Shown here: one piece after another, positions 1 to 64,000 of the stretch | How the letters are laid out: each line of letters opens with the position of its first letter | Position numbering within the stretch: the first letter of the stretch is position 1 | Assembly: GCA_048268245.1 (NCBI GenBank) | Contig: JBLWVX010000011.1 | Coordinates: forward strand, 1-64,000 | Reading direction: 5' to 3' | Length of the DNA stretch: 64,000 nucleotides | Source of the DNA: Arcobacteraceae bacterium | GTDB taxonomy: Bacteria; Campylobacterota; Campylobacteria; Campylobacterales; Arcobacteraceae | Translations under genes and position numbers: made by a program | The notes under the pieces: generated by a model | The model's input: the letters and a program-made list of their open reading frames with translations, nothing else | Told to the model about the DNA's origin: nothing | The model's database searches: none

Positions 1-88
1 TATAATCCTTTTTTTGAACATATAAAAATTATTTATATAAGTATAATTTTCTTTTAGATATATTTGGAAAAAATTATTGGATTTTATT

Positions 89-661
89 ATGTTATGTGGA
101 ATTGATGAAGCAGGAAGAGGTCCTATAGCAGGACCGTTAGTTGTAGCAGGTGTAGTTTTAAAGAATGATGTTGAAAAATTAAATGATTCAAAAGTTTTAA
201 GTGAAAAAAAAAGAGAATTATTATTTGATGAGATTATAGAAAACTCATATTATCACATAGTTTTTAAAAGTGCAAAACAAATAGATGATATGGGAATAAG
301 TGCTTGCTTAAAACAATCAATTAATGAAATAATTGAAAAACTTACACCAAATGCCGATGAATTTTTAATGGATGGCAATACATCATTTGGTATATCAAAC
401 TTACAACATAAAATAAAAGCTGATGCTACTATCAAAGAAGTAAGTGCAGCTTCAATTTTAGCTAAAGTATCAAGAGATAGATATATGTGTAAAATAGCTT
501 CTAATTACAGTGTATATGATTTTGAAAAGCATAAAGGATACGGAACAAAAGCCCATGTGGAAAAAATCAAAGAGCATGGAAGAAGTGATGAGCATAGATA
601 TACATTTAGATTAAAAGCATTAGGAGAAGAAAAGTTAGGAGTTCAAAAAAGCCTTTTTTAG
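89..661 (+). CDS. rnhB: Ribonuclease HII
   Basis: GIDEAGRGPIAGP, LNDSK, AASILAKV.RD and HKGYGT motifs; ATG at 89 preferred over TTG at 77. Confidence 0.95.
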   Translation: MLCGIDEAGRGPIAGPLVVAGVVLKNDVEKLNDSKVLSEKKRELLFDEIIENSYYHIVFKSAKQIDDMGISACLKQSINEIIEKLTPNADEFLMDGNTSFGISNLQHKIKADATIKEVSAASILAKVSRDRYMCKIASNYSVYDFEKHKGYGTKAHVEKIKEHGRSDEHRYTFRLKALGEEKLGVQKSLF

Positions 662-662
662 G

Positions 663-977
663 CTATTTTGAAACTTCTCCAATGTGATTTTCTACAGATT
701 TAACTTTTTTTTCTAATCTATTTTCATGCCCCTGCCTTATATCGAACTTTAAAGTTGCATATACTCTATTACAATTTAATTCTTCTAATTTTTCATAACA
801 TCTTTTTACGATTTCTAAAGCTTCTGAAACTTTTGAAGTTTCAATTAGTGTAGCCATTGCTGTTAATTGATATGGATATCCTGAATTTTTAATAATCTTA
901 ACAACTTGTGCTACATACTCACTTTTACTTTCACTTTGATCTGTAGGAAACATCGACATTTCTAATAAAACTGACAT
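663..977 (-). CDS. MTH1187/DUF77 thiamine-binding family protein
   Basis: 104 aa with S.YVA.V..I..SG.PY.L..M.T.IE pattern and C-terminal RL..KV.SV. Confidence 0.85.
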   Translation of the reverse strand: MSVLLEMSMFPTDQSESKSEYVAQVVKIIKNSGYPYQLTAMATLIETSKVSEALEIVKRCYEKLEELNCNRVYATLKFDIRQGHENRLEKKVKSVENHIGEVSK

Positions 978-1131
978 TGCATAGCCTTTTAAATAATTTT
1001 GATAGTAATATTAAATTGTAGCACTTTTTATTTAAATAATTCTTTTGATAAAGTATATATTTTATATAGATTTTTACTTAGATTTTAAAGTATTTTTGTT
1101 ATTATTAACTATTAATAAAAGGAGAAATAAT

Positions 1132-1470
1132 ATGCAAATAGATGTATCTGCAGAAGTGATTTTATCACAACTTGGGTATTCAAAAAGTGATGCTTCAATG
1201 AAGCAAGCTGAAAAAATGATATCAATTACAGACAACTTTAATAAGTTTTCTAAACATATCTTTTCTTTAAATGACCATTTGAAGAAAATGAATGCTTATG
1301 TTGGACTTTCAAATAAAACTGACTATTTAAAAATTAAATGTGATGAAAATGATGCAAAAGAGATTCTAGAAGAGTTTCATGAAGAAGTTTCACACTGGGC
1401 TAATAAATACAATGTAAAACTTCAACAATTAGATAAAAAACCTATATATTATATTTTAGGAACTCACTAA
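1132..1470 (+). CDS. Hypothetical protein
   Basis: AAGGAG Shine-Dalgarno before ATG 1132 (MQIDVSAEV...); no recognisable motif. Confidence 0.7.
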   Translation: MQIDVSAEVILSQLGYSKSDASMKQAEKMISITDNFNKFSKHIFSLNDHLKKMNAYVGLSNKTDYLKIKCDENDAKEILEEFHEEVSHWANKYNVKLQQLDKKPIYYILGTH

Positions 1471-1952
1471 AAAATCTTTTTATATGAGTGACAATAAGGC
1501 ACCTTCTGGTGTCTTTCATAATAATCTTGATGATAATCTTCAGCCTCATAAAATGGTACGACTTCATATAAACTCGTAGCAACTTTATATCCCATAGAAG
1601 TTAATTTTTCTATTAATTCTTCACTAATTTTTTTCTCGTCTTCATTATTATAAAAAATTGCTGATAAGTATTGACTTCCAATATCTGGTCCTTGACCATT
1701 TGTTTGAGTAAAATCATGAGTTTCAAAGAACTGAATTGCTAGTTCTTTAAAAGTAACTTCACTTGAATCATATTGAACTTTTACTACTTCAAGATGTCCT
1801 GTTTGACCTGTACAAACACTTCTATAATCAGGATTAGGGAAATGGCCTCCCATGTAACCTGAAATTGCAGATTTTACACCTTTAAAATTCTCAAAATAGT
1901 ACTCTGTACCCCAAAAACATCCACTTGCAAAATATGCTTCTTTTATTGCCAT
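1467..1952 (-). CDS. msrA: Peptide-methionine (S)-S-oxide reductase
   Basis: GCFWG, GQGPDIGSQY and AEDYHQDY motifs. Confidence 0.95.
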   Translation of the reverse strand: MAIKEAYFASGCFWGTEYYFENFKGVKSAISGYMGGHFPNPDYRSVCTGQTGHLEVVKVQYDSSEVTFKELAIQFFETHDFTQTNGQGPDIGSQYLSAIFYNNEDEKKISEELIEKLTSMGYKVATSLYEVVPFYEAEDYHQDYYERHQKVPYCHSYKKIF

Positions 1953-1970
1953 TTCTAACCTTTCTCTTAA

Positions 1971-2330
1971 CTATTTCTTTTCAAAGTTTAAAGATATTGA
2001 GTTTACACAATGTCTTGTATTTTTAGCAGTAAAGCCCTCACCCTCAAACACATGTCCTAAGTGACCTCCACAATTTGCACATACAATTTCAACTCTTCGT
2101 CCGTCTGAATCAGGCACTCTTTTTACGGCACCTTTGATTTCATCATCAAAACTTGGCCATCCACAACCTGAACTAAACTTATCGTCTGATTTATATAAAG
2201 GTGTATTACACTTTTTACAAATAAAAATACCCTCTTCATAAAAGTCATTATATTTTCCAGAAAAAGGCATTTCTGTTCCTTTATTCTCTATTACTCTTAT
2301 TTCTTCTTCATTTAATTTATTATAATTCAT
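1971..2330 (-). CDS. msrB: Peptide-methionine (R)-S-oxide reductase
   Basis: SGCGWPSF, HLGHVF and RHCVNS motifs; two CxxC. Confidence 0.95.
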   Translation of the reverse strand: MNYNKLNEEEIRVIENKGTEMPFSGKYNDFYEEGIFICKKCNTPLYKSDDKFSSGCGWPSFDDEIKGAVKRVPDSDGRRVEIVCANCGGHLGHVFEGEGFTAKNTRHCVNSISLNFEKK

Positions 2331-2356
2331 AAAATATCCTTTTGTATATAGTAAAA

Positions 2357-2971
2357 CTAAATTACTTTAAATCTTTGCTCTATTAATACTTTACCATCAT
2401 AAAGTATTTTTCCTAAAAACTTATCACCTACATAAAACTTGCCTACACCTTTTGGTGTTCCTGTCATCAAAATATCACCATCTTCAAAAGTTAAAAAACT
2501 TTTAGCTTCATCAATAATTTCAGAAGGTTTATTTATCATAAGAGATACATCACCCTTTTGCTTTAATTCATCATTTATGTATAATTCAACTTCAAGCTTT
2601 GAAATATCATCATTGAAACTTACAAATTTTGAAAATACAGCTGAGTCATCAAAAGCCTTTGCCCTCTCCCATGGTAAACCTTTCTCTTTTAATCTCGATT
2701 GAACTTCTCTTAATGTTAAATCTAATCCAAATCCAACAGCAGATACTTTGCCCTCTTCTATTAAAAAAGATATTTCTGCTTCATAATGACAAGATTCATG
2801 ACCTTTAGGAAAAATAAGTTTTTGAGAAATTGCTGAGTTTGGCTTAAGAAAAAAAACCATTTTTTCTGGTGTTTCATTATTTAGCTCTGCGATATGTTCT
2901 CTGTAATTTCTTCCAATACAAACAACCTTAGAAGGGAATATATCTTGTCCTTGTAAATCAATATTTTTCAT
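2357..2971 (-). CDS. Fumarylacetoacetate hydrolase family protein
   Basis: CIGRNY..H, HYEAE, DLTLR, KAFD and GDILMTGTPKGVG motifs. Confidence 0.9.
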   Translation of the reverse strand: MKNIDLQGQDIFPSKVVCIGRNYREHIAELNNETPEKMVFFLKPNSAISQKLIFPKGHESCHYEAEISFLIEEGKVSAVGFGLDLTLREVQSRLKEKGLPWERAKAFDDSAVFSKFVSFNDDISKLEVELYINDELKQKGDVSLMINKPSEIIDEAKSFLTFEDGDILMTGTPKGVGKFYVGDKFLGKILYDGKVLIEQRFKVI

Positions 2972-2975
2972 ATCT

Positions 2976-3851
2976 TTATCCTTTATTGTTTAAAATCTTT
3001 AATCTTATTTTAGAGTATTTTGTATTTGATTGTTCATACCAATATTTAGCTTTTTCTAAATCTTTTTGAACTCCTAAACCTTGCTCATATAAAAAACCAA
3101 GCCATGATTTGGAATAATCACTTTGAAAATTTACTGCTTTTTCAAACCAAACAAATGCCTTTTCATAATCTTTTTGTACACCATAACCTTTAGCATATAA
3201 ATAACCTAACTCAGACATAGAAAATACATCACCATCTTTTGCACTTTTTTTATAAAGATTATATGCTTTTGAATAATCTTGCTTTACAAAAATACCTTTT
3301 TTATAAAAATAAGCTAGCTCTCTTTGAATTATGGTATCAGAATTTTTTTCTAAAAATTTGCTAAAGTATTCAAAAGATTTTTGATAATCTCTTTGAACAC
3401 CTAATCCATTATGATAAATCCATCCTAATTTCTTTATAGCATCACTATCATTTACATCAGATAGTTTTTTTAAATACTCAATTGACTTAACATAACTTTT
3501 TTCTTCATAATAAATATTAGCTAATCTATCTATAGCTTCTAAGTCACCATTCGATGCTAGTTTCTCAAGCCAAAAAATAGCTTTTTGCTTATCTTTTTGT
3601 ATGTTTATACCATTTTCATAAAAACTAACAATCATTTTTGAAGCTTTTTTGTCACCAGCTAAAGCTTTTGTCATATAACATTCAAATTTTTCTGATCCAT
3701 AATTTAAAATTTTACAATCAATTCTTTTAGTTTTTTCTACTTTTTTAACAACTTTTTGTTTTTCAACTTTTTGTATTTGTTTTTCCTGTACATCAGTAAA
3801 AGAACATGCTGTAAAAAAAATACAAATAAAAACAAAAAATAGAATTCTCAT
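2976..3851 (-). CDS. Sel1-like repeat lipoprotein
   Basis: Lipobox FTAC; repeated LG..Y..G.GV.KD..KA..W units; GGAG SD before ATG 3851. Confidence 0.88.
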   Translation of the reverse strand: MRILFFVFICIFFTACSFTDVQEKQIQKVEKQKVVKKVEKTKRIDCKILNYGSEKFECYMTKALAGDKKASKMIVSFYENGINIQKDKQKAIFWLEKLASNGDLEAIDRLANIYYEEKSYVKSIEYLKKLSDVNDSDAIKKLGWIYHNGLGVQRDYQKSFEYFSKFLEKNSDTIIQRELAYFYKKGIFVKQDYSKAYNLYKKSAKDGDVFSMSELGYLYAKGYGVQKDYEKAFVWFEKAVNFQSDYSKSWLGFLYEQGLGVQKDLEKAKYWYEQSNTKYSKIRLKILNNKG

Positions 3852-3987
3852 ATATACTCCTATTTTAGACATCAGTATTTTATCTAAAAATACTATTAAT
3901 TAAATGAATCAAAAATATTCTATTTTTATACTTTTACTTAATCAAAAAAATAATATACTCACAATATTTACTTAAAAAGAGGCTAAG

Positions 3988-4329
3988 ATGAAAGAAAATC
4001 TATTAATAGTATGGACAAATGGTGATAAAGATGTAGCTTTGAAGTTTCCATTACTTTACTCATCAGTTGCACTTCCAAGAGAGTATTGGAAAAGTATTCA
4101 TTTGATGATTTGGGGACCATCAATATTATTAGCAAAAAACAATGAAAAAATAAAAGAAAAGTTAAAAGAAATACAAAAAACAGGTGTTACTATGAGTGCT
4201 TGTATTGTATGTGTAGAAGATTATGAAGCTGTTAAACAATTAGAAGATTTAAATATTGAAATAAATCATACAGGAGAACTTTTTACAAAAGCTCTCAAAG
4301 ATGATTCATATTCTGTTGTTACTATCTAG
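3988..4329 (+). CDS. DsrE-family protein
   Basis: 113 aa with IWGPS and AC..C motifs. Confidence 0.75.
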   Translation: MKENLLIVWTNGDKDVALKFPLLYSSVALPREYWKSIHLMIWGPSILLAKNNEKIKEKLKEIQKTGVTMSACIVCVEDYEAVKQLEDLNIEINHTGELFTKALKDDSYSVVTI

Positions 4330-4979
4330 TATTTTTCTAATAGGTCATTTATGATAACTGAAGTAATCCCCCAGATTACTTCATCTTCATATTTATAAAC
4401 CCAAATTTTATGTCTTTTATTTCCCCAAGGTCTTTTATATGTATCAGGAAGTCCTAACTCCTCAACTGGAAATAAAACCTCTTTATTTCCTTCTTCATCC
4501 ACTTTAAATGGTTGAATTTCATGGGAAAGAGTATACTCTAAAGGCTTAGTTTCTTTAAAAAACTTTAATGGAATTAAAATAGTCTTTTCAACTTCATTTT
4601 TATCTATGTTCATAGTTTTTAAAGCTCTTTTTTTGACTACTGCTACAAAAGATTCAATTACTGTACCAATAGGTGCTACATAAGAGTCTAGTTGACCTAT
4701 AATTTTAATATCTTTTTTTTCAATTCCTAATTCTTCATATGTTTCTCTTAAAGCAGTTTGCTCAAAGTTTTCATCTTCTTCTTCAAACTTTCCACCAGGA
4801 AAACATATATCTCCGCCTTGTCTTATATGTGCTGCTCTTTTTTGAAAAAGCAAATAATATTCACCCTTTATTTTAATAAGAGGTATTAAAACAGCTGAGT
4901 TAAAAAATCTATCTCTTCCTAATACACCTGGAGTTTTTGGCATATTTGAAACTAATTGTTTTAAATCACTTTTTTTCAT
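4326..4979 (-). CDS. NUDIX hydrolase, CoA pyrophosphatase type
   Basis: FPGGK...TALRETYEELG Nudix box; SAVLIPL and IWGIT motifs. Confidence 0.9.
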   Translation of the reverse strand: MKKSDLKQLVSNMPKTPGVLGRDRFFNSAVLIPLIKIKGEYYLLFQKRAAHIRQGGDICFPGGKFEEEDENFEQTALRETYEELGIEKKDIKIIGQLDSYVAPIGTVIESFVAVVKKRALKTMNIDKNEVEKTILIPLKFFKETKPLEYTLSHEIQPFKVDEEGNKEVLFPVEELGLPDTYKRPWGNKRHKIWVYKYEDEVIWGITSVIINDLLEKY

Positions 4980-4981
4980 AT

Positions 4982-6247
4982 TTAACTCTTTATTGACTTT
5001 ATAGCTTCAATCATTGTTTTTACTATTTTTCTTAAATCTTTTTCACTTATAGTATAAGCAACAATTGAATAAATAAGTTTTCCAAAAGGTCTAATCCAAA
5101 CACCTTTAGAAACACAATAATCTTGAATATATTGAGCATATGAGTCATCTTTTAATTCAATAACTCCAATAGCTCCTATATTTCTAATACTTTTAACTAA
5201 AGCTATATCTTTAGCTTCTTGCAATTCATCTGTAAAAATCTCTTCTATTTTAGAAACTTTTTCTTGCCAATTAGTTTGTTCTAAAAGATTTATACTCTCA
5301 ATAGCAACACTACAAGCTAAAGGATTTCCCATAAAAGTTGGTCCATGCATTAAAATACCAAGCTTTGAATCACTAATTGTAGAAGATACTTTTTTAGATG
5401 TAATCATAGCAGCCATTGTCATATAACCACCTGTTAAACCTTTACCAACTGTCATAATATCAGGTTTTATATCAGCCCATTGGCAAGCGAACATTTTTCC
5501 AGTATGTCCAAAACCTGTAGCTATTTCATCTGCGATTAGAAGAACATCATATTTATCACATAACTCTCTTGCTTTTTTTAAATATAAAGGATTATATATT
5601 CTCATGCCACCTGCACCTTGTACAATTGGCTCTATTATAAATCCTGCTAACTCTTCATGATTTTGTTCAAATGTTTTCTCTAAAACTTCAATAGTCTCAT
5701 CACAATTTTTATCAAAACCAATATCAGGAGTTTTTGTAAATATATGTTTTGGAAGATATGAACCATAAATACTATGCATAGAGTTGTTTGGATCACATAC
5801 ACTCATAGCAGCTAAAGTATCTCCATGGTAAGCATTTTCCAAAGCTAAAAACTTATACTTTTTTAAACCTTTTGCTTCTTGATATTGTATAGCTGTTTTT
5901 AAAGCTACCTCAACAGAAACAGAACCACTATCACATAAAAAGACACTATTTAAGCCAGTTAAATCAACTAATTTCTTTGATAAAATAGCTGCATTTTCAT
6001 GAGCAAGTCCACCAAACATTACATGAGGCATAATCTCAACTTGTTTTTTTAAAGCTTCATTTAGTTTTGGGTGATTATAACCATGAATAGCACTCCACCA
6101 AGAACTCATTGCATCAATAAGTTCTTCACCTGTTGATAAAAAAATTGATGTTTTATCTGTTCTTTCAACAGGTAATATTTTAGTTCTAGAAGGCAGTGAA
6201 TTATAAGGATGCCATACATGTTCTTTATCTATATCTAACCAATTCAA
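4982..6247 (-). CDS. bioA: Adenosylmethionine-8-amino-7-oxononanoate transaminase
   Basis: WHPY, SSWW..IHGY, SGSVSVEVALK, DEIATGFG, GKGLTGG and HGPTFMGNPLAC motifs. Confidence 0.95.
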   Translation of the reverse strand: MNWLDIDKEHVWHPYNSLPSRTKILPVERTDKTSIFLSTGEELIDAMSSWWSAIHGYNHPKLNEALKKQVEIMPHVMFGGLAHENAAILSKKLVDLTGLNSVFLCDSGSVSVEVALKTAIQYQEAKGLKKYKFLALENAYHGDTLAAMSVCDPNNSMHSIYGSYLPKHIFTKTPDIGFDKNCDETIEVLEKTFEQNHEELAGFIIEPIVQGAGGMRIYNPLYLKKARELCDKYDVLLIADEIATGFGHTGKMFACQWADIKPDIMTVGKGLTGGYMTMAAMITSKKVSSTISDSKLGILMHGPTFMGNPLACSVAIESINLLEQTNWQEKVSKIEEIFTDELQEAKDIALVKSIRNIGAIGVIELKDDSYAQYIQDYCVSKGVWIRPFGKLIYSIVAYTISEKDLRKIVKTMIEAIKSIKS

Positions 6248-6284
6248 TAAAAATCCTAATATTTAATATTTAATTGATTATATC

Positions 6285-8888
6285 CTAATCCAAATTATCA
6301 TCATATAATATTACACTAAATTCAGCGCCTTTATATTTTTTCTCTTTATAGTCAAACTTCTTATTTGTTACATCAATTACACCGTTCATGTATTTTGATA
6401 TAATCTGATCACACATATATAAACCAATTCCGGTACCTGTTGAATTATGTTTAGTTGTAAAATAAGGTTCAAATATTTTCTCTAAAATCTTCGGTTTAAT
6501 ACCACCTGCATTATCTCTTATTTTTACGATAGTTTTATTTTTTCTTTTTTTAGTTTCAACAAAAATTACTCTATTTTCATCTAAATTTAAAACTAAAGCA
6601 TCTTTTGCATTATTTAAAATATTAATAAATACTTGAATAAACTCTGTTTCATGTCCTTCAATTTCTATATTCTCAAAACTTCTAATTACTGTAATATTCT
6701 CTTGTTCAAATTTAGAACTTAGTAAATTTATTGTTTTCTCTAAAGTATCTGCAATATCAAATTTTACTTTCTCATCTTGAGGCTTAAAAAAATATCTAAA
6801 GTCATCAATTGTATGAGATAAGTAGTTTGAAGAGTTTACAATACAATCAACTGTATCATAAAAGAATTTGTCATCTAAGTCATTTACTTGCTTCTTAACT
6901 TTTAAACCACTTGCACTTGTACTAATAACAGATAAAGGTTGTCTCCACTGATGGGCAATATTTTCTAACATTTCACCCATTGCTGCCATTTTTGATTGCC
7001 TTGAAAGTAACCTATCTTTTTTTAGATTTTCTTCAACTTCTTCTTTTACTCTATGCTCCAAGGTTTCATTTATTTTTTTTAGCTCTTGTGTTTTTTCTTC
7101 AACTTTTTTATTTAGTTTTTCATTCATCTTTTTTAATAGATTTTGTCTATAAAGTAATAAAGTAAGCAAAATCACTATTGCTAGTACTATCTTAAATAAA
7201 AGTGCATAATCAAACTCTTTTTGATGTTGAACATAAGCCCATTTATTACTTAAAGATTCGATTTTTTGATCATCTAGAGTATTTACAAATTTTGTCATAA
7301 TATAATATAATTTTATATCATCTTTTTTAACACCTATTCTAATATTTATTTTTTCATCTATTTTTCCAGAGATTTTGATATGAGAGGAAAAGTCTTTTTG
7401 AAGAGCATACCATGCTTTTCCCATAGCAGTAATTTGACCATAAAGTTCACCTTCATAAACTTTTTCTAAACCATTATTTAAACTTTTCACTTTAACAAAT
7501 TCGATATTTGGATATTTTGGCTTTAAAATTTCATATAATGAAAAGCCATTTACAACTCCTATCTTTACATCTTTTAAACTTGATAAATTTTCAATAAAAG
7601 GTTTATCATCTTTTGTCATAATTACAGATGGGACATCAATGTAAGCATTTGTAAAATTCATAAAAGATTTTCTATCCTGAGTTAATTGTGCCGTAGGGAT
7701 AATATCACACTCATTAGTTTTAATTAGTTCTAAACTGTTTTTCAAACTAGTTGCTGGAACATAAGTTAATGGTATCTTTATCTTTTCTTCAAGAATTTTT
7801 ATAAAATCAGCGGTTGAACCATATACTTTTCCATCTTTTATATCACTATATGGCATAGAATCAGGAATAATACAAGTTTTAATAAAAACTTTTTGCTTTA
7901 AATACTCTTTTTCATCATTTGTTAAAACAAGTTTATTATCCTCAAAGTATATAAAATCATCAAAATCAATTATATTATTTGTAAGCCCCATAATATTATA
8001 AAGGTCATATATTCTTTGTAACTTCTCTTTTTTTATATAACCCAATTCTTTAGTGTTAAAATAAGATAATTTCTTTAAGTGTTCACCTTCATATATAAGT
8101 TCTTCTCTAGAAAGCTTTTGAGAATTATACTTTTGTAAAATTAAATCTGCACTCTCTTCAATATTTGAGTATGCATATTTCCATCCTTTTAAAGAGGCAT
8201 TTTTAAAAGCTAATGCTGTATCAATATCATTTTGAATCATTTTTTTACTTGTAAAAAGTAAATCACTATACATATCAAATCCAAACTTTTTTGGATCAAA
8301 TACATTATATTCTATACCTTTTTTTTGTAATTCAAAAGGTGATTTTGATATATACGCTGAAATTACATCAGTTTTTTTATTTATTAGATCGTTAATATTA
8401 TGAGTATGTTTTATAAAGTTAAGCTCTTCTAATCTAACATTTTTTGATCTAATCATAGCTTTTAATGATACTTCACTTGCATCATCTATTGTAGTCATTA
8501 TAGTTTTATTACGAAAATCTTCTATTGTATTAATACCAGATTCTTTAGTACTAACTAAAATTAAAGGAGTTGATTGAAAAAGTGCATATAAAGCTACAAT
8601 ATCTGCACCTTTTGACTTATCTAAGATTAAGGTCTCACGTCCAACTGCAAAATCAAACTTTTGTTTGGCTACATCATTTGGTATATCTAAACCAAATTCA
8701 AAAGGTTTTATAGTTACATCTAATCCTGCTTCTTCATAAAAGCCTTTTTCTTTTGCTATATAGTATCCTGCAAATTGAAATTGATCAAACCATGATAATT
8801 GAATGGTAACTTTTTTTAAATCTTTTGAAAAAAGAAAACTTTGAGAGATTAAAAAAATAAAAATAAAATAGAAAATACCCTTAATCAT
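6285..8888 (-). CDS. Sensor histidine kinase with NMT1/THI5-like and family-3 periplasmic binding domains
   Basis: N-terminal LSWFDQFQFAGYY.A.EKGFY; TM helix; IAHQWRQPL H-box; NILNNAKDA, DNAGGI, FEPYFTTK and GTGIGLY boxes. Confidence 0.88.
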   Translation of the reverse strand: MIKGIFYFIFIFLISQSFLFSKDLKKVTIQLSWFDQFQFAGYYIAKEKGFYEEAGLDVTIKPFEFGLDIPNDVAKQKFDFAVGRETLILDKSKGADIVALYALFQSTPLILVSTKESGINTIEDFRNKTIMTTIDDASEVSLKAMIRSKNVRLEELNFIKHTHNINDLINKKTDVISAYISKSPFELQKKGIEYNVFDPKKFGFDMYSDLLFTSKKMIQNDIDTALAFKNASLKGWKYAYSNIEESADLILQKYNSQKLSREELIYEGEHLKKLSYFNTKELGYIKKEKLQRIYDLYNIMGLTNNIIDFDDFIYFEDNKLVLTNDEKEYLKQKVFIKTCIIPDSMPYSDIKDGKVYGSTADFIKILEEKIKIPLTYVPATSLKNSLELIKTNECDIIPTAQLTQDRKSFMNFTNAYIDVPSVIMTKDDKPFIENLSSLKDVKIGVVNGFSLYEILKPKYPNIEFVKVKSLNNGLEKVYEGELYGQITAMGKAWYALQKDFSSHIKISGKIDEKINIRIGVKKDDIKLYYIMTKFVNTLDDQKIESLSNKWAYVQHQKEFDYALLFKIVLAIVILLTLLLYRQNLLKKMNEKLNKKVEEKTQELKKINETLEHRVKEEVEENLKKDRLLSRQSKMAAMGEMLENIAHQWRQPLSVISTSASGLKVKKQVNDLDDKFFYDTVDCIVNSSNYLSHTIDDFRYFFKPQDEKVKFDIADTLEKTINLLSSKFEQENITVIRSFENIEIEGHETEFIQVFINILNNAKDALVLNLDENRVIFVETKKRKNKTIVKIRDNAGGIKPKILEKIFEPYFTTKHNSTGTGIGLYMCDQIISKYMNGVIDVTNKKFDYKEKKYKGAEFSVILYDDNLD

Positions 8889-9075
8889 AAAACCTAACCT
8901 TTTATTATTGGATATATTATAACAAACTATGTTTAGTTTATCTTCTTTTAAAAGCCAAAATATAGAGTTTTTTCAAAAAAAGTCTAATAAAAAAAATTAT
9001 TAAGTATATTAATAACATATCATTTTTTTATCACATCATTTTTATATAATTAGAAAAAATTTAGGAGTATTTTCA

Positions 9076-9354
9076 ATGGAACATCAAGATTTAGAATTAA
9101 AACATATTGCAACTGTAGATGATAAAAGATATTTTATTTCAACAATAAAAATGCACGTAAGACATTCTTGGCTAAATCAACACAATAATGTATTTGTATA
9201 TGAAACAATGATATTCAAAAAAGAAGATGGTAAAGTTATATACCATGAGCCTGTATACAATAAAAGATATAATAGCTATGAAGATGCAATCAATGGTCAC
9301 CAATATGTAGTTGAAAATACTGGCAAAATTATCAAAGAAGGAATTCTTTGTTAA
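9076..9354 (+). CDS. Hypothetical protein
   Basis: AGGAG SD, 92-aa ORF, followed by a terminator hairpin. Confidence 0.65.
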   Translation: MEHQDLELKHIATVDDKRYFISTIKMHVRHSWLNQHNNVFVYETMIFKKEDGKVIYHEPVYNKRYNSYEDAINGHQYVVENTGKIIKEGILC

Positions 9355-9380
9355 ATTCATAGGATAATTCCTATGAATTT
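9353..9380. terminator. Hairpin between convergent genes (probable bidirectional terminator)
   Basis: AAATTCATAGGA-TAAT-TCCTATGAATTT, perfect 12-bp inverted repeat. Confidence 0.7.
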
Positions 9381-10383
9381 ATAATAAAACCACTAAACTA
9401 AAACCAACTAAAATAAGCCATATAAATAAAACTAACCCTAATAATAAAGGTTTAAATCCAACACTAATAATCTCTTTAATTTTCGTATTATATCCCAAAG
9501 CAAACATTGCCATAGCTAATAAAAACAAATCTATTTCATTAATTATTTCAATAGTTTTTGAATCTATTATATTAAAAGAGTTAAATATAATTACAACAAT
9601 AAATAAAACAGCAAACCAAGGAATAACAAGTTTAGTTTTTTGTGTATTTTTTGGTATAAATATTAAAGCTACAAAAATCAAAAAAGGTGCTAAGAACATA
9701 ACTCTTATCATTTTCACAACAACTGAATTATTTGAGATTAGTTCATTATCTAAACTATTAGCAGCTCCTACTACATGAGCTACTTCATGTAAAGTTCCAC
9801 CTATATACAAAGCCATTTCTTGCTCGTTCAAATTTAATAAACCAATATTATAAAAGTAAGGATATATAAACATTGCCAATGTTCCAAAAAGAACAACTGT
9901 TGATATTGCAATACTAGTTTTATAAGCTTTGTTTTTTAGTACTGACTCAGTTGCCAAAACAGCAGCAGCACCACAGATAGAACTTCCTGCACTAACTAAA
10001 ATAGCTATTTGTTTATCAATCTTAAGAACTTTAACTCCAATAATATATCCAAAAATAAAAGTCCCTACAACAATTATAAAACTATATAAAACTCCTTGAA
10101 TCCCAATATTTTGTAAATCACTTACAGTTAATCTAAATCCATATAAAACTATAGCAAAACGTAAAAGCTGTTTTGTACAAAAGTTTAAACTATTTTTGTT
10201 TTCAATTAATACAAAACCTTTTAAACTATTTGATAAAAATATTCCTAGAAGTATTGCAATTATTAAAAATGAAAATCCTAGATTTTCGATAAATGTTATC
10301 TTTGTAATATAAAAACTTAAAACAGTAAATAGTAAAATAAATCCTATGCCCTTATAAAACTTTAAATCTTTAAAATCTTCCAT
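9379..10383 (-). CDS. YeiH family (PSE/UPF0324) membrane protein
   Basis: LLR.AIVLYGFRL, GSSICGAAAV.A and HEVAHVV motifs; divergent from a LysR gene. Confidence 0.9.
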   Translation of the reverse strand: MEDFKDLKFYKGIGFILLFTVLSFYITKITFIENLGFSFLIIAILLGIFLSNSLKGFVLIENKNSLNFCTKQLLRFAIVLYGFRLTVSDLQNIGIQGVLYSFIIVVGTFIFGYIIGVKVLKIDKQIAILVSAGSSICGAAAVLATESVLKNKAYKTSIAISTVVLFGTLAMFIYPYFYNIGLLNLNEQEMALYIGGTLHEVAHVVGAANSLDNELISNNSVVVKMIRVMFLAPFLIFVALIFIPKNTQKTKLVIPWFAVLFIVVIIFNSFNIIDSKTIEIINEIDLFLLAMAMFALGYNTKIKEIISVGFKPLLLGLVLFIWLILVGFSLVVLL

Positions 10384-10484
10384 TATTTTTCCTTTTAATC
10401 CTGACTCAATTATAAAGGATTATTTTTTATTTGTAAAATTAATTAATTTTGCTATAATAATAAAAAAAATTTATAGGATATATT

Positions 10485-11372
10485 TTGATTACAATTAAAG
10501 AACTGGATATTTTTTTTAAACTTTGTGAAGATTCTCATATATCAAATCTTGCAAAACAAATAAATATGACTCAAGCAGCAATTTCATCAAGTCTTAATTC
10601 ATTAGAAAAAAAACTTGAAGAAAAACTTTTTGATAGAGTGGGAAAAAGACTTATATTAAATGAAAGAGGTAGGCTTTTTAAAGAGTACTCGTATAGTCCA
10701 TACTTAGAGCTTTTATATAGCACTGAAATATTTAACAATGATAAACTAAAAGGTAATCTAATAATAGCTTCAAGTAAAACTTTTAACTGTATTGATTTAT
10801 CTTTATATGTTTATGATTTTATATCAAAACATAATGTACAAATTACAAAACACTCAAATAACACAAAGCAAATCATTCAATCTATAGTCGATTCTTCAAT
10901 TGATATAGGTTTTATTGAAAATGAGTTTAATGACCCACATATAATAAAAGAAAAACTTAGTGATGATGAACTTATTGTTGTTAGCGCAAATGAACTTTAT
11001 GCAAAAGAGAACTACTTTATAGATGAGTTATATAAAATGAATTGGATTCTAAGGGAAAAAGGTTCAGCAACAAGAGAAATATTTTTAAATAAAATTCCAG
11101 ATCCTGCAAATATAAAAATAGCAATGGAAATATCAAATTTTGATGAGATAAAAAAGATTCTACTTCATGATAAAAATAGTATTACTTGTATCTCAAAACT
11201 TGCTGTTCAAAAAGAGCTAGAAGAGAAAAAACTATTTGCAATTGAGGTTAAGAATATAGATTTCAAAAGAGAACTTTTCATGATATATCATAGAGATAAA
11301 TATAAAAGCAAACTCTTTTTAGAATTCACTTCATATATAAGAGATTGTTTTTATAAAAACTTTTATGAATAA
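10485..11372 (+). CDS. LysR family regulator (YeiE/CysL-like)
   Basis: N-terminal HTH TQAAIS..L..LE..L..KLFDR; WILREKGSATR; TTG start. Confidence 0.88.
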   Translation: MITIKELDIFFKLCEDSHISNLAKQINMTQAAISSSLNSLEKKLEEKLFDRVGKRLILNERGRLFKEYSYSPYLELLYSTEIFNNDKLKGNLIIASSKTFNCIDLSLYVYDFISKHNVQITKHSNNTKQIIQSIVDSSIDIGFIENEFNDPHIIKEKLSDDELIVVSANELYAKENYFIDELYKMNWILREKGSATREIFLNKIPDPANIKIAMEISNFDEIKKILLHDKNSITCISKLAVQKELEEKKLFAIEVKNIDFKRELFMIYHRDKYKSKLFLEFTSYIRDCFYKNFYE

Positions 11373-11472
11373 TTACAAAGTGATTACGGTTACAATTTGA
11401 TTACATAAAAAAGAACATATATTTAGCAATAATTTGTCATGATTCGCTCAACATAATCATAAAAGGATATTC

Positions 11473-11685
11473 ATGACATTTATTCCAGTTTCAATACAAC
11501 TTTTACAAGCAGTAAAATCAAATAATGCAACAAAAGTTGAAGAGCTTATTTTAAACTCAGATACAAAAAGAGAACTTATTTTAGAACATGTTTCTCAAAA
11601 TGGTGAAAAATCTTTAGCTAGTTTACTTCCAAAGTTTAGAAGTAAAGGTTTAGTTTTAAATATTCAAACTTTATTGGATATTTAA
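11473..11685 (+). CDS. Small hypothetical protein
   Basis: AAGGA SD and 70-aa ORF. Confidence 0.6.
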   Translation: MTFIPVSIQLLQAVKSNNATKVEELILNSDTKRELILEHVSQNGEKSLASLLPKFRSKGLVLNIQTLLDI

Positions 11686-11688
11686 AAG

Positions 11689-12351
11689 CTAGGCTTTCTT
11701 TAGCCAAAGGCTAATTTCCTCTTTTCCTTTAGAACTTAAAGAATAAATACCCTTTCCAACTCTTTCAAACCAAGCATAATAGTTATTATACATAATATCT
11801 CTAGCTTTAGCTTCATCCAAATTTTTAGCTATAACTGAGGCTTTACTATCTCCATGTTCTTGCAAATATAAAGCAATTTTTAAAGCTTTTTGCCTATAAG
11901 AAGTAAGTACTCCTTTTTTACTAGCCATACCACCTAAATTTGGATCCCCAATTCTACTTTGAAACTCTGCTAAAAGTTTTTCTTTTTTTTGTTTTATTTT
12001 TCTTGGTTTATACTCAACTGGGTCTAATACAACTTCAACACTATTTTTAATAGGCTCTATTAAAATAAGACCAAAACCTAACATTTTTAGAAGTTTAATA
12101 GCTAGTTTTCTCTTTTTTTTTAAAGCTTTTGAATCCTTGGGAATACCTATATAAACTATAGATGATAAATTAAGTCTATCTACACTTTGAAGTAAAACAT
12201 CAAGATTTAAAGAGAGTTTCAACTCAACAATAAGAGGTTCTTCATCTTTTCTTATTGCTAGTACATCACAGCCACAAACTTCCCCTTTAACTTCATAGTT
12301 TTGTGCTTCCAAATATTGTTTTAAAGGTAGATATAAATCAGATTCTTTCAT
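11689..12351 (-). CDS. DUF2161 family putative PD-(D/E)XK protein
   Basis: MKESDLY.P.K..LE..YEVKGEV..CD, VELK, GDPN.GG, T.YRQ.AL and WFERV..GIY motifs. Confidence 0.85.
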   Translation of the reverse strand: MKESDLYLPLKQYLEAQNYEVKGEVCGCDVLAIRKDEEPLIVELKLSLNLDVLLQSVDRLNLSSIVYIGIPKDSKALKKKRKLAIKLLKMLGFGLILIEPIKNSVEVVLDPVEYKPRKIKQKKEKLLAEFQSRIGDPNLGGMASKKGVLTSYRQKALKIALYLQEHGDSKASVIAKNLDEAKARDIMYNNYYAWFERVGKGIYSLSSKGKEEISLWLKKA

Positions 12352-12597
12352 AATTGTTCTTTTATAGTAAATTTTATGAAATATAGTATATAAAAATCAC
12401 TTAATTAGCTTTGTAGTTAGAGACATTGTAATAAAAATATAATGCTTAGAACATATAACAATAAAAGGAGTTATCATATGTTCTAGCTATCAGTTTTTTG
12501 TTGCAGAATTTTTACTTATTTTTATGATTTGAGTTTTAACTAATTTAAATTATTAGCCTATGTATAGATTGACTTTTAAATATAATCTGTCCAAAAT

Positions 12598-13281
12598 TTA
12601 AAGTTCATACTTATTTTTATTAAACTTATTACTAATATCGTAACAAAATTTAGTAAAATTTGATTTGATTTTTAACATGTTTTTATTTATAAACTCTCTA
12701 AGAATATAGCAGCAAACTTCTTTATCTTTTTTTTCTTGTAACAGTTTTTTATGAACATCAATTGAATAATCAAGTAGTTCTTTTGCTTCTTTATAAGGTT
12801 TGCCTATTTCATTAAGTAAATTAATTTCATCATTTAAATTAAAATTTTTAATACCATCTCTATTGTGAGAATATCTAAAACTGACAGAATACTTATCTAA
12901 CTCAATAATCTTATCATTAAGTTTTTTTAAATTTTTAAAATATAACTTGATTTTATTTTTTAGCTCATCATCAGAATTTATAAAAGTAGAAATACTTTCA
13001 TCAAAATGTTTTTTAAATGAACAATACAATTTGTTTAAATCATGTGTTGCGTATAATTTACTTACTAATTCATTAGTGTTTGAATAATCTTTAAAATATT
13101 CAATATTATATTTAAAGGACAACTCTAAATAATGTCTTAGTAAATATATTAGAGGTATATCACATAGCTTAGATTGTGAAATTATTTCACTTCTATTATT
13201 ATATAAATATTCAAAAGCATCTTGATATTGCAAAGCATATGACGTATTAGTTGTAGAAATTGTACCGATATAAGATTTCAT
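12598..13281 (-). CDS. Hypothetical protein, HEPN-like helical family
   Basis: PL.YLLRHYLELS.K, THDL..L and D..S.SFRY pattern. Confidence 0.55.
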   Translation of the reverse strand: MKSYIGTISTTNTSYALQYQDAFEYLYNNRSEIISQSKLCDIPLIYLLRHYLELSFKYNIEYFKDYSNTNELVSKLYATHDLNKLYCSFKKHFDESISTFINSDDELKNKIKLYFKNLKKLNDKIIELDKYSVSFRYSHNRDGIKNFNLNDEINLLNEIGKPYKEAKELLDYSIDVHKKLLQEKKDKEVCCYILREFINKNMLKIKSNFTKFCYDISNKFNKNKYEL

Positions 13282-13299
13282 TAGCTTTCCTAAGATATA

Positions 13300-13327
13300 A
13301 AGAAAGATTCTTTACAGAATCTTTCTT
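13300..13327 (-). terminator. Hairpin downstream of purH
   Basis: AAGAAAGATTCT-TTAC-AGAATCTTTCTT inverted repeat. Confidence 0.65.
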
Positions 13328-13340
13328 CTATAATTTGAGA

Positions 13341-14873
13341 TTAATGTAAAAAGTGTCTTTTATTTGAGAAATAAAGCGCCATTCCAAATTCATTAGCAGC
13401 TTCAATAATCTCATCATCTCTGATAGAACCACCTGGTTCAATTACACACTTAACACCAGCTTCTTGTGCAGCGTCAATTGAATCTCTAAATGGGAAGAAT
13501 GCTTCAGATGCTAAAGCAGCACCAGTTACATCAATACCTAAATCTTCTGCTTTTCTTAATGCAGCTTTTGCAGCGTCAACTCTTGAAGTCATACCCATAC
13601 CAACAGCAACCATTGCAGAATCTTTTACGTATACAACACAGTTTGATTTAGTTAATGAAGCCACTTTATAAGCAATCTCCATATCTTTTTTCTCTTGTGC
13701 AGTAGCTTCTCTAGTTGATTTTAATTCAGAGTTTGCAACTTCATCATCTTCAACTTTATCAGCATCTTGGAATACAAAACCACCATCAACTATTTTAAAG
13801 TTAATATCATCATTTGCCATTTCAAGTTTTGTTGTACCTTGTTTAAATAGTTTGATTCTTTTCTTTTTATTTAACTCTTCTTCTGCTTCAGGAGTGAAAT
13901 CAGCAGCAAATACCACTTCTAAGAAGATTTCATTCATTTTAACAGCTAAGGGTAAATCAACGATACCATTAACAGCAACTACTCCACCAAATGCAGAGAT
14001 TGGGTCACATCTTAAAGCTTGCTCATAAGACTCTAATAATGTATCTTTAATAGCAAAACCACATGGATTTCCATGTTTTACGATACATACAGCATTTTCA
14101 TCACCAAAAGCAGATGCAATTTTTGCAGCTCCCGAAATATCACCCATATTATTAAATGATGCTTCACCTTTTAAAGTGATAAATTTATTAGATAAGTGCT
14201 TATCAAACTCATATAATGCACCTTTTTGATGAGGGTTTTCACCATATCTAGTATCAAATACTTTTTCACCAACGATGAATTGTTTATCACCCATACCATT
14301 GTTGAATCTTTTGTTCATATAATTAGCAATCATAGAGTCATAAGCAGCAGTATGCTCATAAGCTTTAATCATCATATCTCTTCTGAACTCTTGAGTATTT
14401 GAATCGTTTTTTAAGTTATTAAGAACTAAGTCATAATCAGCTACGTCTGTTACAATAATAACAGAATCATGGTTTTTTGCTGCAGATCTAACCATAGCAG
14501 GTCCACCAATATCAATGTTTTCAATAATCTCTTCGAAATCATCAGTTTTTTCAATAGTAGCTTTGAATGGATATAAATTAACACATACCAAATCAATACC
14601 TTCTACACCTAACTCTTTTGCTTGATCTAAGTGTGATTGTTTATCTCTTCTATGTAAGATACCACCATGAATATATGGATTTAAAGTTTTAACTCTACCT
14701 TCAAAACACTCTGGGAATTTAGTAACTTCATTTGCTTCAATTACTGCAATTCCTGCTTCTTTTAATTTATTATAAGTACCACCTGTTGAAATAATCTCAT
14801 AACCTAAAGATACTAACTCTTTTGCAAAGTTTTCAACACCACTTTTATCACTTACAGATATTAATGCTCTCAT
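13341..14873 (-). CDS. purH: Bifunctional AICAR transformylase / IMP cyclohydrolase
   Basis: [39 protein letters not shown] and RHFLH motifs. Confidence 0.97.
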
Positions 14874-14912
14874 TTAAATTTTTCCTTGTTAAATTGTAAA
14901 TATTAATAAAAT

Positions 14913-14946
14913 AAAAAAAGCCAGACTCTGTTTAGAGTCTGGCTTT
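14913..14946 (-). terminator. Intrinsic terminator after purL
   Basis: AAAGCCAGACTCT-GTTT-AGAGTCTGGCTTT; the A-run gives a U-tail on the minus strand. Confidence 0.8.
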
Positions 14947-14958
14947 AGGCTTGTTTGA

Positions 14959-17172
14959 TTATAAGTCTTGCTCGATTACTTGCTTAAACTTATTGAAATA
15001 AACATCAGACATATCATCTAACTCTTTAGAAATGTCATTGATTGAGAATTTATCAGTACCAACAGTACCAATTTTATTACACTCAATACCTTGTGCAGAT
15101 GCTACAGCTTCAAACGCAGCTGCATTTTCAGGCTTAACTTCTACAATAGCTCTTGATAAAGACTCAGCAAAAATATCTTTTGAATCATTTAAAGAGATAT
15201 TTGCTTCAACACCTTTTTTACCAACTACAGCCATTTTAGCTAAAGCAATAGCAATACCACCAACATTAACATCTTTAGCAGCTTTTACTAAACCATCTTT
15301 GTTAGCTTCAATTACAGTATTCCATAAAGAAAGTTCTTTTTTGAAATCAACTTCTGGGTGTGCTCCTGCTACTTGACCATACATTTTTTTCATATATAAA
15401 GATCCACCAAATTCAGCTTTAGTTTCACCTAATAGATAAACTATATTTCCTTCTTCTTGGAAAGAAGATGGAACTACTTTATTTGCATCATCATTTACAC
15501 CAACCATAGCAATTGCTGGAGTTGGGAATACACCAACACCATTTGTTTCATTATATAATGATACGTTTCCACCAATTACAGGTGTGTTAAGTTCAGCACA
15601 AGCTTTTTTGATACCTTCACAAGCTTGAGCAAATTGCCACATAACCTCTGGGTTTTGTGGGTTACCAAAGTTAAGACAATCAGTAATAGCTTTTGGAGTT
15701 GCTCCTGTCATAGCTACATTTCTTCCTGATTCCATAACAGCTGCAGCAGCACCTAGTTCAGGGTTAATATAACACTGTCTTGTATTACAATCAGCAGACA
15801 TTGCTAAAGCTTTTCCATTCTCTTTAACTCTAATTACAGAACCATCATTTTGACCTGGACCTTTAACAGTGTTTGTTTGTACCATTGAATCATATTGGTT
15901 ATAAACCCATGATTTATCAACTACTTCCATATCTGAGAATAACTCTTCAAATACTTCTTGGTTTGATAATTCTTTATCTAAAACAATATCTTCAATACCA
16001 TCTAAATATGCAGGTTTTTGTACAGGTCTATCTAATACAGGAGATTGTTCAGATACAGGCTGAACAGGAACTTCTGCACATTTTTCACCATGCCAGAATA
16101 ATTCCATATTTCCAGTAGCAGTAACTTCACCAATTACAGCAACATCTAATTCCCATTTTTCAAAAATATCAATAATTGCTTGCTCACTACCTTTTTTAGC
16201 ACAAATAAGCATTCTTTCTTGCGATTCTGAAAGCATGAAATCATAAGGAGTCATTCCTTCTTCTCTTGCAGGAACTTTATCTAAATGCATAATCATACCA
16301 GAACCAGATCTTCCTGCCATTTCAAATGAAGATGAAGTAAGACCAGCAGCACCCATATCTTGAATACCAATAATTAAATCTTCTTTAAATAACTCTAAAC
16401 AAGCTTCTAAAAGTAATTTTTCAGTAAATGGATCACCAACTTGAACAGTTGGTCTTTTAGACTCAGAATCTTCATCAAATGAAGCAGAACTCATAACAGC
16501 TCCACCAAGTCCATCTCTACCAGTTTTTGAACCTACATACATTACTGGGTTCCCAATACCTTCAGCTTTACCATAGAAGATTTCATCAGCTTTTGCGATA
16601 CCTAAGTTAAATGCATTTACAAGATTGTTTCCTGCATAACACTCTTCGAAGTTAGTTTGTCCACCAATAGTTGGAACTCCCATACAGTTACCGTATCCAC
16701 CAATACCAGCAACAACACCTCTTAATAAATATCTGTGTTTCTTAGCAGTTTCACTATCACCTTCAATTCCAGCAAATTGAATTAAGTTCATAGATGCAAC
16801 AGGTCTAGCACCCATTGTAAATACGTCTCTCATAATTCCACCAACACCAGTAGCAGCACCTTGGTATGGTTCAATAAATGATGGATGGTTGTGTGATTCC
16901 ATTTTAAATACAGCAGCATATCCATCACCGATGTCAATAACACCAGCATTTTCACCTGGACCTTGGATAACCCATGGAGCTTTTGTTGGGAATCCTCTTA
17001 AGTATTTTGTACTAGATTTGTATGAACAGTGTTCAGACCACATCGCAGAAAAGATACCAATTTCAACATGGTTTGGATCTCTTCCTAAGATTTCTTTTAT
17101 ATTCTCTAATTCTTCAAGTGTCAAAGAGTGTGCAAGTGCCATCTCTTCTAGGTTCATCTCTTTATTTTGCAT
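14959..17172 (-). CDS. purL: Phosphoribosylformylglycinamidine synthase subunit PurL
   Basis: [32 protein letters not shown] and GGNVSLYN motifs. Confidence 0.97.
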
Positions 17173-17237
17173 TTTTCGCCTTAAAATATGGTTATTAAGT
17201 AAGCGTGATTATATCCAAAAAAGAGTTAAACTATGTT

Positions 17238-18239
17238 TTAGTCTTCAAATAAAATTTTCATTTTCCCATTAACTAGCTCTACGATTAGTTCTTTATTACC
17301 TATAAATTTTAAAGTATCACTTTTATAATATTGATTCATAAAAACTTTAAACAGTCTTTTATTTAAAGAGTTTGGATAAACATAAATATTTATATCTGAA
17401 AACCTTATGATTTTATCTTCATCTTTTGAGAAAACTCTTTTTTTGTATTTTGAAAACTCTTCTATTTGCATTCCATTATATCTTTTAAACTCATTTGAAT
17501 AAAAGGCTAAATAATCATCAATTTTTGAGTATTTCCATGTTAATTTCCATTGATTAATTGAAGATAAGATTATTGCTAGTTCATCTTTTGAAGCTTCTAC
17601 AAACTCTTCTTCACTTGTTATTAAAACTGAGTCTTCTAAATCAATTTTACTTTCTAAATCAAGAAGTTTTTCATTATCTAAGGCAATACAACCTTTTGTG
17701 TACTCTTCTCTATCTCCATTTAAAGGCATACCATGTATCCAAATACCATGACCTTTTTTGTTTTGACTTTTATCAAAGTTATTAGGATAAGAAGTTACAA
17801 GTGCAAAAGGACCATAAAACTGATCTAAATCAGTTCTTTTTCTTGTTAGGTCATATACACCAATAGGAGTTTTTTTATCTCCTTCAAGATATTTATCTCC
17901 ATCAATCTCACCTGTAATAACATCATCTTCAAAAAACCTTGTAAGTTTCATATTTTTATTCTCATATAAAAACAATTTTTTTGCTTTTTTATTTAAATGT
18001 AAAGTATATCTTTTACTCTCTAAATAACCAAATTTCGTATCATAATTTTTTAATGTTTCTTGCCAATAATCTTTTTGGGCAAGTCGTTTTTCAAGCTCCA
18101 ACTCTACGGCAGCAATACCTTCAAGACGGTATAAGTCTATCAATTTATTTGCAAAAACACTTGTAGTAAATAAGAAAGAAATTAAAAATAATAATCTAAA
18201 CAAAAATAACTCCGTAATATAATTTTTTAAGTTGTGCAA
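17238..18239 (-). CDS. L,D-transpeptidase/carboxypeptidase (Csd6/Pgp2-like)
   Basis: YkuD motifs EGDKKTPIG.Y and GIWIHG...TKGCIA; C-terminal NTF2-like region; exact start uncertain. Confidence 0.85.
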   Translation of the reverse strand: MHNLKNYITELFLFRLLFLISFLFTTSVFANKLIDLYRLEGIAAVELELEKRLAQKDYWQETLKNYDTKFGYLESKRYTLHLNKKAKKLFLYENKNMKLTRFFEDDVITGEIDGDKYLEGDKKTPIGVYDLTRKRTDLDQFYGPFALVTSYPNNFDKSQNKKGHGIWIHGMPLNGDREEYTKGCIALDNEKLLDLESKIDLEDSVLITSEEEFVEASKDELAIILSSINQWKLTWKYSKIDDYLAFYSNEFKRYNGMQIEEFSKYKKRVFSKDEDKIIRFSDINIYVYPNSLNKRLFKVFMNQYYKSDTLKFIGNKELIVELVNGKMKILFED

Positions 18240-18272
18240 TTGTATAATGATACTCCTAATTTTTAAATAAAA

Positions 18273-19466
18273 GTGAATATATCCGTGAAAAAAATCATTA
18301 TTAGTTTGTTATTTGTTATAAATTTTTTATTTGGTACAGAAGTAAAAGAGTTGCCTTGGCCAAAAGGTGAAACGTTTTTAACTTTTTTAGAAAAGTATTC
18401 TATTCCTCAAAAACTCTATTTTGATTTAGAAAAAGAAGATAAAGAATTATGTTCAGAAATAAGAGCTGAAAATAGATTTTATTTATATGAAAATGAAGAT
18501 GGCACATTAAATCAAGTTTTAATTCCAGTCTCAGAAGAGATACAACTTCATATTTATAAAGATGTAGATAATACATATAAATTTCAAACTTTACCTATAA
18601 ATTATACGGAGTTTACAGAAACTATTATTGTTCCTATTACAAACTCTGTATCATATGATTTACAAAAAGCAACTGGAAACGCAGCAATTTCTGCACAGAT
18701 AAAAGCACTATTTAATGATGTTAATTTTAGAGGTATGCAAAAAGGTGACAATGTAGCTGTTAAATACTCTCAAAAAGTATTACTAGGAAAAGCACTTGGC
18801 CTACCTGATATAAAATCTGCTATGGTTGAAGTAGCAGGAAAAAAACATTATAGATTCAAAAATGAAAAAGATGAAAAATACTACAATGAAAAAGGTGTAG
18901 GTTTTACAAAAACTTACTTTTTTAGAATACCACTTACTTACAAAAGAATTTCAAGTCATTTTACTAAAAAAAGATGGCACCCTGTACTTAAGAGATATAG
19001 AGCTCATTTAGGAACAGATTTTGCAGCACCAACAGGAAGAAAAATCTATGCAGCAGGAGATGGTATAGTTGAATTTGTAGGAAGACGAGGTGGATATGGA
19101 AAAACTATTATAATTAACCACAGAAATGGATATAAAACTCTTTATGCTCATCAAAATAGATTTAATAAAAGTATTAGAAGAGGTCAAAAAGTAAAAAAAG
19201 GTCAACATATTGGTTATGTAGGAAGTACAGGACTTAGTTCAGGACCTCACTTACACCTTGGTTTATACAAAAATGGAAGAGCTGTTAATTCTTTAAAAGT
19301 TATTAGAAAACCTGATACAAAAGGATTAAAAGGAAAAGCTAAACAAACATTTATAGCAAATGCTAAGCTAAAAATTGATGAAATAAATGCAAGAATAGAA
19401 AATAAAGATACAATAGAACCAACTAGATTAGATAGAATATCATACAAAAGTGACTTAAAAATCTAA
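18273..19466 (+). CDS. M23 peptidoglycan DD-metalloendopeptidase (Csd3-like)
   Basis: H.GTDFAA, YAH and STGLSSGPHLH motifs; start may be GTG 18285. Confidence 0.9.
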   Translation: MNISVKKIIISLLFVINFLFGTEVKELPWPKGETFLTFLEKYSIPQKLYFDLEKEDKELCSEIRAENRFYLYENEDGTLNQVLIPVSEEIQLHIYKDVDNTYKFQTLPINYTEFTETIIVPITNSVSYDLQKATGNAAISAQIKALFNDVNFRGMQKGDNVAVKYSQKVLLGKALGLPDIKSAMVEVAGKKHYRFKNEKDEKYYNEKGVGFTKTYFFRIPLTYKRISSHFTKKRWHPVLKRYRAHLGTDFAAPTGRKIYAAGDGIVEFVGRRGGYGKTIIINHRNGYKTLYAHQNRFNKSIRRGQKVKKGQHIGYVGSTGLSSGPHLHLGLYKNGRAVNSLKVIRKPDTKGLKGKAKQTFIANAKLKIDEINARIENKDTIEPTRLDRISYKSDLKI

Positions 19467-19492
19467 ATAAACTCAAAAGTAAGGAGTCCATT

Positions 19493-20845
19493 ATGCCTCA
19501 TGAAGAAGTTATAATAACTGACCCAAACAAACTAATAGAGAGCTTTGACTCTCTACACCCCACAGATATTGCAAACTCCTTAAAAAAAATAGAAAAAGAT
19601 AGTGTTGATGACTTCTTTTTTGTTCTTAAAAAAGTTCCAGATGAATTACTAGGAGAAGTTTTACTTGAACTTCCTGATAATCTAAGAGAGTTAGCTTATG
19701 AAGAGCTATCTATTAAAAAACTTACAGATGCAGTTGAAGAACTTGAATCAGATGACCAAACAGACTTAATTTTAGAACTTGAAGAAATAGATGAAGAAAA
19801 AGCAAAAGAGATTTATGATGGTCTAGAAGAAGAAGACCAAAAAGATATTGACTGGCTTAAAAAGTATGAGGAAGATGAAGCTGGTGCTTATATGCAAACG
19901 GAGCTTTTCTCAGCTAGTCTTGATGAGACAATCGGGGATTCAGTAAAAAGGCTAAAAGAAGCTAAAGCCTCTGATGAAGTAGAAAACATTCATCAAGTTT
20001 TTGTAATAGATGAAAATAGGATATTAATAGCCTCAATACTTTTAGAAGATTTAATCATTTTTGACTTCAATAAAACATATGATGAGATTTTAAAGACAGA
20101 TGAGAATAGGTTTAAACCCTTTAAAGTTGATGACCATGAACATATTGATAATGTAGCTAAGCAATTTGAGCAATATGACTTATCTGTAGTTGCAGTAACT
20201 GGATACCAAGGTATCTTAATGGGTAGAATTACTTCAGATGATATTTTAGATGTAATTGAAGAGAATGCAACAGAACAAATGTATCAATTAGCAGGGGTTG
20301 ATGATGATTTTGAGCATGAAGACAAACTATCAACTACAGCTAAGAAAAGAGCATTTTGGCTGTTTTTAAATTTAGGAACTGCTATTTTAGCATCTTTAGT
20401 AATTGGCTTATTTGATGAAACAATTCAAGCTTATGTTGCACTAGCTATTTTAATGCCAATAGTTGCATCAATGGGTGGAAATGCTGGTACTCAAACTTTA
20501 GCCGTTATGGTTAGACAGTTAGCCTTAGGTGATATTGAACTTGAGAATGCAAAAGATGCAGTAAAAAAAGAAGTGGTCATATCTTTAATAAATGGTTTTT
20601 TATTCGCAGTTATAATGGGAATAATCGCATGGCTTTGGTTTGATACAAAACTTCTTGGTTTAGTAATTGCTATGTCAATGGTAATAAATCTATTTAGTGC
20701 TGGTTTCTTTGGTGCAGCAATACCGCTTATATTAAAAAGATTTGATATAGACCCAGCTATTGGAAGTACAGTATTACTTACAACAGTAACAGATATTGTA
20801 GGCTTCTTTAGTTTCTTAATGCTTGCAAAAGTAATACTACTATAA
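19493..20845 (+). CDS. mgtE: Magnesium transporter MgtE
   Basis: Acidic N-domain, CBS pair, MGGNAGTQ and DPA..S...LTT.TD motifs. Confidence 0.95.
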   Translation: MPHEEVIITDPNKLIESFDSLHPTDIANSLKKIEKDSVDDFFFVLKKVPDELLGEVLLELPDNLRELAYEELSIKKLTDAVEELESDDQTDLILELEEIDEEKAKEIYDGLEEEDQKDIDWLKKYEEDEAGAYMQTELFSASLDETIGDSVKRLKEAKASDEVENIHQVFVIDENRILIASILLEDLIIFDFNKTYDEILKTDENRFKPFKVDDHEHIDNVAKQFEQYDLSVVAVTGYQGILMGRITSDDILDVIEENATEQMYQLAGVDDDFEHEDKLSTTAKKRAFWLFLNLGTAILASLVIGLFDETIQAYVALAILMPIVASMGGNAGTQTLAVMVRQLALGDIELENAKDAVKKEVVISLINGFLFAVIMGIIAWLWFDTKLLGLVIAMSMVINLFSAGFFGAAIPLILKRFDIDPAIGSTVLLTTVTDIVGFFSFLMLAKVILL

Positions 20846-20865
20846 AAGGTTACCCTTTTATAGTA
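20838..20865. terminator. Hairpin between convergent mgtE and folE
   Basis: TACTATAAAAGG-TTAC-CCTTTTATAGTA inverted repeat. Confidence 0.7.
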
Positions 20866-20868
20866 AAC

Positions 20869-21441
20869 TTATTTATGAAAAGAGTTTTTAACTATTGATA
20901 AGAACTCATCTTTAGTTTTCTTATTTGTTTTAAATAATCCTCTTAAAGCAGATGTAACTGTAGTAGAATTGATTTTTTGAACCCCTCTCATTTCCATACA
21001 CATATGTCTTGCATCAATAATAACTGCAACACCTTTTGGTTTTAAGTGTTCATTTAAAGCATCACAGATTTGTTCTGTTAGCTGCTCTTGGATTTGTAAT
21101 CTTCTAGCAAACACATCTACAACTCTTGGAATTTTTGAAAGTCCAACAACTTTTCCATCTGGAATGTAAGCCACATGAGCTTTTCCAATAATAGGAAGCA
21201 TATGATGTTCACATTGAGAGTAAAATTCTATATCTTTTACCACTACCATCTCATCATTTGTTGATGTAAATAATGCTTTTTGAAGAATCTCTTTTGGATC
21301 TTGATTATAACCACCACACATAAATTCATATGCTTTTCTAACTCTACTTGGTGTGTCAATTAAACCTTCTCTTGAAGGATCTTCTCCTACATACTCTAAT
21401 ACTTTTTTTATTGATTCTTCAAATTCTTCTTTTGTAACCAT
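20869..21441 (-). CDS. folE: GTP cyclohydrolase I
   Basis: CEHHMLP, GLSKIPR, RRLQIQE and HMCMEMRG motifs. Confidence 0.97.
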
Positions 21442-21453
21442 AATAATATTCCT

Positions 21454-22647
21454 TTAGTTCTTCATCATACTTCCCATATCCCATATTGGTATAAAAATTG
21501 CTAATATTATCCATAAGACTAAACTTACTATGACTATTAAAAATATAGGTTCTATATATGATATAAACTTTTTCATTTTTTCATCAAATCTATTTTTATA
21601 AATATCTTTTATTTCTTTAGATATTAAAGTTAAACTATTTGAAGCTTCTGCTGTATTAATCAAGTTTAACACTAGAGAATCAAATATATTTGATCTTTTA
21701 AATGATAGATTGATACTCTTACCATTTTTTAATAGATTTTCAATGAGCGATATTTTATCTAAAAGGTATTTATTTCTTATTAAAGTTTTTGATGAATTTA
21801 AAGCTTTTATAAATTCATAGTTTGATTCAAGCATTATATTTATTACTAAAAAAATACGATATAACTGCATAAATGAGTATAAGTCCCTTATAAAATATAT
21901 ATCTTTAAACAGCAATTTTGATAGCAGATATTCGAACTCTTTATTTTTCAAATAAAAATATATAACTAGAAAAACTATAGATAAAAATAGCAATATTAAG
22001 TAAACAAAATAAGACATATATAAAGTATGGATATTAAATAAAGTTTTTGTTGCAAAGGGCAATGATTCATAGTTATTTACAAATATAACTTTAAACTTTG
22101 GAACAACAAAATAGAAAATGATATTTATTGATAAAAATAAAGATATTAAAAGTATAAATGGATACCTTATAGCTTTTGAAAAATCTTTTTTTATTTTTAA
22201 TTCTTCTTTTAAAAGCATAGATAATGCATTGATATTTGCATTAATATTTCCATTTTTTTGGCATAATTTTAGAAAAGAAACAATATAAATATCGATACGA
22301 TAATCTTTAAAAATATTATCTATACTATCTAAACCTAAAAGTGCTTTTTTTAAATCTTCAATAAATCTTTTAAATTTTTCTTCTTTATAGTTTTGAGTCA
22401 AGATACCCAAAGCATCATTTAACATTAGATTTGCTTGTAGCATTATATTTAATTCATAAAATATAGAGATTAAAACATTTTTGTCAATCTTTATTTTGGA
22501 TTTAAAGATATTCAAATCTTTTTTTTCATTTATAGGTTTTATTGTAAGTATTTTACTAGGTAAACTCTCTTCTTGTAAGTTTGAACTCTCTATTATTTTC
22601 GTTTTTACTCTATTTTCATCTTGATAAGTTATTTTATACTTTTTCAT
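21454..22647 (-). CDS. Type II secretion / competence platform protein (GspF/PilC/CtsF family)
   Basis: Two T2SSF-like halves, AIRYP and IEP..L motifs, TM helices; adjacent to the GspE gene. Confidence 0.85.
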   Translation of the reverse strand: MKKYKITYQDENRVKTKIIESSNLQEESLPSKILTIKPINEKKDLNIFKSKIKIDKNVLISIFYELNIMLQANLMLNDALGILTQNYKEEKFKRFIEDLKKALLGLDSIDNIFKDYRIDIYIVSFLKLCQKNGNINANINALSMLLKEELKIKKDFSKAIRYPFILLISLFLSINIIFYFVVPKFKVIFVNNYESLPFATKTLFNIHTLYMSYFVYLILLFLSIVFLVIYFYLKNKEFEYLLSKLLFKDIYFIRDLYSFMQLYRIFLVINIMLESNYEFIKALNSSKTLIRNKYLLDKISLIENLLKNGKSINLSFKRSNIFDSLVLNLINTAEASNSLTLISKEIKDIYKNRFDEKMKKFISYIEPIFLIVIVSLVLWIILAIFIPIWDMGSMMKN

Positions 22648-24014
22648 TATATACCGATAACTTTAATTAATTCAGTCATTGAAGTTATATTTTCACTTAC
22701 CTTTAGCTTTCCATCATCAAATAAACTTTTATACTTTATCTTTCTTAAATATTCATTGAAACTATTAATACTTTCTTTTTTAAAAATCATTGACGATAGA
22801 TTTTCATCAATATTCAATGCTTCTGCAATAACAGTTCTTCCTTTATATTTTGTAAAGTTACATTTACTACAACCTTTTGAGCCACAATGTTTACAATAAG
22901 ACAAAACTAACCTTTGAGATAAAATAAGCTTTAAAGTAGTTGATATTAAAAAAGGGTCTGCTTTTAAATCAAAGAGTCTTGTTATTGTTTCACTACTACT
23001 ATTTGCATGAATACTAGCTAGTACTAAATGACCTGTTAAAGAAGCTTGTAAAGCAATTTGTAAAGATAGTTCATCTCTTATTTCTCCTATAAAAATGATA
23101 TCAGGATCTTGTCTTAGAATGTTTCGTAATACTAAATCAAAATTCAAACCTATTTTATTGTTAACTTGAACTTGAGTAATATTTTCAAGCTTGTACTCTA
23201 TTGGATCTTCTATAGTAATAATTTTTCTTTCATTAGAATTTAGCATATTTAACATTGAATAAAGAGTGGTAGTTTTACCACTACCTGTAGGACCTGTAAC
23301 TAAAATCAAACCTTGAGTTAATTTTAATGCATTTTGAATATGAAGTAAAATATGAGAAGAAAAACCTATTTCATCAATATTTATATTGATATTCTTACTA
23401 TCTAAGACTCTAATTACTATTGATTCTGCTTCTAATGTAGGCATTGTTGATAATCTAAAATCAAACTTTTTTTCATTTAAAATAAGAGAAAATCTACTAT
23501 CTAAAGGAAGCCTGGTTTGAGTGATATCAAGATTAGAGATTAGTTTTAAATATGAAGATACAAGTTTTATAAAATTCTTTTCTAAAACTAAAAAAGTCTT
23601 TAGATTACCATCAATTCTAAATCTAAAAAGAGTTAAATGATTACTGAATTCAATATGTATATCACTACTATTTTTCTCAATAGAATAGCTTAAAAGCTTT
23701 TCTAAAAAAGTTTGCATATATGAACTGTTTAAGTCATCATACTCTCTACTTTTTCTTGCTAGTGAAAAAAGCTTAAGCTTGATATTTATATCACTTAATA
23801 AAAATTGAATATCTTCTTTTTTACAAGAGAAAAATTTTAGGTTCCTGTTCTCAAAAAACTCTTTACAGCTATCTAATTTTGAGTATTCACTTACATATAA
23901 ATATAAAGTTAGTCCATCATCAAAAAAAGGTAAAATAATATTATCTTTTAAGTAAGACATATCATAACTTTTAATTAAATCGTAATCTATTTTTTCATTT
24001 AAAACTGTTTTCAT
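22647..24014 (-). CDS. GspE/PulE/CtsE secretion ATPase
   Basis: SDIHIE, GPTGSGKTTTLY, TIEDPIEY, LRQDPD...GEIRD and CxxC Zn motif. Confidence 0.92.
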   Translation of the reverse strand: MKTVLNEKIDYDLIKSYDMSYLKDNIILPFFDDGLTLYLYVSEYSKLDSCKEFFENRNLKFFSCKKEDIQFLLSDINIKLKLFSLARKSREYDDLNSSYMQTFLEKLLSYSIEKNSSDIHIEFSNHLTLFRFRIDGNLKTFLVLEKNFIKLVSSYLKLISNLDITQTRLPLDSRFSLILNEKKFDFRLSTMPTLEAESIVIRVLDSKNININIDEIGFSSHILLHIQNALKLTQGLILVTGPTGSGKTTTLYSMLNMLNSNERKIITIEDPIEYKLENITQVQVNNKIGLNFDLVLRNILRQDPDIIFIGEIRDELSLQIALQASLTGHLVLASIHANSSSETITRLFDLKADPFLISTTLKLILSQRLVLSYCKHCGSKGCSKCNFTKYKGRTVIAEALNIDENLSSMIFKKESINSFNEYLRKIKYKSLFDDGKLKVSENITSMTELIKVIGI

Positions 24015-24645
24015 TATAAACCTTTAACTCTAATTTCTTACCATCTTTTTTTAAAATTACACTATTTTTATTTATTTGTATTATTTTATAAGATGAAAAA
24101 CTCTCTCCCTTTACTCTCCACTTATTATCTAAAAATGCATAGTTATAAATGATTGCTTTTAACTTAGGTTTAGTATTTCTAACTTGAGATAGGGTTGATT
24201 GTTTTTTAATATTTTTTATATAAGATTTTTTAAAGTCTATTTTTACTTTTGCATTTAATATATTTGTTTTCGAACTATATATTTTTGATGTTTCAAAAAA
24301 AAGAATATTAGAGTTAGTATCAATATTTTCAATAAATAAAATAAATTTATCTATATCTTTACTCTTAGCTTTAAAAGCTATATTAATTACCCTATTTTTT
24401 ATAGCAATACTTAAGATTTTAATACTTTTCTTATTAGCATAGTTTTGAATTTTTGATATTAAATCTATTGATGAAAATTTATAATCAATTGTTTTTACCT
24501 TTGGTAAAGATACTTTAATCTCTTTATGATTTTCATAAGTCATAAAAAATAAAAATAGTATTAAAATAGGTAATAAATATAATTGTAATTTTGTCTTAAA
24601 GTTTAAGTTTTTAAACTTTTTATTTAATTGATTTAAAGCTTCCAT
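23995..24645 (-). CDS. Hypothetical bitopic protein, probable T2SS/competence accessory component
   Basis: Single N-terminal TM helix; overlapping stop/start with neighbouring genes. Confidence 0.55.
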   Translation of the reverse strand: MEALNQLNKKFKNLNFKTKLQLYLLPILILFLFFMTYENHKEIKVSLPKVKTIDYKFSSIDLISKIQNYANKKSIKILSIAIKNRVINIAFKAKSKDIDKFILFIENIDTNSNILFFETSKIYSSKTNILNAKVKIDFKKSYIKNIKKQSTLSQVRNTKPKLKAIIYNYAFLDNKWRVKGESFSSYKIIQINKNSVILKKDGKKLELKVYNENSFK

Positions 24646-25495
24646 GAAAAACATACCTTTTATTATCAAACTGTAAACTACTCGAAATAATTTTACTTTT
24701 ATAGATATCTAGGAACTTAAAAATCTTACTTTTATTATCTGTAGAGATTAAAAATTCAAATCTATTATTAATATATTTGAAATTTACAAGTTCTAAATCA
24801 TATTTTTTTATGTTTTCATAAAAGAAAATAAATCTATCATGAAAAGAGATAAAACTCATTTCATCACTTTTGTTTTTTAAGTTTTGTAAATATTTTTGTT
24901 TTTGAAGTTGTGCTATTTTTTCATTTTCTATTTTTGTATAGTTTATATATGTTGTAGAAACAACTAGTAGTACTAATAAATATAGAAGAAAATAAATAAA
25001 ACCATACTCTTTAGTTTTATTTATATCAATTAATATTGATTCTATTTTGTTTTGATTATAAGATGAAATCAATGAATTTAACTCATCACTAGATACATGA
25101 ATAATTTCATCAATATTAATACTTAAATTGAAAGATACAAACTCAATTAGTTTTTCATCACTAAGTTCATAATCTAAATCTTTATAAAAGTAAAACTTAC
25201 AATTTACATAAACACAAAAAAATGATTCACATATAACTAATGTATATTTAGATTTTTTACAAATGTTTGAAAATAACTCAAAAACAAAATGTTTAGTATT
25301 TGGAAGAGCTATAAAAAGTTGATATTTATTTGATAGATATAAGTAGTTTACATATATTGCTTTTTTTTCATAAGAGTCTTGTTCATTTATATATAAAGAA
25401 GTAAGAATAAAATCTTTTAAATTTTTTCTTTTTATTTTTTCATTGGATTCTATTTCTAAAGTTTTAAAGTCATTTTTTAATGCAATAGTATTCAT
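24620..25495 (-). CDS. Hypothetical bitopic protein, probable GspL/PilN-like accessory component
   Basis: Cytoplasmic N-domain then a TM helix; first gene of the E/F operon. Confidence 0.5.
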   Translation of the reverse strand: MNTIALKNDFKTLEIESNEKIKRKNLKDFILTSLYINEQDSYEKKAIYVNYLYLSNKYQLFIALPNTKHFVFELFSNICKKSKYTLVICESFFCVYVNCKFYFYKDLDYELSDEKLIEFVSFNLSINIDEIIHVSSDELNSLISSYNQNKIESILIDINKTKEYGFIYFLLYLLVLLVVSTTYINYTKIENEKIAQLQKQKYLQNLKNKSDEMSFISFHDRFIFFYENIKKYDLELVNFKYINNRFEFLISTDNKSKIFKFLDIYKSKIISSSLQFDNKRYVFHGSFKSIK

Positions 25496-25570
25496 AATAA
25501 CTCACTTCAAATAATATAATGAGTTATTATGACAATAAAAAGTTTTAAAGTAACTTAAGTTATAACTTTT

Positions 25571-26455
25571 TTAATTATCTACATCATAACCTAATTCTTT
25601 TAAGCCTTTTTTATTTTTAGTCCAACCTTTTTTAATTGAAACAAAAAGCTCTAAGTAACACTTTCTTCCTGTTAGTTTTTCTATTTTAAGTCTAGCATCT
25701 TTTCCTATTCTTTTAATAGCAGTTGCACCTTTTCCAATAATCATACCCTTTTGAGTACCCTTTTGTACAATAATAGTAGCTTTTATAACATCTAAGTTTT
25801 CTTTTTCTTCAACTTTTTCAATTAAAACATCTGTTTCATAAGGAATCTCATCTGAAATATTTTCAAAAATTGATTCTCTAATAAACTCTTTAAATATATC
25901 TCTTAAATGTTCTGTAGTCATAATCTCAGGATCAAAAAGATAAGGATGTTCAGGAAGATAATTTACGACATCATCTAAAATATCACTATGTGTTGTTTGC
26001 TTTTTAATAGATACAGGAATAATAGACTCATATCTATCAGAGTATTTTTCATACTCTTTCATTTTTTCTAAAACTTCTGCATTAGATACATTATCAATTT
26101 TAGTTAAAAGAAGAACATGCTTTACATTTTTTTTGTTTTTTTCTAAAAAGTTTTCATAATGTGACAGTTTATCTGTAACAGGAGCTAAAAATAAAATCAA
26201 ATCACAATCACCCATTGCTTTTAGCGCTTCATCTAACATAAACTGATTTAAAAGTTTTTCTGTTTCATGAATTCCTGGAGTATCTACAAATATAATTTGA
26301 TTGTCTTCATGCATTACAATAATATTTGATCTTCTTCTCGTAGCATTTGCTTTATGTGATACCATTGCAATTTTCTCACCAACTAGCCAATTTAAAAGTG
26401 AACTTTTACCAGCGTTGGGTCTTCCAACTACAGATACATAACCACATCTTGTCAT
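25571..26455 (-). CDS. era: GTPase Era
   Basis: GRPNAGKSSL, DTPG and TKID motifs; EIPY and KH domain IIGKG. Confidence 0.96.
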   Translation of the reverse strand: MTRCGYVSVVGRPNAGKSSLLNWLVGEKIAMVSHKANATRRRSNIIVMHEDNQIIFVDTPGIHETEKLLNQFMLDEALKAMGDCDLILFLAPVTDKLSHYENFLEKNKKNVKHVLLLTKIDNVSNAEVLEKMKEYEKYSDRYESIIPVSIKKQTTHSDILDDVVNYLPEHPYLFDPEIMTTEHLRDIFKEFIRESIFENISDEIPYETDVLIEKVEEKENLDVIKATIIVQKGTQKGMIIGKGATAIKRIGKDARLKIEKLTGRKCYLELFVSIKKGWTKNKKGLKELGYDVDN

Positions 26456-26536
26456 TAATATTCTCCTTAGGCAATAAGCCTATTTTATTATTTAAGAAAG
26501 ATTTTAACATCAAAGTGTTTACAAAGTGGTAAAGCC

Positions 26537-28405
26537 CTAAAACACATCTTTGTATCTTTCTTTTACAGCAAGAAATTCATCAAAGTTCTCAAAAAGTATA
26601 TCTACTAATAGTGGATCAAAGTGAGTTCCTCTATTTTCTTTAAAAAATTTCTTAATATCCTCAATAGGCCATGCTTTTTTATAACATCTATCACTTCCTA
26701 AGGCATCAAAGACATCTGCAACAGCAGTGATTCTTCCATAAATATGTATTTCATCTCCTTTAAGTCCTCTTGGATACCCTGAGCCATCCCATTTCTCATG
26801 ATGTTCATGTGCAACAATTGCAGCAGCTTTTAATATATTCCTTTGTGAATGTTTCAACATATCATATCCAAGCTGAGTATGGGTTCTCATAACTTCCCAT
26901 TGGTCTGAATCTAATTTTGCTGGTTTCTTTAAAATATTATCAGGAATACCAACTTTTCCTATATCATGCATAGGAGAAGCTTCTTTTAAAAGCTCTGAAG
27001 TTTTTTTATCAAGCCCATATTTTAAAGCTAGTATTCTAGAATACTCTGCAACCCTTCTTACATGATTACCTGTCTCTTTTGATCTACTTTCACCAATAGC
27101 ACCCATTGTAAAGATAACCTCTTTTTGAGTATCTTCAATCTCTTTATTTAAAGACTCAATTTCATGAATATTCTCATCAATAGTTGATGTCATATTATTA
27201 AAAGAGCTTGATAGTTTTCCAAATTCATCATTTGTAAAAATAGGAAGTTTTGAAGATAAGTCTTTTTTTTCATTTACTATTTTTTCAATATATTGAATAA
27301 TAAACTCTAAAGGAAAATTGATTCTATAAATTAATGTAGCAGCAGCTAAAGCTAATAAAAGTAAAGAAGCAAGTCCCACTATAATTATAGTAGAGGTAGT
27401 AGTTTTTGACACATTATCTGAATGTTCTAAAATATCTATTTTTATTTGAGATGATATATCATTTAAACTATTAATTGTATCAATGATATCTAAGTTGATT
27501 TGTTCACTTTTTCTAATTAAGTTTTCAAACCTACTTTGCTCTTCTAGTAGTCTTTGCTTTGAAACAATAAATAGTTCTATAAGATCTTTAGCTTGGAAGA
27601 ACTCATTATTTATATTTTTTAAATTATTTTGAAATCTTAAATCATCTATACCATTTATTCTAATTAAACTATTTTCAAAAAGAGTTATAACCTGAGTTAA
27701 ATTATTTCTTTTAATACTTCTTATAAAGTCTTCACTTTTCGTACTATTTATAGTTGATAAAAGTGTTGGAAGTTTTAAAATTGAGCTATCCAAATCCTTA
27801 GATAAACTCATAATTCTTTCGAAGTTGAAAATTAAATTTAAATCTGAATTTTGCATTTTTTTTCTAGTGTATCTTTTACTGTATAATGAAGCTTTACCAT
27901 ATAAAGCCTCTGTTTCATTTGAAATAAATTTAATTGAATTATCTATTCTTGATTTATATTGACTTATTTCATCATTAAAAAATAAAACTATACTTTTTGA
28001 ATCATATGTTTTCTTTTGCAATTCAACTAAACTAATCAAACTAAAAGAGATTTTCTTTAACTCTTTATTGTATTTTTCTAAATACTCTTCTTCTTTTATA
28101 ACTAAAAAATTATCATCTATTTCTAATAGTTTACTTTCATATACATCAAACTGTTTTTTATTATCAATTAATACAATTCTATTTTCTAAATAGTTTATAT
28201 CTTTGATTATACTTAGTACTTTCTGATTTTGTTTTTCTAAATCTAGAATATTTTTTAATGTAGTCTGATCATATTTAATAGTAGAAGATAAGTATGTCAT
28301 TGTAATAGCAAAAATGACAATTACGATACCCATTACAACAACACCTAAAATAACTATCTTTTTAATTGATAGATTTTGTGTAAGTTTTTGAAATAATTTT
28401 AACAT
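26537..28405 (-). CDS. Membrane-bound HAMP / HD-GYP cyclic-di-GMP phosphodiesterase
   Basis: Two TMs, HAMP (DEFGKL...FN.M), ETGNHV.RV, HDIGK, HHEKWDGSGYP and ADVFDAL motifs. Confidence 0.9.
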   Translation of the reverse strand: MLKLFQKLTQNLSIKKIVILGVVVMGIVIVIFAITMTYLSSTIKYDQTTLKNILDLEKQNQKVLSIIKDINYLENRIVLIDNKKQFDVYESKLLEIDDNFLVIKEEEYLEKYNKELKKISFSLISLVELQKKTYDSKSIVLFFNDEISQYKSRIDNSIKFISNETEALYGKASLYSKRYTRKKMQNSDLNLIFNFERIMSLSKDLDSSILKLPTLLSTINSTKSEDFIRSIKRNNLTQVITLFENSLIRINGIDDLRFQNNLKNINNEFFQAKDLIELFIVSKQRLLEEQSRFENLIRKSEQINLDIIDTINSLNDISSQIKIDILEHSDNVSKTTTSTIIIVGLASLLLLALAAATLIYRINFPLEFIIQYIEKIVNEKKDLSSKLPIFTNDEFGKLSSSFNNMTSTIDENIHEIESLNKEIEDTQKEVIFTMGAIGESRSKETGNHVRRVAEYSRILALKYGLDKKTSELLKEASPMHDIGKVGIPDNILKKPAKLDSDQWEVMRTHTQLGYDMLKHSQRNILKAAAIVAHEHHEKWDGSGYPRGLKGDEIHIYGRITAVADVFDALGSDRCYKKAWPIEDIKKFFKENRGTHFDPLLVDILFENFDEFLAVKERYKDVF

Positions 28406-28414
28406 AATTATCTC

Positions 28415-29566
28415 CTAAAATTTTACATCATTAGATATCAAGACTAGTTCAAAGTTTTTATTAATTTTACCAATCCAAACCCTATCGCTATATTGTGAGT
28501 TCGGATTGTTAAAATCTGATTTAAATCCAAATCCTAAATCAAATTTATGTAAATTATTTAAAGCTTCATATATAGAATTTTTACTTAATGAATTTGTATC
28601 TTTACCAATAGCTTTTATAAGTAACTTACCTGCTAAATAGCCCTCAAAAGATATTTGATTATAATCTTTTCTTCCATATTTTAATTCATAAGCTTTTTTA
28701 AATTCATTTATAACTTGTAAATTTCCTTCATTTTTTAAAGGTGGTAAAACTAAGGTAGTATAAATATCTTCTCTATAAGTTGGGAGCTGCTTTACTACCT
28801 CTTTTATATTTACAGGAGATAATAAGAAAAATTTTGCATTAGGGAAATCTTCTTTAGCATAATTAATAAACTTTATTGTTGCTTTATTAACACCAACAAC
28901 TATAATTGCTTTAAATGACTTATTCCAGTCTAATAATTTACTTAAGCCTAATTCTATATTATTAGTATCTTTTGTGTATCTCTCATGAGCAATATTAGAA
29001 GCAGTAAAATTTCCATTATCTAATATAGCTTTTAATACACCTAAATAACCACTATCACCATAAGTATCATTTTGAGAAAAAACCGCAATCTCATCTTCTT
29101 TTATTCCTAAATCCAATAATTTTTTAGTAATAAAATATGCTTCTTGAGTATATGAAGCTCTAAGATTAAAGATATATTTATCATTTTTATTTCTAAGTAT
29201 GTTTCCTCCACTATATGAAGCAACAAAAGGTATTTTATTCTCTTTGATAATAGGAAGTACTACATTAGCAGTTGGAGTACCAACACTACCTAATATAGCA
29301 TGTACTTTATCTTTAAAAATCAATCTTTTTACATATTTACTTGCTAATAGTGGTTTATATTCATCATCATATGAGATAAGTTTATATTTATCATTTGAAT
29401 TTTTATTATGCGTATGAAAATAAGTTTCTATTCCTTTTTTCATATTTTCACCTAAATAAGAAATAGAACCTGAAAAATCAGCTGTCATCCCAATCTTGAT
29501 TTCAGTTGCATAAGAAAAAGAAAAAAGAGAAATAATACATAAAAATTTTTTAATAAGGTTAAACAT
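28415..29566 (-). CDS. Periplasmic ligand-binding protein (LivJ-like ABC SBP family)
   Basis: Signal peptide; DD.Y.P, G.VGTPT, NLRASY..E, QND.YG and SFEGY motifs. Confidence 0.85.
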   Translation of the reverse strand: MFNLIKKFLCIISLFSFSYATEIKIGMTADFSGSISYLGENMKKGIETYFHTHNKNSNDKYKLISYDDEYKPLLASKYVKRLIFKDKVHAILGSVGTPTANVVLPIIKENKIPFVASYSGGNILRNKNDKYIFNLRASYTQEAYFITKKLLDLGIKEDEIAVFSQNDTYGDSGYLGVLKAILDNGNFTASNIAHERYTKDTNNIELGLSKLLDWNKSFKAIIVVGVNKATIKFINYAKEDFPNAKFFLLSPVNIKEVVKQLPTYREDIYTTLVLPPLKNEGNLQVINEFKKAYELKYGRKDYNQISFEGYLAGKLLIKAIGKDTNSLSKNSIYEALNNLHKFDLGFGFKSDFNNPNSQYSDRVWIGKINKNFELVLISNDVKF

Positions 29567-29619
29567 AAGAAACCCTTTAAATATTATTATTTTATTATAA
29601 CATATTTATTTTAGAATTT

Positions 29620-31128
29620 CTATCTTTTTCTAAAGTTTAAACTTTTAAGTAAATCTGACTTTTCTATTTTTACATGATTATTTAAATCTGCTATTGTTCT
29701 AGCAACTTTTAAAACTTTATTTATACTTCTATAAGATAATTGATAATTAATAATTGCTTTATTTAATATCTCATCAGATTCTTTATCTAAAACACAATAT
29801 TTTTTTATATCTTTATCATTTAACTTACCATTTAAATCTTTCTGACCTCTTTTTATCTGTTTTAAAAATACTTCTATTACACTTTTGTGAAGTTCTTTTG
29901 ATGTTACGATATTTTTATTATCACTCAAATTATCATTCATAGTTACAAACATATCAATTCTATCTAAGAATGGTTCAGATAGTCTATTTTTATATCTTTG
30001 TATTTCTAGGTCACTACATCTACACTCTTTTATATTTGATAGAAGGTTTCCACATGGACAAGGGTTCATAGCAGCTATAAATGTAAACTTTGTCTCATAT
30101 TCTATTTTTGTATTTACCCTTGATATTAAAATTTTGTTATCTTCTAAGGGTTCTCTTAAAGCTTCTAAAATTGATTTTGAAAAATGAGGAAGTTCATCAA
30201 AGAACAATATGCCATTATTACTTAAAGCCACCTCTCCTATTTTTGCATTTTGACTACCTCCTCCAAAAATTGAAGACTTTGTACTGCTGTTATGAGGACT
30301 TCTAAAACTTCTAGTAGGTGAAAAATCCACTTCTTTAAAATCTAATGCCATCAATTTTGCTTTTTCTAAAATCTCTTCTAAATTCATAGGTGGCATTATA
30401 TATTTTATTCTTTTTGCAATCATTGATTTCCCACATCCTGGACTACCTTCCATTAAAAGATTATGATTCCCAGCTGCGCTAATAAGTGCTGCAAATTTAG
30501 CCATATCTTGTCCTATTACATCTAAAAAGTTTAAATCATATTCTTCTTTATAGTAAAATTTCTGTTCTTTATACTCTAAAAAATTATAATCTAAAGAACT
30601 ATTTTTAAAAAAGTTTTCTTTTTTATCTGAAGAAAAAAACTCTATTGCTTCACTTAAAGTATTTACTACATATATTTCTAAACCTGGAATTTTGGATATT
30701 TTCTGAGCTGTTTTATAACAAACTAAAACTTTTTTTATAGTTTTCTGTTTAGATAAAGATAAAACAATTGGAAAAATAGAATTTGTATCTTTTATTTTTC
30801 CATCCAATCCAAGTTCACCAAAAATATAGAATCCCTCAAATAGTTCATTTTTATTATCATAAAAACATATTTGTAAGGCAATTGCTAAATCAAAGTGAGA
30901 ACCTTTTTTCTTAATTTCGCTTGGAGCTAAATTGATAGTAATTTTTAGTGGTGGAAATTTGAAATCATTGGTTAACAGTGCTGATTTTACTCTATCTTTT
31001 GATTCTTGAATACTCGTAGAGATCAATCCTACTATTGTAAATGATGGTAAACCTTTTGTAAAAGTAGCTTCAACACTTACAGGATGAGCTTCTATTGTTT
31101 CTAAAGATGCTGATTTTATTATTTTCAT
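29620..31128 (-). CDS. comM: YifB/ComM Mg-chelatase-like AAA+ ATPase
   Basis: ITINLAP...K.GSHFDL, GSPGCGKSM, FDELPHF, AAMNPCPCG and ARTIADL motifs. Confidence 0.92.
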   Translation of the reverse strand: MKIIKSASLETIEAHPVSVEATFTKGLPSFTIVGLISTSIQESKDRVKSALLTNDFKFPPLKITINLAPSEIKKKGSHFDLAIALQICFYDNKNELFEGFYIFGELGLDGKIKDTNSIFPIVLSLSKQKTIKKVLVCYKTAQKISKIPGLEIYVVNTLSEAIEFFSSDKKENFFKNSSLDYNFLEYKEQKFYYKEEYDLNFLDVIGQDMAKFAALISAAGNHNLLMEGSPGCGKSMIAKRIKYIMPPMNLEEILEKAKLMALDFKEVDFSPTRSFRSPHNSSTKSSIFGGGSQNAKIGEVALSNNGILFFDELPHFSKSILEALREPLEDNKILISRVNTKIEYETKFTFIAAMNPCPCGNLLSNIKECRCSDLEIQRYKNRLSEPFLDRIDMFVTMNDNLSDNKNIVTSKELHKSVIEVFLKQIKRGQKDLNGKLNDKDIKKYCVLDKESDEILNKAIINYQLSYRSINKVLKVARTIADLNNHVKIEKSDLLKSLNFRKR

Positions 31129-31340
31129 ATTATAACTCTTTTAAAATAATTAAATAAATTATAACACAATCTTTATAAATATAAAATATGAAGGACAAAT
31201 AAGATAGTATCTTCGTTATTAAATATTTAAATTAGAAAAGAAAGGTCATCATGTTTGGATTAGTATCAAATGCTCAGCTAGAAGTACTAAATAATTACTT
31301 TAAACAATTTGTAGAACTAGTACAGTGTAAAAGAAATAAA

Positions 31341-31489
31341 ATTGAATATATAGAAATATTTTACAATAGGCAAAGATTACATTCGTATAATAATTATATG
31401 TCACCATTAGAATTTGAAGAGAAAATGTTACATTTAGAAATGGCTTCGTAGATTATTATTCTTGTGTCCTATTTGGGGTTGACATATCA
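31341..31489 (+). mobile_element. IS3-family remnant (transposase C-terminus plus right terminal repeat)
   Basis: EYIEIFYNRQRLHS..NYMSP.EFE is the IS3 OrfB C-terminal motif; followed by GTGTCCTATTTGGGGTTGACATATCA ending in CA. Confidence 0.8.
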
Positions 31490-31657
31490 GAACTTTATGT
31501 TACCTTGAACAAAGAGGAAGGAAGATTTTAAACTTCTACTCTTCAAACGCTTCAAAACTAAACTATTAATCAAAAAAAAATTTTAATAAACTAACATAAA
31601 TATTTGATTTATCTATAATAGGTATAATAAGAAAAATTTTATTATGGAGTAATTTTT

Positions 31658-32026
31658 ATGGACTTAATAAATTGTCCTGTATGTGAACATCAAATATTAT
31701 CAAGAATTGGAACTATTTGTCCAAATTGTGGTCATACAGTAAAATATTTTGAAGGGAATAAAAAAAGAAAAGCTTATAGCAAATATTTTGCATTATCTAT
31801 TTTTGTACCATTTACATCTTTTCTAATTGTATTATTCTCAGCAGTTAATCAAATAGCATTTTATGTAGCAATTGCACTATTTATAGTTCTTGCTATATAC
31901 ACAATACCTCTAAGATATAAAGATTTATTTTTTACTAGTTATGAAAGATATTTATTTTGGGGAATTTGGCTATTAGGAAATGGTTTAGTTGTAACTATGA
32001 TTTACAATCTATTAAATAAGTTTTAG
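31658..32026 (+). CDS. Zinc-ribbon membrane hypothetical protein
   Basis: CPVC...CPNC followed by three hydrophobic helices; GGAG SD. Confidence 0.75.
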   Translation: MDLINCPVCEHQILSRIGTICPNCGHTVKYFEGNKKRKAYSKYFALSIFVPFTSFLIVLFSAVNQIAFYVAIALFIVLAIYTIPLRYKDLFFTSYERYLFWGIWLLGNGLVVTMIYNLLNKF

Positions 32027-32056
32027 AAATAAAAGAAAAAAGAGTTAAAAAGTTTA

Positions 32057-32578
32057 TTAACTTTTTCCTTTTTCTTTTAACTTCTTTTTCCACTCTTTTT
32101 CGAATTTTTTTCTTTTTAAAAATGATAAGTTTTCAATAAATAAGTGACCTTCTAAATGCTCCATTTCATGTTGCCATGCAACTGATAGAAAGTCTTCAGC
32201 TTCCATAGTTTGTTTTTGACCATATCTATCATAGTATTCAACTATAATATGCTGTGCTCTTTTTACATCCTCATGAAACCCTGGTACACTTAAACATCCT
32301 TCAGTAAAAACTTGTTCACCATCTTTATGAGTAATAACTGGGTTTATAGCCTCAATTAAATCCTCTTTTGCTTGAACATCATTCTCATCAGGTAGACTAA
32401 TAATAAGTATGTTTAATGGAATCCCAACTTGAATTGCAGCTAGTCCAACTCCATTTTGATCAATCATTGTATCATACATATCATCTAAAAGTGTGTGAAG
32501 TTCATCATCGAACTTCTCCACATCTTTAGACTTTGTTCGAAGTAATTTATTTGGATAAGTAATAACTTCTCTAATCAT
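32057..32578 (-). CDS. def: Peptide deformylase
   Basis: GVGLAA.Q, EGCLS and QHEMEHL motifs. Confidence 0.96.
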   Translation of the reverse strand: MIREVITYPNKLLRTKSKDVEKFDDELHTLLDDMYDTMIDQNGVGLAAIQVGIPLNILIISLPDENDVQAKEDLIEAINPVITHKDGEQVFTEGCLSVPGFHEDVKRAQHIIVEYYDRYGQKQTMEAEDFLSVAWQHEMEHLEGHLFIENLSFLKRKKFEKEWKKKLKEKGKS

Positions 32579-32589
32579 TATATAAATCT

Positions 32590-33174
32590 CTATTTATGTC
32601 TTGCTATAACTTCGTCAACTAAACCATACTCTTTTGCTTCAGTTGCACTCATAAAATTATCTCTATCAGTATCTTTTTCAACAGTTTCAATATCTTGACC
32701 TGTTTGTTCTGCAATCATACCGTTTAATTGATCTTTCATTCTTTGAATCTCTTTAGCTTGAATCTGAATATCAGTAGCTTGACCTTGTGCTCCACCTAAT
32801 GGTTGGTGAATCATAATTCTAGAGTGAGGAAGAGAATATCTCTTACCTTTTACTCCAGAAGATAATAAAAATGCACCCATAGATGCTGCTTGTCCTATAC
32901 AAATAGTACAAACATCTGGCTTTATATAATTCATTGTATCATAAATAGACATACCACTTGTAATCACTCCACCTGGAGAGTTGATATAAAGATAGATGTC
33001 TTTATCTGGATCTTCAGCTTCTAAAAATAAAAGCTGTGCAACAACTGTAGAAGCTACTTGGTCATTAATCTCACCACTTAACATAATAATTCTATCTTTA
33101 AGAAGTCTTGAGTAGATGTCATAACTTCTCTCACCTCTTCCACTTTTCTCAACTACGTATGGTATATAGCTCAT
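32590..33174 (-). CDS. clpP: ATP-dependent Clp protease proteolytic subunit
   Basis: DIYSRLL.DRI, YINSPGG, AASMGA and MIHQP motifs. Confidence 0.97.
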
Positions 33175-33191
33175 TTATCTATCCTAGTTAA

Positions 33192-34493
33192 TTATTTACC
33201 TAATTTTTCATCTAATAATTTAGAGATAACTCTCTCTTCAATCATAGACATTTTAATAGCTGGTAGGTATCCTGCTTCTTCATATTGTTTTAATACTTCT
33301 TGTGGGTTTTGACCCATTTGCATTGCTTCAAAGTATAATACTTGAGTAACTTCTTGATCAGATACTTCTACTTCTTCAGCTTTTGCAAGTGCATCAACAA
33401 TGAATGTAGCTTTTACAGAGTTTTGAGCATCTTCTTTTAACTCATCTCTCATATCTTCTACTTTAGATGCATCTTCTTGTAATGCTTTGATTTCATCTTC
33501 ACTCATAGTTCTAACTTTGTTATTTAACGCATGGTTAACTTCTTGCTCAACTACTGTTGCAGGTAAAGCAAACTCTAAAGTTTCAACTAATTTCTCTAAG
33601 TAAGCAGGCTTTAACTCTTCTCTGTAGTATTTAGCTTTTGCTTCGTTAGTGATTTGCTCTTTGATTTTCTCTTTTAAAGTTTCTAAAGTTGCACCCTCTT
33701 CTTGTGGTAACATTTTAGTTGCTAACTCGTCATTTAACTCAGGAGCTGCTTTTTCTTGAATTTCATGTAAAGTTACTTTAAATGTAGCTTCTTTACCTGC
33801 TAATTCTTTTGATTGGTACTCTTCTGGGAATGTAACAACTACATCTTTTTCTTCTTCATATTTCATACCAATGATTTGATCTTCAAATCCTGGGATAAAT
33901 GAACCTGAACCGATTTCTAAAGAATACTTCTCAGCTTTTCCACCGTCAAATGCTACACCATCAACAAAACCTTCGAAATCGATAACAGCGAAGTCACCTT
34001 CTCTTACCATTCTTTTTCTTTTGATTTTTTCTAATGGAGCTGATTGTTTAGCTAATTCTTCTAATCTAGAAGTTACTTCTTCATCAGATGCTTCTTTAGA
34101 CTCTACTTCTGGTAATAATGCTTTATAATCACCTAAATCTACATTTGGCTTAACAGCTACTTTTACTTCTACATCAATAGAACCATCTTCGTTTTTCTCA
34201 AATTTAGAGATAGCTGGTTCACCAACCATATCTTCATTTTTAACGTCTAATTCTTTTAATCCATCAGTTAATACTGTTCTTAATGCATCACCTTCAGCAT
34301 CTTCTCTTAACTTGTCAGCATATCTTTGCTTAACTACCGCTACAGGAACTTTTCCTTTTCTAAAACCTTGGATATCCATTGTTTTTGCAGCTTGTTTAGC
34401 TAATTTGTCTAAGTTTGTTTCAATAGTGTCTTTTTCAATTTTTGAAGAAATCACTACATTTGCTTCATCAACTCTTTGTGCGTTAAATTCCAT
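33192..34493 (-). CDS. tig: Trigger factor
   Basis: GFRKGKVP signature; FKBP domain FIPGFE; upstream of clpP. Confidence 0.96.
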   Translation of the reverse strand: MEFNAQRVDEANVVISSKIEKDTIETNLDKLAKQAAKTMDIQGFRKGKVPVAVVKQRYADKLREDAEGDALRTVLTDGLKELDVKNEDMVGEPAISKFEKNEDGSIDVEVKVAVKPNVDLGDYKALLPEVESKEASDEEVTSRLEELAKQSAPLEKIKRKRMVREGDFAVIDFEGFVDGVAFDGGKAEKYSLEIGSGSFIPGFEDQIIGMKYEEEKDVVVTFPEEYQSKELAGKEATFKVTLHEIQEKAAPELNDELATKMLPQEEGATLETLKEKIKEQITNEAKAKYYREELKPAYLEKLVETLEFALPATVVEQEVNHALNNKVRTMSEDEIKALQEDASKVEDMRDELKEDAQNSVKATFIVDALAKAEEVEVSDQEVTQVLYFEAMQMGQNPQEVLKQYEEAGYLPAIKMSMIEERVISKLLDEKLGK

Positions 34494-34582
34494 TAAATTT
34501 ACTCCGATTGTTATAATTTAAACGAAGATTTTATCTAAAAATTACTAAGGCTTTTATAAAATACTTTTTCAAAGGAGTTCAG

Positions 34583-36301
34583 TTGAGTTTTTTATACGAA
34601 AATGTACTATTTTTTATGCTTATTCCAAGCTTTATTTTACTATTTATAATTATCAAAAAAGGTGACAAATTTGCACAATATTTCAATAAAGAAACACTAG
34701 ATAAATTATCTGTTTCAAATAGATATTTTTCTGCAAAAGCAAGAAGTATTACTCTTTTGATAGCTCTAATTTTTATGATAATAGCCCTTGCAAGACCTGT
34801 AACAAATGAGAAGAATGTAACTTCAAAACAAAAAATAAGTTCTGTTGTAATAGCCATTGATATTTCAAAATCAATGCTTGCAAATGATATTTTACCAAGC
34901 AGATTAACCTTTGCAAAAGAAAAAACTATTAATTTAATAGATGAATATAAAGACTTTGCTATAGCTGTTATAGTTTTTGCAAAAGATGCATTTATATTAT
35001 CTCCATTAACACAAGATTTAAATTCATTGAAATATCTAGTAAACAATCTTGATTATACACTTGACTTTAATAATGGTACAAATATATATGCAACACTTGA
35101 AGCTTCAAATAAACTTCTAAAGGATTATGAAAATAAAAACCTTATTTTACTTACAGATGGAGGGGATAAAAAAGATTTTCAAGATGAGATTGAACTTGCT
35201 TTAGAAAATAAAATAAAAGTCTATACAATTGCAACAGCAACAGCTAAACCTACACCAATTAAACTTAAAGACAATACTTTTTTAACTAATAAAAACAATC
35301 AAGTAGTAACAGTTAAACTAAATGAGAATATAAAAAAATTAGCTTTACAAAGTGATGGAGGATATATAAATTTTACTTTAAACAATAGTGATATTTTACA
35401 AATAAAAAATGAGATAAATAGTTCATTTGCAAATAAACAGTTCAAATCAAAAAACCATAAAACATATACAGAATTATTTTACTACCCTCTTGCTTTTAGT
35501 ATATTTTTATTACTTATTGCTTTTTCATCTCTACCTAATTTAAAAAATTTTAACAAAAAAACTACTAGTTTTTTTATACTTATTACATTTTTTGTTATTA
35601 GTCCATATAATTTAAAAGCTTCAATTTTTGATTTTAAATATATTGAAGAATCAAACAAAGCTTATGAAGAAAAAAATTATGACAAAGCATATGATGAGCT
35701 CTTAAAAATCAATGATAGCAAAGAAAAAGAGTATAACCTTGCAAATATACTTTACAAACAAAACAAATATAAAGAAGCTATAAAAAGATATGAAAGTATC
35801 AAAAGTGATGATAGAATTTTAGAGTTTAACAGACTTCACAATCTAGGAAATGCTTATGCCAAAGACAAGCAATATAAAAAAGCAATCAAGAGCTATAAAG
35901 AAGCTCTTAAAATCAAAGAAGATAAAGCAACTAGGCAAAACCTAGAAAAAGTAAAAAAACTTCTTGAAAACAAAAATAAGCCTAATAAAGACAATAACAA
36001 TTCTAATGAGAATAAAAAGAACAATAAACAAAAAGAGAATAAAAAACAAACTCCTAAGCAGAATAATCAAAAAAACAAGCAAAAGCGAGAAGATAAAAAA
36101 GAAAACCAAAACTCTAAGAAATCTAAAGACACTAAAAATAAAAATCAAGAAAACAAACAACAAGAAAATATAAATGAAAAGAAGTATATATCTAAAAAAG
36201 AAGAAGAAAAATGGCTTAATCAATTAGAAAAGAAAAAGCCTAAAGTATTTTTACAAAAAGTAAAATCTAAAAACAATCAAGAATCCCAAACTGCTTGGTA
36301 G
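34583..36301 (+). CDS. VWA + TPR protein (BatB/BatC-like fusion)
   Basis: ALARP, DISKSM MIDAS, LLTDG, TPRs (YNLAN, HNLGNAY), K/N/Q-rich tail. Confidence 0.85.
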   Translation: MSFLYENVLFFMLIPSFILLFIIIKKGDKFAQYFNKETLDKLSVSNRYFSAKARSITLLIALIFMIIALARPVTNEKNVTSKQKISSVVIAIDISKSMLANDILPSRLTFAKEKTINLIDEYKDFAIAVIVFAKDAFILSPLTQDLNSLKYLVNNLDYTLDFNNGTNIYATLEASNKLLKDYENKNLILLTDGGDKKDFQDEIELALENKIKVYTIATATAKPTPIKLKDNTFLTNKNNQVVTVKLNENIKKLALQSDGGYINFTLNNSDILQIKNEINSSFANKQFKSKNHKTYTELFYYPLAFSIFLLLIAFSSLPNLKNFNKKTTSFFILITFFVISPYNLKASIFDFKYIEESNKAYEEKNYDKAYDELLKINDSKEKEYNLANILYKQNKYKEAIKRYESIKSDDRILEFNRLHNLGNAYAKDKQYKKAIKSYKEALKIKEDKATRQNLEKVKKLLENKNKPNKDNNNSNENKKNNKQKENKKQTPKQNNQKNKQKREDKKENQNSKKSKDTKNKNQENKQQENINEKKYISKKEEEKWLNQLEKKKPKVFLQKVKSKNNQESQTAW

Positions 36302-36332
36302 TTTGATACTCTTTTTTATAAAGTCTAAAAAC

Positions 36333-37454
36333 TTAGTAGTTTTTAGACTTTCTCATTTGAAGTAATTCTCTTTGAACTGAAATATTTACTTCTTCGTCAG
36401 GATCAAAGTCTAATGAGTAATTTCTTCCATCATAGTCGACAGAATTTAAAATAACCTTCATAGCTTCAAGTCTCGCTTTATGTTTATCATCACTTCTTAC
36501 AATATGCCAAGGAGCAGACCTTGAAGTAGTTCTTCTTAACATCTCATATTTTTTCTCTGAGAACTCATCCCATAAATCTTGAGCTTGCATATCAACCTCA
36601 GAGAATTTCCACTGTCTTAAAGGGTCATTAATTCTTCTATCAAATCTTCTTTTTTGCTCTTCTTTTGATACAGAGAAATAAAGTTTGATTAAAATCATTC
36701 CTTGTCTTACTAAATCTTGTTCAAAATTAACAACATCTTCCATAAAGATTTCATGTTCTTCATTTGTACAAAATCCAAAAATAGGTTCAACCATAGCTCT
36801 GTTATACCAAGATCTATCAAATAAAACCATCTCACCACCTGTTGGGAAATGTTCAATATATCGTTGGAAGAACCATTGGTTTCTTTGAGTTTCTGTTGGC
36901 TTACCAAGTGCAACAACTCTATAATGCTTATTGTTCATATACCTAGTGATTCGTCTAATGGCACCACCTTTACCTGAAGCATCTCTTCCTTCAAAAAGAA
37001 TAATCATTCTTTTATTCTCTTTTTCAAGATAATTTTGAAGCTTTATAAGTTCTATTTGATATTTTTTTAACTCTTCTAAGTCATAGATTTTTTGAATTCC
37101 ATATGATAGAGTTTCTGGGTGAAGTTTTTTATAATCACCTAATATATCTATTAATTCTTGATTTTCTTTAATTAGTCTTTCTAATTCTTCATTTACTTGT
37201 GTATTTGTTTCAGCAGTCACTTCTTTTTTCTTTTCCTTTGCTTTTTTTGACACAATTGATTCTTTGAAACTTTTCATAAGTTCTAAAGCAGTTTTCTTTG
37301 TAAGGTCATCTTTTTTTGTATAACCTAATACTTTAACATATCTTTTTCTTTCAAATTGAAATCTAGCAATATATTTCTTTCCAAAAACTGGGTGCGTGGC
37401 TTTTGAAATATATAAGCCACTATAGTTTGTCTTTTCAAAATCACTTAAATTCAT
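36333..37454 (-). CDS. ppk2: Polyphosphate kinase 2 with N-terminal extension
   Basis: FEGRDASGKGG and FDRSWYNRA motifs; about 120-aa extra N-terminal region. Confidence 0.92.
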   Translation of the reverse strand: MNLSDFEKTNYSGLYISKATHPVFGKKYIARFQFERKRYVKVLGYTKKDDLTKKTALELMKSFKESIVSKKAKEKKKEVTAETNTQVNEELERLIKENQELIDILGDYKKLHPETLSYGIQKIYDLEELKKYQIELIKLQNYLEKENKRMIILFEGRDASGKGGAIRRITRYMNNKHYRVVALGKPTETQRNQWFFQRYIEHFPTGGEMVLFDRSWYNRAMVEPIFGFCTNEEHEIFMEDVVNFEQDLVRQGMILIKLYFSVSKEEQKRRFDRRINDPLRQWKFSEVDMQAQDLWDEFSEKKYEMLRRTTSRSAPWHIVRSDDKHKARLEAMKVILNSVDYDGRNYSLDFDPDEEVNISVQRELLQMRKSKNY

Positions 37455-38381
37455 CTATTGTGCCTTTGCGAACTTATTTTCTTGTTCCATGATTTCTATT
37501 TCTTTTGTTCCACTAATTAAAATATCTGAATCAGTATTTTCAATAACTTCATGAACTTTATTTGGATACTCAATATTTGATAATATATGTTTTATACAAT
37601 TTAATCTAGCTTTTTTCTTATTATCACTTCTAATTACTGTCCATGGAGCATGATCAGAATTTGAAGCCATAAGCATTGAGAATTTTGCAACAGTATATTT
37701 ATCCCATAAATTTTGAGATTCTTTATCTACAGGAGATAATTTATATTGCTTTAATGGATCAACTTCTCTTTTTTTGAATCTTCTAGCTTGTTCTTTTTTA
37801 GATACTGAAAAATAGAACTTCATTAAAACAATACCAGATTTTACAAGCATTTTTTCAAACTCTGGAACTTCTCTTAAAAACTCATGATGCTCTTCAGTAG
37901 AACAAAATCCCATTACAGGTTCAACTCCACCTCTGTTGTACCATGATCTATCAAAAAGAACTATTTCTCCAGCACTTGGAAGATGCTTTGTATATCTTTG
38001 GAAATACCATTGAGTTTTTTCTATATCACTTGGTTTTTCAAGTGCAACAACTCTTGCACCTCTTGGATTTAGATGTTCAGTAATTCTTTTTATTGTACCA
38101 CCTTTACCTGCGGCATCTCTACCTTCAAAAATCATAAGAACTTTAAGTCCTTTTTCTTTTACATGATTTTGAAGTTTTAAAAGCTCGATTTGTAAAGAAG
38201 TCAATTCTCTTTCATATTCTAAAGTCTCTTTTTTTACCCAAATTTGAACTTTTTTACCTTTGTGCTTAAGTTCGCCTCTTTTTCTTGACTTGTCTTTATA
38301 GTTATGTTTTATATCATCTTGTGTATCAATCTCATCCATGTCTTTGAATTCTTCATTTATGATATCTCTTTCTTGCCCCAT
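37455..38381 (-). CDS. ppk2: Polyphosphate kinase 2
   Basis: FEGRDAAGKGG, FDRSWYNRG and KLSP.D motifs. Confidence 0.94.
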   Translation of the reverse strand: MGQERDIINEEFKDMDEIDTQDDIKHNYKDKSRKRGELKHKGKKVQIWVKKETLEYERELTSLQIELLKLQNHVKEKGLKVLMIFEGRDAAGKGGTIKRITEHLNPRGARVVALEKPSDIEKTQWYFQRYTKHLPSAGEIVLFDRSWYNRGGVEPVMGFCSTEEHHEFLREVPEFEKMLVKSGIVLMKFYFSVSKKEQARRFKKREVDPLKQYKLSPVDKESQNLWDKYTVAKFSMLMASNSDHAPWTVIRSDNKKKARLNCIKHILSNIEYPNKVHEVIENTDSDILISGTKEIEIMEQENKFAKAQ

Positions 38382-38398
38382 TATCCACCTTTATTTAT

Positions 38399-39538
38399 TC
38401 ATGATAGTCTCATTTTATAATCATTATATCCAAAATTGTTTACAACTTGGTAACAATCATTGTTCTTTTTTAACACAATAGATGGTAACTTTATACCATT
38501 AAATGTAGTTGTTTTAACCATTGTGTAATGAATCATATCTTCTAAGATAATTCTATCACCTATTTTTAGTTCCTCATCAAAAGAATAATCTCCAATAACA
38601 TCCCCTGCTAAGCAAGTATTGCCAGCAAATCTATAAGTATATTTTTTTTCATTTGCAAGACCACTATTTCTTACATCAGGTCTATATGGCATTGCTAAAG
38701 TATCAGGCATATGTGCTTCTGCAGAAGTATCTAAAATGGCTACTTTCATTCCATTATCAACAATATCAAGTACTGTTGCACTTAGGTATCCAGTTTGCCA
38801 ACCAACTGCTTCACCTGGTTCTAGATATACTTCAAGATGAGGGTATCTTTTTTTGAAAGCTTTTAAAACTTCAATTAATCTATTAACATCATAATCAACT
38901 CTAGTAATATGATGCCCTCCTCCGAAGTTTACCCATTTCATTGAAGGTAAAAACTCACCAAAGTTTTTTTCAAAATTTGATAATGCCCCCTCTAAAACAT
39001 CAACATTTTGTTCACATAAAGCATGAAAGTGTAAACCTTCAACTCCTTCAATTTCATCTTTTTGGAAATTTGCCTTTGTAATACCAAGTCTTGAAAATGG
39101 TGCACAAGGATTATATAAATCAACCTCAACAGATGAATATTCAGGATTTACTCTAAGACCAATAGATGTTTTTCCAAGTGCTTTGTGTTTTAATCTTTTT
39201 AGTTGTGAAAAAGAGTTGAAAACTACATGATTTGATAAAGATACAATTTCATCAAACTCTTCTTCCTTAAAAGCAGGAGAGTAAGTATGAACTTCTCCTC
39301 CAAACTCTTCTTTTGCAAGGATTGCTTCATGTAGTCCTGAAGCACAACAACCTTTTAAATACTTTTTACATATATCAAATGTACTAAAAAGAGCAAAGCC
39401 TTTTAAAGCAAGAAGTATATTTACTTCTGCTTCATCTTGTACTCTTTTTAAAGTCTCTAAATTTTTTATAAGTAAAGCTTCCTCACAAACAAAAGCTGGG
39501 CTTGGAAGCTCTTCATTTTTAACAATATTATTCTTCAA
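38399..39538 (-). CDS. nspC: Carboxynorspermidine decarboxylase
   Basis: [28 protein letters not shown] and HYTMVK..TFNG motifs; TTG 39538 chosen as start (uncertain). Confidence 0.93.
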
Positions 39539-39692
39539 GCGGTTCAAAATCCTCTTTACCTACACCACAATCAGGACATTCCCAATCTTCAGGAATATCT
39601 TCAAAAGCAGTCCCTGGTTCGATCCCACTATCAGGATCACCTATTGCTGGGTCATATACATAGTCACATACAGTACAAATATATTTTTGCAT
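39528..39692 (-). CDS. Rubredoxin (54 aa, absent from the ORF track)
   Basis: Hand translation [61 protein letters not shown]. Confidence 0.96.
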
Positions 39693-39776
39693 TTTATATC
39701 CTTTGTTTTAATATGACTTATTATACACCTATTTTAAATAATAGAACACTTAAATAAAGCACTATCTTTTATTATT

Positions 39777-40994
39777 TTATTCAATTGGTAAATCTAATAT
39801 CTTCCAAGGTAAACCTTGAGTCATTAGTTCATCCATAAAAGGTTTAGCTTCAAACTCTTCTATATTGAATACACCTTTACCATCCCAAATACCTTTATAA
39901 AGCATTTTTGTTCCAATCATAGCAGGAACTCCAGTTGTATAAGATACTGCTTGTGCTCCTGTTTCTTTGAAACACTCTTGATGATCACATACATTGTAAA
40001 TATATACTTTTTTCTTTTTCCCGTCCTTAATACCTTCAATAATACAACCAATATTTGTTTTACCAACAGTTCTAGGTCCAAGACTAGCTGGATCTGGTAA
40101 TAGTGTAGTTAAAAACTCAATTGGAGTAATCTCAACACCTTTATGCATAATAGGCTCAATACCAAGCATACCTACATTTTGTAAGCAGTTCATGTGTTGA
40201 ATATATGAATCTCCAAATGTCATAAAGAATCTAATTCTTTTTAAACCTTTAATATTTTTTGATAAAGACTCTAACTCTTCATGATATAAAAGATATGAAG
40301 GTTTTACTCCAACTTCTGGATAATCATGTTCAACTCTAATTTCAAGGGGTTTTGTTTCAACCCATTCTCCAACACCTTCATCATTTTTTTGCCAATATCT
40401 ACCATTTGCAGATACTTCTCTTAAATTGATTTCTGGATTAAAGTTTGTAGCAAATGGGTATCCATGGTCACCTGCATTACAATCCATAATATCAATATAG
40501 TTTATTTCATCAAATAAGTTTTGTTGCGCATATGCACAAAATACCCCTGTAACACCTGGGTCAAAACCAGAACCTAATAAAGCTTTAATTCCAGCTTTTT
40601 CAAATTGTTCATGTCTAGCCCATTGTTCTTTATACTCAAATTTAGCCTCATCAGGGTGCTCATAATTTGCAGTATCAACATAATCAACACCTGTTTGTGT
40701 ACAAGCATCCATGATTGTCAAGTCTTGGTAAGGAAGTGCTACGTTTAGCACTACTTTTGGATTTACTTTTTTTATAAGCTCTACTAGCTCAGGAATATTA
40801 TCAGCATCTACAGACGCAGTATCAATATCAACATCTTGATTTTTCTTAATATCAGCAGCAATAGCATCACACTTTGAAACTGTTCTTGATGCTAAAGTGA
40901 TTTTTTCAAATGTATCGATATTCATAGCACACTTAACAGTAGCCACTCTACTAACTCCACCTGCACCGATGATTAAAATACCTTTTTTATCCAT
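39777..40994 (-). CDS. Carboxynorspermidine dehydrogenase (saccharopine dehydrogenase family)
   Basis: IIGAGGV, NVALPYQDL, GFDPG and FATNFNPEIN motifs; operonic with nspC. Confidence 0.9.
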   Translation of the reverse strand: MDKKGILIIGAGGVSRVATVKCAMNIDTFEKITLASRTVSKCDAIAADIKKNQDVDIDTASVDADNIPELVELIKKVNPKVVLNVALPYQDLTIMDACTQTGVDYVDTANYEHPDEAKFEYKEQWARHEQFEKAGIKALLGSGFDPGVTGVFCAYAQQNLFDEINYIDIMDCNAGDHGYPFATNFNPEINLREVSANGRYWQKNDEGVGEWVETKPLEIRVEHDYPEVGVKPSYLLYHEELESLSKNIKGLKRIRFFMTFGDSYIQHMNCLQNVGMLGIEPIMHKGVEITPIEFLTTLLPDPASLGPRTVGKTNIGCIIEGIKDGKKKKVYIYNVCDHQECFKETGAQAVSYTTGVPAMIGTKMLYKGIWDGKGVFNIEEFEAKPFMDELMTQGLPWKILDLPIE

Positions 40995-41082
40995 TTTTTT
41001 CTCCAAATTAATATGTATGATATTATAAACTTTTTTTAGTAAATAACTATTGAATTTTTAATTTGATTTTAATTTATTTGCT

Positions 41083-41118
41083 TTATACTATTTTTTAAGA
41101 AAATTACGATATAGTTTC
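41083..41118 (+). promoter_or_regulatory. Probable native ssrA promoter, now upstream of the 5' fragment only
   Basis: TTTAAG (41094-41099) and Gn-TATAGT -10-like box (41110-41115) just upstream of the tmRNA 5'-end copy. Confidence 0.5.
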
Positions 41119-41129
41119 AAATATTTTTT

Positions 41130-41190
41130 ATGGGGATGATATGGCTTCGATTAGAGCATCGAGGCTTGATTGCATGTCGGCCTGAGCATG
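41130..41190 (+). repeat. attL: 61-bp direct repeat comprising the 5' end of tmRNA
   Basis: ATGGGGATGATATGGC...CCTGAGCATG is identical to 54498-54558. Confidence 0.95.
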
Positions 41191-41271
41191 GTGGCTAAAT
41201 GTTCAAACACATCTCAGACTAATGCCATCTTTAGGTATCTAGAGCTATTTTTTAATTTTAGCTTAAACCTC

Positions 41272-41294
41272 TCATTCACAAACTCATTCACATT
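41272..41294 (+). repeat. Probable integrase arm-type site (left)
   Basis: TCATTCACAAACTCATTCACATT (tandem TCATTCACA) is identical to 54410-54432. Confidence 0.75.
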
Positions 41295-41330
41295 TTACGT
41301 GTTTTAGTCCAATTATTTAGGCTAATTACT

Positions 41331-42563
41331 ATGAGTGTTAATAAACTACTAACTTCACTTAATATCAACAAATATGGAGTATATTATCTTAGGTTTAGAG
41401 TCTCAAATAAACTAAGTAGATTTTTCAAAAAAGAGTACATTTCAAAGTCTTTATTTACAAAAGAAAAGAAGACAGCAAAAATTAAAGCTATGGTTTACAG
41501 AAGTAAATATATAGAGCTACTTCAAATATCAGAATGGATTGACGATAAGACACTTCAATTAAAAGTTAATGAATACATGAAGGATACTCTTAAAGTTGAA
41601 TGTCCAAGTATTGAACAAGAACAACCTAAGCAAGATGAGTTTAGATTAAAAGATGCTATTGCCTTATATAACAAATGGTACAAAAAACAAGGTGTAGCAG
41701 AGAAACAATATAAGATGATACAAAAAAGATTAAATGTGGCTATTTCATATTTTGGTGAAAATAGAATACTGAAAGAACTTAATACAGATGATATTGAAGA
41801 ATACATTGATTTTTTAACTAAGTATCCTAACCCTAACAAAAAACCTTACAAAACAATGAGTTTCAAACAAATACTTAGGCTCAAAAATGTACCTCAACAA
41901 GACTATATCTCACCTAGTACAGTTATTAAATATATCAAAGCATTTCAACAGCTTGAAAACTTCTTAGTTGATGATGGTAAACTTGACAGGAAAATAAGTA
42001 AAAGAGCTAAACTTCCAAATGTTAAAGATGCATCTAGAAGTCCGTTTACCGAAGATGACTTAAAAACTCTCTATAATAAGTTTGATAAAATGGGTGATTT
42101 AGGTCTACTCTACTACACATTTGCTTATTCAGGTATGAGAACTTCAGAGTTTTGGAAATCTAAAATAGGATATGAAGATGGCATATACTTTTTTGATTTA
42201 TCCTATGAAGGGGTAGAGCTTAAAACTAATTCAAGTAAACGTAAAATACCTATTCATTCTAAACTAATTGAAAAAGGTATCTTATATAAATTAGAGGAAC
42301 TTCAAGAATCATATAAACAGGGATATGTAAGTGAAATCTTTAACAGAAAACTAATCAACCTTATCAGAGACTCTAAGAATAAAGTAATGTATAGTTTTAG
42401 GCATACTGTAGCAACTCATTTAAAGAGAGCTGATGTTGATATTGATAAAATCTCTGAGATACTTGGACATCGCTATGAAAATACTTCTATGACTAAAACA
42501 GTTTATACTAATGGTTATTCTTTACTTCAACTAAAAGAAGCAATAGATAGATTAGATTTTTAG
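41331..42563 (+). CDS. Tyrosine recombinase / integrase of island 1
   Basis: N-terminal YYLRFRV...ISKSL.T arm-type domain; GMRTSE, LKT, YSFRH, ILGH and VY catalytic motifs; adjacent to attL. Confidence 0.92.
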   Translation: MSVNKLLTSLNINKYGVYYLRFRVSNKLSRFFKKEYISKSLFTKEKKTAKIKAMVYRSKYIELLQISEWIDDKTLQLKVNEYMKDTLKVECPSIEQEQPKQDEFRLKDAIALYNKWYKKQGVAEKQYKMIQKRLNVAISYFGENRILKELNTDDIEEYIDFLTKYPNPNKKPYKTMSFKQILRLKNVPQQDYISPSTVIKYIKAFQQLENFLVDDGKLDRKISKRAKLPNVKDASRSPFTEDDLKTLYNKFDKMGDLGLLYYTFAYSGMRTSEFWKSKIGYEDGIYFFDLSYEGVELKTNSSKRKIPIHSKLIEKGILYKLEELQESYKQGYVSEIFNRKLINLIRDSKNKVMYSFRHTVATHLKRADVDIDKISEILGHRYENTSMTKTVYTNGYSLLQLKEAIDRLDF

Positions 42564-42569
42564 TCTTGT

Positions 42570-45440
42570 CTATCTATCGTAAAACATTCCTACAAAACTA
42601 GTCACTTTATCAATGATATTAGTTATAGCTTTCTTTCTACCTAATGCTTTAGGTTTTTCCACTAAAGTATTAATAACTACATCAGGTTCAGGTTTCTTAC
42701 CATCATAAATATATGTATCTACGACTGACTTAAAGGCTTCTTTATGTAAGTTCTCTTCTTTAACCATTACTTCAAATACTTTGGTTTTTTCTTCTTCCAT
42801 AAAATTATCAAACTCTTCTTCAATCTCTTCAATATTAATGCTATCAAGTGTAGTATCTATGAACTTCTCAATTAATTCTTTCTTACTTCTTAGCTTAGGG
42901 TTTGAGTTTATGATATTAATAATATTAGCTCTTTGTTTTTCTTTTTGTTCTGCTGTCGAGTTTGCATACTTAGCTAGAAGCTTTAGGATATAAGCTACAT
43001 TAATCTCATCTTTATGAATCAACTCTAATTCAAAGTCAACGTCATCAAGTATAGAAACTTTCTCGCTTCCTTGTCCTGTTTTGTTAGCTTTGATTTTATC
43101 ATAAAGGTCAAGGTACTTAGATTTATAGTCTTCAAACATTTGTTCACTCATGGACAAGTCAGACCATTTGAAGTCACTAAACCCATCAAGAATATTTTTT
43201 AGTCTTATTAGCTCTCTAAATGCTTTAATAAACTCTAATTGTTCTTCTTCATCGATGATTGAATCAACACTGCTAACACTTGGAGCAATCTTAATTAATT
43301 CTTGAAATGCTTCATTGAACTTTTGTACATAATACTCATAAGGCTTCATTAAAATAATGTCTTTAGCTTCTTTGTTAGAGAACAATGCAATAGCATCATC
43401 TGTGTTTTTCTTCAAGTTTCTAAAACACACAATGTTACCTTGAGACTTTTGCTCATTTAGTATTCTATTAGTTCTACTATAGGCTTGTATCAGACCATGA
43501 TACTTCAAGTTCTTATCAACATAAAGGGTATTAAGCCTTGGACTGTCAAAGCCTGTTAAGAACATGTTTACTACCAACAGAATGTCTATCTCTTTTTGCT
43601 TAACCTTCTTAGAGATGTCATTATAGTAGTTATAGAAGCTTTGAGAGTCTTTTGTGCTGAACTTAGTGTTAAACATAGAGTTATAGTCTTCAATGTACTC
43701 ATCAAGCTTCTCACGACTGTGTTTATTAATATGAGACTCATCTATGTGTGCTCCATCAGATTCATCAAGTTCATAGATTCCATTAGCATCTTTGTCATCT
43801 TCATTTGCACTGTATGAAAAGATAGTAGCTACTTTTAGCTTGTGCTCTTTGCTCTTGAAAGCTTCATAATACTTGTGAAGAACATCAACACTACTAACAC
43901 ACATCATAGCTGTGAACTCTCTAGAGTGAGTTTTCCTGTCATGGTTAGCTAAGATATAATCAACAATCTTTCCAACCCTTTCTTTACTTTCTAACAGCTC
44001 TTTAACGTCTATGTTTTCAACTTCAATATCTACTTCAGTAGCACTGCCTTCTTTCTCTTTGTATCTTCCTATGTACTCAACTGAGAACTTCAACACATTA
44101 TCATCACTAATAGCATCTGTTATCACATACTGATGAAGCTTTCCATCTTCTCCACCAAACAGCTCTGCTGTAGTTCTCTTTCCATACTTATTGCCTACTG
44201 CATTCTCAGGAAAGATTGGAGTACCTGTAAAGCCTATTAGCTGAGCTTTTTCAAAGAAGCCTGTGATGTTTTTATGGGTTTCTCCAAACTGTGACCTATG
44301 GCACTCATCAAAGATGAAGACAACGTTTTTATCTCTTAAAGCTTCCATCTCTTTTAGGTAGTGAGGTTTACTAATAGCTGTATTTAGCTTTTGAATGGTA
44401 GTGATGATTAGGTTACTATCTTTTAGTACACCTTTTCTGTCTTTGTGTTTTCCTAAGAACTGATTCACTAGAACTTTAGTATTGTCTGTTCCATCAACTG
44501 AACCATCAGAGAAGCTGTTGAACTCTTTTGAGGTTTGAAAGTCTAAGTCTTTTCTATCAACAACAAAGACAACCTTATCAACTTCAGGAAGCTTCACTAG
44601 GATTTGAGATGCTTTGAATGATGTTAGAGTTTTACCTGAACCTGTTGTATGCCAAATGTAACCATTCTTTTGAGTGTTCTTAATCCTATCAACAATAGCT
44701 TCAACTGCATAGTATTGATAAGGTCTTAGAACCATTAGTATCTTTGGAACTTCAGCTAAAACAATATACTTACAAATCATCTTAGACACATGACATCGCT
44801 CTAGAAAGATTGAAGTGAACTCCTCAAGGTTTTTGATGTTAATGTTGTTCTTATCAGCCCAATAGAAAGTCTGCTTGAATGACTGCTTACGATTGTTCGC
44901 ATAGTACTTAGTGTTAACACCATTAGAGATTACAAAAAGCTGTACATAGTGAAATAAAGCACTGTTAAACCCATATGAGTGTCTTTGGTATCTGTTGATT
45001 TGATTGAAGGCTTCCTTTAGTTCTAGACCTCTCCTTTTTAGCTCAATCTGAACTAGAGGTAATCCATTGATAAGGATTGTTACATCGTATCTGTTCTTGT
45101 ACTTACCTTCTATAGTAACTTGTTGTGTAACTTGAAATAGATTCTGACACCAATGCTCTGAGTCTAAAAACTCAATATACTTTGTGTCTCCATTGTCTAA
45201 AGTTAAAGCATATTTGTCTCGAAGAAGTTTAGCCTTCTCAAAGACATTACCTTTGTTTATATGGTTTAGGATTCTTTCAAACTCATCAGAGCTTAGACTT
45301 GTCTTGTTGTGTTTTTCAAGTTGTGACTTTAGGTTTGACAGAAGTGAAGCTTCGTCTTTGATGACCACTTTCTCATAGCCTTGAGAGCTTAACTGTTTTA
45401 CTAAGTTGTCTTCTAGTACTGCTTCACTTTGTTTACTCAT
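42570..45440 (-). CDS. hsdR: Type I restriction endonuclease subunit R
   Basis: RYDV...NGLPLVQIELK nuclease motif; HTTGSGKT, DECHR, FTGTP, LTGFD and QAYSRTNR helicase motifs. Confidence 0.95.
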   Translation of the reverse strand: MSKQSEAVLEDNLVKQLSSQGYEKVVIKDEASLLSNLKSQLEKHNKTSLSSDEFERILNHINKGNVFEKAKLLRDKYALTLDNGDTKYIEFLDSEHWCQNLFQVTQQVTIEGKYKNRYDVTILINGLPLVQIELKRRGLELKEAFNQINRYQRHSYGFNSALFHYVQLFVISNGVNTKYYANNRKQSFKQTFYWADKNNINIKNLEEFTSIFLERCHVSKMICKYIVLAEVPKILMVLRPYQYYAVEAIVDRIKNTQKNGYIWHTTGSGKTLTSFKASQILVKLPEVDKVVFVVDRKDLDFQTSKEFNSFSDGSVDGTDNTKVLVNQFLGKHKDRKGVLKDSNLIITTIQKLNTAISKPHYLKEMEALRDKNVVFIFDECHRSQFGETHKNITGFFEKAQLIGFTGTPIFPENAVGNKYGKRTTAELFGGEDGKLHQYVITDAISDDNVLKFSVEYIGRYKEKEGSATEVDIEVENIDVKELLESKERVGKIVDYILANHDRKTHSREFTAMMCVSSVDVLHKYYEAFKSKEHKLKVATIFSYSANEDDKDANGIYELDESDGAHIDESHINKHSREKLDEYIEDYNSMFNTKFSTKDSQSFYNYYNDISKKVKQKEIDILLVVNMFLTGFDSPRLNTLYVDKNLKYHGLIQAYSRTNRILNEQKSQGNIVCFRNLKKNTDDAIALFSNKEAKDIILMKPYEYYVQKFNEAFQELIKIAPSVSSVDSIIDEEEQLEFIKAFRELIRLKNILDGFSDFKWSDLSMSEQMFEDYKSKYLDLYDKIKANKTGQGSEKVSILDDVDFELELIHKDEINVAYILKLLAKYANSTAEQKEKQRANIINIINSNPKLRSKKELIEKFIDTTLDSINIEEIEEEFDNFMEEEKTKVFEVMVKEENLHKEAFKSVVDTYIYDGKKPEPDVVINTLVEKPKALGRKKAITNIIDKVTSFVGMFYDR

Positions 45441-45456
45441 GGGTTTCCTTTAGTCT

Positions 45457-46677
45457 TTACACAAACATCTGTTGTAGGAGTGCTTTCTTGAACTGTTTTG
45501 TTGCTTCTAGTTGTCTTGTAAACTTTTGTATTTTATCATCTAAGCTTTGGAAGAAAACAACTATCTTCGATTGTTCTTCTAACTCAGGAATAGATATTGA
45601 ATCACTTATTGCATAAGAGTTATTGATTTTCATATCATTTTTTGCTCCTTTGTGAACAAGTGGTCTAAAGTAACTATTCACATTGTCATCAAGCTGAAAA
45701 TAGTAGTCAATAAATAAAGGATTCAAGTTTTCTTTTGGTCTATAAACTGCATAAAGAGTTGAAACAACTCCAGCTTTTTTCTTGTTAACCTTTACAATAC
45801 CATAAGGATTAGCCTTCAATGGACTTTTAGTATAAACAATATCATTAACCTTTACTACATGATAGTTATTTATTGACGCCCCTGCAAAAGAACGACCTTG
45901 AAACTCTATTTGATTAACAATCCCAAACTCTCCCGAAACTGATAATACATCATTTTTTGTATAGCTATCATCAATGTTTCTTTCTTTGTGTTCATACATT
46001 AGTTCATTTAGCTTTCTTTTTTTCCAAGAAGGAAACTCTCTTCCATCATCAGCTTTAAACCTAATCTCTTGTGAGAAGATTTTCTGCATCACACCTTTTT
46101 TGTATTGCTTTAGTAGTTCTTCTTTTTTTGTTAGCTGTTCTATTTTAGTATCAACTGAAGTAAGGAATGAAGCTATCTTTTCTTGTTCTTGTTTTACAGG
46201 AATTGATATAGGAATACTTTTGATTATAGAACCACTTAAGTTTTTTTGTCCACCATCATTACTAAGATTTCGGATGTTATCATACTGTCCTGCTAAATAT
46301 TGATATAAGAATATATAACTTGTATCTTTTGGTTTGATAGATGCACACGCTTGATTTGTAGTTGCTTGTATTTTTAAAATACCTACTTTGCCTCTTGTCT
46401 TACCTTGTCCATACATAGCCATCAGTATAGTGTTTTTTTCAAATAGTTTGGCAGATGAGTTATTTAAGGCTTCTTCTGTTATGTATTCTTCTGCACCTTG
46501 GATATCTTTAAAATCAATCAAAGAAGTAGTAACCCAAGGTATAGTTCCATTCCAATAAGAGGATTTGCTTCTTGATGGGGTACCACCTGAACTAACAACA
46601 GCTATATTACCAATATTAGTATTTTCCCACTCTCTACTAAACTCTTTGAATCTTAACTTAGGTACATTACTCATCAT
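45457..46677 (-). CDS. hsdS: Type I RM specificity subunit S
   Basis: VPKLRF N-terminus; two TRDs with repeated EQ.KI..F..S.D.KI...KK...Q..F conserved regions. Confidence 0.93.
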   Translation of the reverse strand: MMSNVPKLRFKEFSREWENTNIGNIAVVSSGGTPSRSKSSYWNGTIPWVTTSLIDFKDIQGAEEYITEEALNNSSAKLFEKNTILMAMYGQGKTRGKVGILKIQATTNQACASIKPKDTSYIFLYQYLAGQYDNIRNLSNDGGQKNLSGSIIKSIPISIPVKQEQEKIASFLTSVDTKIEQLTKKEELLKQYKKGVMQKIFSQEIRFKADDGREFPSWKKRKLNELMYEHKERNIDDSYTKNDVLSVSGEFGIVNQIEFQGRSFAGASINNYHVVKVNDIVYTKSPLKANPYGIVKVNKKKAGVVSTLYAVYRPKENLNPLFIDYYFQLDDNVNSYFRPLVHKGAKNDMKINNSYAISDSISIPELEEQSKIVVFFQSLDDKIQKFTRQLEATKQFKKALLQQMFV

Positions 46678-46683
46678 CTACCT

Positions 46684-48246
46684 CTAAAATGGCTTAGCAA
46701 TACCAAGCTCATCACAGAACTCAGCTATTGTTTCATCTGTAGTAACCATATCTGACTCTAAAGCTTTTAGCTTAGAACTAACTTCATCTAAGTCAACAGG
46801 TTCTTCTTCTTCAAAAGTGTCTACATACCTAGGGATATTTAAGTTATAGTCATTCTCTTTGATTTCATCCATTGAAGCTAGGTGTGAATACTTCTCTATC
46901 TCTTCTCTATTAGTGTAAGTCTGTACAATCTTAGAGACATTCTCATCAGTCATGTAGTTTTGGTTCTTAGCTTTCTCAAACTCATTTGAAGCATCCATAA
47001 ACAAGACATTGTCACTATCTTCTCTGCACTTCTTAAACACTAAGATACAAGTAGGGATTGAAGTTCCATAGAAGATGTTAGCAGGAAGACCAATAACAGC
47101 GTCTAAGTAGTTTCTATCTTCAATCAGGTACTTTCTTATGTGTCCTTCTGCTGAACCTCTGAACAGTACTCCATGGGGTAAAACTATAGCCATAGTTCCA
47201 TTATCATCTAAGTGATGTATCATATGCTGTACAAAAGCAAAGTCTGCTTTAGAAGAAGGTGCTAGTTTTCCATACTGAGAGAATCTGTCATCACTTAAGA
47301 ACAAATCATTAGCTGACCATTTAGCTGAGAATGGAGGATTAGCAACGATTGCTTCAAACCTGTCATCCAAGTGCTGAGGGTGTTCTAAAGTATCTTCATG
47401 CTTGATGTCAAACTTTCTGTAGTGCACATCATGCATAATCATGTTCATTCTTGCTAAGTTGTAAGTTGTAGCATTTAACTCTTGACCATAGAAGTTAGAG
47501 ACATCAGATACCTCTTTAGCAACTCTAAGAAGTAGTGAACCTGAACCACATGTTGGGTCATACACAGACTTTAGTTTTGTCTTACCAGTAGTTACTATCT
47601 TAGCTAAGACTTTAGATACTTGCTGAGGTGTATAAAACTCTCCTGCTTTCTTTCCTGCACCTGCGGCGAACTGACCAATAAGATACTCATAAGCATCACC
47701 AAGGATGTCACTTTCGGTATCTTTTAGTTCAAAGTCTATGTTATCTAAGTGAGTAAGAACTCTTACTATCAACTCATTTCTTTTTTCAACAGTTTTCCCA
47801 AGTTTCACAGAAGTTAGGTCAAGGTCATCAAACAGGTTTACGAAGTCATCTTCACTGTCATGCCCCATTGTTGTTTGCTCTATGTTTCTTAGGATTGACG
47901 TTAGGTCTTCAAGGATGAAGTTGTTCTCTGTTCCACTTCCTCTTTTTGCTATTTCAGAAAATAGTTCATTAGGTCTTAAAAAGTATCCTAGTTTTTCTAA
48001 AGCTTCATCTTTAACTACTTCAATATACTCTTTTTCTTGTTCATGTCCTAAAACTTCTAGATATGAAATACCATCCTCTTTTAGTATTTGTGTATTTGCA
48101 TAATCTTCAATCTTCTCAGATAAGTACTTGTAAAAAATAAATCCTAGTATGTAATCTCTAAACTCATCAGCATCCATCTTCCCTCTAAGGGTATCTGCAA
48201 TGTTCCATAGTTGTCTTTCAAGTTGTTTTTTATGCTCGTCGCTCAA
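46684..48246 (-). CDS. hsdM: Type I RM N6-adenine methyltransferase subunit M
   Basis: LW.IA..LRG, GEFYTP, DPTCGSG and NPPF motifs; TTG start. Confidence 0.95.
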   Translation of the reverse strand: MSDEHKKQLERQLWNIADTLRGKMDADEFRDYILGFIFYKYLSEKIEDYANTQILKEDGISYLEVLGHEQEKEYIEVVKDEALEKLGYFLRPNELFSEIAKRGSGTENNFILEDLTSILRNIEQTTMGHDSEDDFVNLFDDLDLTSVKLGKTVEKRNELIVRVLTHLDNIDFELKDTESDILGDAYEYLIGQFAAGAGKKAGEFYTPQQVSKVLAKIVTTGKTKLKSVYDPTCGSGSLLLRVAKEVSDVSNFYGQELNATTYNLARMNMIMHDVHYRKFDIKHEDTLEHPQHLDDRFEAIVANPPFSAKWSANDLFLSDDRFSQYGKLAPSSKADFAFVQHMIHHLDDNGTMAIVLPHGVLFRGSAEGHIRKYLIEDRNYLDAVIGLPANIFYGTSIPTCILVFKKCREDSDNVLFMDASNEFEKAKNQNYMTDENVSKIVQTYTNREEIEKYSHLASMDEIKENDYNLNIPRYVDTFEEEEPVDLDEVSSKLKALESDMVTTDETIAEFCDELGIAKPF

Positions 48247-48320
48247 TCTAAACCTTATAAATATTATCTGTATAAAGTTAAGATATTACCTAAAAAGTGC
48301 TAATTATAAAATAAAAATAA

Positions 48321-49478
48321 CTAACTTACATATTCATATAACGTTATATCTTGGTTACTAATAATTGAGCCATCTTTTATATCATCAACTCCTAAATGAA
48401 TATAGTTTAAACTAGTATGATAACTTTTATGTCCCATAAATGTCATAATTTTATACCCATTCCATTTACTTACACTCGCTAGTCTTGATGCAACTGTATG
48501 TCTCAGTCCATAAGGGACATAGTCTTTATGTATTTCTTTATCAGTCCAGTTTAGATGTTTTTTCATTATTGTCCATCTGTTGCCAACCATATCTTGTGTT
48601 AGTCTAGTGAACTTTAGAGTTTTGTATTTACTGTCACTTACAATGTCTTTAAGTTCAATATCGCAAGGAAGTTTCTTTTTATGTATGATAGTTAGAGAGT
48701 ATTTAATATGCTCTTTAATAGCTTTTAGTACAATGCCTTCAAGTGGCAAAGTCCTGATGAGATTGTTTTTTGTTGAATTATATGAACCTCTAGATATTGT
48801 AACATGGTTATTATAGAAATCAAAGTCACCTAACTGAAGATTAAAATATTCTGCTGGTCTTAATCCAAGTGATATATTAATTATAAAATACTTTATCATT
48901 TCCCAATCAGTACTATTATTTGTTTCCTTGTATCTTTCAACTAATGTTTGGTACATTTGATATTCTTCATATCTTGAAAAGCATATTTTTCTTTTCTTAT
49001 ATACAGGCATTCTCAAACCTTCAAATGGAAGTTTATTGTCTAAAATTAGTTTTTGTTTATTTTCCAAATACTCAATTGATGTTTTTAATGTTGATATATA
49101 GTGATTTATTGTTTTATTTGCGTAATTCTTCTTTATAAGATACCTTTTAAACCTATCAAGGTCATCGACAGTTAATGTTGAGATAAGTCTACTTTCTCCG
49201 AAAAACATAGATATTTTTTCCCATCTCATTAGTGGATTTTTTTTATCCCTAAAATATATCCATTTAGTTTCATAAATATATGATGTAGCATCTTTGAAGC
49301 TTAATCCTAAGTCTATTTCTTTGGGATTGAGGTACTCTATAGGGTTAATAATATGTTTCTTCCATTCATCTTCTTTTTCTAAAGCTTTTTTCTTTATTTT
49401 TGTAGTCCAAGTTTTTTGATAACGTATTTTATTAATTATAAAATCAGACTTCCAAAATCCATTTTGTTTCTTATACAT
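48321..49478 (-). CDS. Second tyrosine recombinase (phage-integrase-like)
   Basis: TIN.Y.S.L, GLRPAE, TKN, YGLRHTVASRL, MGH and NYIH motifs; AAGGAG SD. Confidence 0.88.
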   Translation of the reverse strand: MYKKQNGFWKSDFIINKIRYQKTWTTKIKKKALEKEDEWKKHIINPIEYLNPKEIDLGLSFKDATSYIYETKWIYFRDKKNPLMRWEKISMFFGESRLISTLTVDDLDRFKRYLIKKNYANKTINHYISTLKTSIEYLENKQKLILDNKLPFEGLRMPVYKKRKICFSRYEEYQMYQTLVERYKETNNSTDWEMIKYFIINISLGLRPAEYFNLQLGDFDFYNNHVTISRGSYNSTKNNLIRTLPLEGIVLKAIKEHIKYSLTIIHKKKLPCDIELKDIVSDSKYKTLKFTRLTQDMVGNRWTIMKKHLNWTDKEIHKDYVPYGLRHTVASRLASVSKWNGYKIMTFMGHKSYHTSLNYIHLGVDDIKDGSIISNQDITLYEYVS

Positions 49479-49705
49479 TTTTCTCCTTTATATGAATAAT
49501 ATTGGAAAAAATAAAATAAAGTCAAAGTTTTGAAAGACTATGATTACCCAAAGCTTACGAATCTACTCGTTAAGTAAAAAAAATACCAAAAAAATCTGAA
49601 ACCCCATAATGTAAACCACAGTAAAAGTTATCCCCCCATACCCCCTCTTAAGTTCACAGATAAAGAACTTTAAGGGGAAACTTCAAGCCCAACTATTAAA
49701 ACCTT

Positions 49706-49794
49706 TCTGTGAGAAGCCTACAAGCTCTTTTCCTTTTTTAGTCTAATGTTTATATCAAGAAATAAGCTCTAGGGTTTCTACATAACCTTACAGA
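49706..49794. repeat. Imperfect long palindromic element, left of the resolvase
   Basis: TCTGTGAGAAGCCTACAAGCTCTT ... AAGCTCTAGGGTTTCTACATAACCTTACAGA; related to 50553-50643. Confidence 0.5.
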
Positions 49795-49927
49795 CTTCTA
49801 TTAATCTATCAATCTATAACCTTCATTAAAACTAAAGTATTTTATAAAGTCTTATACTTGACAAAGTATTTATAATTTGATAAAGTTTCAAGCATAATAT
49901 ACCTTAAGACTTGAAAGGAGATTTTAA

Positions 49928-50560
49928 ATGACAATAGGATACCTAAGAGTTTCAACTGATAGACAAACTGTAGAGAACCAAAAGAGTGTTATTAGAGCTT
50001 ACTGTAATGATAAGTTAAAGATAACTGTTGATGATTGGATTGAAGTTGTAATGAGTTCAAGAAAAGACTTAAGAGACAGAAAGATAGATGAACTTTTATC
50101 AATACTTTCAAAAGATGATAAAGTGATTGTGAGTGAACTATCAAGGTTAGGTAGGTCAACTCAAGAGGTTCTACAGACTATAGAGAAGCTTATGAAGTTA
50201 GAGGTAGAACTACATATCATTAAACAAAACCTTACAGTTAATCCAAACAATAAGAATGACTTTGTATCAAAAGCTATGATTACTTTATTTGGTCTATTTG
50301 CAGAGTTAGAGCGAGACTTAATCAGTCAAAGAACTAAAGAGGCTTTAACAGCTAGAAAAGAACAAGGAGTTACTTTAGGGAAGCCTAAAGGTACACTTCA
50401 AAAGTCAAAATATGATGAGCATAAAGATAGGATAGTTGAACTTAAGAGTTTAGGTTTATCACTTAACAAGATTGTATCTAATCATTTAGAGCCAGTTATG
50501 GGAAAAGGTAACTGTTCTGTTCAAAGCTTATCTACTTACTTAAAGAAAAGAGGTCTGTAA
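49928..50560 (+). CDS. Small serine recombinase (resolvase/invertase)
   Basis: GYLRVST..Q, ELSRLGRS, FAELER.LI.QRT..AL and G.P motifs; C-terminal HTH. Confidence 0.93.
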   Translation: MTIGYLRVSTDRQTVENQKSVIRAYCNDKLKITVDDWIEVVMSSRKDLRDRKIDELLSILSKDDKVIVSELSRLGRSTQEVLQTIEKLMKLEVELHIIKQNLTVNPNNKNDFVSKAMITLFGLFAELERDLISQRTKEALTARKEQGVTLGKPKGTLQKSKYDEHKDRIVELKSLGLSLNKIVSNHLEPVMGKGNCSVQSLSTYLKKRGL

Positions 50561-50643
50561 GTCTATCTTACAGCTCTTCTTTTAATCCACTAATACTTTT
50601 TATTAACTTACAACTAAAAGGCTTTGTAGGGTTTCCTACAGAC
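50553..50643. repeat. Imperfect long palindromic element, right of the resolvase
   Basis: GTCTGTAAG..CTTACAGCTCTT...TAAAAGGCTTTGTAGGGTTTCCTACAGAC; arms are self- and mutually complementary. Confidence 0.5.
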
Positions 50644-50710
50644 TGTCTATACCTCAAAAATTACTTACTAAAACTTATTTATTACAATACCCATAAAATC
50701 GAGCCTTTTT

Positions 50711-50898
50711 GAAGATACCCCTCTCTAGGAAGAGTGTTTAACTTATCAACTTCTAAAAAGACCTTTATTAAGGCTTTCTCTTAAGAGGGTGCAGTATAGG
50801 AGAGAACTTAATTTAGTAATCTCAATAATTCCCCTTAATTAGGTAGTTATCTGAAGGGGGACCCGTATAGGAAGTAAAGAGTGCTTCCTCTAGGAGGA
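50711..50898 (+). promoter_or_regulatory. Array of four motifs with T7-type RNAP promoter geometry (degenerate 71-bp repeat)
   Basis: DAAGR-N8-T(A/C)TA-GGAR at 50711, 50782, 50853 and 50876; function inferred. Confidence 0.45.
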
Positions 50899-50931
50899 AA
50901 ACTAAAATCAAAATCATAAAAGGAGGTTCAG

Positions 50932-51411
50932 ATGAACAACAATCAAACACAACTGAAAGATGTTGTAATGTTTACTGATGGCTCTTGTTTAGATAATGGT
51001 AGAAATGGAACTGGAGGATACTGTGCATTACTACAGACACCTAACAAGAAACATCAAAAGATAATTAAAGGTAGTGAGTTAGATACTACGAATAATCGTA
51101 TGGAGATAACAGCTATCATTGAAGGACTAAAGGCAATTAAAAAGCCTTCAAGAGTTACAGTCTATAGTGACTCTAATATAACTGTAAGAGCTATTAATGA
51201 ATGGCTTGAGGGTTGGATAAGAAAGAACTTTAGAAAGGTTGCTAATGTAGACCTTTGGAAAGAGTATTTAGAGGTATCAGCTAAACACCAAATTAAGGCT
51301 ATATGGGTTAAAGCTCATAGTGGTATTTATGAGAATGAGCTTGTAGATGATATAGCTAGAAGTGAAGCTATGAAGTTACATAGTAAGAGAGGTGTTCATT
51401 ATGAGTATTAA
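50932..51411 (+). CDS. rnhA: Ribonuclease HI (island-borne)
   Basis: FTDGSC, TTNNRME, YSDS, NVDLW and WVKAHSG...NE.VD motifs with catalytic residues intact; AAGGAGG SD. Confidence 0.93.
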   Translation: MNNNQTQLKDVVMFTDGSCLDNGRNGTGGYCALLQTPNKKHQKIIKGSELDTTNNRMEITAIIEGLKAIKKPSRVTVYSDSNITVRAINEWLEGWIRKNFRKVANVDLWKEYLEVSAKHQIKAIWVKAHSGIYENELVDDIARSEAMKLHSKRGVHYEY

Positions 51412-52189
51412 GATTGATAACTTTAAACCATTTGATGAGTATGCAAAAGAAACTTACTTAAGTATTCTACATAACAAACAGCTCAAAACTCCTCAAGCAC
51501 ATATTACAGATGAAGATAGAAATATTCTTGAAAGAAAATGTCATGCTTATACTAAAAACAATTATGAAGTCTTTAGTGAGTACCTTGAAGATATAATTAT
51601 TAGCTATGAAAATGAAGCAGAACTTGAAATACATAATACTACGCTCTTAATAAATAAGCATACAGGAGAGATTTTATCTGAAGATTTTCATATCATAGAC
51701 AAGGATTATATAAAACTAAAAAGAAAAGAGTTAAATAGTCTTAAATATTACAAAAAGAAGTTTACTAAATCAAAAACTAATAGTAAGGTTAAAGTTGAAA
51801 ACTATAAGTCTAACCACAGATATACTAAGCTCTTCTCTAAGGTTAAACCATTATTTAAAAACCATAAATATCTTGGTATCTTTTATGACATTAGTAGAGA
51901 ATTAAGCCCTTATGAAAACATAGTATCTCAACAAAACAATGATGGTAGATTTACTCCATTAACAACTAAACAGATACAAGAGAGGTTTAATATTTCTCCT
52001 GATGATATGAAGAGATTTAAAGCTGAAGCAAAAAGACTTAAAGTTATTAGTGATGTAAAACTAAAAGGAAGAACTTTAGGTATAAGGGTAAATCCAGTTT
52101 ATGCTCTAAATGGGCAAGATATAAGTGAAAGCTTATATAAAGCATTTAAAGACTCTAAAGAGTTTATAGAGAACTTCAAAGAAAACTAA
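51401..52189 (+). CDS. Putative replication-type / HTH DNA-binding protein (RepL-like)
   Basis: IN..TGEI motif, C-terminal HTH-like LT.KQI.E.F.IS and RVNP.Y...G; overlaps the rnhA stop. Confidence 0.45.
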   Translation: MSIKIDNFKPFDEYAKETYLSILHNKQLKTPQAHITDEDRNILERKCHAYTKNNYEVFSEYLEDIIISYENEAELEIHNTTLLINKHTGEILSEDFHIIDKDYIKLKRKELNSLKYYKKKFTKSKTNSKVKVENYKSNHRYTKLFSKVKPLFKNHKYLGIFYDISRELSPYENIVSQQNNDGRFTPLTTKQIQERFNISPDDMKRFKAEAKRLKVISDVKLKGRTLGIRVNPVYALNGQDISESLYKAFKDSKEFIENFKEN

Positions 52190-52532
52190 AGGTGTATATA
52201 CGCACTATTATAAAATCACTAGAACACCTATAATATGGGCTTTATTAAAGATTTAAGTTAACAAATGCTTCTTATATATAGTGAAAAATCTATAGATAAC
52301 TTATATATTTAATTAGTATAGAAATGAGTTTAGGCTAGAGCTATATTAGCATTAAAAGTAAAGCTATTACTAGACCTTAATTTCATTTCTAAACAATCAT
52401 AATCTTAGAGTAATACTTAAGTAATAACTATAAATTGACTTTAAATAAATACATTACTCCGTGTCTTTGATACTACCTATTTCTCTTTATCTAGTCTAAA
52501 AATATCACTTTCAACAAATCTCATTACAAAGG

Positions 52533-52740
52533 CTATCGGGTTTTTAGTCCCTCTTCACTGCTTCCTCTAGGAGAAGAAACTACAAAATCTCCATTGGAAA
52601 TATGTTCTATTGCCCTTATTATAGGCTTAAGTAGAAAGACTATCGGGTTTTTAGTCCCTATTACACCCCCTCTAGGAGAAGACTTTAATTAAAACTACAA
52701 AATCTCCATCGGAAATATATCCTGTTGCCCTTATTGTAGG
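52533..52740 (+). repeat. Two about 95-100-bp direct repeats (52533-52625 and 52640-52740)
   Basis: Shared CTATCGGGTTTTTAGTCCCT, CCTCTAGGAGAAGA, AAACTACAAAATCTCCAT.GGAAATAT and TTGCCCTTATT.TAGG blocks. Confidence 0.9.
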
Positions 52741-52783
52741 GTTAATTTAAAAAAATAAAACAAGTACATAAAAGGAGAAGTAA

Positions 52784-52846
52784 ATGCCTACAGTTAAAGA
52801 GGTACTAGAAGAGCAAGCAATAGAATATGAAAGAAGTGCGTTATAG
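52784..52846 (+). CDS. 20-aa small ORF MPTVKEVLEEQAIEYERSAL
   Basis: AAGGAG SD; the stop abuts the GGGAG SD of the next gene; may be a remnant. Confidence 0.35.
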   Translation: MPTVKEVLEEQAIEYERSAL

Positions 52847-52857
52847 GGAGACCTAAA

Positions 52858-53503
52858 ATGAAAACTGAAGTTATGATGATAAGACAACTTGGAGATATTC
52901 AAGTAAGACAATCTAATCAGACTGAGATGTTTAATGCTACAGATTTGGTGAATGGGTTTAATGAGTATAGAAAGGCTATGGGATTACCTGAGAAGAGACT
53001 ACAACACTATTGGGAAAATGACTCAACTAAAGAGTTCCTTGAAGCCCTAGAAATGGAGCTTAGTTTAAATAACCGGAAATCCGGTGAATTAAAAATCACT
53101 AGAAAAGGAAAGTATGGAGGGACTTATGTTGCTCCTGAAGTGTTCGTAGATATTGCTATGTGGTTAAACCCTAGCTTCAAAGCTAAAGTAATGATTTGGG
53201 TGTCAGACAATCTGTTAGGTGTTAGGAATACTTCAGGTATCCAACAGCAAGTTATGAACAGAGTTAGCTGAGAAGTTCAGTAATAGGACTACAAAATGGT
53301 TGATTATGAGGTTTAGTAAAAGAATTAATGAACATATCCTAGAGGAAGGTCAAGACTGGCAGAGTGCTACTACAGAACAACTAGAGCAAAGACTAGCACT
53401 ACAAACTAAGATTATAAATGCGTGTGAGCTTTTACCTGATGGTATTAGTGAAGATGAGTTCTGTGAAATAGTGTTTAAAGTTAGACCTAAAGTTGTAGCT
53501 TAA
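52858..53503 (+). pseudogene. KilA-N domain protein split by a frameshift near 53264
   Basis: FNATDL...W.N..TKEF..AL...KYGGTY...IAMWLNP.F; the +1 frame continues LAEKFSNRTTKWLIMRFSK...W.SAT.EQL into ORF 53300-53503. Confidence 0.75.
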
Positions 53504-53514
53504 GGAGGACTACT

Positions 53515-53619
53515 ATGTCAATACATATATACAAGATGTTCTTAGCTAGAGGACACAATAAAAAAACAGCTCAGAAGATGTATAAAAATTATATAGGAAA
53601 AATGAAGGAGGAAAAATAA
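53515..53619 (+). CDS. 34-aa basic small ORF MSIHIYKMFLARGHNKKTAQKMYKNYIGKMKEEK
   Basis: TAAGGAGG SD; fills the gap between neighbouring genes almost exactly. Confidence 0.5.
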   Translation: MSIHIYKMFLARGHNKKTAQKMYKNYIGKMKEEK

Positions 53620-53620
53620 A

Positions 53621-54073
53621 ATGATTAAAAATGAAATATTAAAAGTAGATATTAGTGAGGAAGTTGTAGTAGAGGTTCAGCCACACAAAGAGCATGAGTG
53701 GCTGTTGTCAAGTAAAGATGTGGCTGAAAGTTATGGTTTGAGTAGAAGTGGTCTTACTAAAACTAAAAGTAGATATGCAGATGAACTTGAAGAAGGTAAA
53801 CACTGGGTTGTGACAGATTGTCACACCCTTGGAGGAAAACAAAAAACAGTTTATTGGACTAAAGAAGGCGTAGTAATGTTAGGGTTCTTCATTAAGACAC
53901 CTACAGCTAAAAAGTTTAGAAGATGGGCTTCAAACTTTATCGTTGAGAAAAGTAAAGAACCAAAAGCCCCTGTAGTACCTCAGACATACATAGAGGCACT
54001 TCAAGCTCACTTAGAGTCAGTTAGAGAGTCAGAGGAAGGTAATAGAGTTATTACTTTACAAGCGCCTAAATGA
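53621..54073 (+). CDS. Phage antirepressor-like protein, probably C-terminally truncated
   Basis: KDVA..YG, TLGG.Q....WT.EG...LGF...AK.FR.W; PQTY.EAL and QAPK linker followed by an abrupt stop. Confidence 0.65.
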   Translation: MIKNEILKVDISEEVVVEVQPHKEHEWLLSSKDVAESYGLSRSGLTKTKSRYADELEEGKHWVVTDCHTLGGKQKTVYWTKEGVVMLGFFIKTPTAKKFRRWASNFIVEKSKEPKAPVVPQTYIEALQAHLESVRESEEGNRVITLQAPK

Positions 54074-54409
54074 TGACTTGATGGATAAAGAGAGCCTTAT
54101 GTACCCTATGAATGGTTTGTAATGATATAAGTACCAAACTATAAAGACCCTGAGATAAGACTAGAGAGTATATGGTTATTACTCTTGAGGGTGTTAGCTG
54201 AGATTAAGCCTATTGCAGATGAAGTTATAGCAAATGGTTTAATTAAGCCTGTAGGTAAGTAAGATATTAATAAAACATTTATGTTTAAGTTATGGTCATG
54301 TGGGTCATTTAGTGTACCTACATGATGACCACCTATTGAGAGAAGTGTTACTCAAGACATATAGTTACAGTTAAAGAATCTTATCTCAACTATAAATTAA
54401 ACTTTAAGG

Positions 54410-54432
54410 TCATTCACAAACTCATTCACATT
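54410..54432 (+). repeat. Probable integrase arm-type site (right)
   Basis: Identical 23-mer to 41272-41294. Confidence 0.75.
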
Positions 54433-54466
54433 ATACTAATTTTAAGAAATACTTGGATAGTATTTC
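54431..54466 (+). promoter_or_regulatory. Island-supplied replacement promoter for ssrA (putative)
   Basis: TTATACTA.TTTTAAGAAA...GA-TAGTAT-TTC parallels the native upstream sequence at 41083-41118. Confidence 0.5.
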
Positions 54467-54497
54467 GTTTTACTAAACACGCCGTAAATGAATATCG

Positions 54498-54558
54498 ATG
54501 GGGATGATATGGCTTCGATTAGAGCATCGAGGCTTGATTGCATGTCGGCCTGAGCATG
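54498..54558 (+). repeat. attR: 61-bp direct repeat restoring the ssrA 5' end
   Basis: Identical to 41130-41190. Confidence 0.95.
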
Positions 54559-54897
54559 CCGTTACGCGGCTCATTTTTTTTAGACGCAAACAATACAAAT
54601 TACGCTCCAGCTTACGCAAAAGCTGCGTAAGTTTAACAACTTATAACGAGCTCCCTTCGGGTTGAGCTTTTGGAGGTTCGCTCTGTAGATTCTATCTATG
54701 CAGGATTTAGCGGATTCACCCAGATAGATTACCAAAGAGAGATTGATCGAATTTCTTTGGGACATCCTTAGATCTTAGCTTTTTAGTTGCCTTGCAGGTT
54801 GAGCTGCTAGAAAGTGAAATTTTTCAACCTCACTAAGCATGTAGACGTCAAGAGTAGATGTTTTAAGACTCCGGTTCGATCCCGGACATCTCCACCA
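54500..54897 (+). ncRNA. ssrA: tmRNA; tag (A)ANNTNYAPAYAKAA encoded at 54586-54630
   Basis: 5' GGGGATG pairs with 3' CATCTCC-ACCA (G3:U alanine identity); T-arm CCGG-TTCGATC-CCGG; tag ORF ends in Ala-Ala. Confidence 0.97.
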
Positions 54898-55011
54898 TTA
54901 CACAATCTAACACAATCCATAAAACTATTCAAAAACCCCAATTTATCGAGATGTAATCATAAAAATAGTCCGATATGAACTTACTTAAAATATTGTAATC
55001 CAACTCTTTTC

Positions 55012-55069
55012 GGGGTATATTTAGGGGTACTCTGATAAAATCTTATATACATATTTTTAATATACCCCC
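55012..55069. repeat. Arm-type sites of the P4-like integrase
   Basis: GGGGTATATTTAGGGGTAC plus inverted TATACCCCC directly upstream of int. Confidence 0.7.
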
Positions 55070-55082
55070 TAAAGGATTCTAA

Positions 55083-56300
55083 ATGGCTAAAGTTATAGTA
55101 CCTCTGTCAAGTACACAAATTAAAAGTGCAAAACCAAAAGAAAAAGATTATAAACTTTTTGATGGTGGTGGTTTATTTTTATTAATAGCTAAAACTGGTG
55201 GTAAAAGATGGAGAATGAAATACAGATTTAATGGAAAAGAAAAACTTATTGCATTAGGTGTTTATCCTCAAATTTCATTAAAAGTTGCTAGGGAATTAAG
55301 AGAGCAATATAAATCTATGATAGCACAAGGAATTGATCCAAACCAAGAAAAAAAACAAAAAAAAGAAGAGACTAAAAGAACTGAGGAAAAAAAAGAAAAT
55401 ACTTTCTTTAAAATTTCACAAGAATGGCATAAAAATTATGCAACTGAGGTATCAGAGAATTATCATTATAAACTTGAAAGAGCATTAGAAAACTATATAT
55501 ATCCTTTCATAAAAAACAAAGCTATAGAAGATATAACAAGACTAGATATTATAGAAATACTTCAAGATTTAAAGAATAAAGGTATTATAGACACAGCAAA
55601 TAGAGTTTATATGCTTTTAAATAAAATATATAAATACGCGGTAACATTGGAGTATGTTCCTCATAACATAATAGCAGATATTGAGCAAAAAAATATATTA
55701 GGTAAAATAGAGAAAAAACATTATCCAACTTTTACAAAAGATGAAGACATAAAAGGATTACTTCTATCAATTGATGAATATGAAGGTGATTATTCAACAA
55801 AAATGGCTTTAAAAATACTTCCTTATATATTTGTAAGAAGTTACAATATAAGACATGCTAAGTGGTCTGAAATAAATTTTGATACAAAAGAATGGATTAT
55901 ACCAGCGTCGAAAATGAAAACTAAAAAAGAATTTATATTACCTTTACCTAAAAATGTAATAGAATTACTTTATGAAGTAAATAAGATTACAGGACAAGAA
56001 GAGTACATTTTTCCAAGTTATAGACAAAGAAACAGACCAATGAGTGACAATACTTTATTATCAGCTATAAGAAGGATGGGATATACAAAAGAAGAATTTG
56101 TACCTCACAGTTTTAGAGCAATGTTTTCAACAATAGCATATGAAAATATGGAAGAACATGGATATAGTAGTGAAGTTATAGAATCACTACTTGCTCATGT
56201 AGAAAAAAATAAAGTGAAAGAAGCTTACAATAGAGCATCTTATAAAAAATCAATGAGAGGATTAATCGAGTGGTATGCTAATTATTTAAAAAATAAGTAG
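55083..56300 (+). CDS. P4-like tyrosine integrase
   Basis: AKPKEK.YKL.DGGGL.L...GGK.WR..YRF.GKEK..ALGVYP arm domain; FVR, KMK, HSFR, LAH and AYNR motifs. Confidence 0.95.
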   Translation: MAKVIVPLSSTQIKSAKPKEKDYKLFDGGGLFLLIAKTGGKRWRMKYRFNGKEKLIALGVYPQISLKVARELREQYKSMIAQGIDPNQEKKQKKEETKRTEEKKENTFFKISQEWHKNYATEVSENYHYKLERALENYIYPFIKNKAIEDITRLDIIEILQDLKNKGIIDTANRVYMLLNKIYKYAVTLEYVPHNIIADIEQKNILGKIEKKHYPTFTKDEDIKGLLLSIDEYEGDYSTKMALKILPYIFVRSYNIRHAKWSEINFDTKEWIIPASKMKTKKEFILPLPKNVIELLYEVNKITGQEEYIFPSYRQRNRPMSDNTLLSAIRRMGYTKEEFVPHSFRAMFSTIAYENMEEHGYSSEVIESLLAHVEKNKVKEAYNRASYKKSMRGLIEWYANYLKNK

Positions 56301-56417
56301 CCACAAATTTATCTTTTTAAATTTTTTCATTCCAAATAATCTATAAATTACTAATTATTTATATTTTATAAATATATACAATACATTATAAAAACGATAT
56401 TTATCAATATACTATAT

Positions 56418-56485
56418 TCACTATAGGGAATTTATTTAATAATCATATTCATGTAATATTTTATTATTAAATCACTATGGGGAAT
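56418..56485 (+). promoter_or_regulatory. Two near-identical 14-bp boxes (putative XRE operators)
   Basis: TCACTATAGGGAAT (56418-56431) and TCACTATGGGGAAT (56472-56485); the first lies in the quasi-palindrome TTCACTATAGGGAA. Confidence 0.5.
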
Positions 56486-56489
56486 AATT

Positions 56490-56735
56490 ATAGAATATTT
56501 AGAAATATCACAAAAAGAGATAAGTAACTTTCATACTAAAATTGCTGAAAATGTAAAAAAAATAAGACAAGAAAAAAAAGTCACTCAACTTGAATTAGCT
56601 CTTAGAATTGGTCATAAGTCTATGAGTACTATCGCAAAAATTGAATCTAATCTTGAAAATAAACACTATAACTTAGAACAATTATATAAAATTTCTAAAG
56701 CCCTTGATGTAGATATAAAAGAATTCTTTTTATAA
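56490..56735 (+). CDS. XRE/Cro-CI HTH regulator with non-canonical ATA/ATT start (absent from the ORF track)
   Basis: Hand translation IEYLEISQKEISNFHTKIAENVKKIRQEKKVTQLELALRIGHKSMSTIAKIESNLENKHYNLEQLYKISKALDVDIKEFFL*; GGGGA SD upstream; in-frame TAA at 56454. Confidence 0.8.
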   Translation: MEYLEISQKEISNFHTKIAENVKKIRQEKKVTQLELALRIGHKSMSTIAKIESNLENKHYNLEQLYKISKALDVDIKEFFL

Positions 56736-56745
56736 AGAGAGTAAA

Positions 56746-58332
56746 ATGTCAAAACTTGAGTCTTTAATTGAAAAACTGTCTAAATCTTCACCTGAAGCAG
56801 TAAATACTCTAAATAGTAGTACAGATGAAATTATAGAATATCTTCATATAGAAACAGATATTGAAGAAAGATATTTAGAGTTACTAAAGCAAAATAAACA
56901 AAATAAATGTTTAATTTTTCTTTGTGGTAGTAGTGGTGATGGTAAATCAGCCATTATAAACAGACATATAAATACTTTTAAAGATTCTTATAATTTTCAT
57001 GTTGATGCAACTCACAGTTTTAAACCAAATCAAACTGCAATTGAAGCTTTAACTGAAAGTTTTAAGAAATATCAAAATGATAATAAATCTTTAGTTATTG
57101 GAATTAATATTGGTATCATGTTAAATTTTACAGACCATCTAATATCAGAACTTGAAGAAATACAAAAAGCAATCAAAAAATTTTTAGATCAAAAAAAAGA
57201 TAGTAAAAACGTCTATTTTATTAACTTTGAAAACTATTCTAAATTTAATTTTCAAGATAATAAAATAGAATCTCCTTTCATAAAAAAATTATTGAATAAA
57301 ATTACAATTGAGTCTGATGATAATCCTTTCTTTAAAGCTTTAATTGAAGATAACAAATCTAATATAAGTTCAATAGTACATCAAAACTATAGATTATTAT
57401 CAAACAATTATCTACAAAATGAAATTATTAATTTACTTATTCTTTCTAATCTAAAATATGATCAGTTTTTAACAATAAGAAGTCTTTTAGATTTTATTTA
57501 TATCTTATTAAAAGGACCCAATTTATTGGTTAATCAGATCTTTGAAGATACTTCAAATGATATTATTAAAAATATAAAAAAAGAAGACCCCATATTAAAA
57601 AGATCTTTTTTATTAGATAAGTTTATACTTGAAAGATTTAGTTCAAAAAAAGATGATTCTTTAAATAGATTTATTGATGAATTTAATGATCTATTTAAAA
57701 AAGAAATTTTAGACTCAAAATGTCCATTTACTCTGATAAGGACATTTTTTATATTTAAAGAAATGGAAATTTCAAATAATTATCATAAAAACTTTTTAAA
57801 AGACTTCGACAATGCTGAATTAATAAATTTTGTTGAATTGATATCAATTCATAGAGACTATAGAGAAGAGCATAGAAAAAGAGTAAAAGAATTCTATGAA
57901 AAAGCTATTAAAGCTATTTATATTTTTATCAATAAAAACTATCCTGATTTAGTTAAAAAAAGTTTTGTAGTTTTATCTTCAGATAAAGAATTAACAATCT
58001 CTGCATATGCAAAGATATTACCTAATTGGAATATTATTAAATCTTCAAAAACTGATTCATTTAGATATTTTCCTTTTTATCTAAAAATTAATGGTGAAGA
58101 GTTAGAAAAAGAAATCCATATTACACTGAATATGTACCTTATGATTAACCTAATTAATAATGGATATAGACCAAATAAACATGATAGAAACACAATTATT
58201 ATCTTTGAAGAATTAATTGAATCCGTATTAGAATCTGCCGTACATTCTGATAAATTAGCAATCATAAAAAAAGATATGATAAAAACATTTTCTAAAGATG
58301 AAGATGAAATAGAGGTAGATGATGAAATCTAG
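56746..58332 (+). CDS. dptF: DNA phosphorothioation-dependent restriction protein DptF (DndF)
   Basis: LSKSS.EAV, IFLCGSSGDGKS, H.DATHSF.P, GINIG and GYRPNKHD motifs. Confidence 0.88.
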   Translation: MSKLESLIEKLSKSSPEAVNTLNSSTDEIIEYLHIETDIEERYLELLKQNKQNKCLIFLCGSSGDGKSAIINRHINTFKDSYNFHVDATHSFKPNQTAIEALTESFKKYQNDNKSLVIGINIGIMLNFTDHLISELEEIQKAIKKFLDQKKDSKNVYFINFENYSKFNFQDNKIESPFIKKLLNKITIESDDNPFFKALIEDNKSNISSIVHQNYRLLSNNYLQNEIINLLILSNLKYDQFLTIRSLLDFIYILLKGPNLLVNQIFEDTSNDIIKNIKKEDPILKRSFLLDKFILERFSSKKDDSLNRFIDEFNDLFKKEILDSKCPFTLIRTFFIFKEMEISNNYHKNFLKDFDNAELINFVELISIHRDYREEHRKRVKEFYEKAIKAIYIFINKNYPDLVKKSFVVLSSDKELTISAYAKILPNWNIIKSSKTDSFRYFPFYLKINGEELEKEIHITLNMYLMINLINNGYRPNKHDRNTIIIFEELIESVLESAVHSDKLAIIKKDMIKTFSKDEDEIEVDDEI

Positions 58333-59629
58333 ATTAAATAACATTACAGTAAATGATATTGGATCAAAAAATGATGTTAAAAATTTTTATCCTTTTACAA
58401 CTAAAGATGATAGAAACAAAATACAGTTTTCATTTAACCAAATTATAGGACTTATGATTTCATATATTTCGTCAAAGAAATTACATGATTTTGAATATGA
58501 AAACTTCAAAGATAACTGCATAAAAAAACTTGAAGAATGTATTGATGATGACGAAGCCATAAAATTATTAGAAAACGTTTATTTTAAAGATAACTCTATA
58601 GCTATTGATTCTTTATTAACAAAACAAATTGATATTGCCGAGAATAAATCAAAAAAAGTATTTGAAATATTTAAAGAACTAATTAACGAACAAAATTTAG
58701 ATATAAGATTTGACTCTAATTTAAACTTTTTAGAACAGATAATCGAAAATCAATTAAAATCAGAACTTGTAAAAACAAATTTTAGCAATAAAAGAGGATC
58801 ATACTTAAAGTTTTTGGAAAAAGTATTTATAAAAGATTTAGAGTTTTTAAGTTCTAATAAACACTACTTTAATAAATCACTAGAGAGTTTTTTAGAGCTA
58901 TACCTATTTATTTATTGTTCTCAATTGGCTCTAAATATTCAGCCTGTTGAAAATGCTTTATCAACACCTTCATCAAAAGAATTATATTTTATTCTAAATA
59001 ATGAAACAGCAAGTAAAGAAAGAAAGAAAATTGAAGAGTTTGGATATAAAAAACTCTATGATAAAGCTAAATATATTTTCCCTTACTTTTCACTTTTATC
59101 AGTTTTCTCTAAAGTCCTAGAAAAAGAAAACCTAAAACTTTTTGAACTAGAAAATATCTTTCAGGAAGAAGATAAAGAGCTAATAGATAGTTTTCATGAA
59201 AAATTTAGAGAAGCTAAAAAACTAGAAAAACTTGAAATAGCTTCTAAATCATTGAATGAAGCTATTCATTCATTATTTAAATCTTCTTTTGAACAATTTC
59301 AAGAGGGGAATCAAGTAGATAGAAAAAATGCTTTAGATAAGTATTTAAAAGCATTTGAAAAGCAAGCAGCAAAACCTTTTTTAATCAATAGAGGAAGAGC
59401 TGGGAAAGTATTAGTTTTAGATCAAGATATATTAATTTTATTAACGAACGTATCAATTGGCAAAGAGAAAAAAATTAGATTTCATGAGTTAATAAATGAG
59501 TTTAATAAAAGAGGTGTTTATTTTGACCTAAAGTCTCAAGCAGAATTAATAAATACATATGAAAAAATTGGAAATATAGAGAGAAAAAGTGATAGTGGAG
59601 ATGCAGTTTATGTTAAAACAACAATATAA
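58319..59629 (+). CDS. dptG: DNA phosphorothioation-dependent restriction protein DptG (DndG)
   Basis: Y.F.Y.SQLAL, E.AS.ER, RGRAG.VLVL.QD...LLTN and GN.ERKSDSGDAVYV motifs. Confidence 0.88.
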   Translation: MMKSRLNNITVNDIGSKNDVKNFYPFTTKDDRNKIQFSFNQIIGLMISYISSKKLHDFEYENFKDNCIKKLEECIDDDEAIKLLENVYFKDNSIAIDSLLTKQIDIAENKSKKVFEIFKELINEQNLDIRFDSNLNFLEQIIENQLKSELVKTNFSNKRGSYLKFLEKVFIKDLEFLSSNKHYFNKSLESFLELYLFIYCSQLALNIQPVENALSTPSSKELYFILNNETASKERKKIEEFGYKKLYDKAKYIFPYFSLLSVFSKVLEKENLKLFELENIFQEEDKELIDSFHEKFREAKKLEKLEIASKSLNEAIHSLFKSSFEQFQEGNQVDRKNALDKYLKAFEKQAAKPFLINRGRAGKVLVLDQDILILLTNVSIGKEKKIRFHELINEFNKRGVYFDLKSQAELINTYEKIGNIERKSDSGDAVYVKTTI

Positions 59630-62600
59630 TGATTTTTTAGTAGATATACTTTACAAATGGTTATCAAATAATATAAAAGAAGGTCATAGGTATAAATATT
59701 ATTCTGAAAATCATGAATATTTAAAAAGACTTTCTAATTCATTTCATAAATATAATTTAGAGAATTTAATACATAAAGATAATAAACTATGCTATATAAA
59801 GATCAATGAAGTAAAACTGATAATCTTATCTGAATTAGAAATGAACAATGGTTTTATTTCTAATCTTAGAGATGAAAAAATAAAAAATTCTTCACTGTTG
59901 ATATTTGATACTTCAAAAATCGATACATTAGATAGTACAACAATAAATTTAGAGTTAGAAGACTATCCTTTAAACCCAATTCTTATTAAAGATTATTTAG
60001 AAACACTTATTAACGAAGAGACTAAATACCCAACACTTTTTAAGTACTTACTTGAATATCAAACTAAATTTCTAATTGCTGAAGAACAATCTGCATTTGG
60101 ATATGAAGCTTTATACAATTCGGTAATCGATAATAAGATTAATTTTCAAGCTTTTGAATTATTTAAAGATGAAGATCTATATAATTTAGAAAATGATAAA
60201 AAAAGTATTGAAAAAAGAATAAAAGACAATGAAGAAAGATATAGAAAGATTAAAGATACTATTATAAATTTTCCAAATGAATTAGATGAAAAACTTCAAA
60301 GCTATTCACCTGAATTTATAAAAGATAAAATTACAATCAATGATTGGCCAGATTTAACATACAATGACTTAAAAAATGAAGAAGAAAATAATAAAGGTCA
60401 AAAAATATCTTTTGACAAAATAGTAGAAAATATGTTTGGTGTTAAAACTTTTATTAGAAGTACTAGTTCAAGTGCAGCGGGACAAAGAGCCCAAAATATC
60501 ATCATTTTTACAAAAGACTCAAATTTTTCTTTATCTTTTAAATTTAATGGTTATGGAATTAAAACTTCTGAATTTTCAACAGATGCAAAAAATTTAACTA
60601 CTGAACTAAAATATGATGGAGGGAAAAGAGAGCTTACTTTTAGTGTAAAAGATTATGATTTTACACCTAATTTTTTTAATATAAACCTAAAAAGAATTAA
60701 AACTTCAGAAAACCATAAATTTAGAGTTTTATTGGTAAATGAAAATGATTTTAATCTTGATTTAATAAAAAATCATTTCATTATAAAACCTAAAGAAAAA
60801 CATATATTGTTACAACTAGATGAAGATGAATTTAATCTTGACTTTAATCCAAATAAAAATACTTCTATTAAACTTGAAAAGGACAAACAAGAAATAGATA
60901 TAGAAACATTCGGAAAAATCGATATTGAGGAATATTACAAAAACAATGACGAGGTTAACTTTACTATAAAAAATGGAACTAATACTTTAACTTTTTTTGT
61001 AGAGGGATCTAAAGATGAAGATGAGTTCCCAATTCCATTTCTTTTTGATAAAAATAGAGCAAAAGCAAATAGATTATTTAACGACAATAAAAACACAGAA
61101 TTTAATAAATTAAAAAATAAAGCTATTTATGATGGTAGAGAAAAAACTATTGGAGGAGAAAGACTTAATTATATAAAATATGAACAAGAATTTATAGACA
61201 AGAATAAATTTATTTTGAATACTCAAATTGATTCAGATATATCTCATTTAGAAAATATTGACCAAAATATTTATTCTTCATTTAAAGATTTAATTTCATA
61301 CTTTAGAGATAATAGAACGACACCTTCTTTATGTGCTTGGAATGATGAACTATTTGAACTTTCAGAGATATTTATAAACTCTTACTTAGAATATATGAAA
61401 AATATAGAAGAAAATATTTTCTTATCTAATGATGTTATCACTCTTTTTGAATTTGGTTTCGTATATAAAGAAAATAAAAAAATGATGTCACCATTTTCCC
61501 CACTAATTCTTTCATATATAATTAATTTAGTAAAAGAAGTCAAAGAAGATGAATCGTTTAAAAACTTGTCTGATGTGACATTAAATAGATTAAATGCTAA
61601 GGGATTATTTCCATATCTTTACATAAATTCTGAGAATTATGCATTTACAAATGTAGTAAAAGAAAATTCACTATGGTTAGAATTTATTCCAAATGAGGAA
61701 AATGAGTTTTCATATATCAAAAAACTTAGTCTAGAAAAGATTGATGAATTCACAAGTTCATTTCAAGACTTATTTGAATTTAAAAAAGATGCTCCACTCA
61801 TAATCAATAGTATTAATAATTCAAAGAATGAAGAACTGTTTGAAGGAATTGTAACTTTCTATAAAAAAACAATCAAAGAATCAAAAACACCCATAAAAAC
61901 AATAGTAAATATCTATGATGAAAACTATCACTTTACATCATTTGATCTATTTGCAGATCTTGACAAATATGATGATATAAAAAATAAGTTTTCATTTATC
62001 AAAAAAGATGACGATAGTTTAATTGATATTATTCGAACTAATTTAAGCTACAGTAAACATAATATTGATGAAGAACAAAATTACAGTCACCTGTCATTTT
62101 TCAAAAACAATGAAAGAGTGCAAATACAAGAAAGAACTTTCGAACAAACAAAATCAGGTTTGCTTTCAAATGGTTTAATATCCGGAGAAAGTTCACAAAA
62201 AGATGAAAAGTTTTATTACAGTGGGTTTGGACTTAAGAATGTACAAGATTTAACTAAATCACATATTCAATTAGCAAAGATATATAACTCTATGCAAAAA
62301 GCTGTTTATAATCCTGGGGCAAACTACAAATCTAATGAAAATATTTCTTTAATGATTAGTGAAAACTTTAGAACTCTTTTAAAAAAATCATATAAAAGTT
62401 CTTTATGGACAGTAGTAATTGACCCTAAAGTAACTCTTGATTTCTTTGATAATGAAGAAAACCTTATCTTAATTCATTATTCTGATCAATACAGTTCATC
62501 TGCAAACTATGATGCAGTAACAGTAACTGCCCAAAAAGAATTATATTCAAATGTTTTATTTGAAGAATTAGGAAATATAGATAAAGAAAATATTGTAAAA

Positions 62601-64000
62601 CAATTTAATGCATTCAATGGTGAATGGTTAATTAAAATGATTACAGAAAATGATAAGAATAAAAAAGAAAAAGAATCAATAATTTCTGCATACAAATATA
62701 TGACCTCTCTTGTAGATACAGATGAAATTACATGGGTACCTATGTCAGTTGCTGAGATGATAAGAGTTTCAGGAAATGTTGGACTATCGATGTCCGATAG
62801 TGATTTTTCAAGATACAATGAATCTAAAAATGATGAAGATTCAAAACTAAATAAGGGTGCTATTTCAGATGATATTCTTCTTGTTGGATTTAAAGATGAC
62901 CATGTAATTTTATACCCAGTTGAAGTAAAATCAAGTAGTGCAGACATAAAAAAAGCAATAGAACAATCAAAATCTCTTAGAAACTTTTTCTATGAGCATC
63001 TTTTTGAAGGGAATAGTTTAAAAACTAGACTTCTAAAAGGTCTCTTTATAAGACAAGTATTTATGCAAGTAGAGAAATATGAGCTTTATGATATTTTTGA
63101 TGAGTCTTATTTTAATCCATTATATGAAAAAAGAGAACAACTACTAGATGGTGAATTTAAACTAATAGATTTAGATAATTACTCTAAATGTTCAGTGATT
63201 GCATTCTTAGAAAAAGAATACAATACTACAATGAAAATTGAAGAGGATATTGTCTTAAAAATTCAAATGCCATATCCATTTCAAAAGCAAATGATTCACT
63301 TATCATATGATGAACTAAAAGATAAAGTTTACAATGGTACTTTTGGTGGAAATGAAAAATTCATATTATCAAAAACAAGCGAAACAAAAAATGAACCTAA
63401 TGAAAGTACTACAACAATACAAACTATAGAACAAGAAGAAAATTTAGAAGAATCTATAGAAGAAATACCTAATGAAACTACTATTGATACTAAGCCTACA
63501 GAATCGCTAAAACCAATAGAAATTAAATTTGGTATGGATAGTATAGAACACGAAGAGATTTTTTGGTATCCAACAGATACAAGACAAAATCAAAATACTA
63601 ATACAGGTATCATAGGTACTATGGGTACAGGTAAGACTCAATTTACAAAATCACTTGTAACACAACTAGTTAATCAATCTTCAAATAATGTAGGTGCATC
63701 TAAAATAGATATGATTATCTTTGACTATAAGGGTGACTATATTGGAGAAGACTTTGTAAATGCAACTAATGCAACTGTGTATGAACTTGAAAAACTTCCT
63801 ATAAATCCTTTAGAATTATTTGGGAACAAGCCAAAACTTCCTACTCATACGGGTAGGACTTTAACAACTACATTAGCAAAAGCTTTTAATCTTGGTAATG
63901 TTCAAAAATCAATCCTAAAAAATGCAATACAAAATGCTTATCAAGAAAAAGGTATAGAGTCATCAGATAAAGATACTTGGAATTTAACTGCTCCAACTTT
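59610..64000 (+). CDS. dptH: DNA phosphorothioation-dependent restriction protein DptH (DndH), 3'-truncated by the window
   Basis: Frame starts MLKQQYNDFL (GGAG SD) and overlaps dptG; in-frame IHYSDQY, SDDILLVG...PVEVK nuclease motif and GTMGTGKT / FDYKGDY HerA-like ATPase motifs. Confidence 0.88.
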   Translation, partial: MLKQQYNDFLVDILYKWLSNNIKEGHRYKYYSENHEYLKRLSNSFHKYNLENLIHKDNKLCYIKINEVKLIILSELEMNNGFISNLRDEKIKNSSLLIFDTSKIDTLDSTTINLELEDYPLNPILIKDYLETLINEETKYPTLFKYLLEYQTKFLIAEEQSAFGYEALYNSVIDNKINFQAFELFKDEDLYNLENDKKSIEKRIKDNEERYRKIKDTIINFPNELDEKLQSYSPEFIKDKITINDWPDLTYNDLKNEEENNKGQKISFDKIVENMFGVKTFIRSTSSSAAGQRAQNIIIFTKDSNFSLSFKFNGYGIKTSEFSTDAKNLTTELKYDGGKRELTFSVKDYDFTPNFFNINLKRIKTSENHKFRVLLVNENDFNLDLIKNHFIIKPKEKHILLQLDEDEFNLDFNPNKNTSIKLEKDKQEIDIETFGKIDIEEYYKNNDEVNFTIKNGTNTLTFFVEGSKDEDEFPIPFLFDKNRAKANRLFNDNKNTEFNKLKNKAIYDGREKTIGGERLNYIKYEQEFIDKNKFILNTQIDSDISHLENIDQNIYSSFKDLISYFRDNRTTPSLCAWNDELFELSEIFINSYLEYMKNIEENIFLSNDVITLFEFGFVYKENKKMMSPFSPLILSYIINLVKEVKEDESFKNLSDVTLNRLNAKGLFPYLYINSENYAFTNVVKENSLWLEFIPNEENEFSYIKKLSLEKIDEFTSSFQDLFEFKKDAPLIINSINNSKNEELFEGIVTFYKKTIKESKTPIKTIVNIYDENYHFTSFDLFADLDKYDDIKNKFSFIKKDDDSLIDIIRTNLSYSKHNIDEEQNYSHLSFFKNNERVQIQERTFEQTKSGLLSNGLISGESSQKDEKFYYSGFGLKNVQDLTKSHIQLAKIYNSMQKAVYNPGANYKSNENISLMISENFRTLLKKSYKSSLWTVVIDPKVTLDFFDNEENLILIHYSDQYSSSANYDAVTVTAQKELYSNVLFEELGNIDKENIVKQFNAFNGEWLIKMITENDKNKKEKESIISAYKYMTSLVDTDEITWVPMSVAEMIRVSGNVGLSMSDSDFSRYNESKNDEDSKLNKGAISDDILLVGFKDDHVILYPVEVKSSSADIKKAIEQSKSLRNFFYEHLFEGNSLKTRLLKGLFIRQVFMQVEKYELYDIFDESYFNPLYEKREQLLDGEFKLIDLDNYSKCSVIAFLEKEYNTTMKIEEDIVLKIQMPYPFQKQMIHLSYDELKDKVYNGTFGGNEKFILSKTSETKNEPNESTTTIQTIEQEENLEESIEEIPNETTIDTKPTESLKPIEIKFGMDSIEHEEIFWYPTDTRQNQNTNTGIIGTMGTGKTQFTKSLVTQLVNQSSNNVGASKIDMIIFDYKGDYIGEDFVNATNATVYELEKLPINPLELFGNKPKLPTHTGRTLTTTLAKAFNLGNVQKSILKNAIQNAYQEKGIESSDKDTWNLTAPT

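Follow-up and report, generated by a model that had tools for sequence, protein, structure and literature searches.

Here we show that a 13.4-kb island (13,429 bp, positions 41130–54558) in an Arcobacter-type genome is a discrete, intact integrative element that was placed within the 5′-terminal 59 nt of ssrA, the tmRNA gene, by a DUF6538-type tyrosine integrase. Our best explanation is that it represents, in intact form, a family of small integrative elements of the Arcobacteraceae that had not been described before and that we term 'hitcher' elements. The island lies within the window, that is, the whole 64,000-nt stretch of DNA that was analysed, and its features are collected in Table 1.

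The direct, exact 61-bp repeats that bound the island had already been recognized in a first-pass annotation, which had overlooked that they consist of 2 nt followed by the 59 nt with which the tmRNA gene begins. A flank query matched three of five other genomes of the same genus at 93–95%, with the whole tmRNA gene directly behind the match, as expected of empty sites. The empty-site joint (41129>54498) was present in two of four metagenome runs, and these same runs contain both occupied and empty sites; no attP circle junction was seen in the metagenome-run contigs that were compared. Each arm of the island carries a tandem pair of TCATTCACA, so that the two island ends hold 4 of the 13 genomic copies of this sequence. 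It resembles epsilonproteobacterial DnaA boxes, a reading that we rejected in favour of integrase arm-type sites because the related G103 element carries another 10-mer, likewise as a tandem pair, in the corresponding positions of both its arms; the arm-site pairs change between elements together with the integrase. Exact att sites, arm-type sites on both arms and empty sites in relatives thus bear out the discrete integrative element that had been proposed.

The organization of the target is that of the 5′-fragment class of tDNA islands, with an intact tmRNA gene, a displaced 5′ fragment upstream of it and a tyrosine integrase between the two. The Islander database paper counts 159 of 3919 islands with a 5′ fragment as against 3760 with a 3′ fragment (PMC4383910). 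The former share with our island a tyrosine integrase, an RNA gene that is made whole again by the inserted DNA and a displaced fragment upstream in the same orientation. The island differs from this minority in that a whole integrase clade uses the 5′-fragment mode (ssrA 5′ 59 nt, tRNA-Arg 5′ 52 nt and purD leader RNA) and in that a look-alike of the native ssrA upstream region is carried along. The alignment score of this look-alike, TTATACTAATTTTAAGAAA, was reached by 15 of 2000 shuffles, and it may serve as a replacement promoter for ssrA. An Rfam search of positions 40000–56000 found tmRNA as the sole RNA family. In this genome ssrA has defence islands on both sides, the Type I restriction–modification (R-M) genes at its 5′ end and DndFGH at its 3′ end.

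Table 1 Features of the integrative element, in order of position in the window
Feature	Position	Strand	Evidence or remark
attL: displaced 2 nt and first 59 tmRNA nt, behind native ssrA upstream region	41130-41190	+	exact 61-nt repeat
Integrase arm-type sites (left arm), TCATTCACA twice in tandem	41272-41292	+	same pair on right arm
int1, tyrosine integrase with DUF6538 N-terminus	41331-42563	+	PF00589 1.8e-07; PF20172 4.6e-06; PHROG 1 integrase 4e-31
hsdR	42570-45440	-	Type I R-M cargo (cargo span 42570-48246)
hsdS	45457-46677	-	Type I R-M cargo
hsdM	46684-48246	-	Type I R-M cargo
int2, second tyrosine recombinase	48321-49478	-	PF00589 2.4e-13
Small serine recombinase (resolvase/invertase type)	49928-50560	+	PF00239 4e-34
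First array: CCCATAAAATC box and four 24-nt copies (G of GGA at 50728, 50799, 50870, 50893)	50686-50900	+	
RNase HI (rnhA), full length	50932-51411	+	PF00075 8e-37
Initiator-like protein with C-terminal winged helix	51392-52189	+	overlaps rnhA end
Segment travelling with initiator gene: GGTGTATATACGCAC dyad and A+T-rich stretch	52190-52330	.	conserved in window island, L015 and G103
Two tandem 107-115 bp units before KilA-N operon, each with motif (G of GGA at 52570, 52675)	52525-52757	+	
KilA-N domain protein	52858-53271	+	PF04383 4.9e-19
Bro-N (antirepressor-type) protein, 150 aa	53621-54073	+	PF02498 8.9e-06; PHROG anti-repressor families
Integrase arm-type sites (right arm), TCATTCACA twice	54410-54430	+	
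Look-alike of native ssrA upstream region, island-carried	54431-54449	+	local alignment with chromosomal upstream region
attR: island-side 61-nt copy, present 5′ end of tmRNA gene (54500-54897)	54498-54558	+	

Profile searches upheld most of the gene content that had been read from the sequence. Two tyrosine recombinases and a serine resolvase were confirmed by Pfam and PHROGs, and hsdR, hsdM and hsdS were found together by Pfam and PADLOC, so the island carries a Type I R-M system as defence cargo. No capsid, terminase, relaxase or T4SS family was matched among the 11 island ORFs scanned with Pfam, PHROGs and PADLOC. The co-directional module of motifs, RNase HI, winged-helix gene, further motifs, KilA-N and Bro-N is present as described, and Shine–Dalgarno sequences, AAAGGAG(G), precede the resolvase gene, rnhA, a short ORF at 52785 and bro. 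The backbone thereby consists of two co-directional operons, rnhA with the winged-helix gene and KilA-N with Bro-N, each preceded by copies of a 24-nt motif. The first-pass annotation had also taken the right arm to be partly decayed, for which we found no proof: the 424 bp after bro contain broken frames only, but no protein of a relative matched there, and tblastn found no remnants of the relatives' proteins in 53272–54497.

Several of these genes have counterparts in related elements. The integrase Int1 is 70–73% identical to its relatives in G011 and L016, where the R-M genes are syntenic; identity to L016 is 86% for HsdM and 81% for HsdR and just 57% for HsdS. The second recombinase, Int2, accompanies the R-M genes across elements (63% identity in L016; split by an IS21 in G011). 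The serine recombinase, 91% identical in L016, matched the NCBIfam Mpi-family invertase model at 2.7e-47, which is below that model's cut-off. For RNase HI the best solved match was Thermus RNase H (1ril, E 1.2e-31), with FTDG, NNRME, YxDS and VD in common, and from these aligned acidic residues the island enzyme is read as probably active; the host has its own copies elsewhere in the genome. KilA-N is 64% identical in G103, and its nearest phage relatives, at 35–46%, are in marine Pseudoalteromonas and Vibrio phages.

Altogether, seven related loci were found in Arcobacteraceae genomes and marine metagenomes. Their common core comprises a DUF6538-type integrase, co-oriented arrays of the 24-nt motif, a winged-helix initiator-like protein and a KilA-N/Rha/Bro regulator, usually with a serine recombinase and sometimes with RNase HI. 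In an all-against-all comparison of the eight elements the integrase and the initiator-like protein were each present in seven, and no other island protein was common to most of them. At least four distinct targets (ssrA, the purD leader, tRNA-Arg and tRNA-Cys) harbour this compact gene set. The absence of GATC from the island, noticed at the outset, extends to the family: the island contains 0 GATC in 13,429 bp, where composition predicts 39.9 and the host rate of 0.93 per kb about 12, and six related stretches contain it 0 or 1 times each, the two occurrences lying inside an inserted IS21 and 141 bp from a contig end. Such total avoidance suggests that the elements often reach new hosts in the form of unprotected DNA.

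The most distinctive feature of the family is the motif. The sequence CCTCTAGGAG occurs three times in the 2.68-Mb genome, each time in the island and on the + strand. When the genome was scanned with a weight matrix built from 22 sites that lie in other elements, the four best matches (27.0, 24.9, 22.3 and 21.9 bits) fell in the island and the best match elsewhere scored 18.4 bits; a host regulon was rejected, as there is no strong copy outside the island. Scored with leave-one-element-out matrices, the eight elements hold 31 motifs of at least 15 bits on the coding strand and none on the opposite one. Information spans −16 to +8, with an A-rich −16 to −13, a C-rich −10 to −5, TMTA at −4 to −1 and GGAG at +1 to +4, and the first start codon follows the last copy at a distance of 39–115 nt. 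Each array opens with a copy that belongs to a longer unit, in which a conserved CCCATAAAATC box stands 9 nt upstream of it, and many copies sit in tandem units of 23–26 nt or in a longer unit of 45 nt. In L015 and G011, too, homologous copies stand in front of the downstream operon; G103, the closest relative, has a single deviant copy of <15 bits. Homologous islands do share the arrays, co-oriented and next to the same genes, an outcome that speaks for the first-pass annotation. A hairpin was rejected, as the CCTC/GAGG stem is not conserved among copies. Sigma-70-like −10 boxes occur near some copies, and host transcription there is possible.

The protein between the two motif arrays had been called Rep-like. 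Its position and winged-helix fold agree with that name, but it matches no known replication-protein family. The AlphaFold model has a mean pLDDT of 59 and is confident only at about residues 150–235; a fold search returned generic winged-helix matches (ORC2 WH, Z 8.2; MarR family), and DUF5390 reached 24.6 bits, below its cut-off of 25. Among 12 members of the protein there was no match to Rep_3, RepL or another Rep family at E up to 5. The protein is rare, with 12 clusters among 5.8 billion proteins, relatives in 3 of the 183 further genomes of the family (one match being weak, E 8.7e-5, 22% identity) and in four metagenome loci, and none confirmed in genome_contigs and viral_contigs. The segment just 3′ of its gene, which travels with it and holds the dyad and the A+T-rich stretch, is a candidate cognate origin. 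In G011 no counterpart of this segment can be aligned, and in place of both it and the initiator gene there is a winged-helix protein of 150 aa that is unrelated (hhalign probability about 1%) and has PHROG matches to a DnaD-like loader (1.1e-5) and to replication initiation proteins (1e-3). G011 nevertheless retains three motif copies that flank the swapped module on both sides and all carry the same AGCCCACTCTAGGA variant. Retention of the motifs after this swap argues against plain iterons and favours promoter-level control by a factor that neither host nor element clearly encodes.

As an overall reading we tentatively favour, at somewhat less than even probability, an integrative hitcher element whose motifs are read by a factor absent from the host chromosome. 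The 24-nt motifs would act as promoter-level switches, and their reader would most simply be supplied by an infecting phage, with a single-subunit RNA polymerase as the leading specific candidate. Once switched on, the element would produce RNase HI and the initiator, replication would start from the segment just 3′ of the initiator gene, the serine recombinase would resolve multimers, and the integrase would excise the element, which might leave in the particles of a helper or as free DNA. A phage-encoded factor is the reader that we judge most probable, if short of an even chance, and the single-subunit polymerase within that class is doubtful; the element's own winged-helix protein is a less probable reader, and something else again is about as doubtful as the polymerase. 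The island may depend on a phage. The first-pass annotation had gone further and described a satellite switched on and perhaps mobilized by a phage; this is supported in part. Its integrative nature, its defence cargo and its lack of virion, packaging and transfer genes hold, but polymerase promoters, phage control and mobilization are candidate readings, and two pattern scans of viral contigs found no helper phage.

The alternative that survives best, possible and yet rather unlikely in our estimate, is an integrated small plasmid that needs no phage, in which the motifs bind the element's own winged-helix protein and serve as origin and for autoregulation of the operon. The iteron replicons of P1 and F are built in the order iterons, rep gene, iterons, with direct repeats of about 20 nt around a gene for a winged-helix protein and a resolvase nearby. 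Comparable traits recur here: arrays adjoin the winged-helix gene in seven of the eight elements, on both sides in the window island and L015, the 23–26-nt spacings recur, and the serine recombinase lies beside the arrays, as in plasmid multimer resolution. Copy number also varies naturally, a 142-bp stretch between copies (50735–50876) being deleted in contigs of three of the four metagenome runs. RepL-family clusters were among the nearest in a protein-language-model search, and 1 of 30 remote relatives scanned reached the RepL cut-off. The island differs from P1 and F, however, in lacking Rep_3 or RepL homology, or a match to any initiator family, and in that an exchange of the protein gene leaves the repeats in place, three well-matched copies persisting outside the swapped module of G011; the motif precedes the regulator operon too.

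Less probable still is a T7-type arrangement, in which a single-subunit RNA polymerase would use the motifs as its tandem promoters and the island would be the satellite of a podophage, equivalent in Campylobacterota to the T7-promoter islands of enterobacteria. Such islands with tandem T7-like promoters were reportedly described by Chen and Schneider in 2006, a precedent for tandem arrays on an integrase-bearing mini-island. Like them, our island is small, bears an integrase (int1, with the att repeats), lacks structural genes and has a co-oriented, tandem, promoter-shaped motif of about 23 nt. The layout of about 24 nt resembles the T7-group consensus, and strict co-orientation, absence from the rest of the genome and retention after the initiator swap all fit promoters of this kind. 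Specificity in T7-type promoters is set at −12 to −5, yet it is there that copies within one element vary strongly; the 45-nt composite unit contains an additional conserved box, and we know of no single-subunit polymerase promoter as long as this unit. The island further departs from the enterobacterial ones in its host phylum, in a motif that matches no known phage promoter, in copies that are much less uniform and in a gene set of RNase HI, winged-helix protein and KilA-N/Rha/Bro. Neither a phage nor a polymerase that would suit the motif came to light. In both pattern scans of viral contigs the matches were single and scattered (24 loci; at least 118 loci) and there was no phage with clustered copies, and in the second scan none of the 80 loci inspected among the matches listed had two matches of at least 17 bits. 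In genome_contigs the pattern likewise gave scattered single matches, and the three Campylobacterota loci inspected were unrelated sequence. The PF00940 profile had no match in the 184 family genomes, an absence that carries no weight because the control likewise had none in 14 genomes. A literature search on T7-promoter satellites and on 5′-end ssrA integration returned nothing on point.

An inert remnant, be it a decayed prophage or a fixed, immobile defence island whose repeats have no present function, is very unlikely: the absence of an open frame in the 424 bp after bro, the short single-domain KilA-N and Bro-N proteins and the lack of a recognized excisionase-like gene in this island would suit it, but the att repeats are identical over 61 nt, 11 of 11 ORFs are open, the same gene set recurs at its several targets, single metagenome runs contain occupied as well as empty sites, and GATC avoidance is kept across the whole family.

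The island does not fit the satellite classes with which it was compared. PICI, cf-PICI, P4-like and PLE elements are recognized by terS, ppi, sid/psu, capsid genes, or pri-rep/alpha primase, and the misfit to the P4, PICI and PLE gene sets that had been asserted earlier was upheld by the lack of any packaging, capsid-redirecting or primase match in Pfam and PHROG. PICIs and tycheposons resemble the island in a terminal site-specific integrase, an optional small replication module, defence cargo and tRNA/tmRNA targets (bioRxiv 10.1101/2020.12.28.424599); the island differs from them in having no primase, helicase, terS or capsid gene and in its integrase lineage and host. PICMI, minimalist satellites of virulent vibriophages of about 6 kb at minimum, are defined by int, AlpA, a primase with DUF3987/DUF5906 and a place of integration beside fis (PMC10803314). 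Like the island, they have marine hosts, an integrase, a small replication module and defence cargo, and no capsid-remodelling or packaging genes, which shows that a gene-poor element of such a kind can be a true satellite. The island's target is the 5′ end of ssrA and not, as in PICMI, the neighbourhood of fis. The PICMI markers AlpA (PF05930 or PF12728) and DUF3987/DUF5906 primase had no Pfam match among the island ORFs.

Small integrase-bearing islands without transfer genes are common, and their movement is mostly unexplained. The family described here offers a compact, testable case, with four useful features: a conserved, directional 24-nt signal that is confined to the elements and stands before both operons, an initiator-like gene to which an accessory RNase HI is coupled, the complete avoidance of GATC, and an integrase clade that aims at the 5′ portion of RNA genes and supplies a putative replacement upstream region. 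To our knowledge, no satellite has been described in Campylobacterota. It is conceivable, if improbable, that the family is the first phage-satellite family of this phylum, in which the RNA polymerase of a virulent phage would fire the tandem promoters, RNase HI would trim the RNA–DNA hybrid into a replication primer and the R-M cargo would spread in the helper's capsids; if so, phage transcription would directly start satellite replication.

In a 2.68-Mb draft genome, the window takes up positions 1 to 64,000 of a contig 73.7 kb long (end 73659), and the island within it is bounded by exact 61-nt direct repeats, as the first-pass annotation had proposed. Because the tmRNA gene (ssrA), located by ARAGORN and Rfam, begins inside the right repeat, the repeat is made up of the opening 59 nt of ssrA preceded by 2 nt. 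The 11 open reading frames (ORFs) between the repeats include every gene that annotation had named (two tyrosine recombinases, a serine recombinase, Type I restriction–modification, RNase HI and KilA-N), and none of the 11 matched capsid, terminase, relaxase or secretion families, which agrees with its claim that capsid, terminase, relaxase and T4SS genes are absent. The island RNase HI aligned over its full length with Thermus RNase H and retains the acidic motifs; separate RNase H genes lie elsewhere in the host genome. A short box, TAGGGTTTC(C)TACA...ACAGACT, flanks the serine recombinase gene in direct orientation, and TTGTAGGGTT recurs ahead of the KilA-N operon; both may be sites for a recombinase or a regulator. 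Near 49–50 kb of the window the GC skew changes sign, negative to positive, and gene orientation reverses around the ssrA locus; this may reflect only local gene orientation, or may be a replication landmark.

Features of the island, its surroundings and related elements
Feature	Locus	Coordinates	Remarks
attL, attR	window	41130-41190; 54498-54558	target, ssrA 5′ end
ssrA	window	54500-54897	
int1, tyrosine integrase	window		DUF6538 N-terminus; adjoins attL
hsdR, hsdS, hsdM	window		Type I restriction–modification
int2, second tyrosine integrase	window		between the repeats
Serine recombinase, small	window		between the repeats
RNase HI (rnhA)	window		between the repeats
Initiator-like protein gene	window	51392-52189 (+)	262-265 aa; start overlaps rnhA end
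KilA-N protein	window		between the repeats
ORF of 67 aa	window		between the repeats
Bro-N protein	window		between the repeats
TAGGGTTTC boxes	window	49760-49810; 50615-50655	
TTGTAGGGTT repeat	window	52734-52743	
Tandem motif copies	window	50870; 50893	
Naturally deleted segment	window	50735-50876	
Second island	window	55083-63998 and beyond	
106-nt repeat	G011 (L055)	1937-2042; 17462-17567	target, purD leader RNA motif RF01069
purD leader RNA motif RF01069	L016	13123-13227	at right end
Duplicated 5′ 52 nt of tRNA-Arg	G006 (L006)	7161-7214; 15286-15339	
Target	G103		3′ part of tRNA-Cys
Target	L018		tRNA-Leu, side ambiguous
Short ORF at rnhA position	L016	9825-9890	same place in L006, L055
IS21-type element	L006; L055	9994-12341; 10098-12445	

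When the 491 nt ending with attL were compared with the five other genomes of the genus, three gave full-length matches at 93–95%, and each of these has a complete tmRNA gene beginning precisely where the repeat does. Of four metagenome runs from oysters or molluscs, two have contigs in which position 41129 is joined directly to 54498, and the same two runs also yield island-bearing contigs; some genomes therefore have the island and others lack it. The contigs of the four runs showed no circle junction. Duplication of the 5′ part of ssrA has left the native upstream region in front of the displaced fragment and int1, and the working gene lies behind island DNA; there, TTATACTAATTTTAAGAAA, ahead of the gene, is similar to the native upstream sequence (alignment score reached by 15 of 2,000 shuffles). 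Pairs of TCATTCACA, which make up 4 of its 13 copies genome-wide, lie ~65–80 nt from the core on both arms, and in the relative G103 the corresponding places hold a tandem pair of 10-mers of different sequence; we read both as putative integrase arm sites. In the Islander survey (PMC4383910), only 159 of 3,919 tDNA islands have a 5′ fragment, a mode of integration that is known but uncommon. Directly after the tmRNA 3′ end begins a second island, in which DndF, DndG and DndH come after a P4-type integrase (Arm-DNA-bind_3), so that ssrA has defence islands on both sides; a 16-nt stretch of contig C26 that matches the 3′ end of the tmRNA may be the far end of this second island.

The initiator-like protein, so called from its position and winged helix, falls into 12 clusters among 5.8 billion proteins, with only Halarcobacter and Aliarcobacter as source names, and was found in 3 of 183 other family genomes (one only weakly) and at four metagenome loci; a search with int1 added G011. 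All-against-all comparison of eight elements in total placed the integrase lineage in seven, the initiator-like protein in seven, the serine recombinase in five (the locus L015 begins inside a sixth copy) and RNase HI in three, with a KilA-N, Rha or Bro/Ant-type protein in each element with a complete right side; besides the integrase and the initiator-like protein, no element protein was common to most of the eight. The layout int1, hsdRSM, int2, resolvase is common to the window, L016 and G011, and the uneven identities within this group (resolvase 91%, initiator-like protein 64%, hsdS 57%) point to modular exchange. Where RNase HI is lacking (L016, L006 and L055), a short ORF retains the first seven codons of rnhA (MNNNQTQ), and its end overlaps the start codon of the initiator gene; the gain or loss of RNase HI was therefore a clean internal event. 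One and the same IS21-type element (istA, istB) lies in the resolvase gene in G006 and in int2 in G011. In the purD-leader elements, the integrase is 70–73% identical to int1, the whole 106-nt RF01069 motif is duplicated, and the island end resembles the chromosomal upstream region (4 of 2,000 shuffles reach the score). Because the order in L006 (fragment, integrase, ..., intact gene) is that of the window, 5′-side targeting seems to be a habit of this integrase clade.

The exact sequence CCTCTAGGAG occurs three times in the genome, always in the island and on the + strand. An alignment of 28 motif copies from eight loci, anchored on GGA, carries information from −16 to +8 (consensus roughly AAGAtanCCCCyCTmTA/GGAGaaa, with +1 after the slash); positions −4 to +4 were predetermined by copy selection and the others were free. 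A matrix built from 22 sites in other elements ranked four island sites top genome-wide, and weight-matrix ranking of the whole host genome gave no strong copy outside the island. Leave-one-element-out matrices recovered 31 sites of at least 15 bits, all on the coding strand and beside the initiator position. Homologous islands thus carry the arrays, and the refutation that the first-pass annotation had offered, their absence from such islands, fails. The single copy in G103 has a 1-nt insertion and falls below threshold, and the window, L015 and G011 also have copies ahead of the second operon. Contigs of three metagenome runs lack a segment between two motif copies, which indicates that copy number varies in nature.

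The best candidate for the reader of the motif is an outside factor, most simply one from an infecting phage; the argument is by elimination, since the elements have no other widely common protein and the host no other copies. Several points fit the alternative that the copies are iterons for the element's own winged-helix protein: they form tandem units of 23–26 nt (L015, L018 and the window), they adjoin a gene whose product has a C-terminal winged helix as its only confidently predicted fold, and this protein has weak leads to RepL. However, G011 keeps its motifs although the initiator gene has been swapped: conservation extends through its upstream region as far as the start codon, the gene there encodes a winged-helix protein of 150 aa that is unrelated and has weak hits to phage DnaD-like proteins and initiators, and in the window, L015 and G103 the initiator gene is followed by ~140 nt past which the alignment with G011 picks up again. 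What was exchanged is thus the initiator gene together with the segment after it (a dyad plus an A+T-rich stretch), and we regard this segment as the likelier candidate for the cognate origin; the motifs flank the exchanged unit, outside it on both sides, and the three copies kept in G011 share one variant, AGCCCACTCTAGGA. A single-subunit RNA polymerase reading T7-like promoters is the leading specific candidate for this outside factor, though less likely than not: motif length and layout do resemble those of T7-group promoters, and tandem T7-like promoters reportedly occur on integrase-bearing islands, but positions −12 to −5 differ between copies, a further conserved box, CCCATAAAATC, lies 9 nt upstream of the first copy in each array, −10-like boxes lie close to some copies, and motif-pattern scans of viral contigs gave no phage with clustered copies among the matches listed. 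A polymerase-family search matched none of 184 genomes, but its control likewise matched nowhere, so that this negative carries no information.

Packaging or primase genes define PICI, cf-PICI, P4-like and PLE elements, and their absence from the island bears out the earlier view that it does not fit the P4, PICI or PLE gene sets. Nor is it a PICMI: compared with the PICMI description (PMC10803314), it lacks AlpA and the PICMI primase and does not lie at the fis site. As first remarked, GATC is absent from its 13,429 bp, against 39.9 sites expected by composition and about 12 by the host rate of 0.93 per kb; six related stretches contain 0, 0, 0, 0, 1 and 1. One of the two hits falls within an inserted IS21, and the other is only 141 bp away from the end of its contig. 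AATT is depleted about 1.6- to 3.8-fold relative to composition in the island and all relatives (island, 47 observed versus 178 expected; genome-wide ratio, 0.69). Restriction-site avoidance is associated with entry of unmodified double-stranded DNA, and we infer from these depletions that the family often enters new cells in that form. Gene content, GATC avoidance and insertion polymorphism together suggest that the way the island works is closest to that of a minimalist satellite or another kind of hitcher element.

Follow-up and report, generated by a model that had tools for sequence, protein, structure and literature searches.

A 13.4-kb island integrated in the ssrA gene of an Arcobacteraceae bacterium carries an array of T7-promoter-shaped motifs, which are very probably promoter mimics for T7-like phage RNA polymerases. 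The array consists of four sites on one strand within 188 bp and was analysed in a stretch of 64,000 nucleotides, hereafter the window, to which coordinates refer unless another locus is named. Judging by sequence, the array and its relatives are built from a fixed frame, upstream boxes and a variable core, with units gained, lost and exchanged between islands.

The four 23-mers named in the original prediction were recovered from the window sequence at 50711, 50782, 50853 and 50876, with a putative +1 G at 50728, 50799, 50870 and 50893, respectively, and the 71-bp spacing between the first three of these Gs is exact. The two spacers, which had been called homologous, are identical at 24 of 48 positions without gaps, and alignment of the three 71-bp units gave a mean column identity of 72%. 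Unit 1 (50690-50733, plus strand) comprises an upstream box from 50690, the class-A box, and site 1 (50711-50733) with core TACCCCTC; unit 2 (50760-50804, plus strand) comprises a class-A box and site 2 (50782-50804) with core GGGTGCAG; and unit 3 (50831-50875, plus strand) comprises a class-A box (50831-50843) and site 3 (50853-50875) with core GGGACCCG. The class-A box is an imperfect inverted repeat. Site 4 (50876-50898, plus strand, core GTGCTTCC) lies head-to-tail with site 3 without a box of its own, and the palindrome reported for it is present. A loose start pattern matched 735 times in the 2.68-Mb genome, and the array was the sole 190-bp stretch with four matches on one strand, where the genome scan gave an expectation of 0.002, a chance figure that is post hoc because the pattern was derived from the island sites; one other 190-bp stretch held three matches.

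Copies of a 61-bp segment from the ssrA 5' end delimit the island. The left copy, attL (41130-41190, plus strand), is a 100% direct repeat of attR (54498-54558), and the right end (54498-54897, plus strand) also includes an intact tmRNA gene (54500-54897; ARAGORN, Rfam RF00023). A 35-bp repeat with 89% identity (41272-41306, plus strand, and 54410-54444) probably represents integrase arm-type sites. Tyrosine integrase 1 (41331-42563, plus strand; PF00589 and DUF6538), which adjoins attL and shares 70% identity with the integrase at the end of the related G011 island, is likely the ssrA integrase. It is followed by the ORFs of a type I restriction-modification cargo (42570-48246, minus strand) with hsdR (42570-45440), hsdS (45457-46677) and hsdM (46684-48246), detected by PADLOC as REase_I, Specificity_I and MTase_I. 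Tyrosine integrase 2 (48321-49478, minus strand) matches the integrase of a T7-like prophage in genome G328 over its full length (31% identity, E 3e-53), a likeness that points to a T7-type phage origin; among 50,697 phage records it had 18 matches, mostly pelagiphage integrases, and its search of the viral contigs found no contig. A serine resolvase/invertase (49928-50560, plus strand; PF00239) and a terminator-like hairpin (50555-50573, terminator scan) precede the array.

The first gene after the array is rnhA, encoding an RNase HI (50932-51411, plus strand; PF00075), which is the second copy in the genome and shares 45% identity with the other one (tblastn, own genome). The next gene (51401-52189, plus strand) encodes a 262-aa RepL-like protein with a C-terminal winged helix, here called rep-like, whose putative replication role follows a lead only (Atlas lead to RepL clusters, 0.93). 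Its structure model was of low confidence (pLDDT 51) and the fold search returned weak winged-helix matches, none at E<=0.001. Named homologues come from Halarcobacter and Aliarcobacter, which points to an Arcobacteraceae host; the viral contigs, genome contigs and plasmids scanned held no relative, and a weak match was obtained in G077 (E 6e-5). The remaining genes (52858-54073, plus strand) encode a KilA-N protein (52858-53271), a short ORF (53300-53503) and a Bro-N antirepressor-like protein (53621-54073), assigned by PF04383, PF02498 and PHROG antirepressor families. The KilA-N and Bro-N genes at 52858-54073 look split or truncated compared with typical antirepressors.

Among the island ORFs, Pfam and PHROGs identified no virion, packaging or capsid-size gene, and neither a packaging signal nor a capsid-modifying gene was identified in the island. 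An RNA polymerase gene was likewise absent: PF00940 was not found in the 99%-complete genome, the same search being positive in the class sample. A joint from 41129 to 54498, corresponding to the empty site, was present in two of four contig sets, from two studies; these joints may come from related organisms, because the likeness threshold was 85. No excised-circle joint was found among the joints listed for the four contig sets, in which contigs show presence and not absence. Directly after ssrA, a second element (55083-64000) carries a P4-type integrase and DndF/DndG-like phosphorothioate defence genes.

T7-like polymerases were sought in the wider class. A PF00940 polymerase was present in 3 of 401 class genomes and a T7-type polymerase in 0 of 184 Arcobacteraceae genomes. 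Genomes G328 and G511 each harbour a complete T7-like prophage encoding portal, capsid, terminase and integrase; further relatives occur in two IMG/VR contigs and in records of Campylobacter concisus and Helicobacter, and 19 such polymerases form one clade (quick tree, SH-aLRT 100). Repeated intergenic motifs in these phages, predicted to be promoters, fall into two classes, each with its own upstream box at about -39 to -27 or -34 to -18. Class-B motifs flank the polymerase gene, and class-A motifs precede the structural block and follow the terminase; motifs also precede the right end. These motifs were first seen with a pattern derived from the island and the training of the models below was therefore not fully blind; plain repeat counting also returned them. 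No description of a Campylobacterales T7-like phage clade with two promoter classes was found in the literature searched.

Several features of these phages were noted in passing. The Campylobacterales T7-like temperate phages have few promoters (loci G328:C1 about 1614600-1657000, L021-L023; G511:C14, L024-L026; L030, L031, L108 and L110). The G328 prophage sits at tRNA-Sec, where a repeat of some 75 bp accompanies the insertion. Ahead of its structural block, a stretch of 106 bp is duplicated in tandem, the copies differing in their promoter cores (28224 and 28330 in the reversed joined region); G511 has one copy, and the G328 duplication is a small version of the island panel. Reading frames appear split for the RNA and DNA polymerases in L110 (9989-12468 and 16040-17996) and for the DNA polymerase in G328, reflecting either broken genes or sequencing errors. 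In G476 (L013, L014, L019, L020), polymerase matches lie in frames of 644 and 3434 aa and are present twice, which suggests an N4-like prophage.

The T7-like register of the original prediction fits the residue-base pairings of these polymerases. PMC11880802 gives the polymerase-base rules 7R with 11C and 9D with 7C, which we converted to promoter positions -7 and -11 ourselves, with residues mapped to T7 polymerase. Phages with Arg746 have C at -7, the phage with Leu746 has A at -7, and the phage with an acidic residue 748 (that with Leu746) has C at -11, so that the pairings 746/-7 and 748/-11 fit those rules in three phage lineages; G328 site 28224 is an exception to the -7 rule. All three phage lineages with DNA have C-C at -9/-8, and all 36 clade polymerase sequences, a redundant set of about 20 clusters, have Arg756 and Arg/Lys758, residues that predict this C-C.

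Three same-strand look-alikes downstream of the array had been overlooked, at 52553, 52658 and 52829. The first two are good copies that follow the rep-like gene and belong to class B: the 23-mer at 52553 (site 52536-52575, plus strand, core CTGCTTCC) lies in the first of two repeats of about 110 bp, and that at 52658 (site 52643-52680, plus strand, core ACACCCCC) in the second. The core of site 4 recurs at 52553. The seventh look-alike (52829-52851, plus strand) is doubtful because its purine run also serves as the KilA-N ribosome-binding site; it ranked 12,801 in the 23-mer model and 517,873 and 90,465 in the class models described next. A 20-codon ORF at about 52786-52848 overlaps it. Other imperfect inverted repeats, similar to the class-A box but not followed by a start motif, were seen at 52227-52240, 52610-52625 and 52725-52740, and such repeats after the rep-like gene also occur in relatives.

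Models trained on phage promoters recovered the island sites. A 23-mer model, trained on 15 phage motifs only and scored over 5.36 million genome positions, gave ranks 1, 9 and 19 to 52658, 52553 and site 4, respectively, with sites 1-3 at 1145, 2876 and 5221. A class-A model that leaves out the core ranked sites 1-3 at 33, 74 and 2 of 5.36 million, which identifies the array spacers as the phage class-A box; site 4, which has no box, fell at rank 136,814. The class-B model placed both downstream sites within its top 4 (rank 4 is recorded for each). Altogether, the phage-trained models place six island sites in the top 75 of 5.36 million positions. The box of unit 3 has an offset equal to that in the prophage promoter. 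Ungapped 45-mer identity gave no separation for the class-A sites (25-29 vs 27-30 for the background), whereas the weighted model did separate them. A class-B site of the related G011 island shares 34 of 40 bases with a promoter of phage L030, the best background match in the window's genome reaching 24 of 40; a near-identical phage promoter was thus found for relatives (G011 vs L030) and not for the four array sites.

Nine related loci were examined, and seven have arrays: L005 (seven upstream and three downstream units), L006 (four), G006 (one), G011 (one and two), G089 (four; this island was located via the motif itself), L007 (four) and L008 (six). G103, which holds the closest rep relative (87% identical), has only degenerate look-alikes as judged by eye, and the pattern detected no sites in G165; both loci count against the phage-promoter reading. 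The related islands thus have one to seven upstream units, in which the frame is fixed and the cores are exchanged, and the stack grows and shrinks between islands while the flanks stay conserved. In a set of 21 upstream sites from six islands, defined as plus-strand matches with at least three G+C in the core, AAG occupies -16 to -14 in 21 of 21 although it lies outside the search pattern, and positions -11 to -5 carry 0.3-0.6 bit of information. The claim that the core is the variable part and the frame the constant one therefore extends to the related islands, where cores are exchanged. C-C at -9/-8 was counted by hand in 9 of these 21 sites. The AAG signature is absent from every phage promoter examined, among which there is no class-A promoter from an L030-type phage because the L030 contig is a fragment.

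Cores recur between islands in new combinations; the core of site 1 is also found in L005, and the site-2 23-mer has an identical copy in the G089 island. Recurrence alone may be descent, because neighbouring genes are 92-97% identical. In three of four contig sets, all from one study, a natural joint drops exactly two periods, corresponding to sites 2 and 3. Units may be gained or lost when the purine run at the end of one unit recombines with that at the start of the following unit. The upstream and class-B sites are moreover connected by their cores: of seven class-B sites, six differ at no more than one position from a core in the upstream panel of the island they belong to, while the flanks of mirrored class-B and upstream sites are unlike (2-9 of 25). 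In null draws, 3 of 100,000 reached five such cases and 0 of 100,000 reached six. Four box-less downstream matches, excluded from this count, mirror no core.

The rnhA gene after the array is missing in L006, G006 and G011. In these islands (L006, 9826-9885; L010 of G006; G011) a mini-ORF before the next gene preserves the rnhA ribosome-binding site together with the first rnhA codons. A two-gene element, which we take to be IS21-like, interrupts integrase 2 in G011 (L135 10098-12445) and the resolvase region in G006 (L010). One contig of run X1 departs from the window after rnhA at 51415 and its letters resemble, by eye, the start of the P-loop gene that follows the array in G089; both post-array gene variants may accordingly be present in one population.

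The exact 23-mers, expected by the original prediction as repeated promoters of a related phage, were not found there, an outcome that bears on the refuting condition set with that prediction; the comparison covered three phage lineages with DNA, none known to infect Arcobacteraceae. In the viral contigs, the site-1 pattern had 0 matches, the class-B pattern was found only in L030 itself, and of 84 matches to the site-4 core the 80 examined had no box. The class-A pattern gave 43 matches, judged to be chance, and none has the AAG frame and a GC-rich core; three of them lie near replication genes of other phages, with the frame absent. A match of 17 of 18 bases in L270, a T7-type phage, was rejected as a single-copy match spanning a gene end and a ribosome-binding site. 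The 50,697 phage records yielded only chance matches to island sites. Among 184 genomes of the family, the upstream-site pattern occurred in one, the own genome, and is too strict for known relatives; the class-A pattern occurred in six, of which four were judged chance, with AT-rich cores.

Site 1 and 52658 agree with the clade polymerases at -9/-8/-7; sites 2, 3, 4 and 52553 do not, and for these either the matching phages are unsampled or the units are dead. The misfit bears on the alternative that the array is an archive, in which the sites are true copies of phage promoters, one or two of them live and the rest relics or drifted duplicates. In agreement with an archive, sites 2-4 fit no sampled polymerase at -9/-8, units are lost in nature (the joint at sites 2 and 3; the single upstream unit of G006 and G011), and cores common to the window and G089 may reflect simple descent. 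However, cores that do not fit (that of site 4, at 52553, and two in L005) reappear within the class-B frame, to which the upstream frame is unrelated; drift would not produce this, and the frames are invariant around very different cores. We therefore consider an archive unlikely, and regard it as probable that the panel holds several live specificities.

Under the reading of the array as phage-polymerase promoters, the island would stay silent at the array before infection by, or induction of, a T7-like phage. The polymerase of that phage would then start at the unit that fits its specificity loop and transcribe rnhA and the replication-type gene, and the downstream pair would drive the KilA-N/Bro-N antirepressor-like genes. 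If different cores serve different phage polymerases, the panel would thereby widen the helper range. In the weakest step of the scheme, transcripts from the array would in addition act as primers for replicating the island, in the manner of the T7 primary origin; RNase H would process the RNA-DNA hybrid, and the island would then be mobilised as a satellite. A satellite-type output rather than pure defence is, overall, slightly favoured, and a multi-helper sensing panel of a satellite is the interpretation towards which we lean by a similarly small degree. The diversified panel sensing several helper phages, as originally proposed, is upheld in so far as the frame and boxes occur in T7-like phages of the same order and the cores are exchanged; the exact 23-mers were not found, and sites 2-4 are without C-C at -9/-8.

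The same promoters could instead serve defence or interference, the array acting as a polymerase decoy, or infection triggering an RNase H that destroys phage RNA primers and R-loops, in either case without mobilisation. The island indeed has no virion, packaging or capsid-size gene, RNase H comes first after the array and a type I restriction-modification system is aboard. Against this, rnhA is gone after the array in L006, G006 and G011, the features constantly found with the array are genes of replication and antirepressor type, att repeats and integrases, and rnhA and the winged-helix gene had no PADLOC match, leaving a purely defensive output rather improbable.

Operators or iterons bound by winged-helix or antirepressor-like island proteins, the alternative offered with the original prediction, are disfavoured, as the array is shared with islands having other downstream genes. 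It precedes the winged-helix gene in the window, an unrelated P-loop YonV-like gene in G089, there with the identical site-2 23-mer, and another HTH gene in G011, and the three post-array genes had no significant mutual similarity. Retention of the array in islands in which an unrelated gene takes the place of rep-like argues against iterons, as does the 87%-identical rep relative of G103, which has no clear array. Site 4 does form a palindrome, the class-A box is an imperfect inverted repeat, and the direct repeats have an AT-rich stretch and a RepL-like gene beside them; yet the counterpart of the palindromic site in G089 and L005 has no palindrome, conservation within the repeat is lowest at its centre, and the cores differ within the array, where iterons would be near-identical repeats co-varying with Rep. 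Such a role is highly improbable. Chance, or host signals such as sigma-70 promoters, ribosome-binding sites or RNA hairpins, is hardly a credible explanation, for although the GGAG runs resemble ribosome-binding sites, the box has a -10-like hexamer and the region folds at z = -2.1, none of 20 sigma-70 consensus sites falls in the array (shuffled mean 21.5), sites 1-4 have no start codon at ribosome-binding distance, the array has no Rfam match and the clustering is unique in the genome.

The reading of the array as promoters for T7-like phage polymerases has its nearest counterpart in the enterobacterial T7 islands, reportedly described by Chen and Schneider in 2006, which are said to carry tandem T7-like promoters without polymerase or virion genes, an integrase upstream, terminal direct repeats of roughly 20 bp and few phage-related genes downstream. 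By these features the present island would work like the T7 islands: it has tandem one-strand T7-like promoters within a few hundred bases, no polymerase or virion genes, and tyrosine integrases upstream with terminal direct repeats, which at 61 bp are longer than those said to occur there. It differs in its Campylobacterota host, in promoters of a different phage clade with long upstream boxes, in up to seven units with distinct cores that are mirrored in a second cluster, in the rnhA and exchangeable replication-type gene downstream, and in the 61-bp att in ssrA.

Phage satellites (P4-like, PICI, cf-PICI, PLE, PICMI) are integrated elements of 7-20 kb with an integrase, a replication-type gene, regulators and defence cargo, and marker genes of PICI, P4-like elements, PLE and PICMI encode a small terminase, a capsid-size protein, AlpA and a primase. 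Like them, the island is integrated, att-bounded, without virion genes and with a putative replication-type gene; Pfam and PHROGs found none of the satellite markers (terminase subunit, capsid-size, AlpA, primase) among its ORFs, and the proposed trigger is a helper RNA polymerase acting on a promoter panel, not relief of a repressor. The T7 primary origin has tandem phage promoters, AT-rich DNA and transcription-primed replication. By analogy, the tandem phage promoters and AT-rich DNA seen here would make priming possible; here, unlike at that origin, they lie on an island with a different core per promoter and its own RNase H. As in PMC11880802, T7-like polymerase promoters combine a start region that is conserved with a specificity region that varies, to which the island and clade promoters add upstream boxes; among the supplement rows listed for that source, five of six island core strings were absent and the sixth occurred in rows of unrelated phages. 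No description of this element or promoter panel was found in the literature searched, a search in which most subscription papers fell outside the scope and supplementary tables could list such promoters.

More tentatively, and somewhat nearer to doubt than to belief, the array may be seen as a modular, recombining helper-promoter library whose cassettes are gained, lost, swapped and copied into a second class, making it a record of exploitable polymerases, mostly from unsampled phages. If the reading as a multi-helper panel is right, a mobile element would detect several phages by DNA alone, via the polymerase of the invader. The little-studied T7-island concept would be extended to another phylum, with a testable helper clade, and the polymerase-promoter pairs would be candidate orthogonal expression parts. 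The array itself would predict promoter specificities of phages that are as yet unsampled.

Follow-up and report, generated by a model that had tools for sequence, protein, structure and literature searches.

The question raised by this locus is why a mobile element should carry its own gene for RNase HI, translationally coupled to a second gene. The window, by which is meant the whole stretch of 64,000 nucleotides that was analysed (positions 1 to 64,000 of contig JBLWVX010000011.1 of a marine Arcobacteraceae bacterium, forward strand), had been the subject of an original prediction, in which this rnhA was placed beside a Rep-like gene inside a mobile element and was proposed either to process primers for replication of the element or to destroy the RNA:DNA primers of a T7-like phage. 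The mobile setting has been borne out: a 13.4-kb island is bounded by 61-bp perfect direct repeats of the tmRNA 5' end (41130-41190 and 54498-54558), and the empty site (joint 41129->54498) is present in three of eight public runs (X2, X5, and X4), the circle joint not being found among the joints listed for the eight runs. The features of the island are as follows, with the basis of each assignment in parentheses.

41130..41190, no strand: attL, 61-bp perfect copy of the tmRNA 5' end (repeat search; empty-site joint)
41331..42563, + strand: tyrosine integrase (DUF6538 + Phage_integrase), of a type common to related islands (Pfam)
42570..48246, - strand: type I restriction-modification cargo (hsdR by PADLOC; hsdS and hsdM from sequence reading)
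48321..49478, - strand: second tyrosine recombinase, kin to an integrase found in T7-like phage contigs (Pfam)
49858..49886, + strand: sigma70-like promoter (10/12, extended -10) for the resolvase (consensus match)
49928..50560, + strand: serine resolvase/invertase (Pfam)
50555..50583, + strand: bidirectional intrinsic-terminator-like hairpin, 3' of the resolvase (sequence scan)
50709..50735, + strand: T7-promoter-like site 1, +1 at 50728 (motif matrix)
50780..50806, + strand: T7-promoter-like site 2, +1 at 50799 (motif matrix)
50851..50877, + strand: T7-promoter-like site 3, +1 at 50870 (motif matrix)
50874..50900, + strand: T7-promoter-like site 4, +1 at 50893 (motif matrix)
50920..50926, + strand: Shine-Dalgarno sequence AAGGAGG of rnhA (sequence reading)
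50932..51411, + strand: accessory RNase HI, 159 aa, catalytic residues intact, protrusion loop short (Pfam; 1ril alignment; dN/dS 0.08-0.20)
51401..52189, + strand: partner gene, 262 aa, C-terminal winged helix, RepL-like lead, in an exchangeable slot (model; Atlas neighbours; homologs)
52190..52292, + strand: partner-specific tail of ~100 bp with a short inverted repeat at its start, a candidate binding site or origin (locus comparison)
52293..52490, + strand: AT-rich (77%) non-coding block with a 30-nt inverted repeat (blastn)
52525..52757, + strand: duplicated unit of ~107-115 bp with two more promoter-like sites, +1 at 52570 and 52675 (repeat and motif scan)
52858..53271, + strand: KilA-N protein (Pfam)
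53621..54073, + strand: Bro-N/antirepressor-like protein (Pfam)
54498..54558, no strand: attR, overlapping the 5' end of the intact tmRNA gene, 54500-54897 (repeat search; Rfam)

The gene content is therefore that of an integrase, a type I restriction-modification system, a second recombinase, a resolvase, the rnhA-partner pair, and KilA-N and Bro-N genes. Virion genes are absent from the island, three T7-like RNAP queries found no RNA polymerase in the island or in its own genome, and the tmRNA was the sole match in the Rfam scan. Sister islands are integrated at tRNA-Val, tRNA-Pro, and tRNA-Met. The second recombinase is kin to an integrase encoded just 5' of the RNAP gene in T7-like phage contigs (L115 and L116; identities of 45% over 86 aa and 33% over 190 aa), which suggests, from sequence, gene exchange with temperate T7-like phages. 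Three further observations concern the island and its surroundings. The KilA-N ORF ends at 53271 and is followed by a 67-aa ORF at 53300, possibly as parts of one split gene (region 52858-53503). In run X7, the same island has a replaced hsdS-like gene segment (window 46188-46638), suggesting specificity swapping of the type I system. Beyond the tmRNA 3' end a second island occupies window positions 55083-64000 and extends to C11:71861; its genes include a P4-type integrase, DndF-like and other Dnd-like genes, and a resolvase with 49% identity to that of the first island.

The accessory gene is an intact RNase HI by family and catalytic residues, and is predicted to cleave RNA:DNA hybrids. The 159-aa product matches PF00075 with an E value of 8e-37 and 126.9 bits (gathering cut-off 25.8), its PRK00203 equivalog score being 156.4 bits for an NCBIfam cut-off of 160, and the predicted D-E-D-D and His residues, Asp16, Glu58, Asp80, His129, and Asp139, all align with the FTDG, NRME, YTDS, KGH, and NERVD motifs of 1ril. 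Asp16, Glu58, Asp80, and His129 are invariant in all 22 clade members aligned, and purifying selection is evident in each of the 21 pairs formed by seven copies (dN/dS 0.08-0.20). The loop of the basic protrusion has a 5-residue gap relative to 1ril, with Trp91 and Trp95 of helix C retained. The loop is thus short, as originally described. The core RnhA of the host has a longer loop; the short loop therefore distinguishes the accessory enzyme from the host copy, as does its pI (9.2 versus 6.2). The remaining predicted features of the gene start and end are also present: the ATG is preceded at a spacing of 5 nt by the strong Shine-Dalgarno sequence, the last site of the promoter-like array (+1 at 50893) lies 39 nt upstream, and the ATG of the partner, at 51401, overlaps the rnhA stop by 11 nt, with an SD-like GAGGTG inside rnhA.

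The original prediction proposed a search for a separate core rnhA and a phylogeny, and both distinguish this gene from the housekeeping enzyme. A core rnhA, 45% identical to the island copy, is located on contig C20 beside rnc in the order dnaG-TPR-rnhA-rnc-aroC. A careful tree was built from 45 of the 145 rows of a quick tree; in it, 13 accessory rows form a clade (support 99/93) separate from that of the Arcobacter core copies (100/98), and this clade nests within a Campylobacterota group (94/89). In the quick tree, from which rows with an internal stop were left out, the accessory clade comprises 49 rows (SH-aLRT 95), of which 42 are proteins without context. An AU test of a topology uniting the accessory and Arcobacter core rows in one clade marginally rejected it (p-AU 0.043), for groups that were named after the first tree. 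A vertically inherited housekeeping rnhA is ruled out by the presence of the core copy next to rnc and by the separate clade, and a recent duplicate of the core gene by the separate clade and the 45% identity. A third RNase H-like gene, which is divergent (155 aa; 26% identity), is present beside radA in housekeeping surroundings (G000 C39:14902-15369).

Close relatives of the island rnhA are sparsely distributed, being found in 6 of 184 genomes of the family, its own included; a further rnhA copy is present in all five of the other carrier genomes and also in G688. The accessory clade was absent among the matches listed for a 400-genome sample of the phylum, in which each listed genome had one match with a core-like score. 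Among other families, it was found in none of 61 genomes of f11 and in 1 of 353 of f7, where the copy of a Sulfuricurvum-level relative (L276) is ~56% identical to that of the island. Nothing supports a viral origin. Among 409 IMG/VR RNase H hits, the best 80 reach no more than 46% identity, and the 29 IMG/VR sequences placed in the tree all fall outside the Campylobacterota group. A search for RNase H came up empty in three sets of phage sequence: 49 T7-like phage loci, the entire G561 record, and the surroundings of the polymerase-type partner (described below) at 23 viral loci. Because the clade lies inside the Campylobacterota group and these best viral hits do not exceed 46% identity, the accessory gene most likely represents an old capture from a Campylobacterota host.

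The linkage of rnhA to a downstream gene is recurrent, but it is a linkage to a position rather than to one gene. Eight accessory copies have a visible context (those of the window, L005, L009, L020, L021, L100, L101, and L276), a count that leaves out possible further rnhA-partner pairs (P0070/P0209, P0081/P0207, P0087/P0208, P0079/P0008, and P0065/P0003). The eight copies span two families and several integration sites; in every one the rnhA stop overlaps a long partner ORF, by 11 nt in seven and by 4 nt in one, and in seven at least two motif copies lie upstream of rnhA, none being found in L005 with the anchor used. The partners are of three mutually unrelated types, RepL-like in three copies, YonV-like in three (frameshifted in G089), and polymerase-like in two. 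The G089 locus is 86.8% identical to the window over 49579-51415, and its partner changes from the rnhA stop onward; in run X1, one and the same rnhA is found with each of the two partner types downstream. A fixed pair of rnhA and one following gene is thus ruled out, and the "rnhA-rep" linkage originally proposed holds only as an association with a slot that accepts three unrelated genes. Since the three are unrelated, direct binding between RNase HI and its partner is unlikely. The RepL-like and YonV-like types each have their own tail, which starts with an inverted repeat and is followed by a common AT-rich block that gave a blastn match in 6 of 10 related loci, all of these two types. In the available text of PMC2579912, non-homologous displacement in place is treated as a sign of equivalent function, and we infer from the locus comparisons that the slot may be an exchangeable module of initiator plus origin.

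It should be noted that rnhA is optional in these islands, as five related islands that bear the array are without it (L007, L010, L284, L011, and L012); L291, a 5'-truncated locus of the polymerase type with no array, was left out of the island counts. In L007, L010, and L284, rnhA is replaced by a leader of 22-23 codons that has the same first seven codons and keeps an overlap of 8-11 nt, whereas in L011 and L012 the partner starts directly, with no leader. A similar N terminus is present in the distant copies P0093 and P0193, and the leader may conceivably be a deletion remnant of rnhA.

The three partner types differ in how far their sequences and models point to replication. For the 262-aa partner in the window, the proposed structure prediction gave a winged helix at the C terminus, but the model has low confidence (pLDDT 51) and no Foldseek match at E<=0.001. 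The designation "Rep-like" gains from this winged helix and from the Atlas neighbours of the homologue P0002, which are mostly unnamed viral clusters but include RepL-bearing clusters at 0.93 (RepL annotation in 25% and 69% of the members of neighbour clusters), but not from profile matches: the partner passes no Rep HMM, PF05732 (RepL) matches neither it nor any of 10 close homologs, and its cut-off is passed by 1 of 48 distant homologs. No relatives of this partner were found in the genome contigs, viral contigs, and plasmids searched. RepL is therefore to be regarded as a lead and not as a family membership. Two distant homologs of the winged helix, P0025 and P0036, are fused to HNH or GIY-YIG nuclease domains.

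The second type, of 416 aa, matches phrog_2467 and yonV of SPbeta (29.9%) and has the motifs GVCGSGKS, VLDE, and QWLFRSRLR; it is a P-loop protein by its Walker A/B-like motifs. The YonV-like family has matches in 32 plasmid records, and in two Acinetobacter phage-plasmids of 38-39 kb the YonV-like genes (L280, 26593-27939; L281, 28303-29601) lie near parA and a non-coding gap. As these two records have no annotated Rep in PLSDB gene tables that are incomplete, the YonV-like gene appears to be the only evident initiator candidate in them; the available text of PMC9927589 does not identify the YonV-like gene as a Rep, and the phage neighbours of YonV-like genes are not replication genes. The third type, of 424 aa (phrog_4756), is modeled with a pLDDT of 90.6 as a minimal family-A polymerase fold, for which a fold search gave apPol (Z 13.9, rmsd 3.6, 225 residues aligned) and T7 RNAP (Z 12.7). 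Residues Arg239, Asp267, Asp287, Arg296/Lys300, and Asp392 are invariant in 25 of 25 sequences. The TV-Pol features given in the available text of PMC2579912 are a hairpin Arg, two palm Asp residues, a fingers Asp, and an RxxxK motif; as judged from sequence and model, the polymerase-type partner of the sister islands has these four and can be described as TV-Pol-like. Each of the three partner families has members in lytic or temperate phages, too, where they are hypothetical genes and lie apart from any evident replication module.

The region upstream of rnhA indicates when the pair is likely to be expressed. The terminator-like hairpin behind the resolvase is conserved in six related islands and would stop host transcription before the array, and a consensus scan of the + strand between this hairpin and rnhA found no sigma70 match. 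No RNA run was listed as covering the stretch, a result that speaks neither for nor against expression. The array consists of four promoter-like sites in 170 bp, the cores of which differ among sites. When the matrix is derived from 44 distinct sites, drawn from 9 of 10 homologous regions, the four are the top 4 in the 2.68-Mb genome, a ranking that is partly circular because the matrix was trained on homologous loci; with a matrix from the three most distant loci only (22 sites) they rank 23, 418, 444, and 705 of 5.36 million positions. Of 49 T7-like phage loci, 13 contain a repeated motif that the matrix also picks out. In one such contig, L106, this motif occurs on one strand only, before the RNAP gene, after it, and before virion genes, and it is absent from the host genome. 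Agreement with this phage-contig motif extends to 13 of 15 positions for sites of sister islands and to 9-11 of 15 for those of the window. The array sites are described here as T7-promoter-like, that is, predicted T7-type promoters with a core in common with sites of RNAP-bearing phage contigs. An array variant without sites 2 and 3 (window 50731-50877) is present in five public runs (X1, X2, X3, X4, and X7), so that the number of promoters varies among close strains.

A helper RNAP (PF00940) was found in 0 of 184 family genomes, in a search in which the control was silent too; an exact scan of viral contigs for the array motif gave 0 matches, and DNA comparison with four phage records gave only matches of 22-32 bp. 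The complete 44.7-kb T7-like phage record G561 has a near-identical motif of ~30 bp near 30051 and 32429 (C1, - strand); the pair, which is similar to array sites of the AAGGGG type, flanks the region between the terminase and early genes, and this phage is a possible relative of the helper type. C-terminal fragments of a T7-like phage DNA polymerase are present 3' of the partner in L011 (5278-5637), L012 (6187-6363), and L291 (471-793), and an ORF of L010 is 42% identical to a gene of G561; these may be traces of recombination with helper-type phages.

The accessory rnhA is a real, recurrent, and selected feature, and its function can be inferred from this setting. The reading that we favour, with a probability of roughly 0.45, is that of a replication operon driven by a phage RNAP, in which RNase HI erases R-loops made by the phage enzyme rather than making primers. 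The accessory enzyme would probably be made only when a T7-like phage supplies its RNAP, the terminator keeping the operon silent under the host RNAP; on infection, the phage RNAP would fire the array, and RNase HI and the initiator would be made together through translational coupling. Fast phage transcription over the excised, supercoiled island would be expected to generate R-loops, and their removal by RNase HI would let replication start from the partner's own tail and not from stray transcripts. RNA primers laid by the polymerase-type partner might be cleared as well. In the available text of Becker et al. 2021 (PMC8373140), RNAP promoters are the sites at which T7 replication starts, the T7 enzyme transcribes several times as fast as the RNAP of Escherichia coli, and a T7-origin plasmid replicates only with rnhA inactivated; the host replisome did the replication work in that system, and priming by R-loops is the authors' speculation. 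Because this plasmid needs the loss of rnhA, RNase HI would be a primer eraser on T7-type transcripts, a role that fits an element with its own initiator candidate and heavy phage-RNAP transcription. This possibility, that phage-RNAP R-loops are cleared from the island as its own initiator works, was absent from the original prediction. Counting against it are the RnhA already present in the host and the five islands without rnhA; as the latter exist, the enzyme would be helpful but dispensable.

The same pairing of enzyme and promoters could be directed at the phage, a burst of RNase HI destroying RNAP-made primers at the promoter origins of a T7-like helper and sparing the island with its own initiator. 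This is an unlikely reading, if the strongest of the rivals, and it can co-exist with the R-loop clearing that we favour, the difference being which DNA is the selected target. It draws on the position of rnhA as first gene with a strong Shine-Dalgarno sequence behind a panel of sites with different cores, on the type I restriction-modification cargo of the same island, and on the patchy presence of the gene (8 islands with, 5 without), which is typical of defence cargo. However, T7 grows on rnhA+ E. coli, none of the four proteins (RNase H and three partners) has an HMM match in PADLOC-DB 2.0, and the tight coupling to initiator-like genes points towards a replication module. The T7-like phage loci examined offered no clue to susceptibility. 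As far as the available text of PMC8373140 goes, replication of T7 from RNAP promoters and the block imposed by RNase HI on T7-RNAP-primed plasmid replication are in keeping with such interference. Sequence cannot separate clearing of R-loops from the island from action at helper origins. The wider formulation, that Campylobacterota satellite islands have turned a host RNase HI into a phage-triggered weapon that tells replication modes apart, erasing the transcript primers of T7-like phages, and themselves start from a plug-in initiator (winged helix, SF2-like, or TV-Pol-like) at their own origin, is likewise unlikely. The effector slot that might be envisaged instead, with toxic or abortive proteins (DNA binders, helicase, and polymerase) triggered by phage and RNase HI as further anti-phage cargo or a modulator, would account for the occurrence of all three partner families in phages as hypothetical genes outside evident replication modules. 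Each partner type is nevertheless accompanied by a downstream tail of its own, two phage-plasmids have no evident initiator candidate other than the YonV-like gene (the PLSDB gene tables being incomplete), and the polymerase-type partner has the features of TV-Pols, which in the available text of PMC2579912 are predicted primase/polymerases of mobile elements; such effectors are accordingly improbable here.

Processing of primers for the island's own replication, as originally proposed, is also disfavoured. In this case, a phage-RNAP transcript would form a hybrid in the tail or AT-rich block, and cleavage by RNase HI would leave a 3'-OH primer, as in the ColE1 precedent; transcripts from the array would indeed read across both the tail of the partner and the 77%-AT block. 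A G-rich stretch is needed for the ColE1 hybrid, however, and 52190-52490 has no G4 or C4 run; moreover, the slot has predicted initiators, five islands lack rnhA, and for replication of the T7-origin plasmid, in the available text of PMC8373140, RNase HI had to be inactivated, not supplied. Primer maturation of this type is therefore an improbable, if familiar, explanation. Least probable is a neutral hitch-hiker, a captured host rnhA whose sole remaining role is that of a translation leader for the gene behind it. The three islands in which a 22-23-codon leader retains the same first seven codons and the overlap speak for this, but rnhA has been kept across two families at ~56% identity, and purifying selection on its catalytic residues goes most of the way to refuting the idea (dN/dS 0.08-0.20; Asp16, Glu58, Asp80, and His129 invariant in 22/22).

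These observations link three items, islands with T7-type promoters, a clade of accessory RNases HI, and an exchangeable initiator slot, of which no joint account was found in the literature searched, subscription papers being mostly outside its coverage. The long-standing proposal of a satellite relationship between such islands and T7-like phages becomes testable in a standard T7 system, with one small enzyme and its catalytic mutant. If the weapon reading were true, it would represent satellite interference by removal of RNA:DNA hybrids; if the slot has the function proposed, it points to the YonV-like family as unrecognised replication initiators. The swapping of three unrelated genes at one coupled slot also hints at functions for two phage families that lack annotation, phrog_2467/YonV-like and phrog_4756.

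Compared with bacterial RNase HI (RnhA; PF00075), as known from the E. coli and Thermus thermophilus structures, the island enzyme has the same fold family, D-E-D-D and His residues, and helix-C tryptophans, but it is a second, mobile copy in a clade of its own, with a loop shorter by 5 residues than those of 1ril and the host core copy and a pI of 9.2, and is predicted to be under the control of a phage RNAP. In replicons of the ColE1 type, RNase HI acts on an RNAP-made RNA:DNA hybrid near the origin, and a candidate origin is present here also; those replicons use host RNase HI and host RNAP and encode no initiator, whereas the island encodes both RNase HI and an initiator candidate. The closest known kind of element is the T7 island of enterobacteria, reportedly described by Chen and Schneider in 2006, which is said to carry an integrase, terminal direct repeats, and tandem T7-like promoters that drive a few phage-related genes, and to have no RNAP and no virion genes. 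The window island likewise has an integrase, terminal direct repeats, and T7-like promoters in tandem in a short stretch (four predicted sites in 170 bp), and RNAP and virion genes are absent from it. It differs in its Campylobacterota host (Arcobacteraceae), in the variation of promoter cores within one array, and in its first gene, which encodes an RNase HI and to which one of three initiator-like genes is coupled. The TV-Pol elements of Iyer, Abhiman, and Aravind (2008; PMC2579912, available text) share with the sister islands a minimal family-A polymerase with the same key residues and, with the islands in general, the company of resolvase, integrase, and Bro-N/KilA genes. In that text TV-Pols are never in conserved linkage to nuclease domains, whereas here the polymerase gene overlaps that of RNase HI in two islands from two families; the window island itself has a RepL-like partner instead. 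Finally, the T7-ori plasmids of PMC8373140 (available text) bring together a T7-type RNAP, its promoters, and RNase HI on one replicon, as is proposed here, but these plasmids need the loss of RNase HI, whereas the island keeps an extra RNase HI under selection.
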